A stretch of 64,000 nt of DNA from Trypanosoma brucei. Taxonomy: Eukaryota. The position numbers were made by a program, and so were the translations under genes. The DNA is taken from contig CP000069.1 of assembly GCA_000002445.1 (NCBI GenBank), positions 1,554,916 through 1,618,915 of the forward strand, given 5' to 3'. Shown one piece after another: positions 1-64,000 of this stretch. A model generated the notes under the pieces. That model ran no database searches. It was given only the letters and a program-made list of their open reading frames with translations, and was not told the origin of the DNA. How positions within the stretch are numbered: position 1 is the first letter of the stretch; each line of letters starts with the position of its first letter.

Positions 1-1769
1 ACTTAATCCTTGATTATTAGAGCCTTGGTTTCATGTGGGTGTGCTTTTAGTGCAGGTGCCGCAGTGAACGCTAGTCATTTCCAGTACATTTTGGTACCAG
101 CCGCAGTGAGTTTGTTGCTTGGTGCGTATAGTCATCTCACTTTTAGTGAATTAAGCAATAGTTTCACTAGCATTTTTGCTGTGGAAAGGCTAGCTTCCTC
201 TGTATCTTTGAATTTGAGCTGATTTTGAGTGTCTAGCATTCGCTGAAACCGACTCTGTTCACTTCACTTGTTAGGCACCTGGGCCGTTCACATTTGCACT
301 CAAGATAGTGTTTTTTTTCATCAGAGGACACTTGATTGCACATCTGTTCTTTGTCATCTCTAGTGGTTTAAATATTTTCCATGGAAAACTGAGGTGTCGC
401 TTTAAAGCTCAAACAATTTATGATATTTATACATTAGCCTTTATAGTCCACAGAAATGAGTCAATACCTTTCAGCTTAATTTCTCTCATGAAAAACAAGA
501 AATTGGCGGATTATGATGTCATGTTGTTTTGCTTGTTTCATTGTCAAACATTAGAGTTCTATCACCAGCTCTCTTTGTTCGCTTGAATTGAGTAGACAGA
601 TTTCTTTTTCTTCTAGGTTTGGGTAGGTTTTATTTCCATTTTTGTATATACAGAGTGGATCTCTGCCGTCCTTTTTGCGATCGACGCCGCTATTCCCCTC
701 CCGCATCTTGGTGCCAAGTTAGCCTTAAATATTCTTGAATGGTTTTTGTAAATTAGCTCAAGAAGTTAATCCTTGTGTGTTACACTGCTGAACCTCTACC
801 TGCAACTATTGTAATACGTCTACTCTCCGTCTGCGGTCTAATTGCTGCTGTAAGCTCCATTTCTTTTTAATCCTTTTTGATTTGCTTTAAACTTAAAGAT
901 ATGAAAAGTTTCAGTAAGTGGATGAAATTTTTTCTACAATGTTACTTCTAGTTGAATTTCTGCGTGCTAAGTTGGATAAGATAGTGCTCTCTTAGGTCAT
1001 CTTATCTCTAATATACCAAATATTTCATTAAACTCACTTCCCGGAAATTTTATGTGCCTGAATATAGACAGCGACAAAGTGCTTGGTTCTCTCTCTCATA
1101 ACTTTGCCGCACTGGCCGTAAGTAGGTGTCACTAAAACTTAATATCTGTAAGCTGCATTGTGATAGAACAATAGCTTTGTTACTATTTGTTTTCGGCTTT
1201 CATACATTTTACCCCTTCCTGTCATGTTTTCTAAACGTGTTGCTTCTTTGTGACCTTTGTGCAAGTTGGGGTTCAATTATCAGCTAGTCTGTTCTTGGTT
1301 TCTCCAGTGATTTTTGTAATAACAGTCAAAGATGACTTTTAGACGATTTATGTGTCTTCATTAGCTAAATTGTATGCTTTAAACTTTTCCGTTCCCATGA
1401 AAGTATTTTAAATAGAAACAACGCATTCTTAAAAGAAGTTTTGAGAGAATATTGGTGATTCTGTCTTTAGGTTGCTTATTACTTTCACTGGTTTTGTGTT
1501 GATTCCAGCGACTTCATGTGGCATATACACTAGGCTGTTTTCCATAATTTTTTATCCATCATCTCTCCGTGTATGATGATACTTATTGTCATGTTTGTAT
1601 TTAAAGTTCCGCATATTTTATCCCCTCCTCTGTCTTTCTTTGTCTCCTTAATAAATAATATTCCTCTTTCTAAAGAATCCTTTCACTCACTTATTCTTAT
1701 TTCGCCCTTACAGTTGATTTCACTTCTTCTATTTTGACATTCAATTTAGACTTTAAAAACACTCTTATT

Positions 1770-1880
1770 GTAATATTACTATATACACACTCACAACACT
1801 CTCCTATCATTATCATTTTTATTATCATCATTACTTTTCCTATAAAATCCTTATTATTATAGTCCTAACTAATATTCATC
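1770..1880 (-). repeat. VSG-associated 70-bp repeat unit, reverse orientation on + strand. It belongs to a cassette lying left of the window.
   Basis: The segment reads 'tatacacactcacaacactctcctatcattatcattttt...', which is the reverse complement of the GTGTTGTGAGTGTGT core plus TAA/TGA-rich tracts typical of T. brucei 70-bp repeats. The same module recurs upstream of every VSG in the window. Confidence 0.75.
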
Positions 1881-2102
1881 AACTAAAACAAATAAATCTA
1901 AATTAGAACATCACTAATTTTCCATATCCTTCCATTCTACTATTTTATATCCATAAATGGATACCTTACAAAAATATCAATTTTTCAAAGATTTCAAAAG
2001 TTCCATTAATTTGCACATTTTCATGGAAAAGTGTTAAAATATATAAAATATCTGAAAATACCATGTTTTATAAAATCTCATGAATTTTAAAACAACAAAC
2101 TC

Positions 2103-3647
2103 AAAAAAAAAAGCATTCATCAGAGTCAGTTTCTTATTTAAAATAATACTGGAATCCTTGCAAGTTTCACCTTCTCATTTGCCATTTGTGTGACCTTCAC
2201 ATTTTGCCTTATAAGTTCCGTGTCTTGCACAACCAGTTGTCGTTCTTCCTGCACCAGCCCGTGCTTGTGTTGCTATTTGCTCTGCTGCTCTTGTATTCAA
2301 TTTGCAGTGGGGACCATCGTCGTCATTTTCGCTTTTCCATTCGCAAGCCGGCTTGTTTTCTCTGCACTCACCTACTTTGGTTATTGCTTCGCATTCTTTG
2401 TTGGTTTCTTCTAATGTTTTCGTGGACTTCACAGTTTCAGTGCCGCGAGATTGTTTTATTTCCTTTGAAAGTTTTACTTGCGTGTTATGCAAGTGTAGTA
2501 AATTCGTTAGGGTTTTGTTTAAGCTGTTTATTCTCTCCATCAGTGACGCTTTGTGCCGTGCTGCGCCAGCTTCTGTGTCTAAGGCCGCCGCTGCTTGCTG
2601 AAGCGGTTCCAGCCAGGCTGGTCTGTTGCTGCTCGTCGCCGTTTTGCCATAGTTGACACATGCACCTTTGCCGGAGTTGTCATTGTTTCCGTCGCAGTTC
2701 CCGGCTGTTGCTGAGCCGTGTGTGTCTCCTAGGTATCCAATTTTTTGGTCAGTGCCGTGCGGAGCGTTTATGAGTTGCGCTACCTGCCTGATGGTCTGCC
2801 TGATGTCGCTCGCTGAAATTTGGGAGTTTGTTGGATCGAATTGCTTGCAGCCTGCTTTGAGCTTTTTCCAGGCCGCTGCGTGGTTGAAGTCGGCGCCGTT
2901 GTAAGTTACCGTTGCCGCCCCGTTTGCTAAGCAAGCCTTGTTGTCCGTCGCGCTGTTTGAACCGCAAATACAAATTAAATCTTCCGCTATCGATTTACCC
3001 GCCGCTTTCCCGGCCGTTTCTACTTTTCCGCAGGTGGTCTCTCGATCCGATGCTGCGTCAGTTAGGTGCACTGCATCGTCTGTTTCTGCGTTGCCCAGTG
3101 CCGCTGTCTTCAAGAGCTCTTTGCTCGACTTCCCTGCTGAAGTTTGAGGTTGATGTTTGTATCGCTCTATTGCGTTTTTTAACAGTTCCACTGTTCTGTT
3201 GATTTCTGGAAGCATGGTGCTCGGGGTTTCAGTGTTTCTTATTAGGTGGTCGCCAAGCGTATCCCCTCTGCTTTTCAAGTATTTTGCCGCGTCAACACAG
3301 TCGGTTGCTTTGTCCTTGCCGCAAAGTTCTTCCAGTTTTTCTTTTGGGTTCTTCAGCTCTGCTGCCTGGTCTGCCGCTGCCGCTAGCGAGTTTAGACTGT
3401 CTGTGTCGCGAAGGTAGAGCTGCAGGAGCTTGGCTGTTTTCGTCGTGTCTTCATCGATTACTCCTGTACTCGTTGCTTGTGGCGTGTTTTCTAGGGCGTT
3501 GACCACGACGCAGAGTGTGCCGTATAGGGCCGTATTTTCTCCTTTGCTCAGCTCTGTTGCTGCCACCGGCGACCACAGATTTGCTGACACGATTATTGCC
3601 GTTAACGCCATGATATCGAATGCTACCTTCAAAGTTTGTGGCTTCAT
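2103..3647 (-). pseudogene. VSG: Variant surface glycoprotein (VSG) gene. A 490-aa ORF at 2175-3647 is followed, after an in-frame TGA, by the GPI-signal coding block.
   Basis: The N-terminal signal peptide is MKPQTLKVAFDIMALTAIIVSANLW. The C-terminal region is Cys-rich. Translation reads '...KCEGHTNGK*EGETCKDSSIILNKKLTLMNAFFF', so the canonical GPI-signal tail is present but sits behind an in-frame stop. A 16-mer-like element lies at 2031-2046. Confidence 0.8.
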
Positions 3648-4100
3648 TTTCTTTCTCTTGTTTCTCTGTAATGCTTAGGGGCTGTTACTATAGTAAAATG
3701 TGAACAGTGTTGTTTGCAGATTGAGCACTTCTTTTTCTCCGTCTGCTGTACCGCAAATGAGTTGCTAGTTCCGTGGCCGGTCCTGCCTCGGCCAGGTGGA
3801 ACGATGCTGCCGTTTAGCGGAAGCTGCTAGGAACTAACGTTTATTTTTTTACCAAACCCGTTTGCTGCACTGATAAGATTAAAGAAGAGCCAATTTAACC
3901 ATATATTACGTTATCCACTAAAAACGTTTAGGGTATTTCCCCCAAATTTAGGTTTTTAATCCTTTTCGATATCAATTTAAAAAACGTATTTTTTGTTTCC
4001 ACAAATTTCCAAATGATGTTGTTTCTGTTGGATTTCATATAAATGGAGATAAATACCTGACACATTAGAATCTGTAAATTATGACTTTAAATAGCTGTAT

Positions 4101-4190
4101 TTTTCATATGTTCAACTTATGAAAAAGTTGATTAACTGTGGAAAACCATGATCACTATAACCTAAGGGTTTAACCAGAATTTTCGAAAAT
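4101..4190. other. Conserved upstream-region block ('TTTTCATATGTTCAAC..GTTGGTTTCA..CCATGG'), copy 1 of 5.
   Basis: Near-identical blocks occur at 23134-23215, 30231-30300, 50745-50820 and 61611-61680. Each lies 0.3-0.9 kb upstream of a minus-strand VSG start. Confidence 0.6.
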
Positions 4191-5314
4191 ATTGCACTTT
4201 TACTTCTTACTCTATATTGGTCTATATATACAGAATTTATTCGCCTTATTCACACTTTCAGTACTTTAGTCCTTGAAAATAACGAGCATATTTCTAGACC
4301 TGAAAATTTTAAGCTTATGTTTTTGAGTGCTTTTATTTTGTGATAATTCTCTAATATGTGCTGGCGAAATAACCAGTTAGCACCACTTTTCATCGTGGTG
4401 GCGGTTATGCTCCGATCTATTGTATTTAATCTGGCTGTTTGGGTTTTAGCTTCCTTGTACGCTGCTATTTTTAAATTACCCACATTAAATAAGGTTTACT
4501 CTGGGTCTTAATACTTAGCGCTGAATCACTAAACTTCGTTAATTTCTCATCTGCATACCATTGTTAAACTGATGCATTTGTGCTGTTAATTGTTGACTTC
4601 TTAAAGATGCTCCACATCTTTATCTGTGTGTTATTTCATGATGGCTACACATTATTTTTTTGCTTTTCACAGTAATCCATTAGTGGACGTAGATTTAAAA
4701 TAATTCTCACAATAATATGATATTGTTTCCCACAAATACTGTCCACTATCACTATTTCTCCTGAAAATGGCTTCGACATTACTTTACACTTACCCAATCT
4801 ATTCTTACTGTTGTTCTTTTGTTTGCTCTCGTTCACAGCTGAATATTTGGTTCCGCCATAAGATAAAATAGCACACTACTCATTATCTCTGCAATTTCTT
4901 CTATCTACTTTTAATTGAAATACTGTGCAGCATTTCTTTCTGTATCGTTTATTTATGTAATGACATTTACCTGTCGTTGTAACCTACATTTTTTCACTTT
5001 CGTTTTCTATCACTGCTTCCGTGTATCGTAGAAATTGTATTTTACCTGTGCATTGTAGTTTGTTTTTGACTAATTTCCAGCGAAATATTCTTCTTGTTCT
5101 TCTCTTTTAAGGTGGTTCCTGCAATAGTTTTCTTTTAAACAGTGCATATTGCATCTCCCGTTCTGTTTCTTTGCATTCTCTCACTATTACTTATGTATCT
5201 TTTTCATATTCGCTTCGCCAGTCATTCCCATACACTCACTGCCCCCTGAAGCTCTTTTCAGTCCCTTCGTCTGCCTTGTCCATTTGGTTATCGGTGTCGT
5301 TCTTATTATAACAT

Positions 5315-5450
5315 TCGTATACACACACTCACAACCCTCTCCTATCATTATTATTATTATCATTATTATTTTACTGCTTTTATTATAATATTAGTATATA
5401 CGCATTTATAACAATCTCCTTTCATTATCATAGCTTTTATTATGGCAACG
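5315..5450 (-). repeat. 70-bp repeat unit(s), ~1.7 kb upstream of the VSG at 2103-3647.
   Basis: The sequence reads 'cacacactcacaaccctctcctatcattattattattatcattatt...ataatattagtatatacgcattt'. Confidence 0.8.
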
Positions 5451-5639
5451 TTTCATAATATCTCTGATTTTTCGTACCCTATCTTAATGCTATGTTGCAC
5501 TCGTATACTAATGTCATACAAAATTTAACAAAGTTTACATATTTTCAAATTTTCATCTGAAAGTATTAAAATATATTAATCTTTAGAAAATTTCCATAAT
5601 TTGATAAAATTGAGTACCAATTCTTAGAATTCTATAATC

Positions 5640-7265
5640 GTAAAATGCTAATAGCCTCAAAAAAGCTGCAGCCATCAGAGTGAACTTCTTATTGACAAGA
5701 AAACTGTAATCTTTGCAAGTTTCACCCTCCTATTTTCAGCCATCTCCACATTCTTTCTCCGCTTTACCTTTGCATTTCTCTTCTTTCTTTTCTTCCGCCT
5801 TAGCTCCCTCTTTAACTTTGCACTTTCCATCTTTGTATTCGCATCCATCCTCATCTTTGCACTCCCCCTGTGGTTTGCCCTTGCATTTTCCTTCTGCTAT
5901 TTTGGTGGGACATGAGGAGCCTGCTTGCTTTTTCTCCTTTTCTTCCTGTTCCTCAACAAAGTGCCGAAAAGTGTAATAGGTTGCAGCATATGCGATTTTT
6001 TGTGGTGATGTTATTGTTTTTAGCTGTCTGTCGCCATTTCCTCCGACAGCGGCTTTAGGTTGTGTCAGGTTGTCAAGCGACTTTCCTACAGTGTTTGTAA
6101 TTTCGTCTCCATTTTCACCGATGACTTCCTTTAGTAAGTTATCTACTTTGGCTTTAGTCTCTTGGTTGCTGTACTTGGCCGTTTCACCTTCTATCGCTGT
6201 CGCTATTTTTTCCTTGAGAGTGCTACTTGTTATTACCGTTTTTAAGTCCAGGTTTATTTTTAGCTGGCTAAGCTCAGAGATTACCTTTTCTAGGGGTGGT
6301 ATGTTTTTTAGCTCTGCCGCAATGGTTTTGGCGCTCGGTATGGCCGTGCTCCCTGTGGATGCTGTATACTCTTCCTGGCTCCCGTATGTTTTGCGCGTTA
6401 GTGCAAGTGTTTCTTCAACGAATAGTTTGCCGCTCACTACCGCTAGTTTGGTGGTTTGGCCACTCGTGCAGGCGTTGCTGGCTGTGTGTTTGCCTGTGGC
6501 CGCCGCATGTGCGCACACCGTGAGTACTGAGTCAACTCCAGCGTTGGTTACAGTTGCCGTTTTTAAGCCGATTAATACGATTGAGTTCGTTCTTGTGCTG
6601 TCTGCCGTCGGTGGTGTTGCATCAATGTCTCTGGCGGTCGCATCCCGCGTGCAAGCCGCGTTTTCGTTGATTTTCGTCGTCGGCTGGATCTTCTGGTAGT
6701 TTCCGCCGGTGAAGTCGGTCGCTGCAGTTACATAGTCTGGTAACTCAATGGCGGCAGTCACGAGCTCCGCCACAGCTTCCATTTGCCCGCTAAGTTTGTA
6801 AGCTGCTCTCGACGCAGCGTAGATCGTCTGACGGTGCTTATTTACTTTATTTTGTAATTCAGCGACTGAGGTTATTAACCTCTTGGACAGAAGATCGGCG
6901 ACAAGCTTTGTGGCGCCTTGTGTTGCTTGAGTTACTATCTGTAGCTTAGCCGCTGTATCAGCTGCTGCAGCGCTCTGCTGTGCTTCTGTTGTTAATATGG
7001 CCAGAGTGTTGTCTGCCAATTCCTTTAGATAATCTGCCGTATGTCAGGGTTTTTTTGCTGCCGCCTTCAGTGGGTGCAGAGTAAGGGAGCAGACTGCATT
7101 TGTTGCTGCGAATAGAGCTAATAGAAGGTATACTCTTCCATGCGATAGCGGTAAAGGTACATGTGCCAACTTTACTGTTAAAGTCCGTCGGAAGTTCTGG
7201 CCGTTTCGGGTTTGCTGGTGCATCGCTACCTTCTTTTGTTTTTTGAGAGATTTATTGCTCTTCAA
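5640..7265 (-). pseudogene. VSG: VSG pseudogene. The signal-peptide ORF (7044-7265) is frameshifted relative to the main 427-aa ORF (5736-7019), and two in-frame stops precede the GPI-signal block.
   Basis: The N-terminal region reads '...VYLLLALFAATNAVCS'. The main ORF ends '...KCKGKAEKECGDG*K*EGETCKDYSFLVNKKFTLMAAAFLRLLAFY'. A 16-mer-like element lies at 5563-5579. Confidence 0.8.
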
Positions 7266-8282
7266 GGTGCGAAAAGTGGGAAATTGTACGCCATATGATT
7301 AAAAGTTGTTTTAAAGAAAAATAGGACTCAGTCAAGCCAAAATTGTCCACTTTAAAAAAACTTTTATAATTGTCCGTATATATATCAAACAGTTAAGATT
7401 TGTTTTTTTTGCTTCTAATGTACCACAATTCCTTTGTTCTGATGCACATTAAATGAAGATATAACGCCGGTGTTTTCGGCTCACACGTTGATCTTTTCAT
7501 TTTTCACAATAACATTGGCTTACTGTAGACCTCTTTTGTTTTTTCCTTGGAAATTAATATACTGGTTTCAAAGTTTTTCCTGAAGTTTCTTAATGCATTC
7601 CGTCACTGCCGCGTCAGTGCGTATTCTTCTGGGAATTAACTGTTTCCTGAAATCCCTTAATGTGTGGACCGTTTAGCAATACGAAATGGGAAGAGTATCA
7701 TTACAATTTTTTGTAGTTTATAGAATCCCTCTATCGCATCATATACGTTGAATTTCAAGCAGTTTCCACCTTTTGTTTTTTCGTTCGCTGTTAAAAGTAG
7801 TATATTATTGTTCCCGGTTTTAAATTCCTATCTACATAACATTATATTGTTGCCGAAAAATGTTACTCAATATTAATGTATTTGTTAAGAAGAGGCCTTT
7901 GACATTATATAAAATTACCCAGTATATCACCATCTTTTGCTCTTTACATCTAGACATTAGGATCGGTAATCAGAGTAAAAACAATAGTCACTACAATCTC
8001 TCGTGTAGTATTTATATTTTTTTAAATAAAAACAGTGCATCGTCGACAACTCCTCTTCCTTCTAAAATATTGTTTTCCCAAGTGTTGTAATGTCGCGTAT
8101 CGTCTTGTTTTTTTTCATATTTTCTTCTTTTTCAATTAGTTTTCTATCGATGCTTCTGCATTTAACGTAGCAACAGTATTTTTTTTATGAGAGACTCTTT
8201 GCCTCCGCAATTGTCCACTTAATCATATCCTTGTATGATAATATCCTTCATCCTATCTGTGTTTAAAAATGCATATATTCCA

Positions 8283-8330
8283 TCCCTCTCTCTCTCTCTT
8301 TCTCCCTCTTCATCTCTCTCTTTTTTTAAT
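8283..8330. repeat. CT-rich microsatellite (tctctctctctctttctccctcttcatctctctc).
   Basis: The tract is visible directly in the sequence. Confidence 0.9.
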
Positions 8331-8439
8331 AAAAATTTCCTATGCTCGTCGATTACCACTCCAATTTACTCACTTATTAGAATTGCACCCTTGTTATTAA
8401 TTAAGTATCTCTCTTCAGTGATTTCAGCGAGCTCACTAC

Positions 8440-8605
8440 GCATCTATTATAATATTAGTATATGCACACTCACAACATTCTCCTATCGATATGATGATCA
8501 TCATTATTATTTTTATTATTATTATTATCACTATTATTACTGCTATTATTATAATATTAGTATTTAAACATTCATAACGCTCACCTATTATTATTATTAT
8601 CACTT
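8440..8605 (-). repeat. 70-bp repeat units (about two), upstream of the VSG at 5640-7265.
   Basis: The sequence reads 'ataatattagtatatgcacactcacaacattctcctatcgatatgatgatcatcattattatttttattattattattatcactattattactgctattattataatattag'. Confidence 0.8.
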
Positions 8606-8807
8606 TCACAACAAAACAAATATACACAAGATAAACATAGTAAACAAAATAGATGATTTTCGTACCCTTTTACTACACTGCATTGCACCAGTAGGCAACT
8701 GTCAAACCTATATGTCATATTTTAAAAAATTTCAGATTGCGCAACGGCTTTACAAAAGTGTTGAAATATGTGATATTTCAGAAAATTGAAAAATTATCCT
8801 TATAATA

Positions 8808-10296
8808 TTAAAATGCTCCCAAACTCATAGGAGCAGCATCCATACTCAGAGCAAATTTTTTATTGACGAGAAAACTAGAGTATTTGCAAGTTTCGCCCTC
8901 CCATTTGCAACCATCTTTGCACTCCTCTTGATTTTTCTTTTCGGAGCATTTTTTGTCTTCGGTTTTTTGCTTGTCCTGCTTCCTTTGTCTCTGTAGTCCC
9001 TGATTTAGGTTTGCATTTTGTTTTCGTTTTGATCGTAAGTGCATGTGTCTCTGGGGCAGGTTCCGTTGTTGTCGTTATGTACACTACATAGTGCTTGTGT
9101 TTCTTCTGCTATTTTTTGTTATCGCCACTTGAAGTCACAGGTATTGCAGTTTCCTGTACGTGCTTCAATAATATTTCTCGTTTCGTGAGTGCTTTTACTT
9201 GCCTTTCGATGGTTTGTATCTCGCTCTTTTGCTTTGCTAGCGCCATTTTGTACTTTTGTCTCTGCTCTAGTTTTGTTGCTATCGCGGCAAGGTCCTGCAA
9301 CCATTTCACTTTGGCTTGCGGGTCCCCGCCGTTCTGTGCAGTGTTGGTAAGCTTTAGACATGCTGTATTGCTGTTGCCGTCGCAGTTGGTGTTCATGTGG
9401 CCGATGTAGGCATCGTTACCGATTGTTACGATCGCAGTTGCTGCTTCTGCCACAGCGGATCGTATTCTGGCCGCTGTCAAAGGCTGTGGGGTTACTTTTG
9501 GGAATGCAGCACGTATTGTAGTCCACTGTGACGCTTGGGGCAGTCCGCCCACTTCCCATTGTACGTTGCCGGTTCCGGAGTGAATACACGGTTCCTCGTT
9601 GCTCAGCGCCTGTGCGGTTCCGCACACACAAGCTACTGCGTGTGCTAGAGTTTTGCTTTCTTTCACTCTGCCGACGTTACCGCAGCTTGTTGCATAGTTG
9701 GCGGGCTGCTTGCCGGTCAGTGCCGTGTGCTCCAGATTCTTGCTAGCATCTTTACCTGCTCCGTAGATTGCTGAGTTTATGGCTGCAGTCAGCGCAGTGT
9801 GGTATGCTTCAGTCCGGTTTGCCCTATGAGACATGCAGTGCCTCCACCGCTGCATCTGCGTATGCTGCGACTTGTTGGCGTATTAATTCCTTTTGCACAG
9901 CTGTCGCTGTCTCTAGGTTGTACGCTTTTAGGATGGCTGTCTCCCCGTTTGGTTTGTTCATCTCGGCTTCGAGGCGGTCCAGCGTGGCCACATGTTTTTC
10001 CAGTCCTCAGGTGTGCCTGGCGGTGGTGCTGCTATGGGTTCGATTTTGTTTTGTCCTGAACGAGTAACAAATTTGTCTCTCCACTCTTTCGGCGCGAGCG
10101 ACATATTTAGTTTCAGCACCGTTGGCTCTCCATCGAAGCTGGTTTCTTCTTGTGGCTCGAATGTTATCGGGCTGTCGCCGAGCCTTAGTGCGTCGCACAA
10201 CTTAGTCATGACTTCGACATTGCCTCCTTTGGGCGCTGCTGCCGCCTGTTTGAAGAGTATTGCTACAACAGTCACGTAAAAAAGCTGTTTTGGCAT
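8808..10296 (-). pseudogene. VSG: VSG pseudogene broken into at least three frames. ORFs 9958-10296 and 9109-9855 are N-terminal-domain pieces and 8808-9044 is the C-terminus.
   Basis: The signal peptide is MPKQLFYVTVVAILFKQAAAAP. The C-terminus reads '...CKDGCKWEGETCKYSSFLVNKKFALSMDAAPMSLGAF'. The N-terminal domain is paralogous to those of the VSGs at 32658-34182 and 44688-46264. Confidence 0.8.
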
Positions 10297-11069
10297 TCTT
10301 CGGAGTACTAGTACAGCTCCTTTCTCTTCATGGAGAAAAAAAAGGTAGTTGTGCAGAGAAAAGTGTAGCTATATTTTAGTAGAAAGCTCCTCTTTTGCTT
10401 TCAGATGCGGAAATGGCTAAGGAATAATTTATTTTGTTACAGTCGCTGTCGTAAGCCCCCATTTCAATGTCCATTTCTTATCGAAATTACAACCAAAGTA
10501 GCTCCTACTACATAGTTTCCTTCTGTGATTTCTATTTGCCTTTTCGTTACATAATCCGTATTCATTGCATTAACATTTTTCTATAGAATTTAGCGCTGCA
10601 TATCATGATCCACCATCAGATTTAAAACCATATATTTCAGTATCTCAGCTGTTGCATCTTTTCTTCTCTTCGTGAAAAATGCTTGCTATTTCAGACTTTG
10701 TGTCGGATGCAAGCGTCTATGCAATTTCCCCTGTGACCGCCTTACACGTTCACTGCGTCCTTTTTTTAGTTGTAACGACTACACATGGCGACCACACCGC
10801 CCCTCCTCTATACCTCATTCTACCCTCTATCACCACCTCTTGTGCGATGATGCTCATTTTAATACTTATGTTTGAACATACGCATATTCTGTTGTCCTCC
10901 TTGTCCCACTCTCTTTCTCCTTTACTTTTCTCGCAAAAATATTTCTCTCGCTCATTACTCCTCTCAGTCACTTACTCACTTCATATCACTTTCTCCCTTG
11001 CTCCCATTTCACCATTTTCACTGTTTTCAGTGTTTCTTTTTTTCATCCATTTAGTTTGCACCACCAACC

Positions 11070-11140
11070 TTATTATAATATTAGTATAGACACTCAAAAC
11101 GCTGTTCTATTATTATCATTATCATTATAAAAGTAACTAA
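11070..11140 (-). repeat. 70-bp repeat unit, upstream of the VSG at 8808-10296.
   Basis: The sequence reads 'ttattataatattagtatagacactcaaaacgctgttctattattatcattatcattat'. Confidence 0.7.
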
Positions 11141-11298
11141 TACACATGAAATAAAAAATAAATTAGAATAGCACTCATTTTTCATACTCTATCACTCTGT
11201 TACTGAACACCTATATGCCAGTATCATGTACATTTTATAATTTTTTCAAATTTTTATGACTTTGGAATATTCAATAAATTGAAAAATTTTATCAAAAA

Positions 11299-11314
11299 GT
11301 GTTAAAATATATCA
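11299..11314 (-). other. Conserved VSG 3'-UTR 16-mer (TGATATATTTTAACAC on the gene strand), exact copy.
   Basis: The + strand reads GTGTTAAAATATATCA, ~150 bp downstream of the VSG stop. A second exact copy is at 31581-31596. Near-exact copies lie at 2031, 21184, 24568, 32614, 36054, 39416, 52453 and 55263. Confidence 0.85.
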
Positions 11315-11458
11315 AGTTTCAAGATATTCTTTCGAAATATTATATGCTCATCAAGTTTTATAATTTTCATAAATTTTATCAATAATTCGTAGATTTTATG
11401 ATACTAAAGTGCTACCAAACTCATAAAAGCAGTAGCAGCCGTAAGAGCCAGTTTTTAT

Positions 11459-12883
11459 TTAAAAGAAAACTGGAATCCTTGCAAGCATTATTCTCAAATT
11501 TGCAGTTATTGTCCTTTTCGCAAGCTTGCTTGTTAGTGCCGTGTTTTGCACACTTCCCTTCGGTTTTCTCATCATTTCCTCTTGCTTTTTCTCCTTTTTT
11601 GCTGCTTCTTTTTTGGCTTTCTCAGTGAGCTTGCAAGTGCTGTCTTTCCATTCGCAACCGTTTGTGTTCCTGCAGTCTTCTTGTTCCTTTCCTTCACATT
11701 TTTGTGGCTCTGTTTTAGTTACTTCACAATCTTGTTTTGCACTTATCTTTGCCCCGAGATCACAAGCCGTTTTGTTCACCTTCATCTGCTCTTTGAAAAA
11801 ATATGCTCGAGTCCCTTCAATACCTTTGGCTTCGTGCACAGTGCGATATTTTTTAAGGTCTGCTTTTATCCTGTTTAAAGTTGGCACGTCTATAGTCTGC
11901 TGTGTTGCCGGGTCCTTGGCTCCGAATGTTGCCACTTCAATTTTCAGTTTTTCAGGGTCAGCCTCTTCTAGGTCTGCTAGGTTTAGCATGACTTTTATTT
12001 CCTGTTGGAGAGATGTTAGTTGCGTATCAAATTTGCTAGCGGTGTGCACCGCGCCGAACGATTTTGCAGCTGCTGCCCACTTGTCTGCGCCACCGTTCCA
12101 AGTTGGTGCGCCGCCTACCGCTGCGCCCGTTGTGATCAGGCCGGCCAGATATGTTAGGGCTTGCGTGCCTCCTGTTGTCGCGCCGCTATGGTGGAGCATC
12201 ACGCACGTTGTTGCTCCGCTGCTAACCGTGCTGGCGCCACTGCTTATGGCTTTGAATTTTTGTTCCACGTTTATTTCTGCCTTTTCTGCTGTTGTTTCTA
12301 AAGTTGCAGCCACGCTGCTGGGTACGTCGCAGCCGGGGTAAGTTGTTGCTTTCTTTTCTGCTGCATATGTTGTCCTTGTTGAGACACAGTCCAGATCGGT
12401 GCCGTCACCTGCTGTTAAAAATGATCGGGTACCTTCCGTTATCTGTCCTGCAAGGTATGCAGCGCTTGCTGATGCTTTGAGGGCGTTAATTGCTGCTTCT
12501 TGGAACGCTGTTGTCGCTGCTTCTGCTTTCTGTCGTGCCAGTCTTGCTATTAGCGTCGCTTCTTTTGCTGCCGTTGTTTTCTCATTCACGACCATCGCTA
12601 CAAGGTCCTGCTGTAAGTTTGTCAGCTTCTGCGTTGTGCCTTGGTGTGTTTCGAGTACATGGACAGCGTTTTTTGTTACAGCTTTTAGCTCAGCACTTAG
12701 GGCGCAAGGTTTAGTTAGTTCTGTGTTCAAAAGAGCTACGTGAGTAGCGGAAGCACTTATGGTTAAAGCTAGTAAAGCTAGAGCTTTTGTGGCTGGCAGT
12801 CCGCAGTTTGAGCACATTGCATTTGAGTTTGCTAAGGATCTGCGAGTGTTGTGCGTCGTTATGCCGCCAAGTTTCGTACTCAT
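11459..12883 (-). CDS. VSG: VSG with a 474-aa ORF. The N-terminal and C-terminal domains look intact, but the last ~40 codons and GPI signal are frameshifted. The most distal shift is a 1-nt difference in an A-run, which could be a pseudogene lesion or a sequencing error.
   Basis: The signal-like region is 'MCSNCGLPATKALALLALTISASATHV'. The Cys-rich C-terminal domain reads '...CEGKEQEDCRNTNGCEWKDSTCKL'. Alternative frames give '...ENNACKDSSFLLNKN' and '...LALTAATAFMSLVAL*'. Confidence 0.75.
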   Translation of the reverse strand: MSTKLGGITTHNTRRSLANSNAMCSNCGLPATKALALLALTISASATHVALLNTELTKPCALSAELKAVTKNAVHVLETHQGTTQKLTNLQQDLVAMVVNEKTTAAKEATLIARLARQKAEAATTAFQEAAINALKASASAAYLAGQITEGTRSFLTAGDGTDLDCVSTRTTYAAEKKATTYPGCDVPSSVAATLETTAEKAEINVEQKFKAISSGASTVSSGATTCVMLHHSGATTGGTQALTYLAGLITTGAAVGGAPTWNGGADKWAAAAKSFGAVHTASKFDTQLTSLQQEIKVMLNLADLEEADPEKLKIEVATFGAKDPATQQTIDVPTLNRIKADLKKYRTVHEAKGIEGTRAYFFKEQMKVNKTACDLGAKISAKQDCEVTKTEPQKCEGKEQEDCRNTNGCEWKDSTCKLTEKAKKEAAKKEKKQEEMMRKPKGSVQNTALTSKLAKRTITANLRIMLARIPVFF

Positions 12884-13654
12884 TGACTTTCTTGGTTGTT
12901 GTTCGCTTTGTAGAGTCTGTGGCTCTCGAGTGCTGTGTGAATTTGGTAAATGTTGTGAAGCTTCCTTTCTGAAGGCGTGTAGGGATGTATTACCATTGCA
13001 GCCACCGCGTTGCTACGGAATTATCTTAAATTTTGACTTTAAATTCTAATTAATATCAAGTTACAATATTCTGTTCTAAGTTCAGCTCTCAGCTATTAAA
13101 TTTCCCTCTGTCCCCTCTGTTGTGTCGCTAAAATTAAAAACGAACGTGCATTCTGAACGAATATCACTCCACTTGTCTTTTCCGTTTAAGGTTTTCAGCC
13201 ACCATCAGATTGAAAGATGGTTTCCACCAACTCCACAGTTTAGTCTTTTCATTTTTTGTGTGAAATAAGGTGCATCATTGGTCTTTCCTTATATATTCTT
13301 TTTTATGTCACGCGCTACGCCTTCGCACATTGCCGTTTTTTCTCTCTCTGTTTTCGCCCCAGCTCATCTGTCTTCTATCGTGTGCTTTACTGATAACGCA
13401 GCAAGTGTATTTGGACTATTCACTCCATATTTTTCAACCTCATTCTTCCCTCCACCATTTCCTTGTGTACGATAAATGCCCATCGTCATGCTTGGGTAAG
13501 AGAATTGGTGTATCATATCTCATACTCTACACCTTTCTTTACTTCTTTAATAATCTTTCTAGTGGCTAATCGTCTTTCTCACTATCTAATTGTTTTTTCA
13601 CGTTTTCACTGTCAACTTCTATTCTTCCCTTCAATTGACTCTTCAGCACCACTT

Positions 13655-13740
13655 TTATTATCATATCAATATACACACACTCACAGCACCCCCTATCCTG
13701 ATGATTATGATTATTATTATTTTTATTATTATTAACGAAA
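13655..13740 (-). repeat. 70-bp repeat unit, upstream of the VSG at 11459-12883.
   Basis: The sequence reads 'atatacacacactcacagcaccccctatcctgatgattatgattattattatttttattattatt'. Confidence 0.75.
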
Positions 13741-13932
13741 CTAATATCCATAAAATAGTCAACATAAATAAATAATTTTCACTGGAATAACACCAACTTT
13801 TCTTCACTGTTACCCTATCACTTTGCACCCACAGGAACCTTTAACACCAAATTTTCATATTTTTGAATAATTTCAAAATTTGTCAATATTAAGCAAACTT
13901 CAAAAATTTAAGCAGAAATCTTGTGCTTAGAA

Positions 13933-15431
13933 AATTAATTATAGAACCAAAAATGTGAGAAAAAGAGAATTCTTCATTACAGAAGACTTGTTTCCTTTGG
14001 AGTTTGTATTTCCTGATTTCCCTACTTGGCTTTCTTTTTTTGCCTTTTTTGTTTTCCTTCTTCACTCAATGTGCACTTTGTTTTTGTTTTGTCATAAGTG
14101 CAACCAGTTTTTGCCTTTCATTCTTCAGCATCTTTTTCTGAATTACATTCCTCTTCGGCTTGTACTGTTTTTCCTTGTGTGCTTAGCTTTTCCGGCTTTT
14201 TTGTGGCAACTGGCATGGGGGATTCCGCAAGTTTGGCTGTCGCCAGGGTAGTGTATATGGCTTCTGCCTGCTTTTTGATCGCACAAAGTTGTCTGTTTGC
14301 CGCTTTCGCCGCTTCATCTGCTCTCTGTGCGTCTTGTAGTTTGCTCGCTGCTTCCTGTATTTTTAGTTCCCACTCGATGTTGATTGCTGTTCCAGCACCT
14401 GTGATTGCCGTTGCCTGCATGAGGTCTATGCACGCTATGCCGGCGGCTGTTTGGCAGTCTAACTGGCCTTTTTGTGTTCCGATATAAATGCCCACGCCGG
14501 TGCCAGTTCCGAGAGTTCTGGTTCTTGCCAGGAACCTCTGCAAGGCTCCTAGTACCGCCTCCGGTGTTGGTGATAGTGTCTTGGCTTTCGTGCATGCCGT
14601 GTCTATCGTTTGATACGCCGCTTTAAGCGTATCTGCATTCCAGTCCGCCGGTGCCGGTGCGACAGTGCTTCCGCAGTGATCTTGTGTCGGTTGCCCGCCA
14701 GCGTTGCCCTTGGAGCATAGGCATAGCGCCGCTTGGCACAGCGCTTTGCCGACGTTGGGCAAGCCGCATGCTGTTTGTCTGTTCGTCGTACCCGGTGCGT
14801 CACACTTTGTCACCGGCGTCGTAGCTGGAGTTTCGGTGTTGTAAGCTGCTTTCTGCATTGCTTTTTTGAATTGCTCTGCTAGTGTGCTAGCTGCAACTGG
14901 GTAATTCTCGTCAAACGCAGTTCTGATTTCTGTTGCCTGTTGTGCTAGCGCTGCCACTGCTGCTGCTGCTGAGCGGCCTTGTGCTGACATTAGTTTATCC
15001 GCTGGGATCAGAAGTTGGCTTGGACGAGAGTCTTTGTTCTTTGTGTCGTGTGCGAGTTTTTGCCATTTTAACCAGTCGTCCTTGCATTTTTCTGCTTTGT
15101 CAGTTGCTGGACATGCTGGTGCATCCGTCTTGTCTTTGATCTTGTCCGTTGGGAATGTACTTGTCCAGTCTGGATTCGCTAGCGTGATGTTGATTTGTTC
15201 TATTCGTGTTATCGTTGTGTCATCTATTGGTGTTATTGTCAGTTGAGGCGCTGATGCGTCAGCTGTTTTTATCAGCTCGCATATGTCGTTCAATTCAGCT
15301 AAATTTTTGGCCTCGGTGTTGACGGCTTCGACATTATGTGCACAGCATAGCCACACGACTATCGTTAACGGTAGAACTTCTTTGCATCTTATGGAGACTA
15401 GTGGTTTGGAATATTGTTTCATATTTGACAT
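13933..15431 (-). pseudogene. VSG: VSG with a 437-aa N-terminal-domain ORF (14118-15431). The C-terminal domain and GPI signal sit in other frames downstream.
   Basis: The N-terminal domain is paralogous to the VSG at 39528-41060 (a shared motif is '...NLAEL...C.LIK.A....'). Downstream frames give '...AKTGCTYDKTKTKCTLSEEGK...' and a tail 'KSSVMKNSLFLTFLVL*'. Confidence 0.75.
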
Positions 15432-17354
15432 TGAAAATTGTTGCTTTGTGCTTAAACCAGAAATTGGAGACTGTTGTTTGATGTTTTCTGTGATTGCAGC
15501 GCGCCGCCGAGTTTAGAGCTATCTTCTGATTATCTTGGTTTCTGAAGAATTGGGTGTTCTTTATGAAGTGCCAACATATAATGGGATTTACAATTATATT
15601 GGTCTTTAGCTGGTAGACTATTAAGTACCTTTTGGTTGGATGGAGTTTCCGGCTTGTGATGAGGTTAAATTGAAAAAATGTATGCTGTGCGATAGGTTAG
15701 AAGCAGTTATCGCTTCTGGAGTCCGGTTTTTGTGGGCTGGAATATTATCCTTAAAATACCCTCTACTACCATTGCCCTCTGTCTCATCTACTTACTCGAT
15801 GCTTTCTATATCAAATAGCATCGTTATATTATTATTCCAGATTATAGGACTACAGTAGTATCATCCCCAGTTACCATGTCTCTCAGCAACACTCTAGCAA
15901 CTAGTTTGGCTGTTTTACCCACCTATGATTGACTTCTTTGCAGTTTGTTGTTATTTGGCTGCATTAATATTTTCCTTTTCACTTGAAGATCAAGAGATAT
16001 GGCTGAAGTAAATTTAGAAGTTGTTTCGCCTTCGTAGTTTGTGTCAGTTTTTTTGTATTTGCTGTGCCTTTATATGCTCTTGTTGTTTTGTGTAAAAAAA
16101 TTTCTGTCATTCTTTTTATATGGCAGGCCTTTTAGCATAAAATCAATTTTTAACAGGTGATGCCTTGCTTTGTAATCCAAACTATAAGTTATATACATTT
16201 ATAATATTCCAAACCGCCCCTGGTGTCATTATCCAACACTTTCCCATATATACTCAGATATTCCAGGCAGGTGCTGCTACAAATCAATGAAAAATATTCT
16301 GTATCTAAAATTCACACCATTAAGCTGTTGCTCCATTCTATTTTTTTAATTTCATCTCTAACTTCCGTTGATGAAAAAACAGAGTAATGGTGGCGACATT
16401 TTTGATTACTGTCCCCCTGAAACACCCGGGTAAGATCCTACTGTTCTTTTCCTGCTTCCGTTTATAACTAAGAAATTTTGGTAGAAAAATCTTTTCCTCG
16501 GTGTCTCGCTTTGTTACACCGCTGTTGCCTGCGGGCTAGCGACTACATTTATAAATATTTCTTATTCCTGAAGTGGTTACAACGGTTTCCTTTACACCAA
16601 TGGGGGAGAGGCTCATTGCCATTTGCAACATTATGTACTTCATATATTTTTTCTATTGATTCGCACACATATTATTTTAACAGGTCCCGCACTTTCATAC
16701 TTATTATTTTTGCACTGTAATCCATCAGTACCCGTATTTTAAATATACTTCTGACGATAATCTCATGCTATTGTTGCCAACGAATGCCACTTATTATTAA
16801 CACATTTGATGAAAAATATATTTTTACATTACTTCACACTTGATCTATTCTTTCTTCTTGCCACGATTCTACTTTCGCAAAGCTAGACATCAGGGTCCAC
16901 CATTATATAAAGCTACAGTTGCCATTATATTATCGGTGGCGTTTATTTATTTTTTCCTTGAGAGGTGGAGCGCAATATCCCCATGCATCGCTTTCTTTCA
17001 AGTTGTGTTGTCTACTCTTCAGTTATTTTCTGTCGTTTTTCTCTACTTTGTCTTCGTTGTCTATTACTGTTTTTTCAGATAATATACCAAATGCATCTGC
17101 TCCTGTACCCTACATTCTTTTCCTGCCTTATTGAAACTACATCGTCTCATTCTCTATGATTATGTCTGTCTTCATGATTGTATTTGTAACTAAGCATGTG
17201 AAACCACTCTTTTCCTTGGGGTTGTACCTTTTCTTTAAGAATATTCATTGTTTTTGCTCTGTATCTTTTTCTCACTCACTTACTCCCATTTCATCTCTTC
17301 CGTTGTTTCAACTGCTTCGATTTCACCTATCCATTCGTATTATGACTGTCTCCA

Positions 17355-17825
<471 letters not shown>

Positions 17826-18030
17826 CAGTCTTAACTAATATTCAATGAACAAAATAAACCAAATTAACAAATATAAGAACACCAATCATTTTAAATACCG
17901 TATCACCCTATTACTTTAAGTCCACAATCCACTTTCATATACATCTTTCAAATTTTTATATTTTCTTTTTTTAAAAAATGATAAACTATCAATTTTATCA
18001 AATTTAATATATTTCTCTCCATGTTAAAGT

Positions 18031-19645
18031 TTTTATAAAATTGAGAAGGTATTATTAAAATGATAAAATAGCACTAAACTCATAAATGAAGTAAAAATTA
18101 GAGCAAAATTGTTATTTACTAAGAAACCACTATTTCTGCAGTTTTATTTACCTTTGTTCTTGTCATGTTCACCATCTTTACCCTTCCTGTATCCACAGAC
18201 AGGACTAGATTTACCCTTGTTTTTTCCTCACATTTAGTTTCGTCATTATGACTAACACAGTTTACAGTTGTCGTTTTTCCATCTCCTGTTCCTGCTATTG
18301 TGGTTTTTGTGTCTGGTTTAGGTTTTCATTCCTTTGTGGTTGCGTTGTAAATACAACTTGCGCTAGGGCACTGATCGGCTGTTTCTGCTGGCGATTTGCA
18401 GTCGTCAGTTGCGGATCGTTGAGCCTTGGGTTCCGTGTTTGCCACTTCTTGCGGCTGCGCTGGTGTTGCTGCACTGGCTATTAGACTGTATAGTAGTGCT
18501 GCTCGGTCTTCTATGTTGATAAGCTCGGTTTCGAGTTTTGAGATTTGATTTATGGCTTGCTTGACATCTTTGATCTTTTCCGCCGCGGCTACCATCTGCT
18601 TGTACCAGTAAAGGCCTTGTAATCCGCCGTCTGCCTGTGCTTGCTCTGAATAATCAACGCACAGCTTGCTGGCGCTTTCCTTGCATACATTTGTGTCAGA
18701 GCTGCCCAAGTAAGCGACGGCTTGGCTCGACGGATTTTTTGTGGCATCGCCGGTTACGTGGCCTATGAAAGTTGCTAGCGCTCCGTATACCGCTTCTGGG
18801 GTGCACGGCTGTCTTGGGGCCTTCTTGCACCCTGTGATGATCGCGCCGTAAGCCGTTTCCTGTTGACTGTCCGAGCAGGCGTTCCATGCGCCGGTGTTGC
18901 AGCCTTTTACTTCGAATCCGCAAAACTTGGCTGAACCTTTTTCGTCTTCTGCAGAGAGGCACATCATGTCGTGAGCTAGAGATTGGCCGCTGTTCGGGCT
19001 TTTGCAGCTCTGTGTGCGGCTTGTTGCCATGTGCTTAGTGTTCACTGTGACTTTGTCAAACGCCGTTTTAGACTCACCGAACCGGGCGTTTTGCATATGC
19101 TTTGTGGCATCGTTAGTTGCGGCCTTCAGTTCGTTGTCGGCTATGTTTTTCGCTGTGGTCGCTTTTGCGTGTGCTACCCTTGCTATCCTGGTTAACTCTA
19201 GCTGATACTGGGCCGCTGCTGGATTTTCTCTCTTGGCTATAGAAAGTGTTTGGTACTGGTAATTTTTTCCCTTTGATTTGAGGTCGTTTTTGATTTTATG
19301 CCACTTTAGCCAGTGCTCCCTGCAGCCGCTTTTGTCATCACCTGCCTTTTGACACGCGGCGGCGGCCGCTTCTTCTTCGGGTTTTGTAATTGCATCGGGA
19401 ACCGCTGAGATGTTCGCTTGGCTTGTTGCAGCTGCGACAATTTCGTCGATAGCGGCTACCGCTGGTGGTGGAAGTTCTATTGGCTTGAACGTAGCAGCTA
19501 AGTCTGTGCTGGCTAACTGTTGTAATGTGCAGAGTGCCGCGAAATCTGCGGCGTTTGAGGCATCACCGGCTGTTGCTTCTGTGCGCCAGACTTCTGTTAC
19601 AAAAAACAAGACTAGCTTTGCGGTGCAAATTATGTTGGTAGACAT
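18031..19645 (-). pseudogene. VSG: VSG with a 439-aa ORF (18326-19645). An in-frame stop falls before the remaining C-terminal domain, and the GPI signal is in a further frame.
   Basis: The N-terminal domain contains '...NAADFAALCTLQQLAS...'. The ORF ends '...CIYNATTKE*KPKPD...NDETKCEEK...'. Another frame gives 'NCRNSGFLVNNNFALIFTSFMSLVLFY'. Confidence 0.8.
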
Positions 19646-20954
19646 CGTCTACGCTTCCTTGATGGTGCCTTCTAGTAAAGAAAAATGGTGTAAGCACTGG
19701 TAAACCTGCTTTTTCACAGTACGTTAAACGTTCCTTCGCTGCGCCGTTTTTCTCGTGCTTTTTTTCAATTTTTGATTGCCTCGTGAGTGTATGTTGTTAC
19801 GGCTCTATTCTTCTGTAACATAGATTAGTCCATATCTATACAGTTGTTAGAGTTTCCCATGATCGCTGTCGAAGTCACCGTTTGAAGCCTTGAAAGCATC
19901 ACGCATATTTCTATATCTTAAAATTCAAATCTTATGTTAAGTTTCCATTTGTATTTTGTTGTAATACGGAACTGCGTGAGAAGGAGATAACCGAGGTGCG
20001 TTTCTGCTTGTCACGAAGATGATTTCTCTTATGTTTCCGCTTTTTCGGACTCTCCCTTTCATCATTCCGCGTCTTTTAAGGTGTGTTCATTCTGACTCTT
20101 CTTTCAGTAGTCTTGAATACTGTAAGTTTTTGTAATTTTTTCTGTCATCTGAGGGTCGCTTTTGATTATTATGTGAATCACTCGGTCTTTAAAGACTTTT
20201 AATTTCCCACAAGAATGCCAGTATGAAATTAATTGTGTATTATTAAAAAGATTCTGTGTATTATAAGGTCTATATCACATGTAATATATGCGCGTTTTGT
20301 ATCAGTTTTCACGTGTTTATTTCTTTTCTTCTGTTCACGGCCATCCAATAACATTCCTAGTCTTAAAATCATTCCACTTGATAATATAATTTTTGTAGCA
20401 AACAAGTTATAGTCATTGTCACCATATTTGATGAGAAAACATAGACACTAGATCACACATGTCGAATGCCTTTTTCCTGCAGCTTATTTTCCTCTTTCTT
20501 CACAGTTGGGATTAGAAACTGCCTTTAGCTAGAAAACCATGGTCGCTAACAACATTTCTGCCGTAGCATCCTTCTATTTTCGTGTGAAATACGTTCCAAA
20601 ATTTCCCCTCGTATGAGTTTACTTCTTAGTCCATCGGGCCTCACATTTATTTGTTTCATTATGCATCTACTTTCCCACTCTTTCATCTAATTCTATTACA
20701 ACTGATTGCGTAGCGACTCAATGTGCCTTGTACAACGGACTCTGTGCCTTCATGTTTTCCACTTCCTTCCACTTGCGTACAATTATTTCCGAACCCTTTT
20801 TGTGTTTTAGTCGCCGGCTTTTCCATTTTTTCTATCTTTCTGCAATTCCTTTCATAATAATTATCCACGTGAGCTCTTTTCACTCACCGTCTCTCAATCA
20901 GTATAATTCATCCTTACCATTTTTTAAACCCTTGTGCGCTAGCTAAAAAATTCG

Positions 20955-21010
20955 TTACTTTCCGCCATTATTCGTATATACACACACTCGCAACACATTC
21001 CTATCATTAG
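20955..21010 (-). repeat. 70-bp repeat unit, short, upstream of the VSG at 18031-19645.
   Basis: The sequence reads 'ttcgtatatacacacactcgcaacacattcctatcattagtattc'. Confidence 0.65.
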
Positions 21011-21279
21011 TATTCATGCTGTCATCTCATTAACTAATTTCTATAAAATAAACAATATAAACGACGAAAACAAAATTAAAAAATTAAAACCCCATCACTC
21101 TAATAATTTACACTAACAGCCCACTTTCACACCGAAATTACATTTTTTAAAAGTCCCAACAACTTGCAGAGGTATCAAAAACGTGTTAAAATGTATCAGA
21201 ATTTAACAAAATATATAAAATATTTCCAATATAGTAAATTTGACAAATTTCATAAAATGGATCAAAAGTTCTTAAAGTT

Positions 21280-22817
21280 TTAGAATGCGAACAAAGCCAC
21301 AAAAGCATCAGCCATCAGAATCAACTCCTTATTTAAAAGAATACTTGAATCTTTATATTCTTTTTTTCGATTTTCAGCCACATTTGCGTTCCTCTTGCTT
21401 TTTCTTATCGGAAGCCTTTGAAGTTGCCTCTCCTGCTTCTTTGTTTGCTTTTTCTGCTGCTTTTTGTTTTGCTTTCTCACTTAATGTGCATTTTTTGCCC
21501 TCGTCGCCTTTGTGGTTAAAAAAACACCCATATTTCGCTAGTTTTTCACACTCTTCTTCGTTTTCCTTGCCTTTGGTATTGCATTCTTTCTCCTTGTCTT
21601 CAGCTGATTTTGGCTCCGTAATTTTGGTGGTGTTGGATAGTTTTTTCTTCAGGTCCACTAGCGTTTTGCTATTACGTAGCTGATAATAGCTAAGGATTTC
21701 TGCGAGTTTGTCTTCAACGTTTATGTTTCCTAATCGCTGTTCATTGTCTGATTGGGCGACACCAGCCGGGATGATGGTGTCGTCTATCGCGTTTTCCAGC
21801 TGCTTTAGTTTTTCCTCTTCCTTGCTTACGAATATTTTGTTTATTTTTTCTTCAATGTGACTATTGTCGCTGTCGGCCTTGGTCAAAACCAACTTTTTTT
21901 ATCGCCTCTTTTAGATCGGGTCGCGCATCTAGTGCCGCACTTTCGTTTTGTGTGTCCGTGTTTGTTTCTAGCAGTGCGCCGTTAACGTCTGTGTAGGCTG
22001 CTTTCCAAGCTTGTGTCCCTGTTCCGCTGCCCACCTTCAGGTTGTCTGCCGTTTCCAGCGTTACTTCTTCGTCTGCTGCTGGCAGCTTTACGTAGCCGGC
22101 CATGGCGTAAATGTCCATCGCCTGTGCGGTATGTGCTAGCCCGTCGGTGTTGCCGGAGCCAAGCAGCCGGCATTTGAAGCTCCCGCTTGTCGTGCCTTGG
22201 TGTGTGTTGGCTGCGTTGCTCCCCGCGCCGTGCACCATGTTTTCATAGCCTGTGTCGGTTAGCTTCGTTTTGCTGCGGGTTGTCTCCGCTACTTGTGGTG
22301 GCGTTAGCGCGCAGGGAGTTGCACCTATCTTCCCGCCTGACAATATTTGACCCTGCTCTGCTGAGCTCCCTGATAAGAGGCATCCGTTGTTGGTGCTGCT
22401 TGAAACTTGTTGGAGCAAATTTAAGTATTCGTCTACTCTGCCCTTTAGGTATCCAGCGCTTGACGCCGCTTTCATATGAGAAGACAGGCCTATTGATTTG
22501 TACTTGGACAGGGCTTTCGTTGCTCTCCGCGTGTAGTATTGTTGCACCACCATTCCTTTTTGAGCTTTGTCGGTTCCGACATTTATTTCTACGAAAATTT
22601 CGGCTCTAAGCGCCGCCTTTCTCATTGTTTCTAAATGCGCCAATATAGCATTTGCAGCTTTCACGTTGGAACCGGCTACTGTGCCCAGTTCTTCGCTTAA
22701 TCCGTATATTGGTTTCCAAACTGTGTTTTTGAACCCAAGGTGCTGCGCGCCATCGACCATGTGCATTGCTAATGCCGCTGCTAGTGTTATCACCGCCCAT
22801 CCTAGAAAGCTGAACAT
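21280..22817 (-). pseudogene. VSG: VSG pseudogene. ORFs 21861-22817 (318 aa) and 21374-21892 (172 aa) overlap with a frameshift near a T-run at ~21890, and the GPI signal is in a third frame.
   Basis: The N-terminal domain is paralogous to the VSG at 59721-61166 ('...KPIYGLSEELGTVAG...'). The C-terminal domain reads '...KECNTKGKENEEECEKLAKYGCFFNHKGDEGKKCTLSEKAK...'. The tail is 'KDSSILLNKELILMADAFVALFAF*' at 21280. Confidence 0.8.
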
Positions 22818-24329
22818 ATTGCTGGCTTTACCTTGCTTGCTATTGCTTCGGCTGCTCTACCTTTTTATTTAATAAAATAAAAGATTTTATCCGGATACTT
22901 CAGTTCCCCTAACGTGCGTTTGCGAGTTGTACTTGCGACATATTCCATGAAGCGCACGTATAAATCTCATAAATCACGGGAAAGATCAAATGAGCATTTA
23001 AACATTATTCGCTGACACATTCCTTTCGGAACATGTTCATATATAAGAGTAACATAGAAACAGCTCATTCAACTCCAAAATCCGACTAACGTTATTTAAT
23101 ATACATATATTATTACACTTTATTCGCTTGTGTTTTTCATATGTTCAACGTGTAAAAATGTTGGTTTCAGCGCAGAAGCCCATGGCCACTATGATCAATT
23201 TTTATGAAAAATTGTTTTTTTGACACATTTGCACTTAAAAAATCAATCTATATATAGACATCTCAATTTCTGACTCAACCTGCTTCTGTTTATATACCGT
23301 ATTAAACTTTTAAAACAGGACTATATTTATACACTAAAAAATTCAAATATTATGGTTGATAACCTAATCTTTTTACCGGTAACTTTTTGTTGCTTCACCC
23401 TCTTCAATAACAATATAATGCATCTGTGTTTTGTAACCAAGGTTTTAGTTGGCATTCATCCTTATTCTAGCTCCAATTCGATTGCTTGTGTTTAAGAATC
23501 CGCATCTTTGACAACGTGCATGATTTCTCTATCTGTTTCTACTTCGTTGTTCTTGTCATTAAATGGAGAAAGCCTTTATCCTAATATGGATCACTTGATA
23601 AATGAATACAGTCAATATTTCCAGGTTTTCTAGCATGGAATTTCTGGCATATCACTATAAATGTTTTAAACATCATAAATAATCCTCTAATACTTTACAC
23701 GTACGCTAGGTTAAGCACTTTACAGTTTCTATTCTTTTTTGTTGTCGACTGTAATCCATTGGTAGTCCTATTTTTAAAAATTTCCCCAGACAATATTATA
23801 TTTTTATACACAAATATTGGCCATCTTTGCTATATATTATTAAAAGAAGACTTAAACACCAACTCATATTTATTCAATTATTTCTTTTCATGTTTTTTCT
23901 TTCACAGCTACACATTACAATATGCCATCCGATTAAAAACTACAATAGCCTCCACCATCTTTGCAAAAACATCTATTCACTTCTGTGTCAAATTAATGTC
24001 ATTACTTGCTCCTCCTGTATAACTTCTTTTGTAATTCTCTCTTCTACATCCACCAGCCTCAATTTATATTGCTTCCGCTTTTTTGTCTTCTCTTGCTTAT
24101 TCTTCTAATAATGCAACGAATATATTTGATCAGCACACTGCACTCTTTCTTTTCCTCATCGCACCTCAATCATTTCCTCGTGTATGATAAATCTTATCTT
24201 CAGATTGCGTATGAGACTGTGCATATTCTTTCTCCTTTTCTTATTCATTGCCTCACTTATCCCATTTTATACTTACAATTTTTATAAATACTTCTATATT
24301 CACAACTTATTTAGTCTTAACAAATATTT

Positions 24330-24410
24330 TTATTATAATATTCGTATATGCACACTCACAACACTGTACTATTATTATTATTATTGTCATTATTATAACT
24401 ACTATAACCT
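24330..24410 (-). repeat. 70-bp repeat unit, upstream of the VSG at 21280-22817.
   Basis: The sequence reads 'ttattataatattcgtatatgcacactcacaacactgtactattattattattattgtcattattata'. Confidence 0.8.
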
Positions 24411-24661
24411 TTTCGAAATATATAAAAAAATAAAACAAATTAGAATGGCACTGATTTTTCATTCTCTATCAATCAACTGATTTATACACAGGTTCCGCTA
24501 TCATAAACGTTTTGCTAAAGTTTTGAAATTTTTTTTTTTTACTAATTTGCATATGTGAATAAAAAAGTGTTAAAATAAATCAAATTTAAAAATTTAAGAA
24601 AGTTCTCTCGAATTTAAAAAGTCCATAAAATTTAGCAAAAATTCTTAGATTACTAGAATAC

Positions 24662-26163
24662 TCACAAACTCACAAAAGAAGTAGCGATGAGATTAAATTT
24701 ATTTTTCACAAGAAACCTACCAGATCGAAATTTGTCCGTATACTTATCTCTGTCCCCTTCACTTTCCTTTTCCACAGTTAATGTTTTTGCCACCCTTTTT
24801 GACTGCCTAACATGCGTTCTTGGCTTGATAACTAGAGCAACTTTCCCCTGATGTTTTATCCCCGTCTTTATTTAAATCTGTTTTGTCTTCTGTGTTTATT
24901 TGGTCTTGTGTGTTTTTATTTGTTGAATCGAGATTGTCGCTTTTTGTGACGGCTGCAAGCCTTTTTAGGGTATTGTTCGCTTATTCCGCTGTGGTTATGC
25001 TGTCTATGTCTACCGTTTGCACTTTTTTATACTTGAAAACATTAACTTTTTTATTTTGAACAAGATTCGTAAACTTTTAGGTGTGCGCTTCTGTATCTTT
25101 GCCATATGTCTCTTTTAGAAAGTTAACCAGGGCGGCGTTGTTATGTGCCTTTATCGGGTCTGTTAGCTGTTGAAATAGGGGGAGGAATCTGCTTACAGCT
25201 TTTTGGATGGTGCTGTCTTGCGATAGAGTCAGCCCATCTAAAGCCGGAAGCTTGTGGGTCTTTGGCGTGTGTTTCAAGGCTGTGCATATTATGTGTCCGT
25301 AGTATTTTTTGTGATCATCGGTTTTAGTTTCAGAGGCATTTGCTGTATTGCATTGTTTGCTTTTATCGCCTTCCGTGTACATTTCTAGTTTTAAATGCAG
25401 GTCCGTCAGTTTTGAGAGCTGATTCCCTGTTTTTGTTAGTGTTGGGTTGAGGTTAGTCATGTCGACCTGCGTGCAGGCGGTTATTGCTGCGCTGAGGTGG
25501 TTGGCTTGTCTGTGCTGCCGGTGCAGCTGCCGCCGAATTTCAGTGTGAGAGTTGTGTCTGGCAGTGCTGTGTGCAGCTTGTCGGCGTCTAGGTACGGTAG
25601 TTTCAGCAGTTCGGCGGGTTTCGGTACGTGCCCGCTTATTTTACCGTGTCTGAGCGACGTTGCCGGTTCGCAGTGCAGAGTGGTTCGCATCTTCCCTGTT
25701 ACTTCCGCCTTTACTGTGTGCACTTGGTCGAATAAGCGCTTCGCGTTGGTTGGTGTGTTGACGGCGTGGTCGCTGTTAGCTAGTGCAATAGCTGCCGACG
25801 CCACTTGTAGCTGTGGCTGTACTTCTTGAATCGCGAGGCTAACTGTTCGTTCGGCCGCTTGTTGTTGCGCTTCTTCGGCTTCTAATATTTCTTCTGCTTT
25901 TGCATCCTCGTGGAGATTAGGCAACTTTCTGTATCGTCTGTTGTTGCGGCTGAGGCCAATCTGTACCTCAGTTTCTCCTGTCGCAAGGCTTTCAGGTTGG
26001 CATCGTCGTGGGACAGTTTGCGTTGGAGATTTTTCTTTCAATTTGTTGAGGTAAAATTAAAGGTGGCACAGGTTCGAGGTGCTACTGCAGCCTGTTCCTC
26101 TTCTGTAGACGCAGGTACTGCGAGCTTCGATGCCAGAAGAAGTAAAACCAAGTATATGTTCAT
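24662..26163 (-). pseudogene. Atypical or degenerate VSG-like pseudogene. The signal peptide is followed by a stop, the N-terminal domain is divergent across two ORFs, and a recognisable GPI-signal tail remains.
   Basis: The signal region reads MNIYLVLLLLASKLAVPAS...TN*. The ORFs are 25481-26041 and 25077-25460. The tail is '...DKFRSGRFLVKNKFNLIATSFVSL*' at 24662. The C-terminal region lacks the usual cysteines. Confidence 0.5.
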
Positions 26164-26639
26164 GTTGGGCGCTGCCGACTTTTTTGTAGTGCTTATGTTG
26201 CGTGCAGGCTGGAGCGTGCGGTGCTACCTAGCGTTGACTGGGGGTGATGAATGATTCAAATGAAGGAAAAAAGAGGAGAGTTTTAGACTATGCATCTTGT
26301 CTCTTCACTGAAAGTGCGATTGCTTGATTTAGGTTGTGCTTCTTTTGTTTACATTGTTCCTTGGTTATTTAAAATTATAAGGTACAATCTTTCGTTTAAC
26401 ATGCTTCTCTGTCTGTATGCTATATTGTAAAGCTGCTACAGTAGATTTGGTTCTTTTAATAGTTGCCACAAAGGCAGTTATTTCATCTAAATAATCTCAA
26501 TTTTTATATTTAACTGATGCCATTCTATATCGATGTATAAAACATTTATCATTTATTGTCTTTGTGTGCTGGTAATGCAGTTCAGCTTTTGATTTCTGTA
26601 TTTATCTTCAATTAAGGTTCAGAGCCGGCACCTCTGTCG

Positions 26640-27460
26640 TACATATTTTCTTCAGTATTTTTTCACTGTTATCCTGGCTTAATGATTTTTGTTCTCGGTG
26701 CACGTTTTCCAGCTGCCGCCATGGAAGTTTTCTACTGCGAAGCCACACGGCGACTTGCCGGTGGTGGTTGCATCCGTCACACACAAACAAAAAAAGTCGT
26801 GTACCAAACTCATTTCTGCGTGTGGATGTTTGCAGCCGTTGTTTCTTTCACTGCCTTTGCCGTGGCCAGCATTTGGCCCGCCTTCTACCTTGGTTTTGCC
26901 ACCGCCAAACTTGGCGTTAGTTAGCTTTTGCGTCGCTGGGAATTTGTCGGGTTCGCCGCGTTATCGGCTTTCTGATTGAGTTGGTTGTCGGTTGCCGTTG
27001 CCTCCGCTTCGATGTCTTGTAGTGTTGCGCTGAACCCTGATGCTGCTTTGTTCCTACGTTGACTTTCTGATAGTGACTTGAATTTTAAATCTTGAGCTTG
27101 TTTCGCCGCTTTTTTGACAGTTCGCCATTTTCCCCTGTACGCTTTGCACTCATTATGTTTGTATTTTTGTTGGCTGCATGTTTTTTGAGCGGCGGCCGCC
27201 TCGTACGCGATGTCGTCTGCAGGTACGATGGTGATATTTTTCGCATTTGTCGTTGCCGCTACAATTTCTCATATTTCGTTGATTACTGTGCTTGGAACCG
27301 CTATTTTTAGATATGCTTCGCTGATTTTGCCGGATGACTGCCGTTCAAGAACACACAGTGTTGCAAAATCTGCCACGTTGATGCCGTCCGCTCGTGCAGC
27401 CTCGCAGCGAAACATACTACTGCGTAACGACAAAGCTAGCGCCAGTATGATATTAATCAT
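26640..27460 (-). pseudogene. VSG: VSG 5' fragment: signal peptide plus ~270 codons of N-terminal domain with internal stops. No C-terminal domain follows.
   Basis: The signal-peptide ORF (27269-27460) reads 'MINIILALALSL...NVADFATLCVLE'. The continuation reads '...EAAAAQKTCSQQKYKHNECKAYRGKWRTVKKAA...', which resembles other N-terminal domains in the window. Confidence 0.6.
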
Positions 27461-28731
27461 GTCTTCAGTTACTTGCCTGCTGAGGTAAACTTAAAGAAAG
27501 CGTCTCTAGTGTTTGTAAGTAAATGATATGCCTGTTATAGAATTACGCATCATGTTAATGCTCTCACAAACCACTAACCTATTGGCAATCACTACTATTG
27601 GAAGCTTCGGCATGCTTTTGTTGGACCACCAAAAGTGTCCTTTGCGCATTTTCTGGTGGCGCTTCTTGTTATAGCCGGTTTTTTATGGTCGTTCTTTATC
27701 TCCGTTGTCGGAAACGTAGTTTTTCATGAAGGATCAATCAAATCAAAGTAAAGTAAGATGCGCAGATGCTTTTGGTCTGCTCTATATGCAGCATAGGAAC
27801 ACTGTCTGTTTTCTCTGCTGCAAACGAGCAACCTTTTACGCTTCCGCACTTAACGAAGGTATTTCTTTAGAACCCTGCGGGTTGTGTGCTTAGTTTTTTG
27901 TTTTGCGACTCAGTTTCGCTGATCGGCTATTGTTTAATATTACTTTGTCTGCCTCGGCAAGCTTTTTTGTTGCTTGCTTCTACATTGGCCGCTTTTAAGA
28001 ATGGAACTACCGATATATATATATATATATATATATCTGTCGCGTTTTGTCAATAAATCTTGTCAAATCTCATCTTATACAATTACAATCGTATAATTTG
28101 TTACTCTTCTGTCATGCTTTGCTACCCGTTTTATTTTACGCTCGGTGTGATTGCTTCAGCCTCTTCTTCTCATTAAACTTTAAAAAAGGACGCTTTTAGG
28201 CTTATAATTTCCCACTTCAACTTACAAGTTATACTATATTCATCTCTACTTGCTTCTATTAGTCGCTCAATTTACCCTTTCATCCATTAAAATATTGCAT
28301 TTTGAGGTATGCCTGGAAATTAAAATCGTATGGTTATTAAACTTCTTTATTTGGCGCTAATTTTTTGTTTATAGATGCGAATTGAGAAATATCCAAGTAC
28401 TGCCGTTTCTTCTACCAAACATAACTGATTTTTTGTCTCTTTCATTCTGTGTTACTGTATTTCGCTGTCTATTAAGACTGAATAATTTTGCTCCAGAACT
28501 ATCTTCATTTCTGGTTCTTCTCTATTAATAAGTGGTCGTTACCTGCGGGTTACCGCCGACTTTCATGAAACTTATTCGGCCCTTAATAGTGTTAGCGGCT
28601 GCCAATTTTGAAAGTTATCGTGTAGCTGAACTGCGGTAGTACCTTCGCTGGTTCAGTTTTTGATGCGTATTGCAGTTTTTTCCACAGCTTGCTTCCTACG
28701 GCTGTCGGTTTTGTTGTTTGTTCATCCACAT

Positions 28732-29292
28732 TCATTTTCGCGCCTTTTCACGTTTGCACATTTGGTCTGCTTGTGTCGGAATGCCGTGTTGGACGTTAAT
28801 TTTGGCCTGTGTCCCTTGTTGGAACGGATGGCTTTGCACAGAATATGTAGGCTGCGCAGCTAAATGAACTCCCATCAAATAACCATGTCGCTTTTGCAGC
28901 AGTCCGCTAGCTTTTTGAATCGCCGTGAGTCGGGCTTGGTGTTGGGTTATCGCCTCGATCCCAGCGGCTGCTGCTACTTCGTCGGTAGCCGTAAGTGTTG
29001 GACTTTTTCCGCTGTCGCTTTCTTTTGCTGCTTGTAGGCGCCATATTGCTGGCTGCGTTAGTATTTCCTTCGCATTAGTTGCTGTTTCTGTTGCCTTTTG
29101 CGTATAGGCCTTTGCTTCCGCCAGCGAGAACGCTGCTTCAAGGCACGGTGTTGTCACTTTTGTATGCTCTACATCGCCTGTTGTGTCTGTGACTGCTGCT
29201 GCTGTTACAGATGCTATGAGTAGAATTACACTGCTTTTGAGTTCGTAGGAGGTGTGCATCTTCCGCTGCCTTACACATCTCTGTGGCTGCAT
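28732..29292 (-). pseudogene. VSG: VSG N-terminal fragment (186-aa ORF) truncated at its 3' side. AT-rich non-coding DNA with a (TA)13 tract at 28010-28035 follows.
   Basis: The signal-like region is 'MHTSYELKSSVILLIASVTAAAVT'. The 'LAEAKAYTQKATETATNAKE...' coiled-coil region resembles VSG N-terminal domains. Confidence 0.55.
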
Positions 29293-31364
29293 AGGCGCTG
29301 GTAGAGAGATTTTATCACTCTTTTATATTGGAGAGTATTATCAACGCCTGGTGTATCGTTGAGGCTTCTGCTCCCAGTTTCTCTCAATCTTCTTCCAGGT
29401 TATTGCTGTTATTTTTTTCTTGGTAGTCGGCTACAGCTTCAAGCCTGCTAAGGTTAATTTAGGAGAAAAATGTACGTTAGATGTTGAGTTCAGCTGTTTT
29501 CTTTGATTTGCCGAGTTGGCTGTTGCAAAAGGTTAGAAATACAGAAAGCTGTAAAGATCATAAAATTAATTTAGGAAATGTACACACATCACTATTTTTT
29601 ACTGTCCGGTTGGATACAGTTGCATTATTAATAGTTTCCTTATTTTCATCTACTGGAGCTGAAATTTAAGCTGTTTTCACGTCTTTAATTAGGCGTTTGT
29701 TAGAACAAAAATGCATGCTTTCATGTGATAACTCTTTCAACATTCCTAATAGTAGGAGTCACTAAAACTAATTGCTTTTACACTATTTTGTGGTTCAAAA
29801 AAGCTGTTATCGCCGTTTTTTGTTTTTTGTTTGGATCCGCTATTCTGCTCGGTGTTGCTCTGTTTAAATTTTCTGCTCATTGTTGAAGCTTTTGTCGTAG
29901 CTCGGTGCACCGGTGCAAATGAATGCTTGTCCTTTCATAGTCAGTATCATTTTTGCTATTGAGGGACTAACTTTTAAACGAATTATGCGGTCTTTCTCAG
30001 CTTCCTTTTCAACGATAAATTGATGTGTATTCACAATAACACTTTAGGTTGATATATGCGTTCTACGAATAACTCGTGAGAGAATATTGAAAATGGTGCG
30101 CTTGGTCGCCATCTAAATGTGCAGCCTTTTTGCTATAACATTATTTTATTCATTTCTTTTCGGATATTTTGTCACAATTTATAAATATAAAAATAATGCA
30201 AATACTTAAATTATCACCCAAAATGATTGTTTTTTTCATATGGTCAAGTTGTAAAAAGGTCGGTTTCACGATAAAAACTCACAGAAATAATGAAAGATAA
30301 TTCACCTAAATTTCGTTTTAAGACAAGTTTTCGCTTTAAGGTCTAATCTATATCATCTTATATCTATATCTAAAACACCTAATATTTATGGCTGTTGTGT
30401 GCCTCTATGGCAGTACAACTCTCGTTGTGCGGTTTCACCTTAAATGACTATATAATTCTGACTTTTCTGCCTCACGCATGTTCTTTGTTACTTTTTTACT
30501 TTGTCCTTTTATCCTGCTTTATTGTCGATCTCTTTAGTTTTTTCTTGGCAGTTGCGGCATTATTCCACTAATTTGCTTTGACAGGTGTGATTATACTCCA
30601 TCAATAACGCATTAGCATGTATGCTTATATGAATTAGACGCTCCTTGAACTGGTAAAGCGGTTTTGTCATTGAGCCAGTAGGTGAGAGGCAGTGTATTAT
30701 TTTAAACTTTCTTTTCTTCATAAAAGTTCATCGGGACATGCATACATGCGCTACTTTAATAGTTCCTGCGTTTCTATTGTTATTTTCCTACGGTCAGTAA
30801 TCTGTTCAAAGTCCTGGTATTAACACTATCTTCTCGACAATATTATACATTTTCTCATAAATCTGATTAATTATCGCTATATCTTTTGAGAGAACCTCGA
30901 TATTACCTAACACTAACCTAATCTCCTCAATCTACCCGGGCATCTTTTCACCTTCCGACGTTATGGTCTGCGAGCACTTCTGCTGTTGCACCTATCCATT
31001 TTTCTGAGAAATAAAGGCTTTCACCACCTCTTCTTCTTATTTCTCTTGATGTGTTATATTTCTCTCAGCTGTTTTGCGTTATATATTGTGTCATTTTATT
31101 CCGTATTTTTTCTCCTTTTATCACTTGTTACGCGGACAACTTACCGACTCTATCGTCCATATAAATTGCACTCTGCTTGTTTTTCGTTTTCCCTTACATC
31201 ACCTGCTTAATTATGATGATTATCAGAGACATCACTGTGTTTAAATAAGCGCATATTATATATCTATTCCTTTTTTGTGCGTCTCCTCAAAAAAATATAT
31301 TCCTCTTCTACTCCCGCTCTCACCCATATTTCATCCTCGAAATTGGTTTACACTTTTTTACTTT

Positions 31365-31430
31365 AGACACACACTAGGTTTCACAACACTCTCCTATCAT
31401 TATTACCATTATTATTATCATTATAGGCCT
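31365..31430 (-). repeat. 70-bp repeat unit.
   Basis: The sequence reads 'cacacactaggtttcacaacactctcctatcattattaccattattattatcattat'. Confidence 0.7.
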
Positions 31431-31699
31431 AACTTTCATGTATTTAACAACCATAATAAGCGAAACTCAATGTTTTTCATAATTTCACTGATTTTTCATA
31501 CCATAACTCTTTATAATTGTTTACATATAGGCTATTTTCATACATTTAAAAATTTCACATCTCGCAAAATTTTTACAAAAGTGTTAAAATATATCAAATT
31601 TTCGAAAAAATTTCAAAATTGCAAATTTCATAAATTTAATTGAATTTAAGTGGAGAATTTTAAAACATCGCACTCACAAAGCAGAAGCCATCATGATTA

Positions 31700-31990
31700 A
31701 TTGTTTATTGATCATTAAACTGAAATCACGGCATTTATAAATGGACTTATTAGATCCATCACTATTTTCTCCTTTCCAGCCTCAAATACTGAGGGCAGAA
31801 GGTGCAAATCCTTTGTTTTCATCCTCATAAGCTTGTTGATTAGTGCCATGTTGGGTACACCTATCTTCTTCCCTAATCTTTCCCTCCTTCTTTTACTGTT
31901 TCTTTTGCTGTTGCGTTTTTCCATCCTCACTCAATGTGCACTTTTTACCATCGTTTTCTTTAGGATTGAAAACGCGCAACTGGAAGTGGA
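31700..31990 (-). pseudogene. VSG: VSG 3' fragment: C-terminal-domain remnant plus degenerate GPI signal, with its 3'-UTR 16-mer at 31581-31596.
   Basis: Minus-strand translation reads '...FNPKENDGKKCTLSEDGKTQQQKKQ*'. The 'GKKCTLSE' motif is shared with the C-terminal domains at ~14070 and ~21480. The tail reads '...LISPFINAVISV*'. Confidence 0.55.
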
Positions 31991-32290
31991 GCGGCTTTAG
32001 AGTCACCTTCCAGTAACAGATGGCGCAGTTGTTCCTTAACTGCTGATCGTGATAATCTCCTACTTTAGAATAACTTTCCCTTCAGATTATTTGTGCTTTT
32101 GAAGAAAATCGTATCGCGCAGTGAAACTGCCACACTCCAGCGTTTAAAAAAATTAAAAAATTTTACAAAAACAAAAAACCGAAAAAAAGAAGATAAAAAA
32201 TAGAAAAATCAATAAAAAAATTTTAAAATGTAAAGAATGAAAAAAAAAATTAAACCCCGCTGGAAAAAAGTAAAAATGTAAGGGGGGGAA
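31990..32290 (+). mobile_element. Possible 3' end of a retroposon. A ~120-bp non-VSG block is followed by a long irregular A-rich tail. The ingi/RIME-type assignment is tentative.
   Basis: The block 'ctggaagtggagcggctttagagtcaccttccagtaacagatggcgcag...gcagtgaaactgccacactccagcgttt' is followed by 'aaaaaaattaaaaaatt...aaaaaaccgaaaaaaag...gaaaaaaaaaattaaa'. It is unlike any VSG flank elsewhere in the window. Confidence 0.3.
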
Positions 32291-32368
32291 AGCAGCTCAA
32301 TGTGGAAGAGAAGTGAAGGAACCTTAAGTTCGACAAACAAAAAAGGCGAATTGGCTGCTAGAGGAATA

Positions 32369-32380
32369 AGGGTTAGGGTC
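32369..32380 (+). repeat. Telomere-like hexamer pair (AGGGTTAGGGTC) on the + strand.
   Basis: The sequence is seen directly. It is inverted relative to the block at 32484-32506. Confidence 0.6.
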
Positions 32381-32483
32381 TCCATCAAGAAAGAGCGGTA
32401 GCACAATTGAAAAATAAAAGATCAAAAGTCGTGACGCTTCACTGCTAGTAAAGAAAACAACATATTAGTAAGAGGAGAAATAT

Positions 32484-32506
32484 CCCTAACCCTAACCCTT
32501 ACCCTC
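32484..32506 (-). repeat. Interstitial telomere-like repeats. The gene (minus) strand reads GAGGGTAAGGGTTAGGGTTAGGG, ~110 bp downstream of the 16-mer of the VSG at 32658-34182.
   Basis: The + strand reads 'ccctaaccctaacccttaccctc'. On the gene strand the G-rich strand runs 5'->3' away from the VSG, as at a telomeric VSG. Confidence 0.7.
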
Positions 32507-32657
32507 AAAAAAAAATTCAAGAGAAGAAAAGGAGAAAAATGTTAGCCATCGACAAAATAATTCACATGCGCAGACAGCCAAAAAAATAATGATATTATTT
32601 CCGGGGAACTTACGTGTTAAAATATTTCAAATTCAAGCAAGAAAAGTTGAGGGTATA

Positions 32658-34182
32658 TTAAAAAAGCATGGCCAACAAAGCAGCAGCCATACTCAGAGCC
32701 AATTTCTGATTCAGAAGAAAACTAGAAGAGCGGCACTTTTTTGTCTCTTTATCATCTTCACCATCTTTTCCCTTCCTCCATGCACAATTTTGCTTATCTC
32801 CTGTTTTGTCATTTTCAGAATCATGTTGATTTTGGTGCCTTGCACACCGAGATGAATCTGCTCTTGTTCCTGCTGCTGTTGGTGCTGATCTTGCTTTGGG
32901 TTTGTATTTTTTTTTTGCATCATAGTCACGGCCAGCCTTGTTGCAGTTATCTGGGCTAGCATGGTGTTTGTCGCATTCTTGTTTAATGCTAAGTTGCTTA
33001 CCTTCCCCTGGAGTTCCTGCTCTTGGTGAGCCGGCTGTTGCCTCCACTGCGTGGTTGCGGCCGTACTCGTGTTCGGCTTGTTTGGATAGGTTGTCTATGT
33101 CTTTTATAAGAAGCTGCTTTTGTGCCACTTGTTGCTTGTATTCGGAAAATAGTTTCTTTGCTGTTAGTAGATGCCCGATCCAGGCTATTTTCTAAAACCT
33201 TGTTGTGCCATCTTTGATCTGGTCCGTGTATTCAACGCAGACAATTGATGTCCCCGTGCAGACGTTGCCGTTGACTGTTCGGCCTATCCCGATCTTGTTC
33301 TGGTTGTCTGCTAACTGTCCCAGCTGGCCTAGAGATGCTGCTAGTGCGAGCGTTATGCCTTCATCCAGTTGCTTACCTAGATTCGTTTTGGGGCATTTGC
33401 TTATAAGAGTTTCTAGAGCAAATGCGTTAAGGTTGCTTCCTGTTAAGACGGTTCCTGCTATGTTGGTTCCTCCAGCACAGCTGTCCTGGTCATTGGTTAC
33501 TGCGCACAGAAAAAACATGTCGAACGCTATTGATTTTCCGGCGTTTTCTTTTGTGCACTGCAGCACCTTGGTTGTCGCCGTGTTGATGTCGCTACATACT
33601 GGGGCGGCTGCGGTGCCGATTAATGTTCCTGAGCAGAAAGCTTTGGTTAGTGCGTTGTTTATTGCGTTTCCGAGGGATTTACCGGTGCTGTCTCGGGGCT
33701 CCGTGTTTAGTTGTTCGAGCAAGTTCTGTGCTTCCTGGGTTGACATGTTTATGATGCTTATTTGGTAGTCTTTTAGGTTGCTGTTATGCTTGGGCCTGTC
33801 TTTGGCGTTCCAGTCGCTCGTCGGGTTGTTAACCGCCTCCGCGGCTGTTAGCCACCGCGACCATTGTTTTGACCAGTCCAGTCCTTTGGTTGAGTCGCTA
33901 TTGGCCTGCTTATACTTGCCCCACCCCTGTTTTGCCTCGGCTTTTTCAAACATTTTCCTCCAATCCGCTGGTGCTACCGACATGTTCAGCTTCAGTAGGC
34001 TGTCATAGCTTGGTGGCGCCGGCATTGGTGAGCAAGCAGGTAATTTCATGTTTTGAGTTACGTCGCATGCCAAGCAAAGGGAATGAAATGGGGCCTGGGC
34101 GCCCTTTGTCGGCTGGTTCACACAGGGGAGTTATCAGCAACGCCATTAGCGGCAGAAAGTATGGAGTTACACGCATCACCAT
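32658..34182 (-). pseudogene. VSG: VSG pseudogene. The signal-peptide frame, the 309-aa N-terminal-domain ORF (33192-34121) and the C-terminal-domain and GPI ORF (32658-33128) are in different frames.
   Basis: The signal-peptide region reads 'MRVTPYFLPLMALLITPLCEPADKG'. The N-terminal domain reads '...LLKLNMSVAPADWRKMFEKAEAK...' and is paralogous to the VSGs at 44688-46264 and 8808-10296. The C-terminus reads '...KKCRSSSFLLNQKLALSMAAALLAMLF*'. Confidence 0.8.
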
Positions 34183-34361
34183 CTTTATCTTTGTGAAAAA
34201 ACATTTAGGGCCGTTGTGTAATTTAGCGTTGGCGCCTGAAGATTTGTCGAGTTTACGAAACTTCTCAGTGGCGATGAGAGCTTGTTTAAAGGAAGTTTTT
34301 GATTTAGTCATGTGCTGCAGTGTGAGAGAATTCGGTTGTGTTAGATTTAAGTCACAACTTC

Positions 34362-35300
34362 TTAGCCTTGACAAAATCTTTTTCTACAACTGCGGCTCCA
34401 CAAATACTCCATATTCAATATACCATTTCCCACCATATATCCCATAACTTTGAATTTCCCCCAATGGTTCGTATTAAATTTCCTTCTCTCAAATTCTCTA
34501 TAACAACTAAGATTTTTTACAATAAGCTTTGCTTTTTCCTCCAATGCAATTAGTTGTTGTGTAAAATGAATGAATGGCGCCTCTTCGACTTCACTATGTG
34601 GAATAGTAAAAAATCTCTCATCAAAACTAATCGCTGAGCAACAGCTTCTTCCTGAATTGCACTCCATATTAGCAAAGATTTATAAATACTTTGTTACGAC
34701 CATTATTCTTCACTTCCTTTCGATAGGTCTTTAAAATCTAATTCAAATTTCTTAAACGCCAACTCTCTCGCTATCAAGCCAACACCACTAAGACAGTGTT
34801 TGCCACAAGAATTAGACTTCAGAAAATGAGGTATTTTTTATCCTATTCTTTCCTGTATCCAATATTTAAAAACAATACACATTTCTCCAACGCTCTTTGT
34901 GATCTGAATTATCGAGCAACTCTAACTGAGATGCATAACACTCTGATGTTGTCATGAATATAATAGTGTAAATTTGTTTCTCTTTGATGACATCTTCTTC
35001 ACTACCTTTTTCGTCATTAGCTGCACTATTTTGTATAACATATTCCACAGCATTCAAATACTTATCATGTTCGGATATTATATCAGCCGGTCCATCAACA
35101 GTAATGACAATATCCTCATCACTTGCATTCTGTTTTTCTAAAAATTCCATAACCCATCTAGGCCTTTTAATATGACTATACAACCATCCCATTTCAATTG
35201 TAATAATTTCAACATTTCTTACTTTGGCACTCAATATGAGTCTACACCATTCTTTAGTTGCATGAGTTTGTCACTACAACCACAAATACTCTTTGTTTTC
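34362..35300 (-). pseudogene. Fragmented pseudogene of a subtelomeric gene family, copy A, abutting the VSG start. It carries a DxD-type motif ('NASDEDIVITVDG') that suggests a UDP-sugar glycosyltransferase-like protein, but its identity is not confirmed.
   Basis: ORF 34866-35234 reads '...VEIITIEMGWLYSHIKRPRWVMEFLEKQNASDEDIVITVDGPADIISEHDKYLNAVEYVIQNSA...'. ORF 34362-34667 reads '...EAPFIHF...KLIVKNLSCYREFERRK...'. Both ORFs are paralogous to 46383-47420. Confidence 0.45.
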
Positions 35301-35834
35301 TCATGGTAATTCTGTGTTTGATTTGCCGTTGTTTCTCTTCAAGAGATATTGAGCTTAAATAAACTAAATGAAGCAAAAGTACAAAAATACTAAACTTAGT
35401 GCCCTAATCTATCTTTAAAATTTGATAGGGTTATAAGAAAAACTTATAAAAGCTTAATAAAAAATACAGTTTGGCCACTAATGTCTTTACATAAGCAATC
35501 CCTTGACATTGTTGTGATACAGCTGTTGAAGGGTCTGTACTTAGTGTTGGTGTCTTCCATTTGAGAAATCATTTACATTCTTTTAGTTTAAGAAGATAGC
35601 TTCAATTTCACCTAGTTAAGCACACTAATCTTTGACTATAACTCATTATCACCTCCATCATATCTTCGTTTACGATGAGATCCAATTGTCATATCGATGT
35701 TTAAATCCGCATATATTCAACATAAATGAGTCTTTTTTCCCCTTCCTCTCTCACTTACTCATTTACTTGTTGTTCACCGTTACCATTATTTTAAATGCTT
35801 TTATTTTTTCGTTGACTTAGTGTTCTTCACCGCT

Positions 35835-35905
35835 TATATTGTATTATTATTATGCACACTCACATCGGTTACTCATATTAATATTATTATAGTTTATATT
35901 ATAAT
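35835..35905 (-). repeat. 70-bp repeat unit, upstream of the module at 34362-35300 and its VSG.
   Basis: The sequence reads 'attattattatgcacactcacatcggttactcatattaatattattatagtttatattataattc'. Confidence 0.65.
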
Positions 35906-36137
35906 TCTAAGTAATATCATAAAAAACATAAAATAAACTACAAAAAACCCAATTAGAATAGCACTAATTTTTTATGCTCTATCACTGTTTTACTTTACAC
36001 TCAGAGGCCGATGTTACACGAATTTTTCTAAATTTTAAAATTTACGTTAAAAAGTGTTAAAATAGAAGACATTCTTATATTATAAAGCAGATTTTATTAA
36101 CTTCATAAAATTGAGCAAAAATATTTTATAAATTTAA

Positions 36138-37615
36138 TTACAAAAGCAAAAATGCAAGCCAAAGAGGGGCCTTATTAATGATAAAAGAATTTCTTTCTGT
36201 GGTGTTTGTGTTTGGAGCTGCTGTTGTAGTTTTTGCATGGTCTCCTCCGCATTTGCTATCTTTTAATTCACACTTTTCCCGGTTGCAGTCATCTTCTTTG
36301 TCCCTTTGCATTCGATACTGGTGGGTCTGTAGCGGTTATCGTCTTAATCTGCACTTGATTTGCATTCATACCGCGACAGAATGCTAGTGCTGTTGCGTAG
36401 CCACCACTTGTGGCGATAGCAGGTAATGATCGTTTCAGTTGATCGTCGCCGAGAGGGTTGGGAAGTTTGGTGTTAGACAACGTGTTGAGGAAAAGTTCCT
36501 TGACCTTTTTTGTTTTGTCGCCCAACAAATTTTCTACTTCTTTTTTAGGGTGTCTGTTGTTTGGGCTGTGGTCGCCTTGTCTGTTGTTACGAGCCACGCA
36601 GCTTTCTGGGAATCTCCGTCGTTGCTGAGCTCTGCGATTGTGTTATCTTGCAATGTAGGTGTTGTTTGGAAGACTAAGTTTTTCAGTTGGCGTATTACGT
36701 CTGCGGTTTGTGCTACTGTTAGTAATGTGGTCGCTGTGTGCCCGGTGTGTTCGGAGTTCTTGGTTGAGCTGCCTGGCGCCTGGCTCTGTTGCTTGGCTTG
36801 CAGTGTTGTCGCCGTCGTATAGCGTGTAATCGCCTTCACTCCCACATGGTGTGTGTTTTTACCAGCTCGTTAACCGCGTTGTTGCCGGCGGTGTCAGAGC
36901 CGCAGCCGATGCCCGTCCCGCCTAGTGGATGTTTGATATTTGCTCCTGCCCCGTGGTATGTTATAGTGATCTTGTAGTTTATGAATGCGAAGGCGTCGTC
37001 AGGTGTCAGCGACACTTGTGTTATCTCTGCGTGTCACCGTGCTGCTTCTTTGAGCTTGCTCTCCGTGCTTGAGTCTTGTGGGCATAGGTCTTGTTTTTCC
37101 TGCTTTGCATTGACATACGTGGTGCATGTCGCCGCTGTACCGCCTGTTGCCTTGTTCCCACTGTCGTTGTTTGTTTCGCTCGCCTTGGCCTTGGACACAC
37201 CTCCGGCTTGGTTCGCCATTAGCGCCGTTAGGGCTCCTAGCCGGCGATTTAGCAAGTTAAGTAGCGGGTCTATTGTCTGTTGGATGGTTTCTATCTCCCC
37301 CTGTAGCTTGGTTCTTCTTTTTTCTGCTGCTGCTACCAGTGCGAGATACTGTTGTTGCTGGCGCAGTGTGGCCATTGCGCAGGCTGCTAGTTCGAAAGTT
37401 TGTTGCTCTTTTTTAAGCTGGTCCAGGTTTGTTATTGGAGTTGCCAGCTTATCGGAAATGGCTGCTTGTGTCTCTCTGATGAATTTTATTTGCTGGTAAG
37501 GCGTGGTTATTGTCGCGGCTAGGACGCCCGCTGATTCTGCTGCCACGTTCCGTACCTGTGCTGCCAGTGCTGCTGCGAAGATTATTAAAGTCGCCGTGCT
37601 TTGATTGCAGGTCAT
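36138..37615 (-). pseudogene. VSG: VSG pseudogene. ORFs 37034-37615 (193 aa), 36534-36845 and 36289-36597 are separated by frameshifts, and a type-1-like C-terminal domain and GPI signal follow.
   Basis: The N-terminal region reads 'MTCNQSTATLIIFAAALAAQVRNVAAESAG...'. The C-terminus reads '...DCNREKCELKDSKCGGDHAKTTTAAPNTNTTERNSFIINKAPLWLAFLLL*'. Confidence 0.8.
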
Positions 37616-39095
37616 GTTTGTATGTGAAAAGCCGTTTGTCCGTTGCTTTTGTGCTGGAAAGGAGTTGGGAGCTTGTAATAATTTCTTTCTGAGCCACAGT
37701 TACTGTAGAGTATCGATTGTGGTAGTTCCACATTTGTTGCTAATGACAACCTTCCCATCCCTTTTAAATTAAATCTCATCTTTTTTAAACTTTGTTAAAG
37801 TCAGCGACTATCTTGTAGGGTTTGTATGATGACGGACCTATATATCGTTAAAAGACTGCTAATAGCTACAAATTTATCTCTTTTCGCTGGCTCCTCCCTC
37901 TAGTTCCAGGGTATCACGCTCTTTTCACGCCCTGTAGGTGAATTTATTCGATGCCTGGTGAGTGATGGCTGTCACTGCTTCTCCGAAGTCATCAATCAAA
38001 AGTCTTCTAGTATTAAATCTCCCATAATCAGTTTTCTCACTGGTTGCGCCGTTTTCCTTGCAAGGTCTGGGTAAATTTTAGTGATTGTCTCTGCATCTGT
38101 TTTACTACCATTTTTATTTACAACAGCCCCTCAAAAATAGCTTTCGTCATGCGGATCAGTGAATTGGCCTCGTAAATGGCTGTTTGTTTTCCTGGTAGCT
38201 CTCTTGAGTTTAGTTTTGCTGCTTGTCCTGAAAAGGTTTCTGCAGCTGTAAACCTTTTGATCCACCTAGTAGTTGCCATGTGCAAGCCACCTGATTCTGT
38301 CGGTACCATTTCCATTTACTATTACCTCTTTCGCTCTCACTAAACGACATAAGCCTGAAGAGACGATGAAATATTATTGAGAAAAAAGCGCATTTTTTTG
38401 GCTTCTGACTAATAGATTAGATACACCTAATTTATTAAGTCAGCTAGTTTTTAATCTAGTAAGTCAGGATATTAAGTTGTTGTTTCACATTTGCGGCTGA
38501 ATGTATTCTAGAAAACCACGAAGATAAGTACTCTATCTAAAAACCACAGCAATTTTCTAGAGTAGATACCACTATGATCCACTGTATCTACTTTATCTTG
38601 GGTCTAAATAACGGCTTCATTTTTTCTTTTCCTTTGGTATACTGATGCATTATTGGAATTGTTGCTGCTTCTGAACATGACGCTGGTGCCTTCACTTCTC
38701 ACAAGGTCGGGTGCAATCATCACCTGCTTATTTTTTTGTTTGTTGCTTGGCTTTGCTAATTCTTGTGCATATCACATAGAAAAGAACTGCAAGGTCTCTT
38801 CAAATGAATCATTCGTGCTGCACTTCTGTTTATTCATGATAATTCTTTTAGTGGAAATAGTGCAACCCTTCAAGAGCTTGTGGAAACATATTAGAAGTGT
38901 GTCACTTAGACGCATTCCACTTACATTGCTTCCATAGCATTAGTTTCAGTTCCTTTATTTATCCTGTACAATGCACTTAGCTACTTTCTCATCGTCCTCT
39001 CCATCACAATCTTGTGTGTAATGATGATGATGGTTATACTAATGTTTGTGTTTGAAAAAGAGCATACTAAATCCCCATTTTCCCTCTTTGTCTCA

Positions 39096-39118
39096 CACAC
39101 ACACACACACACACACTT
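39096..39118. repeat. (CA)n microsatellite.
   Basis: The sequence reads 'cacacacacacacacacacac'. Confidence 0.9.
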
Positions 39119-39184
39119 AATCTCACTAAACCTGTGCTGTTGTTTTTGTGCTTCTATTTTTGTGTCTCCTCGTTATGCACTATT

Positions 39185-39280
39185 ATTGCTCTCATAATAA
39201 TATTAAAATATACCCACTCACAACGTGATTGTATCATCATCATTATTATTATTATCATTTTTATTATAACACCACCAATG
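39185..39280 (-). repeat. 70-bp repeat unit, upstream of the VSG at 36138-37615.
   Basis: The sequence reads 'ataataatattaaaatatacccactcacaacgtgattgtatcatcatcattattattattatcatttttattat'. Confidence 0.75.
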
Positions 39281-39527
39281 AAAATAAAAATTAAATTAAA
39301 TTGGAATAGTACTAACTTTTCATACTATATAACGATACTACTTTGCATCGGCAGGAGATTTTTATACATAGTTTTTAGATGCTTTTAATTCTAAATTTTT
39401 AATGGTTTGAAAGAAGTGTTAAAATATAGAAAAGTTTAACAAATTTTATCAAATTATTAAAAACGGCATATTTCATAAGTTGAATAAATTGAGGAAATTG
39501 AAGAAAAACCCTAAAATCCTTAAAATT

Positions 39528-41060
39528 CTACCAAATCACAAAAGCAGAAGCCATACTCGGAGCCAATTTCTTATTGGGGAGAAAACTGGAATCTTTGCAT
39601 TTGTTTTCTTCCCATTTGCAACCAGCTTCCTTCTTGCAAACATCCTCCACTTTGCCTGTACATTTTTCTGTTGCTGTTTGTTCATTTCCTTTTGTTTCTC
39701 CCGCTTGGGTTTTCGCTTGTCCGACTTTTGTTGTATTCAATTTGCACTTTTTCTCTCCTTCTGTAGCCTTATCATTCCATTCACATTCTGACTTTAGGCT
39801 GCATTCTTCGGGGATAACTATTGCTTCACAATCTTTGCTGATATTGTTCGCTTGGTCCTTGTTGGCTGGTGTCAATATTTCTTGTGACGCTATGGGGGGT
39901 TTGGTTAAAGCTAAATGCGAGTAAAGTTTGTCAGCTTTGGCGCGCAATGCTTTCAGCTTGGTGTTTATTACCTTTGCGACAGTCGCTGCCTCTGATGCTG
40001 CGTCCAGTTTATTGGCTGCTTCTAATAGCTTCTCTTCCCACTGTATCTTTGTTGCTGTGCCTGTTGCTGCCAGCAGGGTTGATGCGCTCATGTCTACACA
40101 AGCGGCGCTCGCTTCCGCCCGGCAGTCGTGGTTGGTGCCCGCTGTCCCCAGAATTACGCTTTTGCCGCTGCCACCTCCCTTTGTCTTGTAGAGCCCTTTG
40201 AGCTGCGCTAGTAAACTGCGTATGTTGGCCCCTGTTGGTTTGACTGACGGCATCTTTAGGCAGTGCGGTTCAAGTTCCCTATACGCTGCTTTGACGCCGG
40301 CTTCATTCCAAGACGTAACATCCTGTGTTAGTGTCGCTCCGCAGACATCGGTGTTGGGCTGGTCCCCCGAGTTTTTTGCACACAGACACACCGAAACTAT
40401 GCAAAGAGCGTTGCCTGCTGTGGCTACTTTACAGTCAGCGGCCCTGTTGCCGCCTTTTGCCCCCGGGCATTTGTTTTCTGCTAAAGTTTCAGCCTTCCCT
40501 GCGCCGTACGCTGCTGTTTTTAGATCGTCCAGCACTTTCTGTTTCAGGTCTGTTAGTGCTGGTCTACTTTCCGCATCGAATCTTGCCTGAAGTGTTGCCG
40601 CCTCAGCTGCTATTGCTGCTGCAGCTAATGCGGCTGCCCGGCCTACGCTGCTCGTTTTTTGCATTGGTGAGATTTTTGCAGCCTTATTGTTTTTGTCTTT
40701 GTTTGCTAAGGAATGCGCTATGTGTTGCCATGCCAGCCATTGTTCCTGGCAGCTGTCTTTCGATTGGACGTCCTCACATCCTTTGGCTTCGGCCTTGGTT
40801 TTGATGCCGTCCGTCGGAAAGGCCTTAGTCCAATAGTCATCTGCTAACGAAAAGTTCACTTCGTTGATAGCGGCGATTTCATCTGTTTCGAGCTGGGCTG
40901 TTGGCATGTCGGTGCCATCGTCGTTGGCTATTTTTATTAGGGAGCACACCGTGGTTAGTTCAGCTAAATTTAATGCTTCACTGTCGGCTGCGTGCGAATA
41001 TCGGGTTGCTGCTACTACAAACAGGAGTAACACACTGGCGTGAGCTGGTATCAAAGTCAT
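39528..41060 (-). CDS. VSG: VSG with an apparently intact 510-aa ORF: signal peptide, N-terminal domain, two 4-Cys C-terminal subdomains and a GPI signal.
   Basis: The reading frame runs uninterrupted from 'MTLIPAHASVLLLFVVAATRYSHAADSEALNLAELTTVCSLIKIANDD...' to '...CTGKVEDVCKKEAGCKWEENKCKDSSFLPNKKLAPSMASAFVIW*'. The 16-mer at 39416-39431 lies downstream. The hydrophobic tail is slightly shorter than the canonical 23 residues. Confidence 0.8.
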   Translation of the reverse strand: MTLIPAHASVLLLFVVAATRYSHAADSEALNLAELTTVCSLIKIANDDGTDMPTAQLETDEIAAINEVNFSLADDYWTKAFPTDGIKTKAEAKGCEDVQSKDSCQEQWLAWQHIAHSLANKDKNNKAAKISPMQKTSSVGRAAALAAAAIAAEAATLQARFDAESRPALTDLKQKVLDDLKTAAYGAGKAETLAENKCPGAKGGNRAADCKVATAGNALCIVSVCLCAKNSGDQPNTDVCGATLTQDVTSWNEAGVKAAYRELEPHCLKMPSVKPTGANIRSLLAQLKGLYKTKGGGSGKSVILGTAGTNHDCRAEASAACVDMSASTLLAATGTATKIQWEEKLLEAANKLDAASEAATVAKVINTKLKALRAKADKLYSHLALTKPPIASQEILTPANKDQANNISKDCEAIVIPEECSLKSECEWNDKATEGEKKCKLNTTKVGQAKTQAGETKGNEQTATEKCTGKVEDVCKKEAGCKWEENKCKDSSFLPNKKLAPSMASAFVIW

Positions 41061-41379
41061 ATTTATTGTGTGTTGATGGTTATACGCTTAGATGCTTTGC
41101 ACTCTAAAATAGATGCGTTGGTTTCATTTCAAAGGAAGTTAGGGAACTCTTGAGGCGCCTTGCCGTGTACTTTGGCACTTACCCTCACGGGTTGGTACCT
41201 GTCGTTCATTTTTATCAGAAAAAGTTGTTCTTTATGCGTAGTGCTAATACTTCTTCCGGGTTTTGTGGGTGGTATCGCAACGATGCCTTGCCGCTGGAGG
41301 CTCAGATTTCCGCTTTGGCGTAAATTCCTTTTTAAAATTCTATACTCGTTGACTTTTTTAAATTTTCCACCGAGCAACC

Positions 41380-41960
41380 GTCAGGTCCATGCAGTCTGAC
41401 CAGCCGAGGGTAAGGCTTAAATGCATTTATCCGCACCACGCCGTGAGGACATGGTAGTGTGGGACTCAACGCTGGAGGCCAGCGTGCCTATCCACTAAAA
41501 CCCCCTTTGTTTCTTTGAGAATCGACACATACAGGTGGGCCACCGCATGTGTGCGATTCTAGGGGGCGTTGTCCATTTGCCGTCCATCCGATCCCTCCCA
41601 CATTGCATCTGAACCATGTTTACCATATCCATCTGCCTCCCCGGCCGGAAGTTGGGTCAGGGATTTTGGTTCCCCCACCTGAGCAGGGTACTGAACCGTG
41701 GTGCAACACTAAGTAATGGTTCTTTCTTCATGGAGCAGCCACAGCATATTCAGTATTGCAACCGACTTTTGGATGGAACATTTGGCTTTCCAGTCGATTT
41801 CTCTTCTGGTACGTGACCCTGGCGCCACATTGAGGCAGATTCATTCTTAGTGTAAGCTAAATAATCTGCGCCCGCGGGGATTCACCCAGGAATTATCTGC
41901 GACGAGCACTCTACTTAACCACTAAACCAGGGGCCGGTTAAGTTGCTGTTGTAGTCCGCG
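41380..41960 (-). mobile_element. GC-rich non-VSG block carrying a degenerate ingi/RIME-clade retroposon terminal signature on the minus strand. It is a likely truncated retroposon (ingi, DIRE or SIDER-like) and it truncates a VSG.
   Basis: The minus strand reads '...CTCAATGTGGCGCCAGGGTCACGTACCAG...'. The ingi 5' end at 62518 reads '...CTCAACATGGCGCCAGGGTCCAGTACCCCG...'. GC content is well above the flanks. The block ends abruptly at the VSG fragment boundary at 41960. Confidence 0.45.
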
Positions 41961-42592
41961 TAACACAAGCATGTTAAATCTTTTGCTACGGTTGTCACCT
42001 GGATTTTTTCTGAAGCCGAGTTGCACCGTTCCGTTCCTGTGCTGAACATCGGTTTCTTCGTCGCTTGTTGGGGTTGATCTCCCGACAGAGGGTGCTTTAG
42101 GTGTTGTCGTGGCGTTGTTACTAAAGCCTGTATCATAGCGTGAGTCAGCTTTTGCTGTCTACTCGGTTTTATGGCGCCCAGTTGCATTTGTTTTACGGCT
42201 GTTTCTGTCAGTTGTCGTTCTGGTTCGTCGCAGGTGCGTAAATATTTACGCTTTGCATCTGCTGCCTGTGCCTCTGGAAAACTTTGTTTTGTCTTCTGCC
42301 ATGTTTGTTTGCTAAAAGGTGAAAAAATTGGCGGCGTGAAATTAACTGTCAGCGTTGTTACAAAGTACAGTTCCTGTCCGTCGATGATCGCGTGTCGTGT
42401 GTCGGTTCGTGTTAAGTCTGTTGTGTTGGATTTCTATGAGGACGGCTTGTAAATTGCGCAGAAGAAAGAGAATTCTTTGCTGTTCTTTGTGGCCGCTGTG
42501 TTGGCCAGTGCCGCCGCCAATAGTAGTAACAACGATGTTGGTGCTGTAGCAAATACGCCATCTCCCGACTTTTCATGTCCGTATCTGTTCAT
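41960..42592 (-). pseudogene. VSG: VSG 5' fragment (signal peptide plus partial N-terminal domain) truncated by the retroposon-like block.
   Basis: The signal region reads 'MNRYGHEKSGDGVFATAPTSLLLLLAAALANTAATKNSKEFSFFCAIYK...'. The continuation reads '...QKTKQSFPEAQAADAKRKYLRTCDE...QMQLGAIKPSRQQKLTHAMIQALVTTP...'. Confidence 0.55.
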
Positions 42593-44084
42593 CCCTAGCT
42601 TTCAGTCGGGACTTGCAAACTCTGGGGGTTCAGAAACGGAAAAATAGTTGAGTGGCCCCAGTGTCTACAATAAAGTCCACTGCTTTTCTTTCAAGCTGCT
42701 GTTGTTTACCGCGCGTGGCTTTTAGATTGATGAATACGATTTGTATCCATTCACATTATTTCTAGCCGCCTATATCCCTCATCTATGAAATATCGTCTTT
42801 CGACACCCTATTTTTCCACTAAAATAAAAGCTTTATATTCTCACTATTACTTGCCACCGCTTGAAATCAATACATAACATGAAAATCACACGACAGAATA
42901 AAAAACAGTCACCACCATCATCTCTGTTGCACCCATTCATTTTTTGTGATGTGGTGTTTTCTTTTGAGTGCCCATGGTACTTCCATCCGCCGCATCATAT
43001 GTGACTTCGTAATTTCGGCCCCCAGTTTCGCCACTTCTTCCATTTCATACTTTATGTGCTTCATTCTGGGCCTTGAGAATGATTAATTCTAAACATTGAA
43101 GAGGAGTATCTGTTGTTCTCTTCCTAGGAACTTCTTACATTTGTAACGTAGATTGTCATTGGTCTTTCATTTGTTCCATTTTTAAATAATTATCTGATAG
43201 CTGTCGATTTCTTGCACGTGAGCGACACAAAAGCTACAACAGGATAAAAGTCTCATGAGAAATGGCTCATCTATTCTGACTTATTCCCTCTGTGTTAGAT
43301 TCACTTGTATTATTTAAAGTCACCTTGTTTTTAATCTACTAAATAAGCTATTTAAGTTGTGCCTACACACCTCTAATTGCATGGCCCCAGAAAAACAATG
43401 AAATGCTTCGTTCTATCGAATATTTTTACCAACTCTACTGTGCATAGGGTGTTAATAAGGTTAAATGCTTCTACACTGCCTTTTAATGCAATAATTTTAT
43501 TTTTGTCTCTTTTCATTTGCCATTTCTATGGTTTTCCGGATAGTTTTCAAAATCTTTAAATGTTGTGATATTTTTTGAGCTTTACACGTATGTTTAGGTA
43601 CAATCATTCTCTGCATACTTGTTCACTTCTCTCAAGTTCCAAATTCTGTTCATAGCTGCACTCTCACAAGAATTACACGTAATTTATTAGCTACACTTTC
43701 TGCATTAGATAGTTTTTTTCCATAATGCTGCTTTCAGTAGAAATAATGCATTCTTCGAGGAATTCTCAGTAACATGTGGGAAATAGTAGGCTTAGTCTCT
43801 TGCCACACTCACTGCTTCTCCGTTGCAAATTTAGAAGCTTAATTTGTCTTCAAAACTGTACTCTGTCTTTTCATCATCTTACCGTGTATAACAATGAGCA
43901 GTTCCATGTTATTGTTTGACACTCCACATATTCTGTCTCCTTTTTCTTTTCTTTACGCCTTTCTTAATAATATTATCCGTTCCCTCCCCTTTCCCTCTTA
44001 CTCACTGTCCCTCCTACTCACTTTGATTTCGCACTTACCACTGTTCAAATATTTTATTTTTTTCTGTCCATATAGTCTTCATAC

Positions 44085-44455
<371 letters not shown>

Positions 44456-44687
44456 TACAATGCCATCATTAATATCATTACTTTTATCATTATTACCCTA
44501 AATTGCTCTTAATATACATAAAATAAACAAAATAAACCTAATCAGAATAGCACCCACTTTTAACACCTTATCACCTTATGACTTAGCAGTCATATACAAC
44601 ATTAATACCAAAAGCTGAAATATATATATATTTTTACAAATTCTCTAGAAAAAGCTCCATAAATTTTACAAAATAGAGCAAAAATAG

Positions 44688-46264
44688 TTAGAGGTAAAAT
44701 TCGACGAAACTCATAAAAGCAGCAGCCATACTCAGAGCAAATTTCTAATTGACGATAAAACTACGATTTCTGCACTTCTCCTTTTTTGTATCCTTATCAT
44801 CTTCACCATATTTACCCTTTCTAAATGCACAATTGTGTTTGTCACCTGTTTTGTCAGCTTCACAATTAGACATATTTGGTGTGTTGCATACACAGGTTTA
44901 TCAGCTGCGTGTTCTGCATCTCTTGTCCCTACTGCTGTGTTTTCTTTTCCTGTCTCTTTAGGTTTGCATTCCTTTTGTGTTTTGTCATATTCGCAGTGTG
45001 TTTCCGGACACTCTGCTGGGGTATTGTTCTTTTTGGGGCAGCTCTTGCCGTTGATATTTGTGTCTTTGCCTTTCGGTGCTTGTACAGCAGTTCCTGCCAC
45101 GGGTGTTTGTGCAGGCAAGGCGGCTGCCATCGCCAGACTGTAAGCGCAGTCGGTTTGTTTTTCTATGAGCGCTATTTGCTGTGCAATTCGGTTAGCTGTT
45201 TCGATTTGCTTTGCTTGGGATTCTAAATTTTCTGCTGCCGTCCATAGATGGCCAACCCAAGGAATGCCTGTGACTCCTTTTCCGGTTTGTTTTTTGAAGT
45301 AATTGGCATAACTTACACAGAGGTTTGATGACGTGCCGTCGCAGCTTGCGCCGTTTAGGCCTCCGAGGTAAACCAGTGTCTCGCTCGCTGACGTTTTTCT
45401 GCCTAGAGTTGACTCGAAACTATGTATCGCGTCTATAAAAGCGTTTGCGGTAAGCTTCGGCTTTACTTGTTGCGGACATGTTGCCTTGAGAGTCGTCCAG
45501 TGGGTGTCCGGATTCGTGATGCTGACTACCCAGTTCTGTTGTGTGTCGCCGGCTGGGCATTCGCTGGCGCCTGTGTCGGTGCCGTTGCAGAGGCAGAGAA
45601 AGTCGCCGATTATCGATCGGCCTGTTTTGGCTTCGACACACGTTGTCGTCCAGGCTGCAGCACCATCCAGTGTGTTTGTTGTGTCGACCGCTGTGTTTGT
45701 GCCATCGCCGCCCTATAGGGCGGCGTTGAGTTCCTTTTGTATCTTTGCTGGCAGGGTGGTTGTCACCTCTGTTTTTACAAGATTGTATTGATGCTGCAGT
45801 TCCTCTAATTTGGAGGCGTTTTGTTCTATGATCAAATGAAGAAACTGCCATTGCTGGTCATACGTTATTTTCTTGTATTTGCTGTGGTCTTCTGTTCCTA
45901 CCTTTGCATCTGCCGCCCTCTCCGCTGCCGACCACCAGTGTTCCCATTTTCCGCCCCAGTCTTTGGCATACGAAGGCGATACGTACACTTCCGGCATCTT
46001 TTTTCCTTTTTCTTCTGTTAGTTTTGTGTCGAACAATGCCCGCCAGTTGTCGTCGCTTGTTGTTAAATTGAGTTCAAGCATCGTCTGCAGAGCCTTTCCT
46101 TTATCTGGTGTGATCGTCGCCGGCGGTTGCTGTGCTGCCGCTAGGGCCTGTAACCGACACATGATTCCATGGGCTTGCGCGTTGTCGTCCGCTGCGCTGC
46201 TCGCTGGCCGGATAGCATAAGTTAAGAAAGCTAGCACTGCTAGTACGCAAGTGTTAGCACACAT
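44688..46264 (-). pseudogene. VSG: VSG pseudogene. The N-terminal-domain ORF (45713-46264) and the C-terminal-domain ORF (44732-45130) are separated by frameshifts, and the GPI signal contains an in-frame stop.
   Basis: The N-terminal region reads 'MCANTCVLAVLAFLTYAIRPASSAADDN...LELNLTTSDDNWRALF...'. The C-terminus reads '...KEKCRNRSFIVN*KFALSMAAAFMSFVEF'. Confidence 0.8.
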
Positions 46265-46382
46265 GCTACGCTGTGGGCCGTAAGCACCTACGTATATTAA
46301 AAAGACAGAAAACTACTGGAAAAAAACGTTTTTGTACATAATTATGTAATACCAAAAATTTACTGATAATGACTTGCAGCTG

Positions 46383-47420
46383 TTATAGATCTGATTTAAT
46401 CAACAATTGAACGGAGTCTCTTCGTCGTCGGTGGCGCGCTAGGATATTCTTTAATTTGTTGGGGTGGTTGTTTTTCTGGTTTGTTTCCGGTACTTTCTGG
46501 CACTTATTGTGCAGTGGTCTTCTGCGCTCGACTTGTGTTTCACAAATTCTCGGCTTTAAAAAGGTACCCTTCTTTAAACGCATCACCACAAATCTCAAAA
46601 AATTAAATTTTTCCATCCATTGTATAAGTTTGAATTTTTCACAAATATATTGTGCCAAATTGTTTACTCTCCAACTTCTTGTACAAACTAAGACATTTAA
46701 TAATCATTTTTCCTTCACTTCCCATGCGGTGGGCTATACAGAAAAAAATGAATGGGACCTCTCCAATATCACCACTATTTTGAGCAAAGATTCTCTCCTC
46801 ATAATCCAATCCAATCATTCCTCTCTTCAAAACAAATTTCTGTCAACCAGCTTTTTCCTGGATCGCATTCCATATAGTAAAGGTTTGTGGATACTCTGCT
46901 CTCGCCGCCATTTCTCATTTCCTTTCAATAACTTGCCAAATGTATATTCAAATTTCTTGAGTGCCCAAACTCTTGCCATTAAACTTCCACCACTAAGATA
47001 AGGTTTTCCTCTAGGAGGTATTTTAAGAAAAAGACGTAATTTTTATCTTCTTCTTGTCTCTCTGTGACAAACATTAAAAAAACTAATAACATCTTTTCGC
47101 GGACTCTTTGACAATATCCTTCTAACTAAAGTTCTGTTTATTTTCTGCAGTATTTTGTATAAAATGTTTCACACCACTCTCATACTTATTTCTATCACTA
47201 ACTATAACATCATATCCATCCAAATGAATTACAATATCCTCATCACTTGCATTCGTTTGCTGTAAGAATACCATAAACCATCTAGGCCTTTTATCATGAC
47301 TATACAAACCTCCCATCGCAATTGTAATAATTTCAACATGGCTTAGTTTGCCACTTAATATTAGTCTACACCATACTTGAGTTTCATGAGTTTAAACTAC
47401 AGCCACAAAAACTGTTAGTT
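46383..47420 (-). pseudogene. Copy B of the DxD-motif family pseudogene, immediately upstream of the VSG at 44688-46264 and paralogous to 34362-35300.
   Basis: The sequence reads '...SGKLSHVEIITIAMGGLYSHDKRPRWFMVFLQQTNASDEDIVIHLDGYDVIVSDRNKYESGVKHFIQNTAENKQNFS*'. ORF 46639-46830 reads '...EVPFIFFCIAHRMGSEGKMIIKCLSLYKKLESKQ', which is homologous to copy A. Confidence 0.45.
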
Positions 47421-48244
47421 TCTTAGGATTCTTTTTCTGTTATATTTCCCTCTGTATAATATTAAAGAGATTTTAAGCTTAGAAAATGGAAATCTAATGA
47501 CAACAATCGAAGCAGTAAAACTTTCAAGAGTCCAAATTTTTGGACGTAATTTAGCTTTGAAAATATGGAGAATTTTGAAAAAGTGATAAAAAAGCTGTGA
47601 AAATAAATTAGTTGGACACTAACGTGTTTACATATATTGATACTGCCTTTATATTTTTGTGATTTAGATATTAAATGATGTATGGTTATGTTATGAAACG
47701 TATCTTTGAGCACACATCGACAATTTCTGTTTTAGAATGTAGCCTCAACCCCATACAGTGTAGTTCATGCATACACAGTCCCTTTCTATGCATTTCCAAG
47801 AGACATTTCTCATCTAGTTGCTCTACTTGGTTCGCTATACTAAGTATTTTTTTAGTTTCGTTTGCTGAAACTTCACACCATCTGTTTTCGTCATAATGTT
47901 CCCATCAGAGCGACTTTATGAACTACTTATATCACTGCTGTGGATAACGTAGCGGCTCCATATGCTTTGGACATGAAACTCTGTCTCTCAATGATTGTCT
48001 CCTCCACCACGTCCTTGTGTATAATGATGAAGCCACTCGTAATGTTTTTGTTTAAAATTGATAACATTCTATTTTTGTTATCTATATCTCTCTGTCTTTG
48101 ACTTTTGATCTTCCTCTACTAATACTCCTCTAACTTTCCATTATCCGGTTGCTCACTAACTACCATTTCAACCCTTTCCATTTTTTTATATTTTCCACCA
48201 TGGCAGTTAATTTGATCTTCCCCACTACTTTCATTATAAAAATA

Positions 48245-48295
48245 GTTCCACACGCTAACAACAAACTCCTATCATTATTATTGTTATTGCGATTG
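48245..48295 (-). repeat. 70-bp repeat unit, degenerate.
   Basis: The sequence reads 'cacacgctaacaacaaactcctatcattattattgttattgcgattg'. Confidence 0.6.
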
Positions 48296-48578
48296 ACCTA
48301 GCCAGTATTCCAAAATCAATAAAATAAACAGAATAAACCAAACTAGAATATTATATAATTTAACCCCATCACTGTGCTACTTTTTATACATTAGCGACTT
48401 TCACTCCATAATATCGTAATATCAAAATTTGTATATTTTTCAATGGTTTTATAAAAGTATTAATATATATATATATATAATTTTATAAAACTTTTTCAAC
48501 TCCTCCTAAAAAAATAGAACTTCATAGAGTTTCAAAAAATTGATCAAAGATCCTTAAAATTTTAGAATCCTTAATATA

Positions 48579-50087
48579 CTACAAACTCACAAAAGCAGCA
48601 GCCATCAGATAAATTTTCTTAGTTACAAGAAAACTGGAAGAGCGGCATCCAGGAGTTACCGGACCAGTGTCTTCGACATAAGTAATCAATTCACAAAAGG
48701 CTTTCTTTCCTGTTGGAATTGTTCCAGTTATTTTGGCGCAATCCTCATGGGTCTGTGTGGCAGAGCATTTGTTTTCTGAAGCTGCTCCTAGTTTGATTTC
48801 TACCTTCCCTTTCTTTTTGTGCGTGCAAGTCTCTTTTTCCTTATCCCATTCGCAATCTCCTGTGCATTCAGTTCCCTTTTTTCCACTGCATTGTTTTTCT
48901 GCCGATTGATCGTCACCAGAAGCCGCTTGTCGTGCTTGTGCTTCGGCAGCTATTTGTTTGACGAGGCCTCTAGCTGTGGCCTCACCGACTGCTGTTAGTG
49001 TTTCTAGGTTTTCTATTTTTGTTGCTTGCTCTTTCTTCTGATCGCCGAGGTAAGCTGGCGTTCTTTCAATTGCCTTCCAAAGTTACTCCTCAAATTTTGT
49101 GCCTTCGGTACCGTAGTATTTTGTTATTGCTGTCGTTAATTCTGGGGCTTTTGACTCTTGGCCCTCTTCCGCTTCTGTTTTGCCGATAAGTGCTTTTGTT
49201 ACCATCGAATTGAATTTGCTGTTGGCTGCGATGGTTGCGAAGTCGCGAATTCTTTTGGTACATGCGGGCGCTGGATTGGTGTTTTTTAATCCTTTTATCG
49301 CTGTATTGGCTTCTGTATTTAGGTTGCCGATGAAGTCTACCTCTGCGGCCGATATCGCTTTTGCGCTGGCTGTATCTGTTAGCCAGGTGGCCTTAGCGTC
49401 TGTTGGAGATCCATCATAGATCAGTTTTACTTCGAATTTTCCGTTCTGTTGTAGGTTGCTTGTGGCCTGGCATCCGTTTCTGACTGTTCCGTCCCGCTGA
49501 CATCGTGCCTGCACATGTGCGTGCGTTATGACTTTGGCTGTCGCCTTCTCGTTGTCGATGTTCGTTTTGTCGATTGTCGCCGCATCCAGGGTGTTAAGGT
49601 CGTCTGCGCAACCCTTTTTGTTGATGTTTCCTAGGTTAGCTTTGGGTACTTCCTTGGCGGTGTTGATGTTGGTGTCGTCTTGTATGTGCAGCTGCAGTTC
49701 GCCGTTGCCCTCTTTTAGCTTCTGTTGCACGTCGTATAGTGCACGCAGTTCGGCCACATTTTTTTCTGCATCGAGAATTGCCGGTCTTGCTGTCGTTAAC
49801 GCTTCTTCGCAGTCGTTGATGATCTCTGCTGCCGACAGCAGTACTGGTGCTAATTTTGTCCTTAGGTTGCTGCTTCCTAGGACGGCCGCTGCGATGAGCT
49901 TGCCGAAGTCTTTTTTGTTTTCTTTTAGGTTTGCTTCGGCTTCCGAGTAATCGCCTCTGTAGACGTCTATTTGTTTTTCAAGTCTTTCCCAGCAGCCGCA
50001 GTTTGTGCTACAGGCTGTTGCATCGGGTGTCGCGGCCGTGGTGGCTACCGCTACCGCCAGTAGAGCGATTATCGCGTTATTGCACAT
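48579..50087 (-). pseudogene. VSG: VSG with a 334-aa N-terminal-domain ORF (49083-50087). The C-terminal domain and GPI signal are in shifted frames.
   Basis: The signal-like region reads 'MCNNAIIALLAVAVATTAATPDATACS...'. The tail in another frame reads '...CRSSSFLVTKKIYLMAAAFVSL*'. Confidence 0.8.
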
Positions 50088-51714
50088 TCAGAGTTTTTTG
50101 GCAGTCGTAAACTTCGAGTTCTAACGAGTTGGTGACGAATCTTGCTAGATTGAAGTGTGGTAAAACTTTTTAGCCAATTACCAGTGTTCAGAGCTACTAC
50201 ACAGCAGAGATTGCACAAAGAAAGCTTTAGAATCTGGTTGTCTGGCTTTGCCGCCGGTGTGACACAATAGACTGCATTAGAACTTAACCGGTGTTTCGGC
50301 GTTAGTTCGAAGCTTTGAGCAACTTCTAAATAAAAATCTTTGATCCAAACTGATAAACCGCTGCCGTGGTTGATGTTGCGCCCCCGCCAATATAACTCTA
50401 TGTCAGGTGCACCGTTTGGGGCTGGTGACGCGTTGGCCTTTTAAAATTAGTGAATAACTAAAAAAAACGTAGCGGCCTAGCAGCGTCATGATGAAATTTT
50501 TTACCGAACTTTGCAATACCCAAAAGAAGGGCTCACTTAGCTATATAATGTATTTTGTTGAACTCACGCTTTTAAAGGGATATTTTGCCAATTTTGATTT
50601 TTTGAACATTCCCGACACATACTGCAAAAATATAAATTTTTGACTTCCCACAGAATTCTTTATAACGGTATATCCAGTTGATTTTGCATTGATGGAGATA
50701 AGTGACAGGTACGTTATGAAATGTGTATTATCATTTTAAATGATAGGGTTTCTCATATTTTCGATTCATGAAAATGTTGGTTTTACCATATAAACCCATG
50801 AAAATTATAATAAAATTTAAAGGCTAACTTTGTGTTTTGACACGTTGCCACTTTGAAATCCAATTTATTTAGTTTTGTATCTTGTGGATCTATCCATTTG
50901 AACGATGGGGTCTTCCAATCTTTGAAATGGAGTTCTTTTTTCTATACCTGAAAGTTCAGATCTCATGGTTTCTAATCTGCTTTATTTGCTGCTAATACCT
51001 TTGCCGTACCGCCAGCTTCAGTAGTGATGTAACATTTTCGGTTTTTTCGTATGCACGACACTTTTCTGTCTGGTGCAAAAGCTGTCTGGTTTCATGTTAC
51101 TTTCATTTTTGACTTGGTAATGTTGCTCAGATATGTAATCTATATTTCTTCTGATCACCCTTTATTCGTTACAGTAAAGCTTCTTAAGTTCTCATCCTTA
51201 TGTAAATTACCCGGCCCGCTAGTGCTTTCAATTTGATATTTATATACCAATATGAAATTAATTGAGTTTTATTACAGGCTTTTTATACTTGAGAATCAAC
51301 ATCTAACTCATCGTATATGTAATAATTTAAGTAGTTTGTGTTATACTATTTCTCTTTTTCTGTTCAATGTAATTCATGAGTAGTCCAATTTTCAAAATCT
51401 TTTTCCCAATAAAATTATATATTTTCTCATAGTTCTATCCACTATCATTATACCTGATCAGAAAAAAAATTGGAATTGCTTCACGCTTCACCATTCTCTC
51501 TATGCTTTTTCGCAGCTGCATATTAGTATTCACCATCACATTAAACATTACAGTCTCAATCAATTAAGCAAATTCTGCGCCTATCCATTTTTTAGTGAAA
51601 TATGGGAAAGATCTGTTGCTCATCCTCTCGCTCTCCCACCAACTAATATACTTGCATTGAAACATCTACACACTTTCTAGTTTTCCTATTTTGTCCAAAA
51701 TTTAGTCTTCACCA

Positions 51715-52265
<551 letters not shown>

Positions 52266-52554
52266 TATTGTACTACTACTATTGCAACATCAATCAATAT
52301 TCATAAAGAACCATAATAACAATTTCTCATATTATCACCTATCTTTTATATCTTATCACCCTCCTGCATTACACCCATATTCCACGATCATAAATATTGA
52401 CTTAAAATTAAAATTATTCACCTTTTAACTAATTTTCACGTTTTCATCAAGAAGCGTTAAAAAATATACGGTATTTTAGAAATTTTACAGAAGTCTCCGA
52501 AAGTAAAATTTTTTATTAATTTCATAAAATTAACTGATACTCTTAAAAGTTTGA

Positions 52555-54068
52555 TTATAGAGTCAAAACTCCAAGCAAAAGAGAAACCTTTTGAATGACA
52601 AAATAATTGCTTCCTGTGGTGTTTGTTTTACCATCTGTCCCTGTTGTTGTGGTCACTTTAGCTTGGCACTTTTCTTCTTTGAATTCACACCCATCTTCAT
52701 CTTTGCACTCACCCTGCGGTTTACCCTTGCAATTTTCTTCTATTTATTTTGATCCGCTGTTACTGTGGGTTCACGTTTCTTTTGTGTTTCAACCTTTCTA
52801 GTGTTTCTTATTCCCTCGACATCGCTTAGCGCCGCTGTTGCTTCTTCTGTTGTTATTCTGTTTTCTCCTTTCTTTTCTGTTTGGCTGGCGGTGCGGACAC
52901 TTGCCTTCATTGTACTTAGTGGTGTTTGAATACTTTCTGGGAATTTGTTTGCGTCAGTGCCATATCCTGATCTAATGAACTCGATGACCACTGCCTTGTT
53001 GTGTTCGGCATTATTGTTGTCTTTGACACCCTGCAGTGCTGGCATGCAGTTTCGCACATCCACCCGTAGTTTCTCATCGTCTTTTAGTGCCCCTCCGCTT
53101 AGACCTGTAGGTGTATTAACCGTGATTGAGTGTGCTTTCAGGGCTTTGCACAGGTGGTGCTGCAGGTTTTTGTTGTCGTCGAGTTCAGCGTGTTCCGTTA
53201 AAGGTGGCTGCTGGCATTCTTTGTCGGGGTCGTGTTGCTTAAATAGAGCTGTGGATGTGTCTGTATATTCTGGTTTGCTGTCTGCTTGGGCACCTGTTAA
53301 GGTCTTACTGCCTTTCCCGGTGCAGCCGTTTATGGCTGTCGTGAAGGTTGAGCTATAGCCCGCTGCGCTGCTGCAGGAGGTTAGAGTACCTAGCGTTATG
53401 TGTTGCTTGAAGAGATTTTTGATTAGTTGTTTTCTGTCTGTTAGTTTGATTTCTTTTAGCTTATGTGGCTTGATTGCCGGGTGTTGGGGGCTTATCTGTG
53501 ATAGCTTCGTCACTTTGTCGCACAGTTCCGTTGTCCCGCTTTCTGTTTCGAGCTGTATTCGGCTGCTGCTGCTGCTGCTGCCGCCGTTGCCGTGCACGTT
53601 TCCTGTGTCGAGTTTTAGCGTCGTTTTTGCCAGTGCCGTTGTCGCTTTTAGGACACCTATGTGCTCCGAAATCGCTAGCATTGCTGCCTCCACGTCGTTA
53701 TTTGCCTGCCTCACTCGTGCCTTCTGTTCTTGGTGGAGTCTTCGGAACTTGTGGTGGAGCGCCATGTAGAGACAGCGCTTGTCCATGGTGTCTGCAATCC
53801 CGGCTGCTATTTTATATTGCTGCGCATCTGAGCTTATCTGTTCGATGTTCGTGGTCCTTTGTTCATTCCCTTGTTTGAGCAACTTGACCAGCTCCTTTAG
53901 GTTAAGCTGCTCGTGGAATACCGACTTAAAAGAATCCGCTGACTCATTATTGGTTTCTATCGGTGAGGCATCGCTTCCGGTAAAGGTTACCAGCAAAAAC
54001 AGCAACACTGCGGTGCACCGCGTTGGTTGTCTGGTGGTCGTCTTTTCGACCCGAACGCACTTCATCAT
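52555..54068 (-). pseudogene. VSG: VSG with a 442-aa ORF (52740-54068). A stop plus a +1 frameshift separate it from a type-1-like C-terminal domain and GPI signal.
   Basis: The N-terminal region reads 'MMKCVRVEKTTTRQPTRCTAVLLFLLVTFTGSDAS...'. The C-terminal region reads '...ADQNK*' then 'EENCKGKPQGECKDEDGCEFKEEKCQAKVTTTTGTDGKTNTTGSNYFVIQKVSLLLGVLTL*'. Confidence 0.8.
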
Positions 54069-55059
54069 TTTACTTTGTTTCGACTAATACTTGGAGTCCA
54101 GTTGATTTTAGGAGGTTTTCACGTTTTCTGTTATATTTATCCTCTTGCATATAGCCTCATATGACATGCTTGACATGTGAATCATGTATGAGTGGTGTTA
54201 GTAATCATGTTGTAGTTTGTCGTTAGAGACTCTTTTTCTCCTTTGCTTGTTAGGTTAATGATCACCTTCAAATTTCTTTTGCACTGTAGACGCGGCTGTG
54301 CCGCACAACCTTAGCTTTCTGTATATTTACATGGCTGTTGGTCGCGAAGTCCGTTTAGTTTTAATATTTAGTAAATGTGTTATTTTAAGTCAAAACAGCC
54401 ACTTTCTTGAAGCCATTTCATTGAACCTTGTTTCATTATTTTGGACTACTTCCATAGTTAAGGCGGCCTTGGTCCTGTTTCAGTTAGTGTTACCATTTCT
54501 ATTTCCTGATTTTAACGTGCAAAATAGGATGCTTACATTGATTAATTTGCTTAACATTTGACGCAAATACTCTTTAACTATTACATCGTTACGCAACTCT
54601 TTCCCTGTTACCTTTCTTTCCCTCAGTGCTCCTCGGTCTCATGCCTCTAATATCTTATATTTATTGTTCTTTGCGCTTGATAATCCCATACGTTTACTCA
54701 TCAACAGTGTTAAAGCATTATTTCACGATGCACCAGCTCTGTTACTACTTGTAGTTTAGATCTTTTCCATATTACTGTAAAGATACCTAACCTCTATGCT
54801 TTCTGCGCTTCTGATCTCCGTTTATGGGTGACTTAGCTTTGTTTCACAGAGTTTCACCTTTCCACTGAATTATCGTTGAGAATTGCTGTTTTATACCGCT
54901 GATCTTTATGATACAGTAATGCTTCTCCATAACAGAGTTATTTCCGATACATATATTTTTCATGCGCAGAGTGATTTCGAAACGCAATCTAACTGCTTAT
55001 GTTTTCTCCATTACAACCTGTTAGTTCGGTCTTTGCATCACTGTTTTTACAATGATGAT

Positions 55060-55115
55060 ACACAGTCACAACACTCTCCAACAATTGTTATTGCTATTGC
55101 TATTACTAATAGCAA
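55060..55115 (-). repeat. 70-bp repeat unit, degenerate.
   Basis: The sequence reads 'gatgatacacagtcacaacactctccaacaattgttattgctattgctattactaatag'. Confidence 0.6.
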
Positions 55116-55813
55116 AATAAACCAAATAAGAAAATTTCATAATGGCACTCATTTTTCATACACTTTCAGCCTAATACGTTACAACTATAGAACACGTTTA
55201 TACACATTTTTATAAATCTATGTTTTAACTATTTTCACTAATTTGCAGATTTTAATTAAAAATTGTTAAAATATACTAAAATGTAGCAAAATGGGAAATT
55301 ATATAAATTTCATAAAATTGAACAAAAATCCTCATAATTTTAGAATTTTAAAATGCCACAAAACTTACAAAAGTAGCAGCTATAAGAGATAATTTATTAT
55401 TGACGGAGAGACTATTATTCCGACACCTAAGCTTGTCCTTATCATTGTCACCTTCGCCTCCTTTTTTCCATCCACAATGCTTTTCACCATCCTTGTTTGC
55501 TTCCTCACAAACTCTCTGGGTTGTATGCTTACTGCAATATACACTGGTATTTGGCCCTCCAGCTTCTTTGTTTGCTTTTTCGAGCTCAGCTTTTACCTTT
55601 TTTTTCAACTCTCACTTTTTGCCAGTTTCGCCATCGGTATTAAAAACGCACTAATTTTTTCTAGTTTTTTACAAGCGCATTCGCTGTCCCATGCTTTATT
55701 GCATTCTTCCTATACTTTTCCTGCATTTTTCTTGTTCGTTTGGTAGCTCAGCATATTGAGTTCTTCGGTATTCACTGATAATTTTTCCTGATTTGTGTTT
55801 GATAATAAAAGAG

Positions 55814-55822
55814 GGCTGAGTT
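55814..55822. repeat. IS10 target-site duplication, left copy (GGCTGAGTT).
   Basis: This 9 bp is identical to 57152-57160 and directly flanks the IS10 termini. It fits the IS10 hotspot consensus NGCTNAGCN in 8 of 9 positions. Confidence 0.95.
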
Positions 55823-57151
55823 CTGATGAATCCCCTAATGATTTTGGTAAAAATCATTAAGTTAAGGTGGATACACATCTTGTCATATGATCAAATGGTT
55901 TCGCGAAAAATCAATAATCAGACAACAAGATGTGCGAACTCGATATTTTACACGACTCTCTTTACCAATTCTGCCCCGAATTACACTTAAAACGACTCAA
56001 CAGCTTAACGTTGGCTTGCCACGCATTACTTGACTGTAAAACTCTCACTCTTACCGAACTTGGCCGTAACCTGCCAACCAAAGCGAGAACAAAACATAAC
56101 ATCAAACGAATCGACCGATTGTTAGGTAATCGTCACCTCCACAAAGAGCGACTCGCTGTATACCGTTGGCATGCTAGCTTTATCTGTTCGGGCAATACGA
56201 TGCCCATTGTACTTGTTGACTGGTCTGATATTCGTGAGCAAAAACGACTTATGGTATTGCGAGCTTCAGTCGCACTACACGGTCGTTCTGTTACTCTTTA
56301 TGAGAAAGCGTTCCCGCTTTCAGAGCAATGTTCAAAGAAAGCTCATGACCAATTTCTAGCCGACCTTGCGAGCATTCTACCGAGTAACACCACACCGCTC
56401 ATTGTCAGTGATGCTGGCTTTAAAGTGCCATGGTATAAATCCGTTGAGAAGCTGGGTTGGTACTGGTTAAGTCGAGTAAGAGGAAAAGTACAATATGCAG
56501 ACCTAGGAGCGGAAAACTGGAAACCTATCAGCAACTTACATGATATGTCATCTAGTCACTCAAAGACTTTAGGCTATAAGAGGCTGACTAAAAGCAATCC
56601 AATCTCATGCCAAATTCTATTGTATAAATCTCGCTCTAAAGGCCGAAAAAATCAGCGCTCGACACGGACTCATTGTCACCACCCGTCACCTAAAATCTAC
56701 TCAGCGTCGGCAAAGGAGCCATGGGTTCTAGCAACTAACTTACCTGTTGAAATTCGAACACCCAAACAACTTGTTAATATCTATTCGAAGCGAATGCAGA
56801 TTGAAGAAACCTTCCGAGACTTGAAAAGTCCTGCCTACGGACTAGGCCTACGCCATAGCCGAACGAGCAGCTCAGAGCGTTTTGATATCATGCTGCTAAT
56901 CGCCCTGATGCTTCAACTAACATGTTGGCTTGCGGGCGTTCATGCTCAGAAACAAGGTTGGGACAAGCACTTCCAGGCTAACACAGTCAGAAATCGAAAC
57001 GTACTCTCAACAGTTCGCTTAGGCATGGAAGTTTTGCGGCATTCTGGCTACACAATAACAAGGGAAGACTTACTCGTGGCTGCAACCCTACTAGCTCAAA
57101 ATTTATTCACACATGGTTACGCTTTGGGGAAATTATGAGGGGATCTCTCAG
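55823..57151 (+). mobile_element. IS10: Complete bacterial insertion sequence IS10 (Tn10-type, IS4 family), 1329 bp, inserted into trypanosome VSG DNA. It is almost certainly an E. coli cloning-host artefact.
   Basis: The outside end reads 'CTGATGAATCCCCTAATGATTTTGGTAAAAATCATTAAG...'. The inside end reads '...GAAATTATGAGGGGATCTCTCAG'. The length is exactly 1329 bp. A 402-aa transposase ORF is present. A perfect 9-bp target-site duplication flanks the element. The Dam site GATC lies in the pIN region at ~55894. Confidence 0.97.
55930..57138 (+). CDS. tnpA: IS10 transposase (402 aa), intact.
   Basis: The ORF reads 'MCELDILHDSLYQFCPELHLKRLNSLTLACHALLDCKTLTLTELGRNLPTKARTKHNIKRIDRLLGNRHLHKERLAVYRWHASF...THGYALGKL' and matches the known IS10 Tnp sequence from memory. 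Its codon usage and composition differ from the surrounding VSG DNA. Confidence 0.97.
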   Translation: MCELDILHDSLYQFCPELHLKRLNSLTLACHALLDCKTLTLTELGRNLPTKARTKHNIKRIDRLLGNRHLHKERLAVYRWHASFICSGNTMPIVLVDWSDIREQKRLMVLRASVALHGRSVTLYEKAFPLSEQCSKKAHDQFLADLASILPSNTTPLIVSDAGFKVPWYKSVEKLGWYWLSRVRGKVQYADLGAENWKPISNLHDMSSSHSKTLGYKRLTKSNPISCQILLYKSRSKGRKNQRSTRTHCHHPSPKIYSASAKEPWVLATNLPVEIRTPKQLVNIYSKRMQIEETFRDLKSPAYGLGLRHSRTSSSERFDIMLLIALMLQLTCWLAGVHAQKQGWDKHFQANTVRNRNVLSTVRLGMEVLRHSGYTITREDLLVAATLLAQNLFTHGYALGKL

Positions 57152-57160
57152 GGCTGAGTT
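57152..57160. repeat. IS10 target-site duplication, right copy (GGCTGAGTT).
   Basis: Identical to 55814-55822. Confidence 0.95.
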
Positions 57161-59344
57161 CAGTTTCTTGAGATCGGTTATTGACTTTAGCGCCTTTGGT
57201 GTGAAGGCTCCTGTCGCTTCCGCCCGTATGTCTGTTTCTTCAATTTTTCCCCATAGCTGTTTGTGCCATCCGCTGCCTGTCTTGTTGCAGAGTTGTGTCG
57301 CTTCTTCGTCAACTGACGATGGACTTGTTTGGCGCAATACCTGTATGTAGTGCGGAATGTGCTTGCTAGTGATCAGCTCTTCATTTTTTTGGTTACCGTG
57401 CCTGTCGCATGCGCAGAAAGTTTCCGTTTCTAGTTGCTTCAGCTTAACCACAGCGAATTTGAGCTTTGACAAGATGTCACCGTCCTCGTCGCTGCCGTCG
57501 GCTTTCAATTGAGTCAGCGCAGCGCCTCTGCTAGTTATTTTCACTAGCCCGGTGGCTAACGTTAACTTGCTTGCCTGTGCGGCTCCGGATCCGTGTATCC
57601 AGTTGTCTCCGTCCGTCGCATCGGTTAGAGGACATGCTTTGGCACCGCTCTTTGTGTCTGAGCCCACTGTTGTTGCTTTTCCTTGTAGTGCGCTATGTAC
57701 TGGCTTTTTTGTTTTTGTGGAAGCTTCTATCTCCTCTTTTGGTCCTGTTAAACAGCCGTCCAGCAGTGTTTCCAGTTTGGATGTTTCTAGTGCCGTGTCT
57801 GCCGTACTTTCCGCTACACAGCCATGGCTTGTGTCCCTTTTGGATTGTTGGAACAAACGCCAGAAGCAGTGAATGTCGTCAGCGGCAAATTCTACTGTGG
57901 CGACGTAGTGAACGGCTTTGTTTAAGATACCTTTTTCCGTCGATTTGAGTTCGCCGACAGCGTCTGACATTGCTACTTCCAGAATTTTGCATGCTGTGTA
58001 TTGTTATATGTGTCCTGCTTGATGGCTTCGTAGATTTCGAGCTTTTTGGCTTTTTTTTGAACCTTAGAGTGAGCCGAGGCGGCGTCTTTAATTAACATGA
58101 GAGCAAGCTGTGGCGCTTTGCTTAGTTCCGCCTCCAACGTACATGTCGGCGCCCACACAGTCTACTCAATTGCCCCTTTCGATACCGCACCGATGACCGC
58201 TGTAGTCGCCAGTACGAAGGCGATGATAGTGGCTGCTACTGTCTTCTGCAGATTCATTTTTTTCTTTGTTTTAGGCACGGTTTACGGAACCGTTTTGGGT
58301 ATAGCTTAGAGGTTTGCGTCTAGTAAATCAGTTTATCAATTTATTTTCGAGTTTTTTCACCCATAAGAATTTTATAGGTGTCGTTAAGTGGATTGTTTAC
58401 CGTGTTATGTTGCGATATGCGACTGGAGACTTCTTGGATATGCTGTGTGCCATCGCATTGTTTTCCTTTTGAAACTGTCTCTTCCAACTATTTACTTAGC
58501 ACAACTGATTCGTCCTCGAAGTTGAAGCCCTTAATAGAGTTTAAAGGGCTCACTGCACAGCGAGCCCTTTAAACTCTGGTGTACTTTCTCAAATTCATTA
58601 CGTTGTTGGCTTGGTTAGGCATCTTCTAAATGCAACGGCGATGGGTTTAGTTGAGTTTTCAACTTTTAAAAAGGCACCTGTTGGTGTCGAAGAAAATTCC
58701 GCTTCTTAATCTATTCTGAACCTTTCTATATATATTCATGTGTAAAACATTTATCCTTCATTTATTTAATGGCTTCTATCAGCTGTTAATTTTCCGCCGG
58801 CGTTTCGGCTTGGAATAGAATGACAGTGCTGTTTATTCCCCTGACGACGTTCAACCTTTGTTCTTTGCTTATTCTCAGTAAGCAGGTTCTTGTAGTACCA
58901 TCGTTTAAGGCTGGGTACTTTTAATGCTTAAATCTCTTTTTGTTCTTCTTTCTTTTCACTGATACATTCTGTTAGTGATAACTCTGCGATTACCCTCATG
59001 TGAATTATGATTTTTTGAAAACTTTTATGGTTTTAGTTTTACACCAATACGGCAGTAGTGGTGTACTATCATCGACTCTCCTCACTCTATACATATCCTC
59101 CATCTACCCTACATGCACTAATTTAATCAATTACGCATTATTATTATTCTTCTTGTTTCCACAATAATCCGGTGGTAGTCTTAGTTTAAAAACTCCTTCT
59201 AGATAACATAGTACATTTTCCCACAAATGTTATCCATTTTCTATAAATATAATGAGAAAACTTAGGCATTATCTCATACTTCCTCACTTGCTCCTTCTTT
59301 ACTTTTACCTTTGTCTTTACTGCTTCTATTCTGTACATCCATTT

Positions 59345-59445
59345 AGTACACCACTATTATTATAATATTCGTATGTATACACACTCACAACACTCTCCTT
59401 TCAATACTATTATCATTTTTTTATTATTACTCTTATTATAATCCT
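59345..59445 (-). repeat. 70-bp repeat units, upstream of the IS10-interrupted VSG.
   Basis: The sequence reads 'ctattattataatattcgtatgtatacacactcacaacactctcctttcaatactattatcatttttttattattactcttattataatcc'. Confidence 0.8.
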
Positions 59446-59720
59446 AACTACTATACATAAGAAAATCACAAAATATTAACTCAATTAGAATAAAATTTAT
59501 TTTTCATACCATGAAACCATACCACATTACACAAATAGGCCACTTTAATAGACAATTCAGAAAAATCTCAATTTTTTATATTTGAAAACTCTCACTAATT
59601 TTCAAAAATTTTTGAAAACTGTTATTATGTATCAAATTTTAGTAAATATTAGAAAACTCTTTCAAAATAGCAAATCTCATAAATATGTATAAATTTAGCA
59701 AAAATCATTTATCTACTTAA

Positions 59721-61166
59721 CTATATAATCAAAAATGCAAGCAAAAAGAAAGAATTCATAATAAGGGAATTGCTTTCTGTGGTGTTTGTGGTTTTGCCAT
59801 CACTTCTCTCTTGGTTTTTTTTGTTCTTTTCTACCTTCTCTCAATTCACATTTTGGCACCTCTTTTCTTTTTTCATCATATTTGCATTTTTCGTCGACAA
59901 CACACGCTTTTTGATCTTTTTTCATTGCAAACTTGCTCTGGGGTTTTCTTTTCTTCTTTTTCCGCTTCTTCTGCCTGCATCAATATCGCTCTTAGTTTGG
60001 CGATCGTGTCGGAAAGATGCATTTCGTAATAGCTGAGAATAGTGCTTAACACGTTTTCATCTGTACTTTGGGACAGCTTCTGCTCCTTCGGGTTGCTGCC
60101 AACTCTTTCTGTGATCGTTTCCTCGTCGACTAGTTTAAGGGTATCGGTAATCTTGGCCTCATCGCCATCGCTGAGTAATTCCACAAGCTCCACTTTGCCG
60201 TCTTTGGTTTTTTGTTCCTCTTTACTCAGAAGAACGTCCTTGGTTATTTGCAGTAGATCCACTCTTTCCGTTGGTTTTCCGGTTGTGTTTTTGAAGTTTT
60301 CGGACAATTCGGTTTCTATGCCGTTCACTGCGTTTTAAAGATTGACGAAATATGCCGGCTTCCCGACGCCGCTGTTGCTGAGTTTTGTTAGGTCTTCCAG
60401 AGTTGCTGTTGTGTCTGACGTGGCTACCTTAACGTAGCCTCCTGCAAGCTTCAGCTCGTTTCCAAGTGCTTCTGTGCCATACTTTCCAGCGCAACCAGCT
60501 AGAATATGGCACGCTCGGTGCCGGAGGATTGCTTGTTTTCTCCGCTGTCGGTGCCCGAAAGCAAGTTTCCGAACCCTGTTTCAGTTAGTGCCGAGCTTTG
60601 CAGTTCTGTTGCGGCAACGGGTGATAGCTTTCGCCTGCATTTCGTACCGCTAATGTCATCCGTCCGTGCTGTCGCTATTGTTGTGTCCGTCTTTACGAGG
60701 CATCCTGCTGTTCTGCTGCCTTTGGCGCCGGCCATCATGTCGAGAAACTCGTCTAGGTTGCCTTTCAGATATGTTGCATGCACAAAGGTTTTTATGGCCT
60801 GCGGAAGGGCCGCGTCGTACAGGTGACTGATCGCTTTGCTTGTTTTTTGACTTAAATAGGCTCTCAGCAAGCTGACCTTTTTTGCTTCTTTGGTGCCGCT
60901 TTTTTCGCCATGTAAATCCCTGTGCGCAACTCTGCTGCTTTACTGTTTTGTATTGCTTTCAACTGGTCGCTGCTGCTTTTTATTGCTGCGCCTCCGTATG
61001 TGTCTAGTTCTTCGCTCAGCTCGCAGATGGGCTGCCAAGCCACTTTTAATAGTCCCATTCCAGCTGCAGCGTCGACATGTCGACAATTTAAGCAAGTTGA
61101 AACCAGTGAAAATAACAATGTTCGCAAGTAAAGACCGTAACGGTTTTTCATTGGTCTTTTAGCCAA
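59721..61166 (-). pseudogene. VSG: VSG pseudogene. N-terminal-domain ORFs 60864-61166, 60499-60870 and 59876-60328 are in shifted frames, followed by a type-1-like C-terminal domain and GPI signal.
   Basis: The N-terminal region reads '...LLKVAWQPICELSEELDTYGGAAIKSSSDQLKAIQN...' and is paralogous to the VSG at 21280-22817. The tail reads '...KTTNTTESNSLIMNSFFLLAFLII*'. Confidence 0.75.
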
Positions 61167-62517
61167 AATATTTCTAACCTTTTTTCGGCAGTTCCTATGG
61201 GTTAAAAAAATAAAAATAAAAAGTTTTCTTGGGCCTGTAAAACCGCCTTTGGGTGTGAGTCATTAAATGGTAGGAAAAAACCACAGATTTTTAGCTACCT
61301 GATACTGCAACCTTCCAACAGCACCGCTATCTAATACCCAAGTAAAAAATGAAAGAAATTAAAATGGATAAATATGTAACAAATACAAAACTTCAGCTTT
61401 CTATTTTTAAAATTCCATTAAATAATTAAAAACATTTTCATTTAAAAAATTTTAAGTCAAATCAATGATGTCATGCCATTTCCAAAAATGAAAAAGACAA
61501 AAATAGCGCGCATTTCTTCAACCAAAAATTATAAACATTAAAAAATTTGCTAAAAATGATTAAAGGTAGCATACTAATAAAAGATGAATATTATCACTCT
61601 AAATTGCAGCGTTTTTCATATGCTTAACTTTTAAAAAGTTCAGTTTCACCACAGAAACCCATGGAAAGTTTTTAAAAAGTTAACGTAAATTTTGGTTTTC
61701 GACACGTTTCCAGTTTTAATTAGGAAACAGGTCTTTATATATATATATATATATCTGTATATGAAACACTAAAAATTTATGGTATTCAGTGTCTTATATC
61801 ATTTGCTAGCTCACAGATTTTAGTTTGTGTCTTAATAAATGGGCTCTGTTTTTCTCCTACTGAACATAATTGATATTTTGCTTCTGTTTGTGCTTTTCTT
61901 AATTTGCTTTGGTCTGATGCCGTTTATACCTGGATAATTTTAGGCCACAAATTGCCTTCCTTTACGTTTGTTGTGTGATAACACACGAAGATAACTCTCC
62001 ATTGATGACGACTTTTATGTGAATTAGTTGCTCACTTCTTCACAGAAGTAAATGTCTCACCGGTATTCAAAAGGAGAATTAGAGAAGTATCGCAACTGAT
62101 TCTCTCTCTTTATAAACATCATCTACTGTTTCATAAATCCGCTATTTTAAGCGGGTTTCCCGTTTTTATTCTTCTTTCACCGTTCACATTAATTCATTAG
62201 AAGTTATAGTTGTAATATTCTAACCCCGATAGTACTATACTGTTCCCACAAATTTTACCGCTTGTTACTTTATCTAATGAGAATTTGACTTCAAAAATAT
62301 CACAAACACACAAACAATCTCTTCTTCTTTATCCGGTTCTTCTTCTTCACAGCTGGATATTAGGATTTGAAATCAGATTGAAAGCCACAGTCGCTAATAT
62401 TATTTCTGCAACGAAATCTATTCATTTGTGAGTAAAATACTGGAATTACCTGTTCATCCTGCATCATTTTATTTTTGGTTGTATTGTGTTCATTCCGTTT
62501 GTTGCCTTTGTTTTTCT

Positions 62518-64000
62518 CCCTGGCGCTACCGGCCACCTCAACATGGCGCCAGGGTCCAGTACCCCGTATCATCGGGGGAAGCCAAGAGCCCGCATCATAC
62601 CCGGTACGACAGGATTGGGGTTGGAAATAGGCTTTCGGCGACAGCATAAGAAGTAAAAAGCAACATCAGTCCTCTGGGATGAAGCAATATATTAGACTGC
62701 TCCTCTGCACGTGTGATCGTGCCTGAATTGGGATACATAGGCTTCTACTACTTAGCAGAGATGTGGAACAGAATACCAGTCTCATGGCTCGTGGAGCCAA
62801 GTGGACCTCTGGGGTCCCTCCCAGGCGAAGCGGATCGCCTTAGAGAAAAAGCTTCACGAGGATATGGTAGTATTCTGTCTATTGCAAGAGACTCACTTGG
62901 AAGCAGAAGAGTGCTGCGCATTAAAAATCAGTGGATACCAACACATGGAGATGGCACGTTCTCTGCATAGTGGTGTGGCACTAATTTTGGTCAAAGATGG
63001 CGTGAGAGTCATCCAAGGTCCGTAGGAGTAGGGTCTTCTGGAAAGAGTTTCTGCAAGACTGATTTTTTCGGCTGATCTGATGTTAACAGTAAAATCCGCT
63101 TACTTTCCACAGAAAAAACATGTCACTATTTACACGCTTGAGAGCATTGAGAGCTCAACTTAAAACTAGTGATAGCGTCTAACAACAACGCATATCATGA
63201 GTTATGTGTCCCTCCTCGCCTAAAAGATACTGCAGGAGAATACATTATAGACCGGTGTCTACAAAATGATATCAAAATTGCGAATGATGGCACACCAGCG
63301 AGAAGAATACCTCACACAGCAACCAGGTCGTTTCCAGATGTTACGATGTACAGAGACTGCAAAGTCACGAGATGGAAGGCAAGCATCAGTTCAGATAATG
63401 GTCACTACTGGATAACGTTTGAGGTGTGTATTGGGATAGGTATAGTAATGATCGTCATAACAAAGACACAAAGGGTGTTGTATGTTTGGAATAAAGCAAA
63501 TTGGCGGGATTTAGAAAAGTGTGTGATATAACAATGGTGAAAAATTAAGGAAGTCGAAAAATAACGTATATTCTATGGCTGAGGCAGTGACTAAAGGCAT
63601 TCGCACAGCAGCAAAGAAAACAATACTGAAATGTAAGGGAGTATCGCCACCGTTCTGGACACGAGAACTGACAGAGCTGGACACAAAAATAGGGGAAAGT
63701 ACAAATGAAAAGCACAGAGTTGCCCTTATATACAAGAGAAGAAAGGTGCTTGCTGAAACGTCTCTACAACGGTGGAAAGAAAATGGGTTGAAGATGTTAG
63801 TGACCGATACAAAAAGTTAGGATTTAGTTGAGTCCATATATGCAGTGAGGCAACTGATATATCCGGTCCTGGTAGTAAATGACCACCCTCTAACATGTAG
63901 ACAGCAAGACAAGAAGTAAGCACAGATGTATAGAGAGCGGTCGACGAAAGCACCAGATGATCCTCCCATGAGTATACCATATCGAGTGAGCGGAGAATTC
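62518..64000 (+). mobile_element. ingi: ingi-type non-LTR (LINE-like) retrotransposon, 5' end, degenerate. It continues beyond the window.
   Basis: It starts with the palindromic ingi/RIME terminal signature 'CCCTGGCGCTACCGGCCACCTCAACATGGCGCCAGGGTCCAGTACCCCG...'. Downstream ORF pieces carry AP-endonuclease motifs ('...VVFCLLQETHLEAEEC...', '...SDNGHYWITFEV...') spread over three frames. It sits ~1.35 kb upstream of the VSG at 59721-61166 and interrupts a conserved VSG-upstream block ('...ttcacagctggatatt...'). Confidence 0.75.

What the first reader, a model, noticed from the sequence alone, without database searches (positions are those of the whole stretch)
31990..32640. Inverted interstitial telomere-like repeats plus an A-rich retroposon-tail-like stretch directly downstream of a VSG, where a 70-bp repeat cassette boundary would be expected
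On the gene strand, ~110 bp beyond the 3'-UTR 16-mer of the VSG at 32658-34182, the sequence reads GAGGGTAAGGGTTAGGGTTAGGG. That is the orientation and position at which telomere repeats follow a telomeric VSG. About 100 bp further on lies an inverted GACCCTAACCCT. A long irregular A-rich tract (32110-32290) and a ~120-bp non-VSG block (31990-32110) follow and abut a VSG C-terminal-domain fragment. No 70-bp repeat separates these cassettes. The arrangement looks like a fossil of a once-telomeric VSG, or a telomere-healing or fusion scar, captured in an internal array. It may be combined with a retroposon 3' end.
Basis: partly seen in the sequence, partly recalled or inferred. Interest (0 to 1): 0.6.

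Follow-up and report, generated by a model that had tools for sequence, protein, structure and literature searches.

The report
Telomere-type VSG flank buried in array
A silent trypanosome coat-protein pseudogene inside a gene array still carries the pyrimidine-rich downstream flank and short telomere-like repeat that normally mark chromosome-end copies, so it is a relic of telomere-to-array shuffling, not a new kind of element.

Summary
GAGGGTAAGGGTTAGGGTTAGGG lies at 32484-32506 on the gene (-) strand, 107 nt after the VSG 3'-UTR 16-mer. An inverted copy lies at 32361-32379. These are the only telomere-like motifs in the 64 kb, where about 0.1 is expected by chance. No 70-bp repeat follows.

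The window is T. b. brucei TREU927, on a 1.62-Mb record. Related array copies in two T. equiperdum assemblies share both sides of the junction but differ in the middle. One has at least 65 bp of degenerate TTAGGG joined to the same downstream sequence. The other lacks the repeat.

The flank after this VSG is 66% pyrimidine. It resembles only one other flank, that of the second VSG in the set that runs into TTAGGG repeats. Twenty ordinary array flanks in 166 kb are 35-44% pyrimidine and mostly run into 70-bp repeats.

Published work describes such T2AG3-like tracts 3' of telomere-proximal VSGs, including a 106-bp tract beside VSG221 that seeds new telomeres.

Best reading: this is a telomere-proximal-type VSG 3' flank, with its native T2AG3-like tract, now buried in an array. 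A head-to-head telomere fusion and an ingi/RIME tail are not supported. It is a known kind of sequence in an unusual place, of moderate to low interest.

The parts
32658..34182 (-). VSG-A, a B-type VSG pseudogene. It has a frameshift just after the signal peptide and an in-frame TAG at 33192-33194. Its C-terminal domain and GPI signal are intact.
   Evidence: Translations. PF10659 match with E=8e-17 for 32658-33128. Closest proteins are 78-80% identical: a T. equiperdum VSG and T. brucei VSG 1167.
32614..32629 (-). Conserved VSG 3'-UTR 16-mer, variant TGAAATATTTTAACAC.
32507..32613 (-). 107-nt telomere-proximal-type flank. It starts GTAAGTTCCCC and is 50% T.
   Evidence: It is similar only to the flank of VSG-B in L001, at colinear positions just before that flank's GGGTTAGG (z=3.8, 0 of 300 shuffles). 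It shows no similarity to 14 array-type flanks. AT skew is -0.43, against +0.02 to +0.16 for 13 of the 14 other flanks.
32484..32506 (-). T2AG3-like tract GAGGGTAAGGGTTAGGGTTAGGG, G-strand 5'->3' pointing downstream of the VSG.
   Evidence: In T. equiperdum OVI the homologous position carries at least 65 bp of degenerate TTAGGG ending in the same ...GGTTAGGGTTAGGG|ATATTTCTCC junction. Synteny between the two copies breaks inside this tract.
32283..32483 (-). Block X, 201 nt, 69% pyrimidine, origin unassigned. It is present in the window and in L001 and absent from L003.
   Evidence: Three-way alignment. No significant similarity to VSG 3' ends or to anything else in the window.
32361..32379 (-). 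Inverted arm ACCCTAACCCTTATTCCTC. It is the reverse complement of the tract's 5' part, including the non-canonical GAGG/TAAGGG units.
   Evidence: 13-nt perfect inverted repeat with a 109-nt spacer. The arms pair in the DNA fold, z=-2.55. 18-19-nt comparison. Retained with one change in L001.
32142..32282 (-). T-rich tract: 65% T on the gene strand, A-rich on the + strand. It has weak internal repeats of period 19, 29 and 68.
   Evidence: It is shared by all three related copies. In L003 it follows directly on a VSG GPI-signal sequence. It has weak same-orientation similarity to the T-rich flank of VSG-B: score 60 against 36 +/- 5.5 for shuffles, maximum 54.
32020..32141 (-). 122-nt block of unassigned origin between the T-rich tract and the C-terminal-domain fragment.
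   Evidence: Conserved in L001 and L003. No Pfam, Rfam, ingi or RIME match.
31680..31973 (-). Degenerate VSG C-terminal-domain fragment with several stops, on the same strand as VSG-A.
   Evidence: PF10659 E=2.1e-10, profile positions 16-99. Translation.
31581..31595 (-). 16-mer of the C-terminal-domain fragment. It is followed by an ordinary array-type flank and the first 70-bp-type repeat at about 31400-31425.

Best explanation
Window 32142-32657 is the 3' flank of a telomere-proximal-type VSG that now sits inside a chromosome-internal VSG array of T. b. brucei TREU927. The 23-bp GGGTTA block is the short degenerate T2AG3-like tract that such flanks carry between the VSG and the true telomere. 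It was probably never the terminal telomere itself.

The flank reached the array by recombination. The most likely route is a segmental conversion or exchange that brought in the 3' part of a telomeric VSG: mid C-terminal domain, 3' UTR, flank, tract and the pyrimidine-rich spacer. The result was later copied among paralogous array segments.

Today it is a relic behind a pseudogene.

- Shown: its anatomy, its non-random nature, its flank class, its presence at the same junction in a second genome, and the structural variation centred on it.
- Inferred: that it still matters mechanistically, as a patch of homology to telomeric flanks. The copies differ exactly at the tract, with a whole second VSG plus its telomere-type flank slotted in ahead of it in T. 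equiperdum OVI.
- Also inferred: that it is a potential seed for de novo telomere addition if the chromosome broke just distal to it, as demonstrated experimentally for the VSG221 tract.
For: 1. The motifs are real and non-random.
2. Position and orientation fit. The tract starts 151 nt after the stop codon and 107 nt after the 16-mer, with the G-strand pointing away from the gene. Bona fide expression sites have 200-1590 nt between the VSG and the telomere repeats (PMC2567434). The VSG221 site has a 106-bp degenerate T2AG3-like tract between VSG221 and the telomere that seeds new telomeres (PMC1807955; PMC3610638). TTAGGG-like repeats 3' of a VSG are used as a marker of telomere-proximal VSGs (PMC3708902).
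3. Flank class. Over 390 nt after the 16-mer, this flank is 66% pyrimidine and that of VSG-B in L001 is 65%. VSG-B is the only other flank that leads to TTAGGG repeats. Twenty other flanks in 166 kb of Trypanozoon array DNA are 35-44%. Those whose downstream repeat was located by the scan run into 70-bp repeats 150-200 nt on.
4. The 107-nt flank is significantly similar only to the VSG-B flank. The match is colinear and ends at GGGTTAGG in both.
5. T. equiperdum OVI has the same tract|ATATTTCTCC junction with at least 65 bp of degenerate repeats. The junction is therefore old and not an assembly artefact.
6. In the long-read T. equiperdum IVM-t1 contig the T-rich tract directly follows a VSG GPI-signal sequence, so there it is literally a VSG 3' flank.
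7. The three copies are 85-92% identical and mosaic. Their left and right halves group differently, and the switch lies at this junction.
Against: - No bona fide telomeric flank could be fetched. Neither an expression-site or minichromosomal flank nor AJ271641 was available, and VSG2 and VSG3 are not on record in the contig index. 'Telomere-proximal type' therefore rests on one sequence comparator (VSG-B, itself internal) plus published descriptions in words.
- The link between VSG-B and the repeats in L001 crosses a 10-N scaffold gap.
- Block X and the 122-nt block have no identified relatives. It is not shown that flank, tract, block X and the T-rich tract arrived as one piece.
- Similarity of the T-rich tracts is weak and low-complexity.
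- The position of the window along the chromosome, and its orientation toward the nearest telomere, were not determined.
- Any present-day function is inference only.
Confidence: 0.68

Rival explanations
1. True former chromosome end. VSG-A was once the last gene, and its telomere eroded to a few repeats. The DNA now distal to it (block X, the T-rich tract, the C-terminal-domain fragment and the remaining 32 kb of array) was added by end-joining to another fragment or by break-induced replication. The 23-mer was left as a scar.
For: - The tract has telomeric orientation, and the sequence after it is unrelated to what follows GGGTTAGG in the VSG-B flank.
- The OVI copy has a longer repeat block, at least 65 bp, at the same join.
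- The next recognisable feature downstream is a truncated VSG C-terminal-domain fragment. A break-induced-replication or end-joining partner could begin that way.
- A 14-nt imperfect direct repeat brackets the tract (D5).
Against: - The IVM-t1 copy has the same left (VSG-A) and right (T-rich tract onward) neighbours with no tract at all. Left and right were therefore neighbours independently of the tract, unless that copy arose by deletion plus C-terminal-domain exchange.
- Block X and the T-rich tract keep the pyrimidine-rich strand bias of the flank, as expected if they are a continuation of it.
- Real telomeric VSG flanks already contain an internal T2AG3-like tract (PMC1807955), so no scar is required.
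Confidence: 0.17
2. Head-to-head telomere-telomere fusion scar: two chromosome ends joined, leaving TTAGGG and CCCTAA blocks facing each other.
For: Opposed GGGTTAGGG and CCCTAACCC motifs lie 105-109 nt apart.
Against: - The inverted arm is only 13-19 nt. It copies this tract's own non-canonical GAGG..TAAGGG units.
- 105 nt of non-telomeric DNA separates the arms.
- The sequence beyond is pyrimidine-rich on the same strand, and the next VSG fragment is on the same strand as VSG-A. A fusion would give an inverted flank and an inverted VSG.
Confidence: 0.03
3. Short interstitial telomeric sequence inserted by telomerase while repairing an internal double-strand break, as described for short interstitial telomeric sequences in vertebrates (own knowledge).
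For: - The repeat is a short, nearly exact block.
- Imperfect 14-nt direct repeats flank it.
- One related copy (L003) lacks it.
Against: - L003 lacks about 630 bp here, not just the repeat, and has a different C-terminal domain. It is not an 'empty site'.
- An independent VSG flank (VSG-B) has GGGTTAGG at the same offset after homologous flank sequence.
- The OVI tract is long and degenerate, like the sub-telomeric T2AG3-like tracts (PMC1807955).
Confidence: 0.05
4. The A-rich stretch (+ strand) is the poly(A) tail and 3' end of an ingi/RIME-type retroposon inserted next to the VSG.
For: An A-rich run of about 140 nt on the + strand is preceded by a non-VSG block.
Against: - There is no similarity to an ingi element (L002 about 1000-6135) or to a RIME/ingi 3' end (L003 about 20400...CACGAAGGCACGAAGAAAATTCTAAAAAAAA). 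Only chance matches of 13 nt or fewer were found.
- The tract is an irregular A/T mix with internal repeats, not a homopolymer.
- No target-site duplication was seen.
- In L003 the same tract directly follows a VSG GPI signal on the gene strand.
Confidence: 0.03
5. Chance motifs or a mis-assembly of the clone-based TREU927 sequence.
For: The window does carry one cloning artefact: an E. coli IS10 with a 9-bp target duplication at 55823-57151.
Against: - The motif counts exceed all shuffles.
- The tract/block X junction and the overall neighbourhood recur in two independent assemblies made with other technologies.
Confidence: 0.02

Closest known systems
T2AG3-like tract downstream of VSG221 (VSG-2) in bloodstream expression site 1 of T. 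brucei Lister 427 (AJ271641 nt 211-322; Glover et al. 2007, PMC1807955; Glover et al. 2013, PMC3610638)
   Same: It is a short degenerate TTAGGG-type tract a few hundred nt or less 3' of a VSG, in G-strand orientation, and it is followed by more non-telomeric DNA. The OVI copy of the present tract (at least 65 bp, degenerate) resembles it in length and style.
   Different: The VSG221 tract lies next to a real telomere and has been shown to seed de novo telomeres. The present tract is 23 bp, lies inside an array behind a pseudogene, and has no tested activity. Sequence homology to AJ271641 could not be tested here.
[quoted passage not shown]
   Same: The diagnostic feature is the same, and it sits in the same place relative to the VSG 3' UTR.
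   Different: Those cases are telomeric or minichromosomal genes. Here the feature is chromosome-internal, with a further 32 kb of VSG array on its distal side within the window.
Ordinary array VSG cassette boundary (3' UTR 16-mer, about 150-200 nt purine/A-rich spacer, then the 70-bp repeats of the next cassette)
   Same: It has the same 16-mer and the same head-to-tail arrangement of cassettes on one strand.
   Different: The flank is 66% pyrimidine instead of 35-44%. It carries a T2AG3-like tract, and no 70-bp repeat appears for about 1.2 kb.
Interstitial telomeric sequences of vertebrates and other eukaryotes: fusion-type and short telomerase-inserted types (own knowledge)
   Same: Telomere hexamers at a non-terminal site that coincide with an evolutionary rearrangement breakpoint.
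   Different: There is no head-to-head array and no clean empty site. Here the repeat is best explained as part of a transposed sub-telomeric flank.

Membership tests
Telomere-proximal VSG 3' flank with T2AG3-like tract | A VSG with the conserved 3'-UTR 16-mer lies immediately upstream | tested here: met
   The 16-mer is at 32614-32629 and the VSG C-terminal domain and GPI signal at 32658-33128.
Telomere-proximal VSG 3' flank with T2AG3-like tract | TTAGGG-like repeats within a few hundred nt 3' of the VSG, with the G-strand running away from the gene | tested here: met
   A 23-nt tract lies 107 nt after the 16-mer. The related OVI copy has at least 65 bp.
Telomere-proximal VSG 3' flank with T2AG3-like tract | The flank differs from array-type flanks and has no 70-bp repeats directly downstream | tested here: met
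   It is 66% pyrimidine, against 35-44% in 20 array flanks. The first 70-bp-type repeat is about 1.2 kb away.
Telomere-proximal VSG 3' flank with T2AG3-like tract | Sequence homology to flanks of bona fide telomeric VSGs (expression-site or minichromosomal) | not testable with these tools
   VSG2 and VSG3 loci are not on record. The only homology found is to the VSG-B flank in L001, which runs into TTAGGG repeats but is itself internal.
Telomere-proximal VSG 3' flank with T2AG3-like tract | The flank ends in the terminal telomere tract | tested here: not met
   It is followed by a 122-nt block, a C-terminal-domain fragment and 32 kb more array. It is therefore a relic of this family, not a current member.
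Head-to-head telomere fusion scar | Opposed TTAGGG/CCCTAA arrays abutting, with the second sub-telomere and its genes inverted | tested here: not met
   The arms are 13-19 nt and 105-109 nt apart. The downstream strand bias and the VSG fragment are in the same orientation.
Telomerase-inserted short interstitial telomeric sequence | Related copies show an otherwise intact 'empty site' | tested here: inconclusive
   L003 lacks the tract but also lacks about 630 bp around it and has another C-terminal domain. No clean empty site is available.
ingi/RIME retroposon 3' end | Homology to the ingi/RIME 3' terminal sequence followed by a homopolymeric poly(A) tail and target-site duplication | tested here: not met
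   No similarity to the L002 ingi or the L003 RIME 3' end. The tract is an irregular A/T mix.
70-bp repeat cassette boundary | Imperfect 70-76-bp repeats with TAA/TGA triplet runs upstream of the next VSG | tested here: not met
   None lies between 31990 and 32657. The nearest is at about 31400-31425, beyond the C-terminal-domain fragment.

The most novel reading that the evidence does not exclude
The buried T2AG3-like tract is not inert. It may act as the downstream homology block for exchanges between array cassettes and telomeric VSGs. That would explain why the related copies switch partners exactly at it, and why OVI has a whole extra VSG with a telomere-type flank slotted in ahead of it. 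It may also be a latent telomere seed: after a break just distal to it, it would turn an array VSG into a telomere-proximal one in a single step. A genome-wide set of such tracts would then mark preferred entry and exit points of the VSG archive.
Probability: 0.15. Interest if true: 0.6.

Novelty: new member of a known kind. Interest (0 to 1): 0.33.

Why it matters
VSG archives are thought to evolve by constant traffic between telomeres and internal arrays, but physical traces of telomere-to-array movement are rarely pointed out. This locus is a concrete, datable trace.

- It is a telomere-type flank with its T2AG3-like tract frozen inside an array.
- It is present in at least two Trypanozoon genomes.
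- It coincides with a breakpoint where related copies carry different cassettes.

If a genome-wide census found many such tracts at cassette breakpoints, they would be candidates for sites that channel recombination or chromosome healing in antigenic variation. As a single case it mainly documents a known feature in an unexpected location.

Tried and rejected
1. Fetching true telomeric flanks.
   - I rebuilt VSG2, VSG3, VSG1 and VSG531 sequences from PDB alignments and searched with them. The search returned VSG2 and VSG3, neither with a contig on record, and the VSG2 look-up failed.
   - A library-wide search with the VSG-A C-terminal domain, followed by cluster look-ups, gave only array-type loci L005-L007.
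   - TREU927 genes are not in the contig index.
2. Block X as a degenerate VSG C-terminal end, GPI signal or 3' UTR. It looked plausible by eye but had no significant alignment score against 17 VSG 3' ends (z of 2.9 or less). Rejected as unsupported.
3. T-rich tract homologous to the VSG-B T-rich flank. The excess score is only weak and low-complexity. Kept as a hint only.
4. ingi/RIME.
   - LAMP primer sequences recalled from memory located an ingi in L002 and a RIME 3' end in L003.
   - Neither shows similarity to the finding.
   - A remembered L1Tc-like 5' signature did not match the real ingi 5' end and was dropped.
5. Rfam scan of 31300-32800. Only sub-threshold noise.
6. L002, the T. b. 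gambiense paralogue of VSG-B. It is not syntenic and has no telomere motif.
7. L004. The contig ends inside the 3' UTR and is uninformative.
8. Literature searches. Searches for interstitial telomere repeats in VSG arrays found no explicit prior description of internal array cases. Aline & Stuart 1989 itself is not held.
Full report
**Source and setting**

The window is a head-to-tail VSG array with genes on the - strand. The intact 510-aa VSG at 39528-41060 is identical to XP_845638.1/AAZ12079.1 of Trypanosoma brucei brucei TREU927, on a 1,618,915-bp record. The VSG of the finding, here called VSG-A (32658-34182), is a B-type pseudogene. It has a frameshift just after the signal peptide and an in-frame TAG at 33192-33194. 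Its C-terminal domain, GPI signal and 3' UTR are intact.

**Observation**

The following are read on the gene strand:

| Feature | Coordinates |
|---|---|
| Stop TAA | 32658-32660 |
| 16-mer variant TGAAATATTTTAACAC | 32614-32629 |
| 107-nt flank | 32507-32613 |
| GAGGGTAAGGGTTAGGGTTAGGG | 32484-32506 |
| Block X (201 nt) | 32283-32483 |
| T-rich tract (65% T) | 32142-32282 |
| Unassigned block (122 nt) | 32020-32141 |
| Degenerate C-terminal-domain fragment (PF10659, E=2e-10) | about 31680-31973 |
| 16-mer of that fragment | 31581-31595 |
| First 70-bp-type repeat | about 31400-31425 |

- GGGTTAGGG occurs three times in the 64 kb, all here, against 0.11 expected. The 12-mer with one mismatch gives the same picture.
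- The 'inverted GACCCTAACCCT' is a perfect 13-nt inverted repeat with a 109-nt spacer. It extends to 18-19 nt: GAGGGTAAGGGTTAGGGT against GAGGAATAAGGGTTAGGGT.
- The inverted arm therefore copies the non-canonical units of this particular tract. The arms pair in a DNA fold, z=-2.55.
- The region has no other copy in the window.

**Related copies**

The nearest protein to VSG-A led to a T. equiperdum OVI contig (L001). A cluster-mate of the 510-aa VSG led to a long-read T. equiperdum IVM-t1 contig (L003). Both are colinear with the window over many kb, at 85-92% identity. They are therefore best treated as paralogous or deeply diverged copies of one array segment. All three share VSG-A on the left and the T-rich tract, 122-nt block, C-terminal-domain fragment and 70-bp repeat on the right. 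The middle differs:

- The window has C-terminal domain 1, the 3' UTR, the flank, the 23-nt tract and block X.
- OVI has VSG-A cut just before its GPI signal. It is followed by a whole second VSG (VSG-B) with its own 16-mer, about 400 nt of T-rich flank (with CAGGGTTAGG 125 nt after the 16-mer), a 10-N gap, at least 65 bp of degenerate TTAGGG (…GGTTATGGTTAGGGTTAGGG) and then the identical ATATTTCTCC… start of block X.
- IVM-t1 has VSG-A with a different C-terminal domain. Its GPI-signal sequence runs straight into the T-rich tract, with no 3' UTR, no tract and no block X.
- Synteny between the window and OVI breaks inside the telomere-like tract (window 32503).
- Identities are mosaic. On the left OVI is closest to IVM-t1 (89.8%). 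On the right it is closest to the window (91.7%).

**What kind of flank this is**

I collected every 16-mer-bearing VSG 3' end in the window and seven fetched loci, 166 kb in total.

- Over 390 nt after the 16-mer, VSG-A's flank is 66% pyrimidine and VSG-B's is 65%. The other 20 flanks are 35-44%.
- In the first set of 16 flanks, 13 of the 14 others are A>T in the first 110 nt. Those in which a repeat was detected enter 70-bp repeats 150-200 nt on.
- The 107-nt VSG-A flank aligns significantly only with the VSG-B flank. The match is colinear and ends at the GGGTTAGG motif of both (z=3.8, 0 of 300 dinucleotide shuffles). For 14 other flanks z is 0.3 or less.
- So the only two VSGs in the sample that are followed by TTAGGG-type repeats share a distinct flank class.

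**What the literature says**

- Glover et al. describe, between VSG221 and its telomere, a 106-bp T2AG3-like tract: 46 bp of T1-2AG1-6 plus 10.5 degenerate repeats (AJ271641 nt 211-322). De novo telomeres are seeded within it (PMC1807955; PMC3610638).
- A short degenerate tract soon after the VSG, followed by more non-telomeric DNA, is therefore a normal part of a telomeric VSG's downstream region.
- My searches found no explicit description of such a tract inside an array.

**Interpretation**

The simplest reading is that 32142-32657 is a telomere-proximal-type VSG 3' flank, with its native T2AG3-like tract, now buried in an array.

- The continuous pyrimidine-rich strand bias through flank (67% Y), block X (69% Y) and T-rich tract (75% Y) fits one compositional unit.
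- In IVM-t1 the T-rich tract literally is the sequence following a VSG.
- How it came to be internal is inferred. The likeliest route is a segmental conversion or exchange from a telomeric donor, with its left end in the C-terminal domain. The copies diverge at window 32914 or 32726.
- The rival is that the tract marks a real former chromosome end to which distal array DNA was added. It cannot be excluded. It is less parsimonious, because the IVM-t1 copy joins the same left and right neighbours without any tract.

**Rejected readings**

- Head-to-head fusion fails on polarity, on the 105-nt non-telomeric spacer, and because the inverted arm is a local copy of the tract's own units.
- The retroposon tail fails for three reasons. 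An ingi (L002) and a RIME/ingi 3' end (L003, …CACGAAGGCACGAAGAAAATTCTAAAAAAAA) show no similarity to 31900-32700. The tract is an irregular A/T mix. It is also T-rich on the strand of the VSG that it follows.
- Telomerase insertion at a break lacks a clean empty site. It is also contradicted by the GGGTTAGG at the same offset in the VSG-B flank.
- Chance and mis-assembly are excluded by the shuffles and by two independent assemblies.

**Limits**

- No bona fide telomeric flank could be retrieved.
- The VSG-B-to-repeat link crosses a scaffold gap.
- Block X and the 122-nt block remain unassigned.
- The orientation of the window relative to the nearest telomere is unknown.
- Any present function is inference from the VSG221 experiments, whether as a homology patch for exchange with telomeric flanks or as a latent telomere seed.

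**Verdict**

It is a known kind of sequence (the telomere-proximal VSG flank with a T2AG3-like tract) found as a relic in an internal array, at a junction that varies between related copies. It is a new member of a known kind, with interest about 0.33.

Noticed in passing
window 55823-57151 (+), target duplications 55814-55822 and 57152-57160: A complete 1329-bp IS10 (annotated as 'IS4-like element ISVsa5 family transposase' in E. coli genomes; Pfam DDE_Tnp_1, E=1.5e-24). It is 99% identical to copies in E. coli cloning strains (NEB5-alpha F'Iq, XL1-Blue). It has a 9-bp target duplication, GGCTGAGTT, and is inserted in an A-type VSG fragment. It is almost certainly a hop during cloning in E. 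coli, so it is an artefact in the TREU927 assembly and not trypanosome DNA.
   Followed up: yes
window 62512-62594: An 83-bp piece 89% identical to the 5' end of the ingi element found in L002 (CCCTGGCG… region). It is an isolated retroposon 5' fragment in the array.
   Followed up: partly
window 17392-17819, 44133-44435, 51758-52217: Very long, almost pure TAA/TTA triplet arrays: 143 copies at 99%, 101 copies at 85% and 153 copies at 100%. They are presumably the triplet component of 70-bp repeat regions but are unusually long and homogeneous. Some create spurious ORFs of 170-230 aa.
   Followed up: no
L001 11578-13780 (T. equiperdum OVI, CZPT02001881.1): A second VSG (VSG-B) is inserted after a VSG-A copy truncated before its GPI signal. 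VSG-B has a TAA in place of the lysine codon at the start of its GPI signal. It is followed by about 400 nt of T-rich flank, a 10-N gap and at least 65 bp of degenerate TTAGGG. It looks like a telomeric VSG cassette slotted into an array copy.
   Followed up: partly
window 32470-32483 and 32527-32540: An imperfect 14-nt direct repeat (ATATTTCTCCTCTT / ATTTTTCTCCTTTT on the gene strand) brackets the telomere-like tract plus 20 nt. It could be chance in T-rich DNA or a trace of how the tract was joined.
   Followed up: no
window 32726-32914 versus L001/L003, and proteins P0002, P0004: VSG-A homologues switch C-terminal domains at different points. This is seen in IVM-t1 at window 32914 and in OVI at 32726. 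Lister 427 VSG 1167 matches at 92% only over the first 75 residues of the 156-aa C-terminal query. These are typical 3' mosaic exchanges clustered just upstream of the finding.
   Followed up: partly
L003 about 20390-20567 (-): The 3' end of a RIME/ingi element, with an A8 tail, lies in the T. equiperdum IVM-t1 array copy 3 kb beyond the syntenic block. The corresponding window region has no such element.
   Followed up: partly

What the first reader, a model, noticed from the sequence alone, without database searches (positions are those of the whole stretch)
32658..35300. Segmentally duplicated module: a DxD-motif family pseudogene abutting a VSG of the same subfamily, present twice (32.6-35.3 kb and 44.7-47.4 kb)
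Both the VSG at 32658-34182 and the VSG at 44688-46264 are preceded within ~120-200 bp by paralogous ~1 kb pseudogene fragments. These read 'VEIITI.MGGLYSH.KRPRW.M.FL...NASDEDIVI..DG.D.I.S...KY...V..IQN' and '...E.PFI.F....K.I.K.LS.Y...E...'. The two VSG N-terminal domains are paralogous to each other. The 70-bp repeat lies upstream of the whole module, so the upstream gene fragment is part of the co-transposed region of this VSG subfamily. The 'ASDEDIVI' stretch resembles the DDD/DxD motif of GT31/GT67-like UDP-sugar glycosyltransferases, which are abundant as subtelomeric pseudogenes in T. brucei. The family identity is not confirmed from sequence alone, and it could instead be an ESAG-related family such as ESAG3.
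Basis: partly seen in the sequence, partly recalled or inferred. Interest (0 to 1): 0.5.

Follow-up and report, generated by a model that had tools for sequence, protein, structure and literature searches.

The report
Dead ESAG3 genes inside VSG cassettes
Two silent trypanosome coat-protein (VSG) gene cassettes each carry a dead copy of ESAG3, the enzyme recently reported to add glucose to this class of coat protein; this is an ordinary, already-documented feature of these chromosome ends and not a recent duplication.

Summary
Each region is a silent VSG cassette on the minus strand: degenerate 70-bp repeat, spacer, full-length dead ESAG3 gene, spacer, class B VSG pseudogene. The upstream "fragments" are complete ESAG3 pseudogenes (A 34352-35418, B 46540-47542). 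A 2026 preprint reports ESAG3 as a GT-A O-glucosyltransferase of class B VSGs.

The two modules are not a recent segmental duplication. Nucleotide homology covers only ESAG3ψ (72%), its upstream spacer, and the VSG C-terminal/3' region. The ESAG3ψ-to-VSG spacer and the VSG N-domains show none (22.6% amino-acid identity). A and B share no inactivating lesion, and in a tree A sits nearer to expression-site ESAG3 than to B.

The unit does travel as a block: a T. equiperdum contig is collinear with module A at 86-87% and shares two of its ESAG3 lesions. An ESAG3 pseudogene 3' of the 70-bp repeats is published for BES7 (VSG3). The element is a known kind of low interest. A possible link between ESAG3ψ cassettes and O-glucosylated class B VSGs is untested.

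The parts
35845..35905 (-). Module A: single degenerate 70-bp repeat, upstream boundary of the cassette
   Evidence: Read directly. Aligns to the window's clear 70-bp repeats in alignment A4.
35419..35844 (-). Module A: spacer between the 70-bp repeat and ESAG3psi
   Evidence: 66% identity to the equivalent spacer in B, z=10.6 against mononucleotide shuffles. This is weak but detectable homology.
34352..35418 (-). ESAG3 pseudogene A: full gene length, about 8 frameshifts, 3 in-frame stops (aa 194, 241, 244) plus a TAG at codon 3, and DXXD disrupted to DGPAD
   Evidence: Frameshift-aware alignment to ESAG3 P0002. tblastn E=1.7e-80. 65.6% amino-acid identity to ESAG3 over all aligned codons, 69.5% from aa 43 onward.
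34183..34351 (-). Module A: spacer between ESAG3psi and the VSG start (169 bp)
   Evidence: No similarity to the equivalent spacer in B. Conserved at ~86% in the T. equiperdum locus L002.
32658..34182 (-). VSG A: class B (VSG3-like) VSG pseudogene. ATG at 34182, frameshift just after the signal peptide, in-frame stop at 33192-33194, Cys loop CTGTSIVCVEY
   Evidence: Pfam VSG_B E=6e-29 and Trypan_glycop_C E=8e-17. Frames read. The only PDB matches at E<=0.01 are VSG3 entries (6ELC and variants, E~6e-7).
32614..32629 (-). Conserved VSG 3'UTR 16-mer of VSG A
   Evidence: Pattern search, 1 mismatch.
48235..48295 (-). Module B: single degenerate 70-bp repeat, upstream boundary of the cassette
   Evidence: Read directly. 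Aligns to the 70-bp repeats in alignment A4.
47543..48234 (-). Module B: spacer between the 70-bp repeat and ESAG3psi
46540..47542 (-). ESAG3 pseudogene B: full gene length, 5 frameshifts, in-frame stops at aa 52, 142, 333, 345 and others, an 87-nt deletion of aa 149-177, DXXD kept (DGYD), but W242R, H297F and W345*
   Evidence: Frameshift-aware alignment to ESAG3. tblastn E=6.6e-70. Deletion junction shown.
46265..46539 (-). Module B: spacer between ESAG3psi and the VSG start (275 bp)
   Evidence: No similarity to the equivalent spacer in A.
44688..46264 (-). VSG B: class B (VSG3-like) VSG pseudogene. ATG at 46264, in-frame stop at 45713-45715, C-terminal frameshift and stop, Cys loop CDGTSSNLCVSY
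   Evidence: Pfam VSG_B E=9e-20. Frames read. Best PDB match VSG3 E=3e-14, then VSG615.

Best explanation
Each region is one cassette of a silent subtelomeric VSG array of a Trypanosoma brucei-group parasite. Read on the minus strand, the order is: degenerate 70-bp repeat, 0.4-0.7 kb spacer, a gene-length but dead copy of ESAG3, 0.17-0.28 kb spacer, a class B (VSG3-like) VSG pseudogene, then the conserved VSG 3' end. ESAG3 is the expression-site gene reported to encode the GT-A O-glucosyltransferase that modifies class B VSGs.

Neither ESAG3 copy can make an enzyme. Each is carried passively as part of the co-transposed region, meaning the DNA between the 70-bp repeat and the VSG that is copied along with the VSG during duplicative gene conversion. 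It may also serve as an extra block of homology for recombination.

The two cassettes share this architecture but are not recent duplicates of one another. The ESAG3psi parts are old paralogues (72% nt) that decayed independently. Homology stops at the 3' end of ESAG3psi, so the VSG bodies have a separate or recombined history.

Shown here: identity as ESAG3, pseudogene status, position relative to the 70-bp repeats, the extent of homology, and block inheritance of module A. Inferred: passive co-transposition and use as recombination homology.
For: ESAG3 identity: the profile search hits the named ESAG3 cluster at E=2.6e-54. tblastn gives 1.7e-80 and 6.6e-70. In an NJ tree all psi copies fall with BES ESAG3, apart from GRESAG3 and T. 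congolense, with 100% support.

Pseudogene status: lesion maps are.

Cassette position: 70-bp repeats lie upstream of both modules.

Block behaviour: T. equiperdum contig L002 is collinear with window 36209-32726 at 86-87% nt, spanning the previous VSG's 3' flank, the 70-bp repeat, ESAG3psi and the VSG. It shares with A the TAG at codon 3 and a 1-nt deletion near aa 349-350. The unit was therefore copied or inherited after ESAG3 had died.

Not a recent A/B duplication: no frameshift or stop is shared. A is 69.5% and B is 68.0% identical to ESAG3, but they are only 52.3% identical to each other. A+L002 group with BES ESAG3 to the exclusion of B and L001, bootstrap 98.5. There is no nucleotide similarity in the ESAG3psi-to-VSG spacer or the VSG N-domain.

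Precedent: an ESAG3 pseudogene 3' of the 70-bp repeat is listed for BES7/VSG 427-3, and ESAG3 pseudogenes are listed for BES15 (PMC2567434). Most subtelomeric ESAG3 copies are reported to be pseudogenes (PMC6152948).
Against: The same order, orientation and completeness of ESAG3psi in both modules could equally reflect one ancestral cassette. So could the weak homology of the spacer upstream of ESAG3psi, and the fact that the two VSG families are mutual best matches in both the N-domain and C-domain.

An in-register 87-nt deletion (aa 149-177) is present in B, L001 and L002 but not in A or any BES ESAG3. If it is a single event, it implies a common dead ancestor, with later repair of A by gene conversion.

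The tree was built from pseudogene translations projected onto one ESAG3 guide, which can bias placement.

No transcription or recombination data were available, so co-transposition of these particular copies is inferred and not observed.
Confidence: 0.6

Rival explanations
1. Ancient duplication of the whole module. A single ancestral cassette, 70-bp repeat + already-dead ESAG3 + class B VSG, was duplicated. The VSG N-domain and the short spacer then diverged beyond recognition through diversifying selection or were overwritten by segmental gene conversion.
For: Identical architecture and orientation. The VSG A and B families are mutual best class B matches and their C-terminal domains are the best match in the window (62% aa over 58 residues). 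The spacer upstream of ESAG3psi has detectable homology (z=10.6). The 87-nt in-register deletion is shared by B, L001 and L002. Module A demonstrably propagates as a block.
Against: A and B share no inactivating lesion. The neutral ESAG3psi-to-VSG spacer should have retained ~70% identity like ESAG3psi, but it shows none. A groups with BES ESAG3 and not with B. A lacks the 87-nt deletion. That deletion lies between AAAGAG direct repeats, so it could recur, and L002's junction (CAC in place of GTC) differs from that in B and L001.
Confidence: 0.3
2. Independent juxtapositions. ESAG3 copies, which are abundant and mobile in subtelomeres, landed next to two unrelated class B VSGs on separate occasions, and the resemblance of the two modules is coincidental.
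For: ESAG3 pseudogenes are numerous in subtelomeres (PMC6152948). ESAG3 loci coincide with recombination breakpoints in expression sites (PMC2567434). A and B share no lesions and A and B are not sister lineages in the tree. In L001 the ESAG3psi is 5'-truncated and fused to a different VSG fragment, which shows that such junctions do get reshuffled.
Against: Both copies are full length, in the same orientation, and in the same slot between the 70-bp repeat and the VSG start. Both precede the two class B VSGs that are mutual best matches, out of roughly 19 VSG units in the window. All four ESAG3psi copies examined precede a class B VSG.
Confidence: 0.1

Closest known systems
ESAG3 (expression site-associated gene 3; Fam53 sensu stricto) of Trypanosoma brucei, and its subtelomeric pseudogenes
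   Same: Full-length homology to the 368-aa BES ESAG3 proteins (69.5% and 68.0% aa identity from residue 43 onward, after frame correction). Clusters with BES ESAG3 and not with GRESAG3. Found in a subtelomeric VSG array, where most ESAG3 copies are reported to be pseudogenes.
   Different: Not intact: there are multiple frameshifts and stops, and catalytic residues are lost (A: DGPAD insertion, E244*; B: W242R, H297F, W345*, Y163 deleted). Located downstream of the 70-bp repeat next to the VSG, not upstream of the repeats among the other ESAGs.
ESAG3 pseudogene 3' of the 70-bp repeats in Lister 427 BES7 (VSG 427-3 / VSG3) (Hertz-Fowler et al. 2008, PMC2567434)
   Same: Same slot, between the 70-bp repeats and a class B VSG, and the same kind of element (a dead ESAG3).
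   Different: BES7 is a telomeric expression site with a long repeat array and an intact VSG. Here the cassettes are silent array units with one degenerate repeat and VSG pseudogenes.
LH3/PLOD3 glycosyltransferase domain (GT-A fold; Pfam GT_PLOD PF25342)
   Same: The weak sequence hits of intact ESAG3 and of copy B fall on the N-terminal Rossmann-like half, including the DXXD metal site (HLDGSD opposite FVDSYD). The preprint reports structural superposition with RMSD 2.40 A over 147 C-alpha pairs.
   Different: Sequence similarity is below family thresholds (16.5 bits against a 27-bit cutoff). ESAG3 is a protein O-glucosyltransferase that forms an 18-mer, not a collagen-modifying enzyme. The window copies are dead.
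GT67/GT31 UDP-Gal/UDP-GlcNAc transferase pseudogenes of T. brucei
   Different: No detectable sequence relationship in the Pfam scans run here.

Membership tests
ESAG3 sensu stricto (Fam53) | Significant full-length sequence similarity to named BES ESAG3 proteins | tested here: met
   Profile hit to P0002 at E=2.6e-54, and its cluster is named ESAG3. tblastn E=1.7e-80 (A) and 6.6e-70 (B). The alignment spans aa 1-368.
ESAG3 sensu stricto (Fam53) | Groups with BES ESAG3, not with GRESAG3 or other trypanosomatid homologues | tested here: met
   NJ tree with 200 bootstraps: the psi copies, BES ESAG3 and the T. congolense ESAG3-like sequence are separated from GRESAG3 at 100%.
ESAG3 sensu stricto (Fam53) | Intact ~368-codon reading frame (functional gene) | tested here: not met
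   A has 8 frameshifts and 3 or more stops. B has 5 frameshifts, 4 or more stops and an 87-nt deletion. Both are pseudogenes.
ESAG3 sensu stricto (Fam53) | Canonical position in an expression site, upstream of the 70-bp repeat array | tested here: not met
   Both copies lie downstream of a 70-bp repeat and directly upstream of a VSG within a silent array. This matches the BES7 exception in PMC2567434.
GT-A (LH3/PLOD3-like) glycosyltransferase | DXXD metal-binding motif (ESAG3 D110/D113) | tested here: inconclusive
   B keeps D-G-Y-D. A has D-G-P-A-D, a one-codon insertion that breaks the spacing.
GT-A (LH3/PLOD3-like) glycosyltransferase | Remaining catalytic and pocket residues (H297, W242, E244/Q245, G215-G216, Y163, W345) | tested here: not met
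   A: G215V and E244*. B: G216S, W242R, H297F, W345*, and Y163 deleted. The residue list comes from the preprint.
GT-A (LH3/PLOD3-like) glycosyltransferase | Sequence match to the family model above threshold | tested here: inconclusive
   GT_PLOD E=0.04 for copy B and E=0.005 (16.5 bits, cutoff 27) for intact ESAG3. All five PDB hits of ESAG3 are LH3, best E=0.029. The hits are consistent but sub-threshold.
GT-A (LH3/PLOD3-like) glycosyltransferase | GT-A three-dimensional fold | not tested
   No structure prediction was run. A cryo-EM structure is reported in preprint 10.64898/2026.01.27.701950.
GT31/GT67 UDP-sugar glycosyltransferases | Match to Galactosyl_T-type family models | tested here: not met
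   No such Pfam hit for either copy at E<=1, nor for five intact ESAG3 homologues at E<=0.1.
Class B VSG | VSG_B N-terminal domain plus VSG C-terminal domain | tested here: met
   VSG_B E=6e-29 (A) and 9e-20 (B). Trypan_glycop_C E=8e-17 (A) and 0.003 (B).
Class B VSG | Cys-flanked Ser/Thr loop at the position of the VSG3 O-glucosylation site | tested here: met
   CTGTSIVCVEY (A) and CDGTSSNLCVSY (B) align with VSG3 CTGSASEGLCVEY. Actual glycosylation cannot be tested here.
Recent segmental duplication (A = B) | Continuous nucleotide homology across the whole module, with shared lesions | tested here: not met
   Homology covers only the upstream spacer, ESAG3psi and the VSG C-domain/3'UTR, and is absent in the spacer and N-domain. 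No lesion is shared.

The most novel reading that the evidence does not exclude
Cassettes that carry an ESAG3 pseudogene between the 70-bp repeat and the VSG mark a lineage of class B VSGs with the Cys-flanked Ser/Thr loop that ESAG3 O-glucosylates. On this reading, an ancestral VSG of this type travelled together with a working copy of its own modifying enzyme (a substrate-plus-glucosyltransferase cassette), and the pseudogenes are its relics.

Evidence not excluding this: all four ESAG3psi copies examined (A, B, L001, L002) precede class B VSGs. A, B and L001 have such a loop and L002 has a variant of it. The published BES case is VSG3 itself.
Probability: 0.15. Interest if true: 0.65.

Novelty: already known. 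Interest (0 to 1): 0.27.

Why it matters
In itself it matters little. ESAG3 pseudogenes are a documented, abundant component of T. brucei subtelomeres, and one is already recorded 3' of the 70-bp repeats in an expression site.

The useful outcomes are corrective:
- The element is ESAG3, not GT67.
- The catalytic motif is DG.D, not DED.
- The two modules are old, independently decayed relatives, not a recent duplication.

The one lead worth a genome-wide test is whether ESAG3psi-containing cassettes are enriched upstream of the class B VSGs that ESAG3 is reported to O-glucosylate. If so, the evolutionary history of the enzyme would be tied to that of its substrates. It would also give a simple genomic marker for a VSG clade.

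Tried and rejected
(1) After the first three-frame comparison I thought both copies ran in one frame with shared in-frame stops (TLS*W, EI*I, IERK*). Aligning to intact ESAG3 showed the true frame changes there, so those 'shared stops' are out-of-frame artefacts. I rejected that reading.

(2) GT31/GT67 assignment: no Pfam support.

(3) A three-sequence profile against PDB gave only spurious hits. A word-indexed protein search with copy A found only one short T. b. equiperdum ORF. The exhaustive profile search was needed to identify the family.

(4) The weak Pfam hits DUF478, AF2331-like and others were treated as noise.

(5) I tried to identify the source genome through three intact VSGs of the window. 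None is on record.

(6) The intact VSG at 39531-41060 looked like a VSG3-like counter-example lacking ESAG3psi. All-vs-all comparison shows it groups with w14121 and not with A/B, so it is not informative either way.

(7) Marcello & Barry 2007 could not be read: the PMC id I recalled is not held. Further text searches found no paper describing ESAG3psi-VSG class linkage.

(8) Structure prediction and fold search were not run, because a cryo-EM structure and LH3 superposition are already reported in the preprint.
Full report
**Context.** The window is a minus-strand array of VSG genes and pseudogenes, separated by 70-bp repeats and long TAT/TTA runs. Pfam assigns both class A and class B VSG domains to the long ORFs. 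The finding concerns two units, which I call module A (about 32.6-35.9 kb) and module B (about 44.7-48.3 kb).

**Checking the observation.**
- blastn of the two regions aligns 34980-35357 with 47104-47481 (75%) and 34615-34872 with 46821-47081 (70%).
- The VSGs align only at their 3' ends, 32677-32821 with 44716-44866.
- tblastn of the translated frames, and later of ESAG3 itself, finds only these two copies in the 64 kb.
- A single degenerate 70-bp repeat lies on the upstream (higher-coordinate) side of each module, at about 35845-35905 and 48235-48295. Both align with six clear 70-bp repeats of the window.
- Both VSGs are class B by Pfam, and both have disrupted reading frames.

So the paralogous upstream pseudogenes, their adjacency to VSGs, and the position of the 70-bp repeat are all real.

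**What the upstream element is.** Pfam gave nothing significant. The only hint was a marginal hit of copy B to the PLOD glycosyltransferase domain (E=0.04). A word-indexed search found only a 95-aa hypothetical ORF of T. b. equiperdum. An exhaustive HMMER search used a profile of the two window ORFs plus that ORF. It hit a 368-aa protein at E=2.6e-54, followed by a tail of 300-400-aa proteins. Cluster look-up names the top hit's cluster 'expression site-associated gene 3 (ESAG3) protein' and the tail 'ESAG3-like/GRESAG3'. tblastn of ESAG3 against the window gives E=1.7e-80 for A and 6.6e-70 for B.

**Lesion maps.** A frameshift-aware protein-to-DNA alignment shows that both are gene-length copies.
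- A spans 35418-34352. It has about 8 frameshifts and stops at aa 194, 241 and 244.
- B spans 47542-46540. It has 5 frameshifts, stops at aa 52, 142, 333 and 345 among others, and a 29-codon deletion.

My earlier impression of 'one frame with shared in-frame stops' was wrong. Those stops are out of frame relative to ESAG3.

**Glycosyltransferase question.** A 2026 preprint (10.64898/2026.01.27.701950) reports the following.
- ESAG3 is a Mn2+-dependent, UDP-glucose-specific, retaining GT-A O-glucosyltransferase.
- It is required for O-glucosylation of the class B VSG3, and it acts on peptides from other class B VSGs.
- Its closest structural relative is the LH3/PLOD3 GT domain.
- Its catalytic residues are D110/D113 (DXXD), G215-G216, W242, E244/Q245 and H297.

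My own searches agree as far as sequence alone can go. Intact ESAG3 hits GT_PLOD at E=0.005, which is below threshold. All five of its weak PDB hits are LH3, and the alignment places HLDGSD opposite FVDSYD. However, the family (GT31/GT67) is wrong, and the motif is the 'DG.D' further along, not 'DED'.

In the window copies the catalytic set is degraded.
- A: DGPAD in place of DGSD, G215V, E244*.
- B: G216S, W242R, H297F, W345*, and Y163 deleted.

**Are A and B a duplicated module?** I aligned A against B segment by segment, with shuffled controls.

| Segment | A vs B result |
|---|---|
| Spacer upstream of ESAG3psi | 66% identity, z=10.6 |
| ESAG3psi | 72% identity over 960 nt, z=111 |
| ESAG3psi-to-VSG spacer | no similarity |
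| VSG N-domain coding region | no similarity |
| VSG C-domain plus 3'UTR | 70% identity, z=57 |

Other evidence on the same question:
- No frameshift or stop is at the same ESAG3 position in A and B.
- After frame correction, A and B are 69.5% and 68.0% identical to BES ESAG3 but only 52.3% identical to each other.
- In an NJ tree all psi copies lie inside ESAG3 sensu stricto. A (with L002) groups with BES ESAG3 at bootstrap 98.5, and B and L001 branch earlier. The caveat is that the pseudogene translations were projected onto one guide protein.
- The VSG N-domains are 22.6% identical (E~1e-16). The A family (A, P0045, VSG1167) and the B family (B, VSG 1125.2782, VSG1678) are mutual best matches among the class B VSGs sampled, at 57-90 bits against 61 or less.
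- Their C-domains are also the best match in the window.

Taken together, this is shared architecture and distant kinship, not a recent segmental duplication. The break in homology exactly at the 3' end of ESAG3psi argues that the VSG bodies have a different or recombined history.

**Evidence that the unit moves as a block.**
- The closest relative of VSG A with genomic context is a T. equiperdum VSG (P0045, 81% identity). Its contig (L002) is collinear with window 36209-32726 at 86-87% nt. The collinear stretch runs across the previous VSG's 3' flank, the 70-bp repeat, ESAG3psi and the VSG, and continues downstream at 91%.
- A and L002 share the TAG at codon 3 and a 1-nt deletion near aa 349-350. 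ESAG3 was therefore already dead when this block was copied or inherited.
- A third lineage is L001 on T. b. equiperdum chromosome 7. It has a 5'-truncated ESAG3psi fused to another VSG fragment, again followed by a class B VSG with a CGGASNSGVC loop.

**The 87-nt deletion.** B, L001 and L002 all lack exactly 29 codons (aa 149-177). The deletion lies between two AAAGAG (Lys-Glu) direct repeats. A and all named BES ESAG3 proteins keep the segment. Two readings are possible:
- It is a shared ancestral lesion, and A was later repaired by gene conversion.
- It is a recurrent slippage hot spot.

L002's junction codon (CAC in place of GTC) differs from that of B and L001, which leaves this open.

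**Comparison with what is known.**
- Hertz-Fowler et al. 2008 list 'ESAG3 psi 3' of 70-bp repeat' for BES7 (VSG 427-3, MITat 1.3) and ESAG3 pseudogenes in BES15. They note that most expression sites have only the VSG in that interval (PMC2567434).
- Abbas et al. 2018 state that most subtelomeric ESAG3 copies in T. brucei are pseudogenes (PMC6152948).

The element and even its slot are therefore already documented. I found no paper linking cassette-resident ESAG3psi to a particular VSG clade.

**The one lead.** VSG A and VSG B both have VSG3 as their best solved-structure match. Both carry a Cys-flanked Ser/Thr loop at the position of the VSG3 O-glucosylation site. The published expression-site case is VSG3 itself. 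With four loci plus one literature case, this is only a lead. The other class B VSGs in the window lack ESAG3psi and belong to other subgroups.

**Verdict.** These are two ordinary silent VSG cassettes that each carry a dead ESAG3 in the co-transposed region. On interpretation, ESAG3 is right, GT67 is wrong, and 'duplicated module' is overstated. Novelty is low.

Noticed in passing
window 55823-57151 (+): A complete bacterial IS10 (ISVsa5-family) element. It has an intact 402-aa DDE transposase ORF (55930-57138), is 99% identical to copies in E. coli cloning strains, and is flanked by a 9-bp target-site duplication (GGCTGAGTT). It interrupts a class A VSG (57107-57970, with its C-terminal part near 55357-55563). 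It is almost certainly a hop into a BAC or fosmid clone during propagation in E. coli, so it is an assembly or cloning artefact and not parasite DNA.
   Followed up: yes
L002 8981-9957 (T. equiperdum contig CZPT02001881.1): The ESAG3 pseudogene collinear with copy A looks mosaic. Its ends share derived states and lesions with A, but its central part (about aa 200-320) is almost identical to intact BES ESAG3. This suggests patchy gene conversion between a cassette pseudogene and a functional ESAG3.
   Followed up: partly
window 47095-47104; L001 ~6190-6200; L002 ~9338-9376: An in-register 87-nt deletion (ESAG3 aa 149-177) between two AAAGAG direct repeats is present in three of the four ESAG3 pseudogenes examined. 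It is absent from copy A and from all named BES ESAG3 proteins. It is either a lineage marker or a slippage hot spot.
   Followed up: partly
L001 4365-6784 (T. b. equiperdum chr 7, CM010678.1): This ESAG3 pseudogene lacks its first ~70 codons and is joined directly to the C-terminal-domain coding part of another VSG fragment, with no 70-bp repeat in between. This is an example of recombination reshaping the upstream side of an ESAG3psi-VSG unit.
   Followed up: partly
window 17392-17819, 44133-44435, 51758-52217: Very long pure or near-pure TAT/TTA trinucleotide runs (100-153 copies) sit at cassette boundaries. They appear to be expansions of the TRR part of the 70-bp repeat.
   Followed up: no
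window 31581-31596 and 32614-32629; L002 11588-13759: Two copies of the VSG 3'UTR 16-mer lie about 1 kb apart downstream of VSG A, which suggests an orphan VSG 3' end. The T. equiperdum locus has about 2.2 kb of extra DNA at this point relative to the window.
   Followed up: no
window 41900-43500: Between the intact class B VSG (39528-41060) and its nearest upstream 70-bp repeats (44107-44435) lies about 3 kb containing VSG-like fragments and no ESAG3. This is another cassette with extra material in the co-transposed interval.
   Followed up: no

What the first reader, a model, noticed from the sequence alone, without database searches (positions are those of the whole stretch)
41380..42592. 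GC-rich retroposon-like block with an ingi/RIME-type terminal signature that truncates a VSG and lies directly upstream of the only apparently intact VSG
The 580-bp block at 41380-41960 is compositionally unlike the array. It carries, on the minus strand, 'CTCAATGTGGCGCCAGGGTCACGTACCAG', a close relative of the ingi 5' signature seen at 62518 ('CTCAACATGGCGCCAGGGTCCAGTACCCCG'). It abuts a VSG 5' fragment (41960-42592) that loses its reading frame exactly at the junction. The intact-looking VSG at 39528-41060 therefore has a non-canonical upstream region with no 70-bp repeat within 3 kb. That would affect how the VSG could be mobilised by 70-bp-repeat-mediated gene conversion. The element may be a DIRE, SIDER or other short degenerate ingi-clade retroposon.
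Basis: partly seen in the sequence, partly recalled or inferred. Interest (0 to 1): 0.55.

Follow-up and report, generated by a model that had tools for sequence, protein, structure and literature searches.

The report
Known TbSIDER2 fossil retroposon beside VSG
The odd 580-bp block is an already catalogued copy of TbSIDER2, a short, extinct, non-coding retroposon of Trypanosoma brucei, lying between a decayed surface-antigen (VSG) gene fragment and an intact-looking VSG; it is an ordinary genomic fossil.

Summary
The block is real. It is a TbSIDER2 element, a Short Interspersed DEgenerate Retroposon of the ingi clade, on the minus strand at 41932->41354 (579 bp). With 22-nt flanks on each side it is 623/623 identical to the copy published as Tb927_06_v4:1,596,247..1,596,869 (PMC4035085, Additional file 1). 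It is 78-89% identical to six other published TbSIDER2 copies and 12.7% from their consensus. It matches ingi only over a 28-bp piece of the 5' signature.

The VSG_B homology of the upstream pseudogene fragment ends 9 nt before the element. An intact-looking VSG starts 293 bp downstream. That VSG's nearest 70-bp repeat is 3.01 kb away, against 0.76-1.95 kb for about 14 other VSG-like ORF starts in the window.

Three caveats apply:
- The signature is internal, at element positions 99-127, not terminal.
- At least one other ORF (2175-3647) also looks like a whole VSG.
- The effect on VSG mobilisation is untested.

The copy shows no target-site duplication, no ingi4 target motif and a mutated promoter core (TGTG for CGTG). 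Published assays found no ribozyme activity in a TbSIDER2 construct. One small extra: a 271-bp core is 100% identical to a second chromosome-6 copy, while the flanks are about 76% identical. This points to gene conversion. Novelty: already known.

The parts
41354..41932 (-). TbSIDER2 element, 579 bp, non-coding. It is the copy published as Tb927_06_v4:1,596,247..1,596,869.
   Evidence: With flanks it is 623/623 identical to the published sequence. It is 78-89% identical to 6 other TbSIDER2 copies and 12.7% from their consensus. No ORF exceeds 66 aa.
41927..41932 (-). CCCTGG, the canonical first bases of ingi-clade elements (start of the split 79-bp signature / Pr77 hallmark).
   Evidence: It aligns with the first bases of all 7 TbSIDER2 copies and with the CCCTGG of the ingi-type 5' end at 62518.
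41806..41834 (-). It contains the position of the Pr77 downstream promoter element, which here reads TGTG (41829-41826) instead of CGTG.
   Evidence: 24/28 match to window 62536-62563, with 0 of 2000 shuffles as good. Four of 7 copies keep CGTG, both chromosome-6 copies have TGTG and the T. b. gambiense copy has CATG. CGTG is essential for L1Tc Pr77 promoter activity (PMC4748587).
41589..41859 (-). 271-bp tract (element 74-344) that is 100% identical to the other chromosome-6 TbSIDER2 copy (Tb927_06_v4:1,550,987). Inferred gene-conversion tract.
   Evidence: Flanking segments are only 76.7% and 76.3% identical. P is about 1e-32 for such a run at the flank divergence.
41419..41509 (-). 3' module (element 424-514) shared with TSIDER1 elements.
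   Evidence: 78% identity over 93 nt to TvSIDER1 positions 426-514, E 1e-15. The match to TbSIDER1 has E 5e-8.
41354..41366 (-). A-rich 3' tail (AAAATTTAAAAAA), a vestigial poly(A).
   Evidence: Sequence. It aligns with the A-rich tails of the other copies.
41942..42592 (-). Decayed 5' fragment of a B-type VSG pseudogene. ATG at 42592, in-frame TAG at 42436-42434, and homology ends 9 nt before the element.
   Evidence: Pfam VSG_B 32.9 bits, profile positions 93-215/352, residues 95-217. Translation.
41061..41353 (-). 293-bp spacer between the element's tail and the VSG ATG. It does not continue the VSG fragment.
   Evidence: No similarity to anything else in the window. Its translation is not VSG-like.
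39528..41060 (-). Intact-looking B-type VSG ORF, 510 aa.
   Evidence: VSG_B 222.8 bits (2-351/352) plus Trypan_glycop_C 69.7 bits (1-101/104). It is 80% identical to T. brucei 'VSG 1741' over 61% of its length.
44074..44293 (-). Two 70-bp repeats followed by a triplet run to about 44435. These are the nearest repeats upstream of both the VSG fragment (1.48 kb) and the intact VSG (3.01 kb).
   Evidence: nhmmer E 5e-17 and 2e-17. TRF triplet array 44133-44435.
39174..39258 (-). 70-bp repeat downstream of the VSG, belonging to the next cassette.
   Evidence: nhmmer E 1e-15.

Best explanation
The block is a fossil copy of TbSIDER2. TbSIDER2 is a non-coding, non-autonomous retroposon family of about 575 bp in the ingi clade, with about 12 copies in the T. 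brucei TREU927 genome. This very copy has already been published: chromosome 6, 1,596,269-1,596,847 in v4 coordinates, obtained by trimming the 22-nt flanks from the published 1,596,247..1,596,869 record.

Shown:
- identity to the published copy;
- family membership;
- the exact boundaries;
- the abutting VSG fragment;
- the lack of a target-site duplication.

From the literature: such elements were once copied by target-primed reverse transcription, using the machinery of ingi4-type autonomous elements (Tbingi/TbDIRE), and the family is now extinct.

Inferred history: the present arrangement reads 70-bp repeats, then 1.5 kb, then the VSG 5' fragment, then TbSIDER2, then 293 bp, then the intact VSG. 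It is not a simple insertion. Either an old insertion into a VSG was followed by loss or replacement of the 3' side, or the flanks were exchanged by recombination between SIDER2 copies. The 271-bp tract identical to a second chromosome-6 copy shows that this element has taken part in ectopic gene conversion.

Inferred function: the element does nothing today. Its only likely consequence is structural. The intact VSG has no 70-bp repeat of its own. A 70-bp-repeat-initiated gene conversion would therefore have to copy a 4.5-4.8-kb compound cassette that includes the pseudogene fragment and the SIDER.
For: - Exact 623/623 match to the published TbSIDER2 record including both 22-nt flanks.
- Full-length identity of 78-89% to six other TbSIDER2 copies. 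Divergence of 12.7% from the consensus, inside the published range of 8-13.7%. Length 579 bp, inside the published 558-587 bp.
- CCCTGG start, split ingi-type signature and A-rich tail.
- About 44% global identity to TbSIDER1, which is noise level. Only 28 bp of similarity to ingi.
- VSG_B homology ends 9 nt from the element.
- No TSD (1/12). ingi4 target motif 2/8, which is background level, against 4-7/8 for the other copies.
- A 271-bp tract 100% identical to the other chromosome-6 copy, with flanks 76% identical.
- 70-bp repeat map: 3.01 kb for this VSG, against 0.76-1.95 kb for about 14 other VSG-like ORF starts in the window (distances read off).
- Literature: TbSIDERs are extinct and 95.5% lie outside the directional gene clusters. 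TbSIDER2 is linked to ingi4 machinery. The assayed TbSIDER2 ribozyme construct, built from the chromosome-3 copy, was inactive in vitro.
Against: - The history of the junction cannot be resolved from one genome.
- The VSG truncation coincides with the element's exact 5' end to within 9 nt. That pattern favours a true insertion into the VSG. Yet that flank lacks the ingi4 target motif and there is no TSD.
- No cross-strain comparison was possible: the exact-sequence look-up found nothing and the homology search returned a single hit, a T. brucei VSG 80% identical over 61% of the query, with no genomic context.
- The effect on VSG mobilisation is inference only.
Confidence: 0.93

Rival explanations
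1. The block is a truncated or degenerate piece of ingi, RIME or DIRE rather than a SIDER.
For: It shares the ingi-type 5' signature motif, 24/28.
Against: It has no similarity to the ingi-type element in the window beyond 28 bp. It has full-length similarity to TbSIDER2 copies and complete element ends, CCCTGG to A-rich tail, within 579 bp. It shows no coding remnants.
Confidence: 0.02
2. A simple, undisturbed retrotransposition into a VSG gene: the element split one VSG, and the rest of that gene follows it.
For: VSG_B homology stops within 9 nt of the element's exact 5' end, as expected at an insertion junction.
Against: The 293 bp after the A-rich tail are not VSG-like, and the next gene starts with its own ATG and signal peptide. 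TSD is 1/12 and the target motif is at background level.
Confidence: 0.05
3. The element is functional here: its Pr77-type internal promoter or HDV-like ribozyme drives or processes transcripts running into the downstream VSG on the same strand.
For: It has the same orientation as the VSG and lies 293 bp upstream. Pr77 is an RNA polymerase II promoter in L1Tc (PMC4748587).
Against: The essential CGTG core reads TGTG in this copy, and it lies about 104 nt, not 25 nt, from the element start. The assayed TbSIDER2 ribozyme construct (built from the chromosome-3 copy) was inactive in vitro (PMC4035085). No Rfam ribozyme match appeared even at E<=10. The fold of the first 162 nt is not exceptional, z = -1.14.
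Confidence: 0.04
4. The 5' 70 nt are a tRNA pseudogene or a tRNA-derived SINE head.
For: D-loop-like (TAGTGGTTAAG) and T-loop-like (ATCGATCCCC in the other copies) strings are present. ARAGORN at 80% of its normal threshold calls a tRNA in 1 of 7 copies.
Against: ARAGORN at its default threshold finds none in the window or in any of the 7 copies. No Rfam tRNA match appeared at E<=10.
Confidence: 0.02
5. The block is foreign DNA introduced during cloning, like the IS10 at 55.8 kb.
For: The window does contain one bacterial insertion.
Against: No match in 5,426 E. coli genomes even in sensitive mode. Multiple diverged copies exist in T. brucei strains 927 and 427 and in T. b. gambiense.
Confidence: 0.01

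Closest known systems
TbSIDER2 (T. brucei Short Interspersed DEgenerate Retroposon 2; Bringaud et al. 2007, PMC2323293; Sanchez-Luque et al. 2014, PMC4035085)
   Same: It is a member, and in fact a listed copy. Length, CCCTGG start, split signature over the first 160 nt or so, A-rich tail, subtelomeric location and 12.7% divergence from the consensus all fit.
   Different: This copy lacks the ingi4 upstream target motif that most other copies retain. It has a mutated promoter core (TGTG). It carries a 271-bp tract identical to its chromosome-6 neighbour.
Tbingi / TbRIME
   Same: It shares CCCTGG and a 28-bp piece of the 79-bp 5' signature. TbSIDER2 was presumably mobilised by ingi4-type machinery.
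   Different: No other sequence similarity. ingi is 5.2 kb and coding, and RIME is its 500-bp deletion derivative and still active. This element is extinct.
TSIDER1 (TbSIDER1/TcoSIDER1/TvSIDER1; PMC3820030)
   Same: Similar size (about 570 bp), a 5' signature, an A tail, and a 3' module of about 90 nt at the same position (78% identity to TvSIDER1).
   Different: The rest of the body is unrelated, about 44% in global alignment. TSIDER1 has a single uninterrupted signature and is linked to the ingi6 target motif.
Leishmania SIDER2
   Same: Same clade and name. It has two signature-like regions at the 5' end and is extinct.
   Different: The Leishmania elements expanded to about 2000 copies and were co-opted as 3'UTR mRNA-decay elements. 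T. brucei has about 12 copies, almost all outside gene clusters, with no known role.

Membership tests
TbSIDER2 | Nucleotide similarity over the whole element to known members | tested here: met
   100% identity to published copy Tb927_06_v4:1,596,247. 78.4-88.9% identity over 567-577 aligned nt to six others.
TbSIDER2 | Size 558-587 bp and non-coding | tested here: met
   579 bp. The longest ORF in the block is 66 aa.
TbSIDER2 | ingi-clade 5' signature, spread over the first 161 nt or so in this family | tested here: met
   CCCTGG at position 1 and a 24/28 match to the ingi signature at positions 99-126, with 0 of 2000 shuffles as good. The 161-nt layout is described in PMC2323293.
TbSIDER2 | A-rich 3' end | tested here: met
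   AAAATTTAAAAAA at 41366-41354.
TbSIDER2 | Divergence from the family consensus of 8-13.7% (extinct family) | tested here: met
   12.7% from a 7-copy majority consensus. Published range.
TbSIDER2 | 12-bp target-site duplication (present in only 1 of 12 published copies, so not strictly defining) | tested here: not met
   1/12 matching positions. No better than 8/12 at any nearby offset.
TbSIDER2 | ingi4-type upstream target motif (GTxGGxTxxx^xTxTxxT) | tested here: not met
   2/8 over the last 22 nt and 2/10 over 34 nt, which equals the background mode. The other six copies score 4-7/8.
ingi / RIME / DIRE | Sequence similarity beyond the 79-bp signature, or remnants of the endonuclease/RT ORF | tested here: not met
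   Only a 28-bp match to the ingi-type element in the window. No long ORF.
TSIDER1 | Full-length similarity to TbSIDER1/TvSIDER1 and a single uninterrupted signature | tested here: not met
   43-46% global identity. Local matches are limited to the signature and a 3' module of about 90 nt.
HDV-like ribozyme (L1TcRz type) | Nested double-pseudoknot fold with self-cleavage | tested here: inconclusive
   No Rfam ribozyme hit at E<=10. Fold z-score -1.14. The one TbSIDER2 construct assayed in PMC4035085 (the Tb927_03 copy) was inactive. This copy was not assayed.

The most novel reading that the evidence does not exclude
Extinct SIDER2 copies may act as dispersed patches of homology that mediate ectopic recombination inside the silent VSG archive. 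On this reading the window copy is a chimera: its 271-bp core is identical to a copy 45 kb away, while its flanks are 76% identical. Such an exchange could have joined a decayed VSG-fragment cassette to an intact VSG, leaving the intact gene dependent on a 70-bp repeat 3 kb away.
Probability: 0.25. Interest if true: 0.3.

Novelty: already known. Interest (0 to 1): 0.1.

Why it matters
It matters little. The element and this exact copy are already in the literature, and the family is regarded as extinct and without function in T. brucei.

Two residual points have modest value:
- This is a worked example of a compound VSG cassette, in which an intact-looking VSG has no 70-bp repeat of its own. 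That could lower or alter its use as a donor in antigenic switching.
- There is direct sequence evidence that two old SIDER2 copies on one chromosome arm have exchanged a 271-bp tract. Even fossil retroposons therefore take part in the recombination that reshapes the VSG archive.

Tried and rejected
- BLAST of the block against the rest of the window gave only the 28-bp ingi-signature match and nothing else.
- Bacterial contamination was rejected: no E. coli match in sensitive mode.
- tRNA and other RNA families were rejected. ARAGORN found none in the window. Rfam found nothing relevant at gathering score or at E<=10. ARAGORN on the heads of 7 TbSIDER2 copies found none at the default threshold and 1 of 7 at the 80% threshold.
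- An RNA fold of the first 162 nt was not exceptional, z = -1.14.
- The target-site duplication and ingi4 target motif are absent in this copy.
- A search for the missing 3' half of the VSG fragment, or for relatives of the 293-bp spacer, found nothing elsewhere in the window.
- Cross-strain comparison failed. The exact-protein look-up found nothing. The homology search returned a single T. brucei VSG with no genomic context. The available DNA collections hold no trypanosome genomes.
- 'Two tandem Pr77 hallmarks' (the description in PMC4035085): in this copy the first 84 nt match the ingi signature only at CCCTGG (shuffle p 0.75), and the two halves do not resemble each other (p 0.71). The description 'one signature split by an insertion of about 80 nt' fits better.

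Full report
**Setting.** The window is a Trypanosoma brucei silent VSG array read on its minus strand.
- ORFs with Pfam VSG_B or A-type VSG domains recur every few kb on the minus strand.
- 70-bp repeats occur only on that strand, about one per cassette.

**Observation.**
- The motif lies on the minus strand at 41834-41806.
- It matches the ingi-type 5' end at 62518 in 24 of 28 positions. BLAST E was 0.003 within the window, and 0 of 2000 shuffles scored as well.
- Nothing else in the block resembles that element or any other part of the window.
- The block is not bacterial: there was no hit in 5,426 E. coli genomes in sensitive mode.
- It is not a recognisable tRNA or Rfam family.

**Identification.** A literature search for short ingi-related elements led to the TbSIDER families.
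- Bringaud et al. 2007 (PMC2323293) found 10 TbSIDER1 and 12 TbSIDER2 copies of 558-587 bp. Each has the 79-bp signature at the 5' end, spread over 161 nt in TbSIDER2, and an A-rich 3' end. The families are 8-18% diverged from their consensus and 95.5% of copies lie outside the directional gene clusters.
- Bringaud et al. 2011 (PMC3820030) linked TbSIDER2 to the ingi4-type target motif. That paper classed TbSIDER1 as inactive; the 2007 paper classed both TbSIDER families as extinct.
- Additional file 1 of Sanchez-Luque et al. 2014 (PMC4035085) prints seven TbSIDER2 copies with 22-nt flanks.
- One of those, Tb927_06_v4:1,596,247..1,596,869, is found exactly on the window's minus strand at 41954..41332 (623/623 nt). 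This places the element at 41932->41354, 579 bp.
- So the window is TREU927 chromosome 6, and this copy is already catalogued.

**Family membership.** An independent alignment confirms it.
- Identity to the other six TbSIDER2 copies is 78.4-88.9% over 567-577 aligned positions.
- Divergence from a majority consensus is 12.7%.
- Identity to TbSIDER1 is only 43-46%, which is noise in a global alignment.

**Anatomy.**
- The element begins with CCCTGG, as in ingi.
- About 80 nt follow that have no ingi counterpart.
- The body follows, then AAAATTTAAAAAA.
- In this copy the first 84 nt match the ingi signature only at CCCTGG (shuffle p 0.75), and the two 'hallmarks' do not resemble each other (p 0.71). 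A signature split by an insertion describes it better than two tandem hallmarks.
- In the predicted RNA fold, CCCUGG pairs with the downstream CCAGGG and the inserted 80 nt form their own hairpin. The energy is unexceptional, z = -1.14.

**Is it active or functional?**
- The CGTG core shown to be essential for L1Tc Pr77 promoter activity (PMC4748587) is kept in four of seven TbSIDER2 copies. It reads TGTG in both chromosome-6 copies (window 41829-41826) and CATG in the T. b. gambiense copy.
- That core also lies about 104 nt, not 25 nt, from the element start.
- The TbSIDER2 ribozyme construct assayed by Sanchez-Luque et al., built from the chromosome-3 copy, showed no cleavage.
- There is no target-site duplication: 1 of 12 positions match.
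- The ingi4 target motif scores 2/8, which is the background mode. The other six copies score 4-7/8.
- I therefore read it as an inert fossil.

**Neighbours.**
- Upstream on the minus strand is a decayed B-type VSG 5' fragment. Its ATG is at 42592 and it has an in-frame TAG at 42436-42434. It scores VSG_B 32.9 bits over profile positions 93-215 of 352, and homology ends at residue 217, about 41942. That is 9 nt before the element.
- Downstream, 293 bp with no relatives in the window lead to a 510-aa ORF. This ORF matches VSG_B 2-351/352 and the C-terminal domain 1-101/104.
- From my own knowledge, its C-terminal tail (…SSFLPNKKLAPSMASAFVIW) is shorter and less hydrophobic than canonical GPI signals, so 'intact' may not mean functional. 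This was not tested.
- ORF 2175-3647 also has a full VSG_B match plus part of the C-terminal domain, so 'only intact VSG' is overstated.

**70-bp repeats.** A profile built from eight in-window repeats finds 21 hits (E<=1), all on the minus strand.
- The distance from a VSG-like ORF start to the next upstream repeat is 0.76-1.95 kb for about 14 such starts (read off; five of them have no Pfam check).
- For the VSG fragment that distance is 1.48 kb.
- For the intact VSG at 41060 it is 3.01 kb.
- The excess is explained by the interposed fragment plus SIDER2, 1,239 bp in all.
- 70-bp repeats have been shown experimentally to promote access to archival VSGs (PMC4858185). A conversion starting at 44.1 kb would therefore have to copy 4.5-4.8 kb, including the fragment and the SIDER. 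Whether this matters is untested.

**History of the junction (inference).**
- The VSG truncation coincides with the element's exact 5' end. That suggests an insertion into a VSG.
- Against this, there is no TSD, no target motif, and no VSG remainder after the tail.
- A clue comes from the other chromosome-6 copy (Tb927_06_v4:1,550,987), about 45 kb away. It is 100% identical to this one over element positions 74-344 (window 41859-41589) but only 76.7% and 76.3% identical on either side. P is about 1e-32 for such a run.
- That is a gene-conversion tract between two old copies.
- Recombination between SIDER2 copies could likewise have exchanged flanks. That would explain the mismatch between the 5' and 3' sides.
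- This needs the flanks of the other copy and other strains to test. Neither could be obtained here.

**Verdict.** The element is already known, down to this copy. Interest is low.

Noticed in passing
window 55823-57151 (TSD copies at 55814-55822 and 57152-57160): A complete bacterial IS10 (1,329 bp) sits inside the trypanosome sequence. It has an RNA-OUT match of 98.8 bits and a DDE transposase ORF at 55930-57138, and is 99.1-99.7% identical to E. coli copies, including those in cloning strains. It is flanked by a perfect 9-bp duplication, GGCTGAGTT. It is almost certainly an insertion acquired in the E. coli cloning host, that is, an artefact in the assembled sequence.
   Followed up: yes
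window 41589-41859 (element positions 74-344): A 271-bp tract is 100% identical to the TbSIDER2 copy at Tb927_06_v4:1,550,987, about 45 kb away and outside the window. The flanking parts of the two elements are only about 76% identical. This is a gene-conversion footprint between two fossil retroposons.
   Followed up: partly
window 41419-41509 (element positions 424-514): TbSIDER2 shares a 3' module of about 90 nt with TSIDER1 elements at the same relative position: 78% identity to TvSIDER1 with E 1e-15, and a match to TbSIDER1 with E 5e-8. PMC3820030 states that TSIDER1 has no similarity to other trypanosomatid elements apart from the 5' signature.
   Followed up: partly
window 62518-64000: An ingi-type 5' end (CCCTGGCGCTACCGG...) runs to the end of the window. 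It has 19-34 stop codons in every frame, so it is a degenerate ingi/DIRE-like element. The position of its promoter core reads CATG rather than CGTG.
   Followed up: partly
window 63995-64000 and the whole window: The window ends in GAATTC. If window + equals chromosome +, the published coordinates put window 1..64000 at chromosome 6 positions 1,554,916..1,618,915. From memory, the upper figure equals the assembled length of TREU927 chromosome 6. The window may therefore be the last 64 kb of that chromosome as assembled. The chromosome length was not verified.
   Followed up: no
window 2175-3647 (-): A 490-aa ORF has a full VSG_B match (10-351/352) and a partial C-terminal domain (1-68/104). 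It is a second intact-looking VSG in the window.
   Followed up: partly
window 17392-17819 and 51758-52217: Two very long, 99-100% pure triplet arrays, (TAT)143 and (TTA)153 on the + strand, adjoin 70-bp repeats. They are much longer and purer than the triplet runs at the other repeats.
   Followed up: no
window 52740-54068 (-) and 49083-50087 (-): Two long minus-strand ORFs (442 and 334 aa) occupy VSG-cassette positions but have no Pfam match at E<=0.01. They are possibly very divergent or mosaic VSG pseudogenes.
   Followed up: no

What the first reader, a model, noticed from the sequence alone, without database searches (positions are those of the whole stretch)
55814..57160. Intact E. coli IS10 with a perfect 9-bp target-site duplication inside a trypanosome VSG pseudogene, most likely a cloning-host transposition artefact
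The segment 55823-57151 is exactly 1329 bp and begins and ends with the IS10 outside and inside terminal inverted repeats. It encodes the full 402-aa IS10 transposase. Identical GGCTGAGTT copies flank it and match the IS10 insertion hotspot consensus. When the element and one duplicate copy are removed, the flanking sequences join into a single minus-strand VSG reading frame. IS10 is a bacterial insertion sequence with no business in a kinetoplastid chromosome, but it is known to hop from E. coli K-12 cloning strains into BAC, cosmid or plasmid inserts. The clean duplication shows the insertion happened in vivo by transposition and is not a chimeric assembly join. Genome annotations would otherwise call the region a 'hypothetical protein' or a horizontally transferred transposase.
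Basis: partly seen in the sequence, partly recalled or inferred. Interest (0 to 1): 0.85.

Follow-up and report, generated by a model that had tools for sequence, protein, structure and literature searches.

The report
E. coli IS10 cloning artefact in trypanosome genome
A complete bacterial jumping gene (IS10), base-for-base identical to a copy carried by the E. coli cloning strain DH10B, sits inside a dead surface-coat gene of the Trypanosoma brucei reference genome; it almost certainly jumped in while the parasite DNA was being grown in E. coli, so it is a known kind of sequencing artefact, not parasite biology.

Summary
Window 55823-57151 is a complete 1329-bp IS10. It has outside and inside ends, the 402-aa DDE transposase, the RNA-OUT antisense gene and both dam sites. 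It is flanked by the only two copies of GGCTGAGTT in the window. It is 1329/1329 identical to many E. coli copies, including the IS10-Right-type copy at nupG in cloning strain DH10B. No other part of the window matches E. coli.

The window is a minus-strand VSG array of T. brucei brucei TREU927 (one ORF is XP_845638.1). Removing IS10 plus one repeat copy restores '...KKLNSAL|FYYQTQIRKNYQ*'. An independent T. brucei VSG entry (ARB50979.1, 92% identical) has this peptide uninterrupted.

One correction: the restored frame stops 12 codons after the junction, because the VSG was already a pseudogene with frameshifts and stops.

This is a long-known class of artefact. Its practical interest is that the transposase seems to be annotated as a trypanosome protein, very probably XP_845639.1. 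A 2026 preprint treats that entry as an 'active catalytic DDE transposase' driving antigenic variation. Absence from uncloned parasite DNA could not be tested here.

The parts
55814..55822 (.). Left copy of the 9-bp target-site duplication GGCTGAGTT. On the minus strand it reads AAC TCA GCC = Asn-Ser-Ala of the VSG frame.
   Evidence: identical to 57152-57160, and these are the only two copies in the window; 5/6 match to GCTNAGC, full match to NRCNNNGYN.
55823..57151 (+). Complete IS10 (IS10-Right type; 'ISVsa5' in NCBI naming), 1329 bp, 44% G+C against 39% for the rest of the window.
   Evidence: 100% identity over the full length to E. coli records; match boundaries are exactly 55823 and 57151 in five independent bacterial loci; 0 mismatches to the DH10B nupG copy. 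IS10 copies in ER2796 are also 1329 bp.
55823..55845 (+). IS10 outside-end terminal inverted repeat (CTGATGAATCCCCTAATGATTTT).
   Evidence: 17/23 complementary to the other end. 5'-CT end as listed for the IS10 subgroup (PMC2266710).
55868..55937 (-). RNA-OUT antisense RNA gene of IS10. It overlaps the start of the transposase mRNA.
   Evidence: Rfam RF00240, 98.8 bits (gathering score 41), E=6.3e-21, full model 1-70.
55930..57138 (+). IS10 transposase gene, 402 aa, intact.
   Evidence: DDE_Tnp_1 PF01609, E=1.5e-24; the exact protein is on record in 15382 blocks of bacterial assemblies; the exact sequence is named 'IS4-like element ISVsa5 family transposase [Bacteria]'.
57129..57151 (-). IS10 inside-end terminal inverted repeat (CTGAGAGATCCCCTCATAATTTC on the minus strand), containing a dam GATC site.
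   Evidence: GATC at element positions 67 and 1320.
57152..57160 (.). Right copy of the 9-bp target-site duplication GGCTGAGTT.
57152..58257 (-). 5' part of the interrupted A-type VSG pseudogene: signal peptide and most of the N-terminal domain. It has an in-frame stop and a frameshift of its own.
   Evidence: PF00913, E=1.7e-16 and 8.2e-9; tblastn of P0002 in two frames; coordinates.
55348..55822 (-). 3' part of the same VSG pseudogene: end of the N-terminal domain, a frameshift after ...QTQIRK, a stop, and the C-terminal domain with GPI-signal tail ...FVSFVAF.
   Evidence: (PF10659 Trypan_glycop_C, E=1.2e-12).

Best explanation
An active IS10 (IS10-Right type), resident in the chromosome of the E. 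coli K-12 strain used to propagate cloned T. brucei TREU927 DNA, transposed by its normal cut-and-paste mechanism into the trypanosome insert. DH10B, the usual BAC host, is the most likely strain. The element landed at the consensus-like site GGCTGAGTT inside an already defective A-type VSG gene and duplicated those 9 bp. The clone carrying it was sequenced, the insertion entered the chromosome consensus, and the transposase ORF was annotated as a trypanosome protein.

Shown: the identity and completeness of the element, its exact boundaries and duplication, its identity to a DH10B copy, the trypanosome nature of both flanks, and the continuity of the flanks in related VSGs.

Inferred: that the jump happened in the cloning host, and in a large-insert clone rather than in the parasite.
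For: 1) Full IS10 anatomy: 1329 bp, outside and inside ends, 402-aa DDE transposase, RNA-OUT, two dam sites, 9-bp duplication.
2) 100% nucleotide identity to E. coli IS10. Zero mismatches to the DH10B copy at nupG, while the other two DH10B copies I found differ at 16 and 10 positions.
3) E. coli similarity begins and ends exactly at the element ends. The remaining 62.7 kb has no E. coli match.
4) The window is T. brucei brucei TREU927. ORF 39528-41060 equals XP_845638.1/AAZ12079.1 and also AAX79080.1, a second GenBank protein accession for the same sequence. Ten of the long minus-strand ORFs carry VSG domains.
5) With IS10 and one repeat removed, tblastn of two independent T. brucei VSGs gives single ungapped alignments across the junction. 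ARB50979.1 (92% identity) ends with the identical '...KKLNSALFYYQTQIRKNYQ'. In the window as given, the alignment is split exactly at the element, with the NSA codons present twice.
6) The site matches IS10 target preference; 0.36% of window positions do as well.
7) Literature: IS10 is present in DH10B, DH5alpha, JM109 and XL strains and inserts into cloned DNA (PMC4574204, PMC2758499). IS10 is the most frequent E. coli IS in shotgun reads of other organisms, 68 of 109 IS-containing reads (PMC2891674). An intact IS10 in a spruce BAC was interpreted the same way (PMC2729077).
Against: No raw reads, PCR or uncloned TREU927 DNA could be examined, so absence from the parasite genome is not directly shown. 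The library and host strain for this chromosome were not retrievable from the held literature; BAC-by-BAC sequencing in DH10B rests on my own knowledge of the TREU927 project. IS10-Right is identical in very many enterobacteria, so identity to DH10B does not single out that strain. The related VSGs spanning the site are 92% and 56% identical, so they come from other genes or strains and are not the same locus.
Confidence: 0.96

Rival explanations
1. Genuine horizontal transfer: IS10 really resides in the T. brucei TREU927 chromosome, having entered the parasite from an enterobacterium, for example in the tsetse gut.
For: The insertion has a proper target-site duplication, so it was made by a transposase and not by mis-assembly. 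Absence from uncloned DNA was not tested. A 2026 preprint treats the corresponding protein as a trypanosome transposase, but offers no evidence on origin.
Against: Zero differences in 1329 bp from the copy in a laboratory cloning strain. It is a single element in the window, with bacterial promoters and a bacterial antisense control RNA intact. PMC2266710 (2008) reported that no IS4-related element had so far been found in eukaryotes. Related T. brucei VSGs lack it at this point. The same exact protein also appears as a 'human' cDNA-clone protein in UniRef, which shows how readily this artefact enters eukaryotic records.
Confidence: 0.01
2. Assembly or contamination artefact without transposition: E. 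coli reads contaminating the shotgun data were wrongly merged into the trypanosome contig.
For: E. coli host DNA commonly contaminates clone preparations. PMC2729077 reports 21-28% of reads removed as vector or bacterial.
Against: A chimeric join would not stop exactly at both IS10 termini, would bring adjacent E. coli chromosomal DNA, and would not create a perfect 9-bp direct repeat of trypanosome sequence. None of the flanking DNA matches E. coli. The boundaries are the canonical ends. A chance 9-bp match at fixed positions has probability about 4e-6, and the repeat occurs nowhere else in the window.
Confidence: 0.01
3. Same artefact but a different step: the insertion arose in a small-insert shotgun subclone or in another E. 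coli host carrying IS10 (DH5alpha, JM109, XL-type), not in the large-insert clone in DH10B.
For: IS10 copies exist in several cloning strains and insert into pUC-type plasmids (PMC4574204, PMC2758499). IS10-Right is identical across many strains.
Against: An insertion in one small subclone would affect only a minority of reads and would normally be out-voted in the consensus, so its presence in the finished sequence points to the template clone itself (inference). The sequence is identical to a DH10B copy.
Confidence: 0.02

Closest known systems
IS10-Right of Tn10 (IS4 family, IS10 subgroup; NCBI name 'ISVsa5')
   Same: Identical in every respect tested: 1329 bp, outside and inside ends, 402-aa DDE transposase, RNA-OUT, dam sites at positions 67 and 1320, 9-bp duplication at an NGCTNAGCN-like site, and 100% nucleotide identity.
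   Different: Only its location: inside a trypanosome VSG pseudogene instead of a bacterial replicon.
Documented IS10 cloning artefacts in eukaryotic clones: tobacco R8.3 repeat (Kovarik et al. 2001, cited in PMC2758499 and PMC4574204), spruce BAC PGB04 (PMC2729077), ATRX cDNA (PMC4021028), shotgun reads (PMC2891674)
   Same: An intact IS10 with a 9-bp duplication in cloned eukaryotic DNA propagated in K-12 hosts such as DH10B. The same exact transposase is even filed as human protein Q6AW98 from a cDNA clone.
   Different: Here the insertion survived into a finished reference chromosome and its protein set. It is now apparently being read as parasite biology.
A-type VSG pseudogenes of T. brucei subtelomeric arrays
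   Same: The interrupted host gene has PF00913 and PF10659 domains, a signal peptide, a GPI-signal tail, and frameshifts and stops. It lies in a same-strand array of VSGs.
   Different: It carries a bacterial IS, which native VSG pseudogenes do not.

Membership tests
IS10 (IS4 family, IS10 subgroup) | Length about 1329 bp, with 5'-CT termini and imperfect terminal inverted repeats | tested here: met
   1329 bp, CTGA... at both ends, 17/23 complementary; 1329-bp IS10 copies in ER2796; subgroup table gives 1200-1350 bp and CT ends.
IS10 (IS4 family, IS10 subgroup) | Single intact DDE transposase of 402 aa | tested here: met
   (PF01609, E=1.5e-24); the exact sequence equals the bacterial ISVsa5/IS10 transposase.
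IS10 (IS4 family, IS10 subgroup) | 9-bp target-site duplication at a site resembling NGCTNAGCN / NRCNNNGYN | tested here: met
   perfect 9-bp repeat, 5/6 of the strict consensus, full match to the relaxed consensus (consensus from PMC4574204).
IS10 (IS4 family, IS10 subgroup) | RNA-OUT antisense regulator opposite the transposase start | tested here: met
   RF00240, 98.8 bits, full length, at 55868-55937 (-).
IS10 (IS4 family, IS10 subgroup) | Near-identity to reference IS10-Right as opposed to IS10-Left | tested here: met
   0 mismatches to the DH10B nupG-proximal copy, against 16 and 10 mismatches to the other two DH10B copies found. Assigning these as Right, Left and hybrid rests on my own knowledge of Tn10.
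Cloning-host transposition artefact | Element identical to a copy resident in a standard E. coli cloning strain | tested here: met
   NC_010473.1 (DH10B) 3199469-3200797, 1329/1329.
Cloning-host transposition artefact | Bacterial similarity confined to the element, with host-organism DNA on both sides | tested here: met
   no E. coli match in the rest of the window. VSG sequence on both flanks.
Cloning-host transposition artefact | Related host sequences lack the insertion (empty site) | tested here: met
   ARB50979.1 (92% identity) and VSG 1125.2596 (56% identity) align without a gap across the junction once IS10 plus one repeat is removed. These are related genes or strains, not the same locus.
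Cloning-host transposition artefact | Insertion absent from uncloned genomic DNA of the same strain | not testable with these tools
   No T. brucei reads or clone-free TREU927 assembly were reachable. The restored ORF was not found in the protein collection. The T. equiperdum locus L015 loses synteny before the site.
Cloning-host transposition artefact | The sequence was obtained from E. coli-propagated clones | not testable with these tools
   Indirect only: the neighbouring VSG has two GenBank protein accessions, AAZ12079.1 and AAX79080.1. That fits separate clone-level and chromosome-level records. BAC-based sequencing of TREU927 is from my own knowledge.
Trypanosome A-type VSG (pseudogene) | PF00913 N-terminal domain and PF10659 C-terminal domain, disrupted by stops or frameshifts | tested here: met
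   PF00913 E=1.7e-16 and 8.2e-9, PF10659 E=1.2e-12; three reading frames are needed and in-frame stops are present.

The most novel reading that the evidence does not exclude
IS10 truly integrated into the T. brucei TREU927 genome in nature or in culture: a very recent bacterium-to-kinetoplastid transfer of an intact insertion sequence into a VSG array.
Probability: 0.01. Interest if true: 0.8.

Novelty: already known. Interest (0 to 1): 0.2.

Why it matters
As biology it does not matter. It is a textbook IS10 cloning artefact.

As data hygiene it does matter. The insertion sits in a widely used reference chromosome, and its transposase appears to be in the T. brucei protein set, very probably as XP_845639.1. 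That is the accession right after the VSG XP_845638.1, which lies in this window, and it has the same Pfam domain and a near-identical E-value.

A 2026 preprint (bioRxiv 10.64898/2026.06.15.732286) cites XP_845639.1 and XP_843700.1 as 'active catalytic DDE transposase' domains. It builds a model of transposase-driven antigenic diversification on them. If these entries are E. coli IS insertions, that part of the model has no basis.

The entry should be flagged or removed from the reference. XP_843700.1 should be checked in the same way.

Tried and rejected
1) Exact-protein look-ups to locate the window's contig or an empty-site contig. The interrupted 287-aa ORF and XP_845638.1 gave no contig on record. 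The restored 286-aa ORF had no 100% hit in the protein collection.

2) Synteny route to an empty site in a clone-free assembly. The T. equiperdum contig QSBY01000018.1 (L015) matches window 31395-44193 at only 85-88%, and synteny ends about 11 kb short of the insertion. Homologues of the neighbouring VSG (52740-54068) have no orthologous contig.

3) Direct proof that XP_845639.1 is this ORF. The cluster look-up for the transposase lists names but no accessions for the exact sequence, and the preprint's supplements are not held. The link remains an inference.

4) Literature on the TREU927 library and host strain. The DH10B genome paper, the chromosome II paper and Astua-Monge 2002 are not held. 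'RPCI-93' gives no hits. Other papers were uninformative.

5) Chimeric assembly was considered and rejected because of the exact termini, the 9-bp duplication and the absence of flanking E. coli DNA.

6) My first guesses for DH10B IS10 locations (4.54-4.59 Mb and the recA/srl region) held no IS10. Copies were found at opgB and on both sides of the nupG inversion.

Full report
**What is in the sequence**

- Window 55814-55822 and 57152-57160 both read GGCTGAGTT. These are the only two occurrences on either strand of the 64-kb window.
- The 1329 bp between them begin CTGATGAATCCCCTAATGATTTTGG... and end ...GGGGATCTCTCAG. The two ends are imperfect inverted repeats, 17 of the first 23 positions.
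- One long ORF (55930-57138, + strand, 402 aa) carries the DDE_Tnp_1 domain at E=1.5e-24.
- Opposite its start, on the minus strand at 55868-55937, Rfam finds a full-length RNA-OUT at 98.8 bits against a gathering score of 41.
- GATC sites lie at element positions 67 and 1320. From my own knowledge of IS10, these are the dam sites in the transposase promoter and at the inside end.
- G+C is 44% in the element and 39% in the rest of the window.

**Identity of the element**

- Megablast against all complete E. coli genomes gives 100% identity over positions 1-1329. 2423 records are hit, and 2100 of them have a best place at >=99%.
- The exact 402-aa protein is on record in 15382 blocks of bacterial assemblies. 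It is named 'IS4-like element ISVsa5 family transposase [Bacteria]'.
- In five independent bacterial insertion sites the identity starts and stops exactly at window 55823 and 57151.
- I then located IS10 copies in the cloning strain DH10B (NC_010473.1). One lies at opgB, and two flank the inverted segment at nupG. Only part of that chromosome was inspected.
- The copy at 3199469-3200797 is identical to the window element at all 1329 positions. The other two differ at 16 and 10 positions. By my reading these are the IS10-Left type and a Left/Right hybrid.
- The element in the window is thus the active IS10-Right type, exactly as carried by a standard cloning host.

**The surroundings**

- The rest of the window has no megablast match to any E. 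coli genome.
- The long ORFs are nearly all on the minus strand, and ten of them carry VSG domains: A-type PF00913, B-type PF13206, C-terminal PF10659.
- ORF 39528-41060 is identical to XP_845638.1 / AAZ12079.1 / AAX79080.1, 'variant surface glycoprotein (VSG, atypical), putative [Trypanosoma brucei brucei TREU927]', on a contig of 1,618,915 bp.
- The window is therefore a subtelomeric VSG array of the T. brucei reference strain.

**The interrupted gene**

- The gene is an A-type VSG on the minus strand, from about 58257 down to 55348.
- On that strand the duplicated 9 bp read AAC TCA GCC (Asn-Ser-Ala), in frame.
- Deleting IS10 and one repeat copy gives '...SITDLKKLNSAL|FYYQTQIRKNYQ*'.
- A search of the protein collection with this restored ORF found two T. 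brucei VSGs:
  - ARB50979.1 (92% identical) ends with exactly the same '...KKLNSALFYYQTQIRKNYQ'.
  - VSG 1125.2596 (56% identical) reads '...KELNSALFYYQTQIRKKLSVTTEELNK...'.
- By tblastn both align as one ungapped segment across the junction of the restored sequence. In the window as given, the alignment breaks exactly at the element, and the NSA codons are used twice.
- This is empty-site evidence from related sequences, not from the same locus.
The frame is continuous across the junction but stops 12 codons later.
- The gene needs three frames and contains in-frame stops, for example 'GAIE*TVW' and 'GKV*EEC'. It was a pseudogene before IS10 arrived. ARB50979.1 shares the premature '...NYQ*' end, which suggests that this defect is old.

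**Target choice**

- The consensus hotspot for IS10 is NGCTNAGCN, and a relaxed consensus NRCNNNGYN was derived from many insertions (PMC4574204; PMC2758499).
- GGCTGAGTT matches 5 of the 6 specified hotspot bases and matches the relaxed form fully.
- Only 0.36% of 9-mers in the IS-free window do as well on the strict form, and 1.2% fit the relaxed form.
- Together with the perfect 9-bp duplication (chance about 4e-6 at fixed positions), this shows a genuine transposase-made insertion, not a mis-join.

**How it got there**

- The best explanation is cut-and-paste transposition of IS10 from the chromosome of the E. coli host into the cloned trypanosome insert. The clone was then sequenced.
- The literature documents this repeatedly:
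  - IS10 is present in JM109, DH5alpha, DH10B and XL-2 Blue and inserts into cloned DNA (PMC4574204).
  - It inserts into plasmids in DH10B (PMC2758499).
  - It is the commonest E. coli IS found in shotgun reads of other organisms, 68 of 109 IS-containing reads (PMC2891674).
  - An intact IS10 in a spruce BAC was explained in the same way (PMC2729077).
- The same exact transposase sequence is also filed in UniRef under a human cDNA-clone name, Q6AW98_HUMAN, in a cluster of 189 entries with taxon 'root'.
- From my own knowledge, this TREU927 chromosome was sequenced from BAC clones in DH10B. I could not confirm that in the held literature.
- The neighbouring VSG has two GenBank protein accessions. 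That fits separate clone-level and chromosome-level records.

**Rivals**

- True horizontal transfer into the parasite cannot be formally excluded without uncloned DNA. It would require an element with zero differences from a laboratory strain's copy, and PMC2266710 (2008) reported that no IS4-related element had so far been found in eukaryotes. I give it about 1%.
- Chimeric assembly of contaminating E. coli reads is excluded by the exact termini, the duplication of trypanosome sequence and the absence of adjoining E. coli DNA.
- Whether the jump happened in the large-insert clone or in a subclone, and in which IS10-bearing strain, cannot be decided here.

**What could not be done**

- No T. 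brucei reads or clone-free TREU927 assembly are reachable with these tools.
- Exact-protein look-ups gave nothing.
- A T. equiperdum contig is only 85-88% identical to part of the window and loses synteny before the site.

**A consequence worth flagging**

[quoted passage not shown] - XP_845638.1 is the VSG at 39528-41060 in this window.
- The two long ORFs between that VSG and IS10 are not in the protein collection as exact sequences, which fits unannotated pseudogenes.
- The next protein-coding ORF is the IS10 transposase, which scores E=1.5e-24 on the same Pfam family.
- XP_845639.1 is therefore very probably this E. coli transposase. This is an inference from accession order plus the domain match. 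I could not retrieve the record.
- XP_843700.1 deserves the same check.

**Verdict**

This is an already known kind of artefact. Scientific novelty is low. Practical value is moderate, because the artefact sits in a reference genome and is already being interpreted as parasite biology.

Noticed in passing
window 55930-57138 (+); literature: bioRxiv 10.64898/2026.06.15.732286 cites XP_845639.1 and XP_843700.1 as T. brucei 'active catalytic DDE transposase' (PF01609, E=2.2e-24). XP_845638.1 is the VSG at 39528-41060 of this window, so XP_845639.1 is very probably this IS10 transposase. XP_843700.1 may be a second IS artefact elsewhere in TREU927.
   Followed up: partly
window 55930-57138 (+): The exact 402-aa IS10 transposase sequence carries the UniRef100 name 'Uncharacterized protein DKFZp686P13170 ... 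Q6AW98_HUMAN', with n=189 members and taxon 'root', plus the name 'hypothetical protein'. The same artefact is evidently filed under several non-bacterial organisms.
   Followed up: no
window 51758-52217: A perfect (TTA)153 trinucleotide array, 460 bp with 100% matches, lies between two VSG genes. It is probably part of the TAA-rich repeat region upstream of VSGs (my reading, not tested).
   Followed up: no
window 49083-50087 (-) and 52740-54068 (-): Two long minus-strand ORFs (334 and 442 aa) have no Pfam hit at E<=0.001. The 442-aa ORF is nevertheless 94% identical to a T. brucei entry named variant surface glycoprotein (A0A1V0FZL4) and 72% identical to VSG 1125.1229. It is a VSG type that the Pfam models miss.
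   Followed up: partly
L015 (T. equiperdum QSBY01000018.1:163750-184316) vs window 31395-44193: This T. equiperdum region is colinear with the window at only 85-88% identity and loses synteny at about window 44200. The 188-aa T. equiperdum VSG fragment clusters at >=90% with XP_845638.1 and occurs at about six similar places.
   Followed up: partly
L014 (DH10B NC_010473.1:3170000-3219999) and L012 (4636138-4686137): The three IS10 copies found in DH10B are not identical to one another. The copy at 3199469-3200797 is the IS10-Right type and equals the window element. The copy at 3211929-3213257 differs at 16 positions, and the copy at opgB differs at 10, all within the first 903 bp, so it looks like a Left/Right hybrid.
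   Followed up: yes
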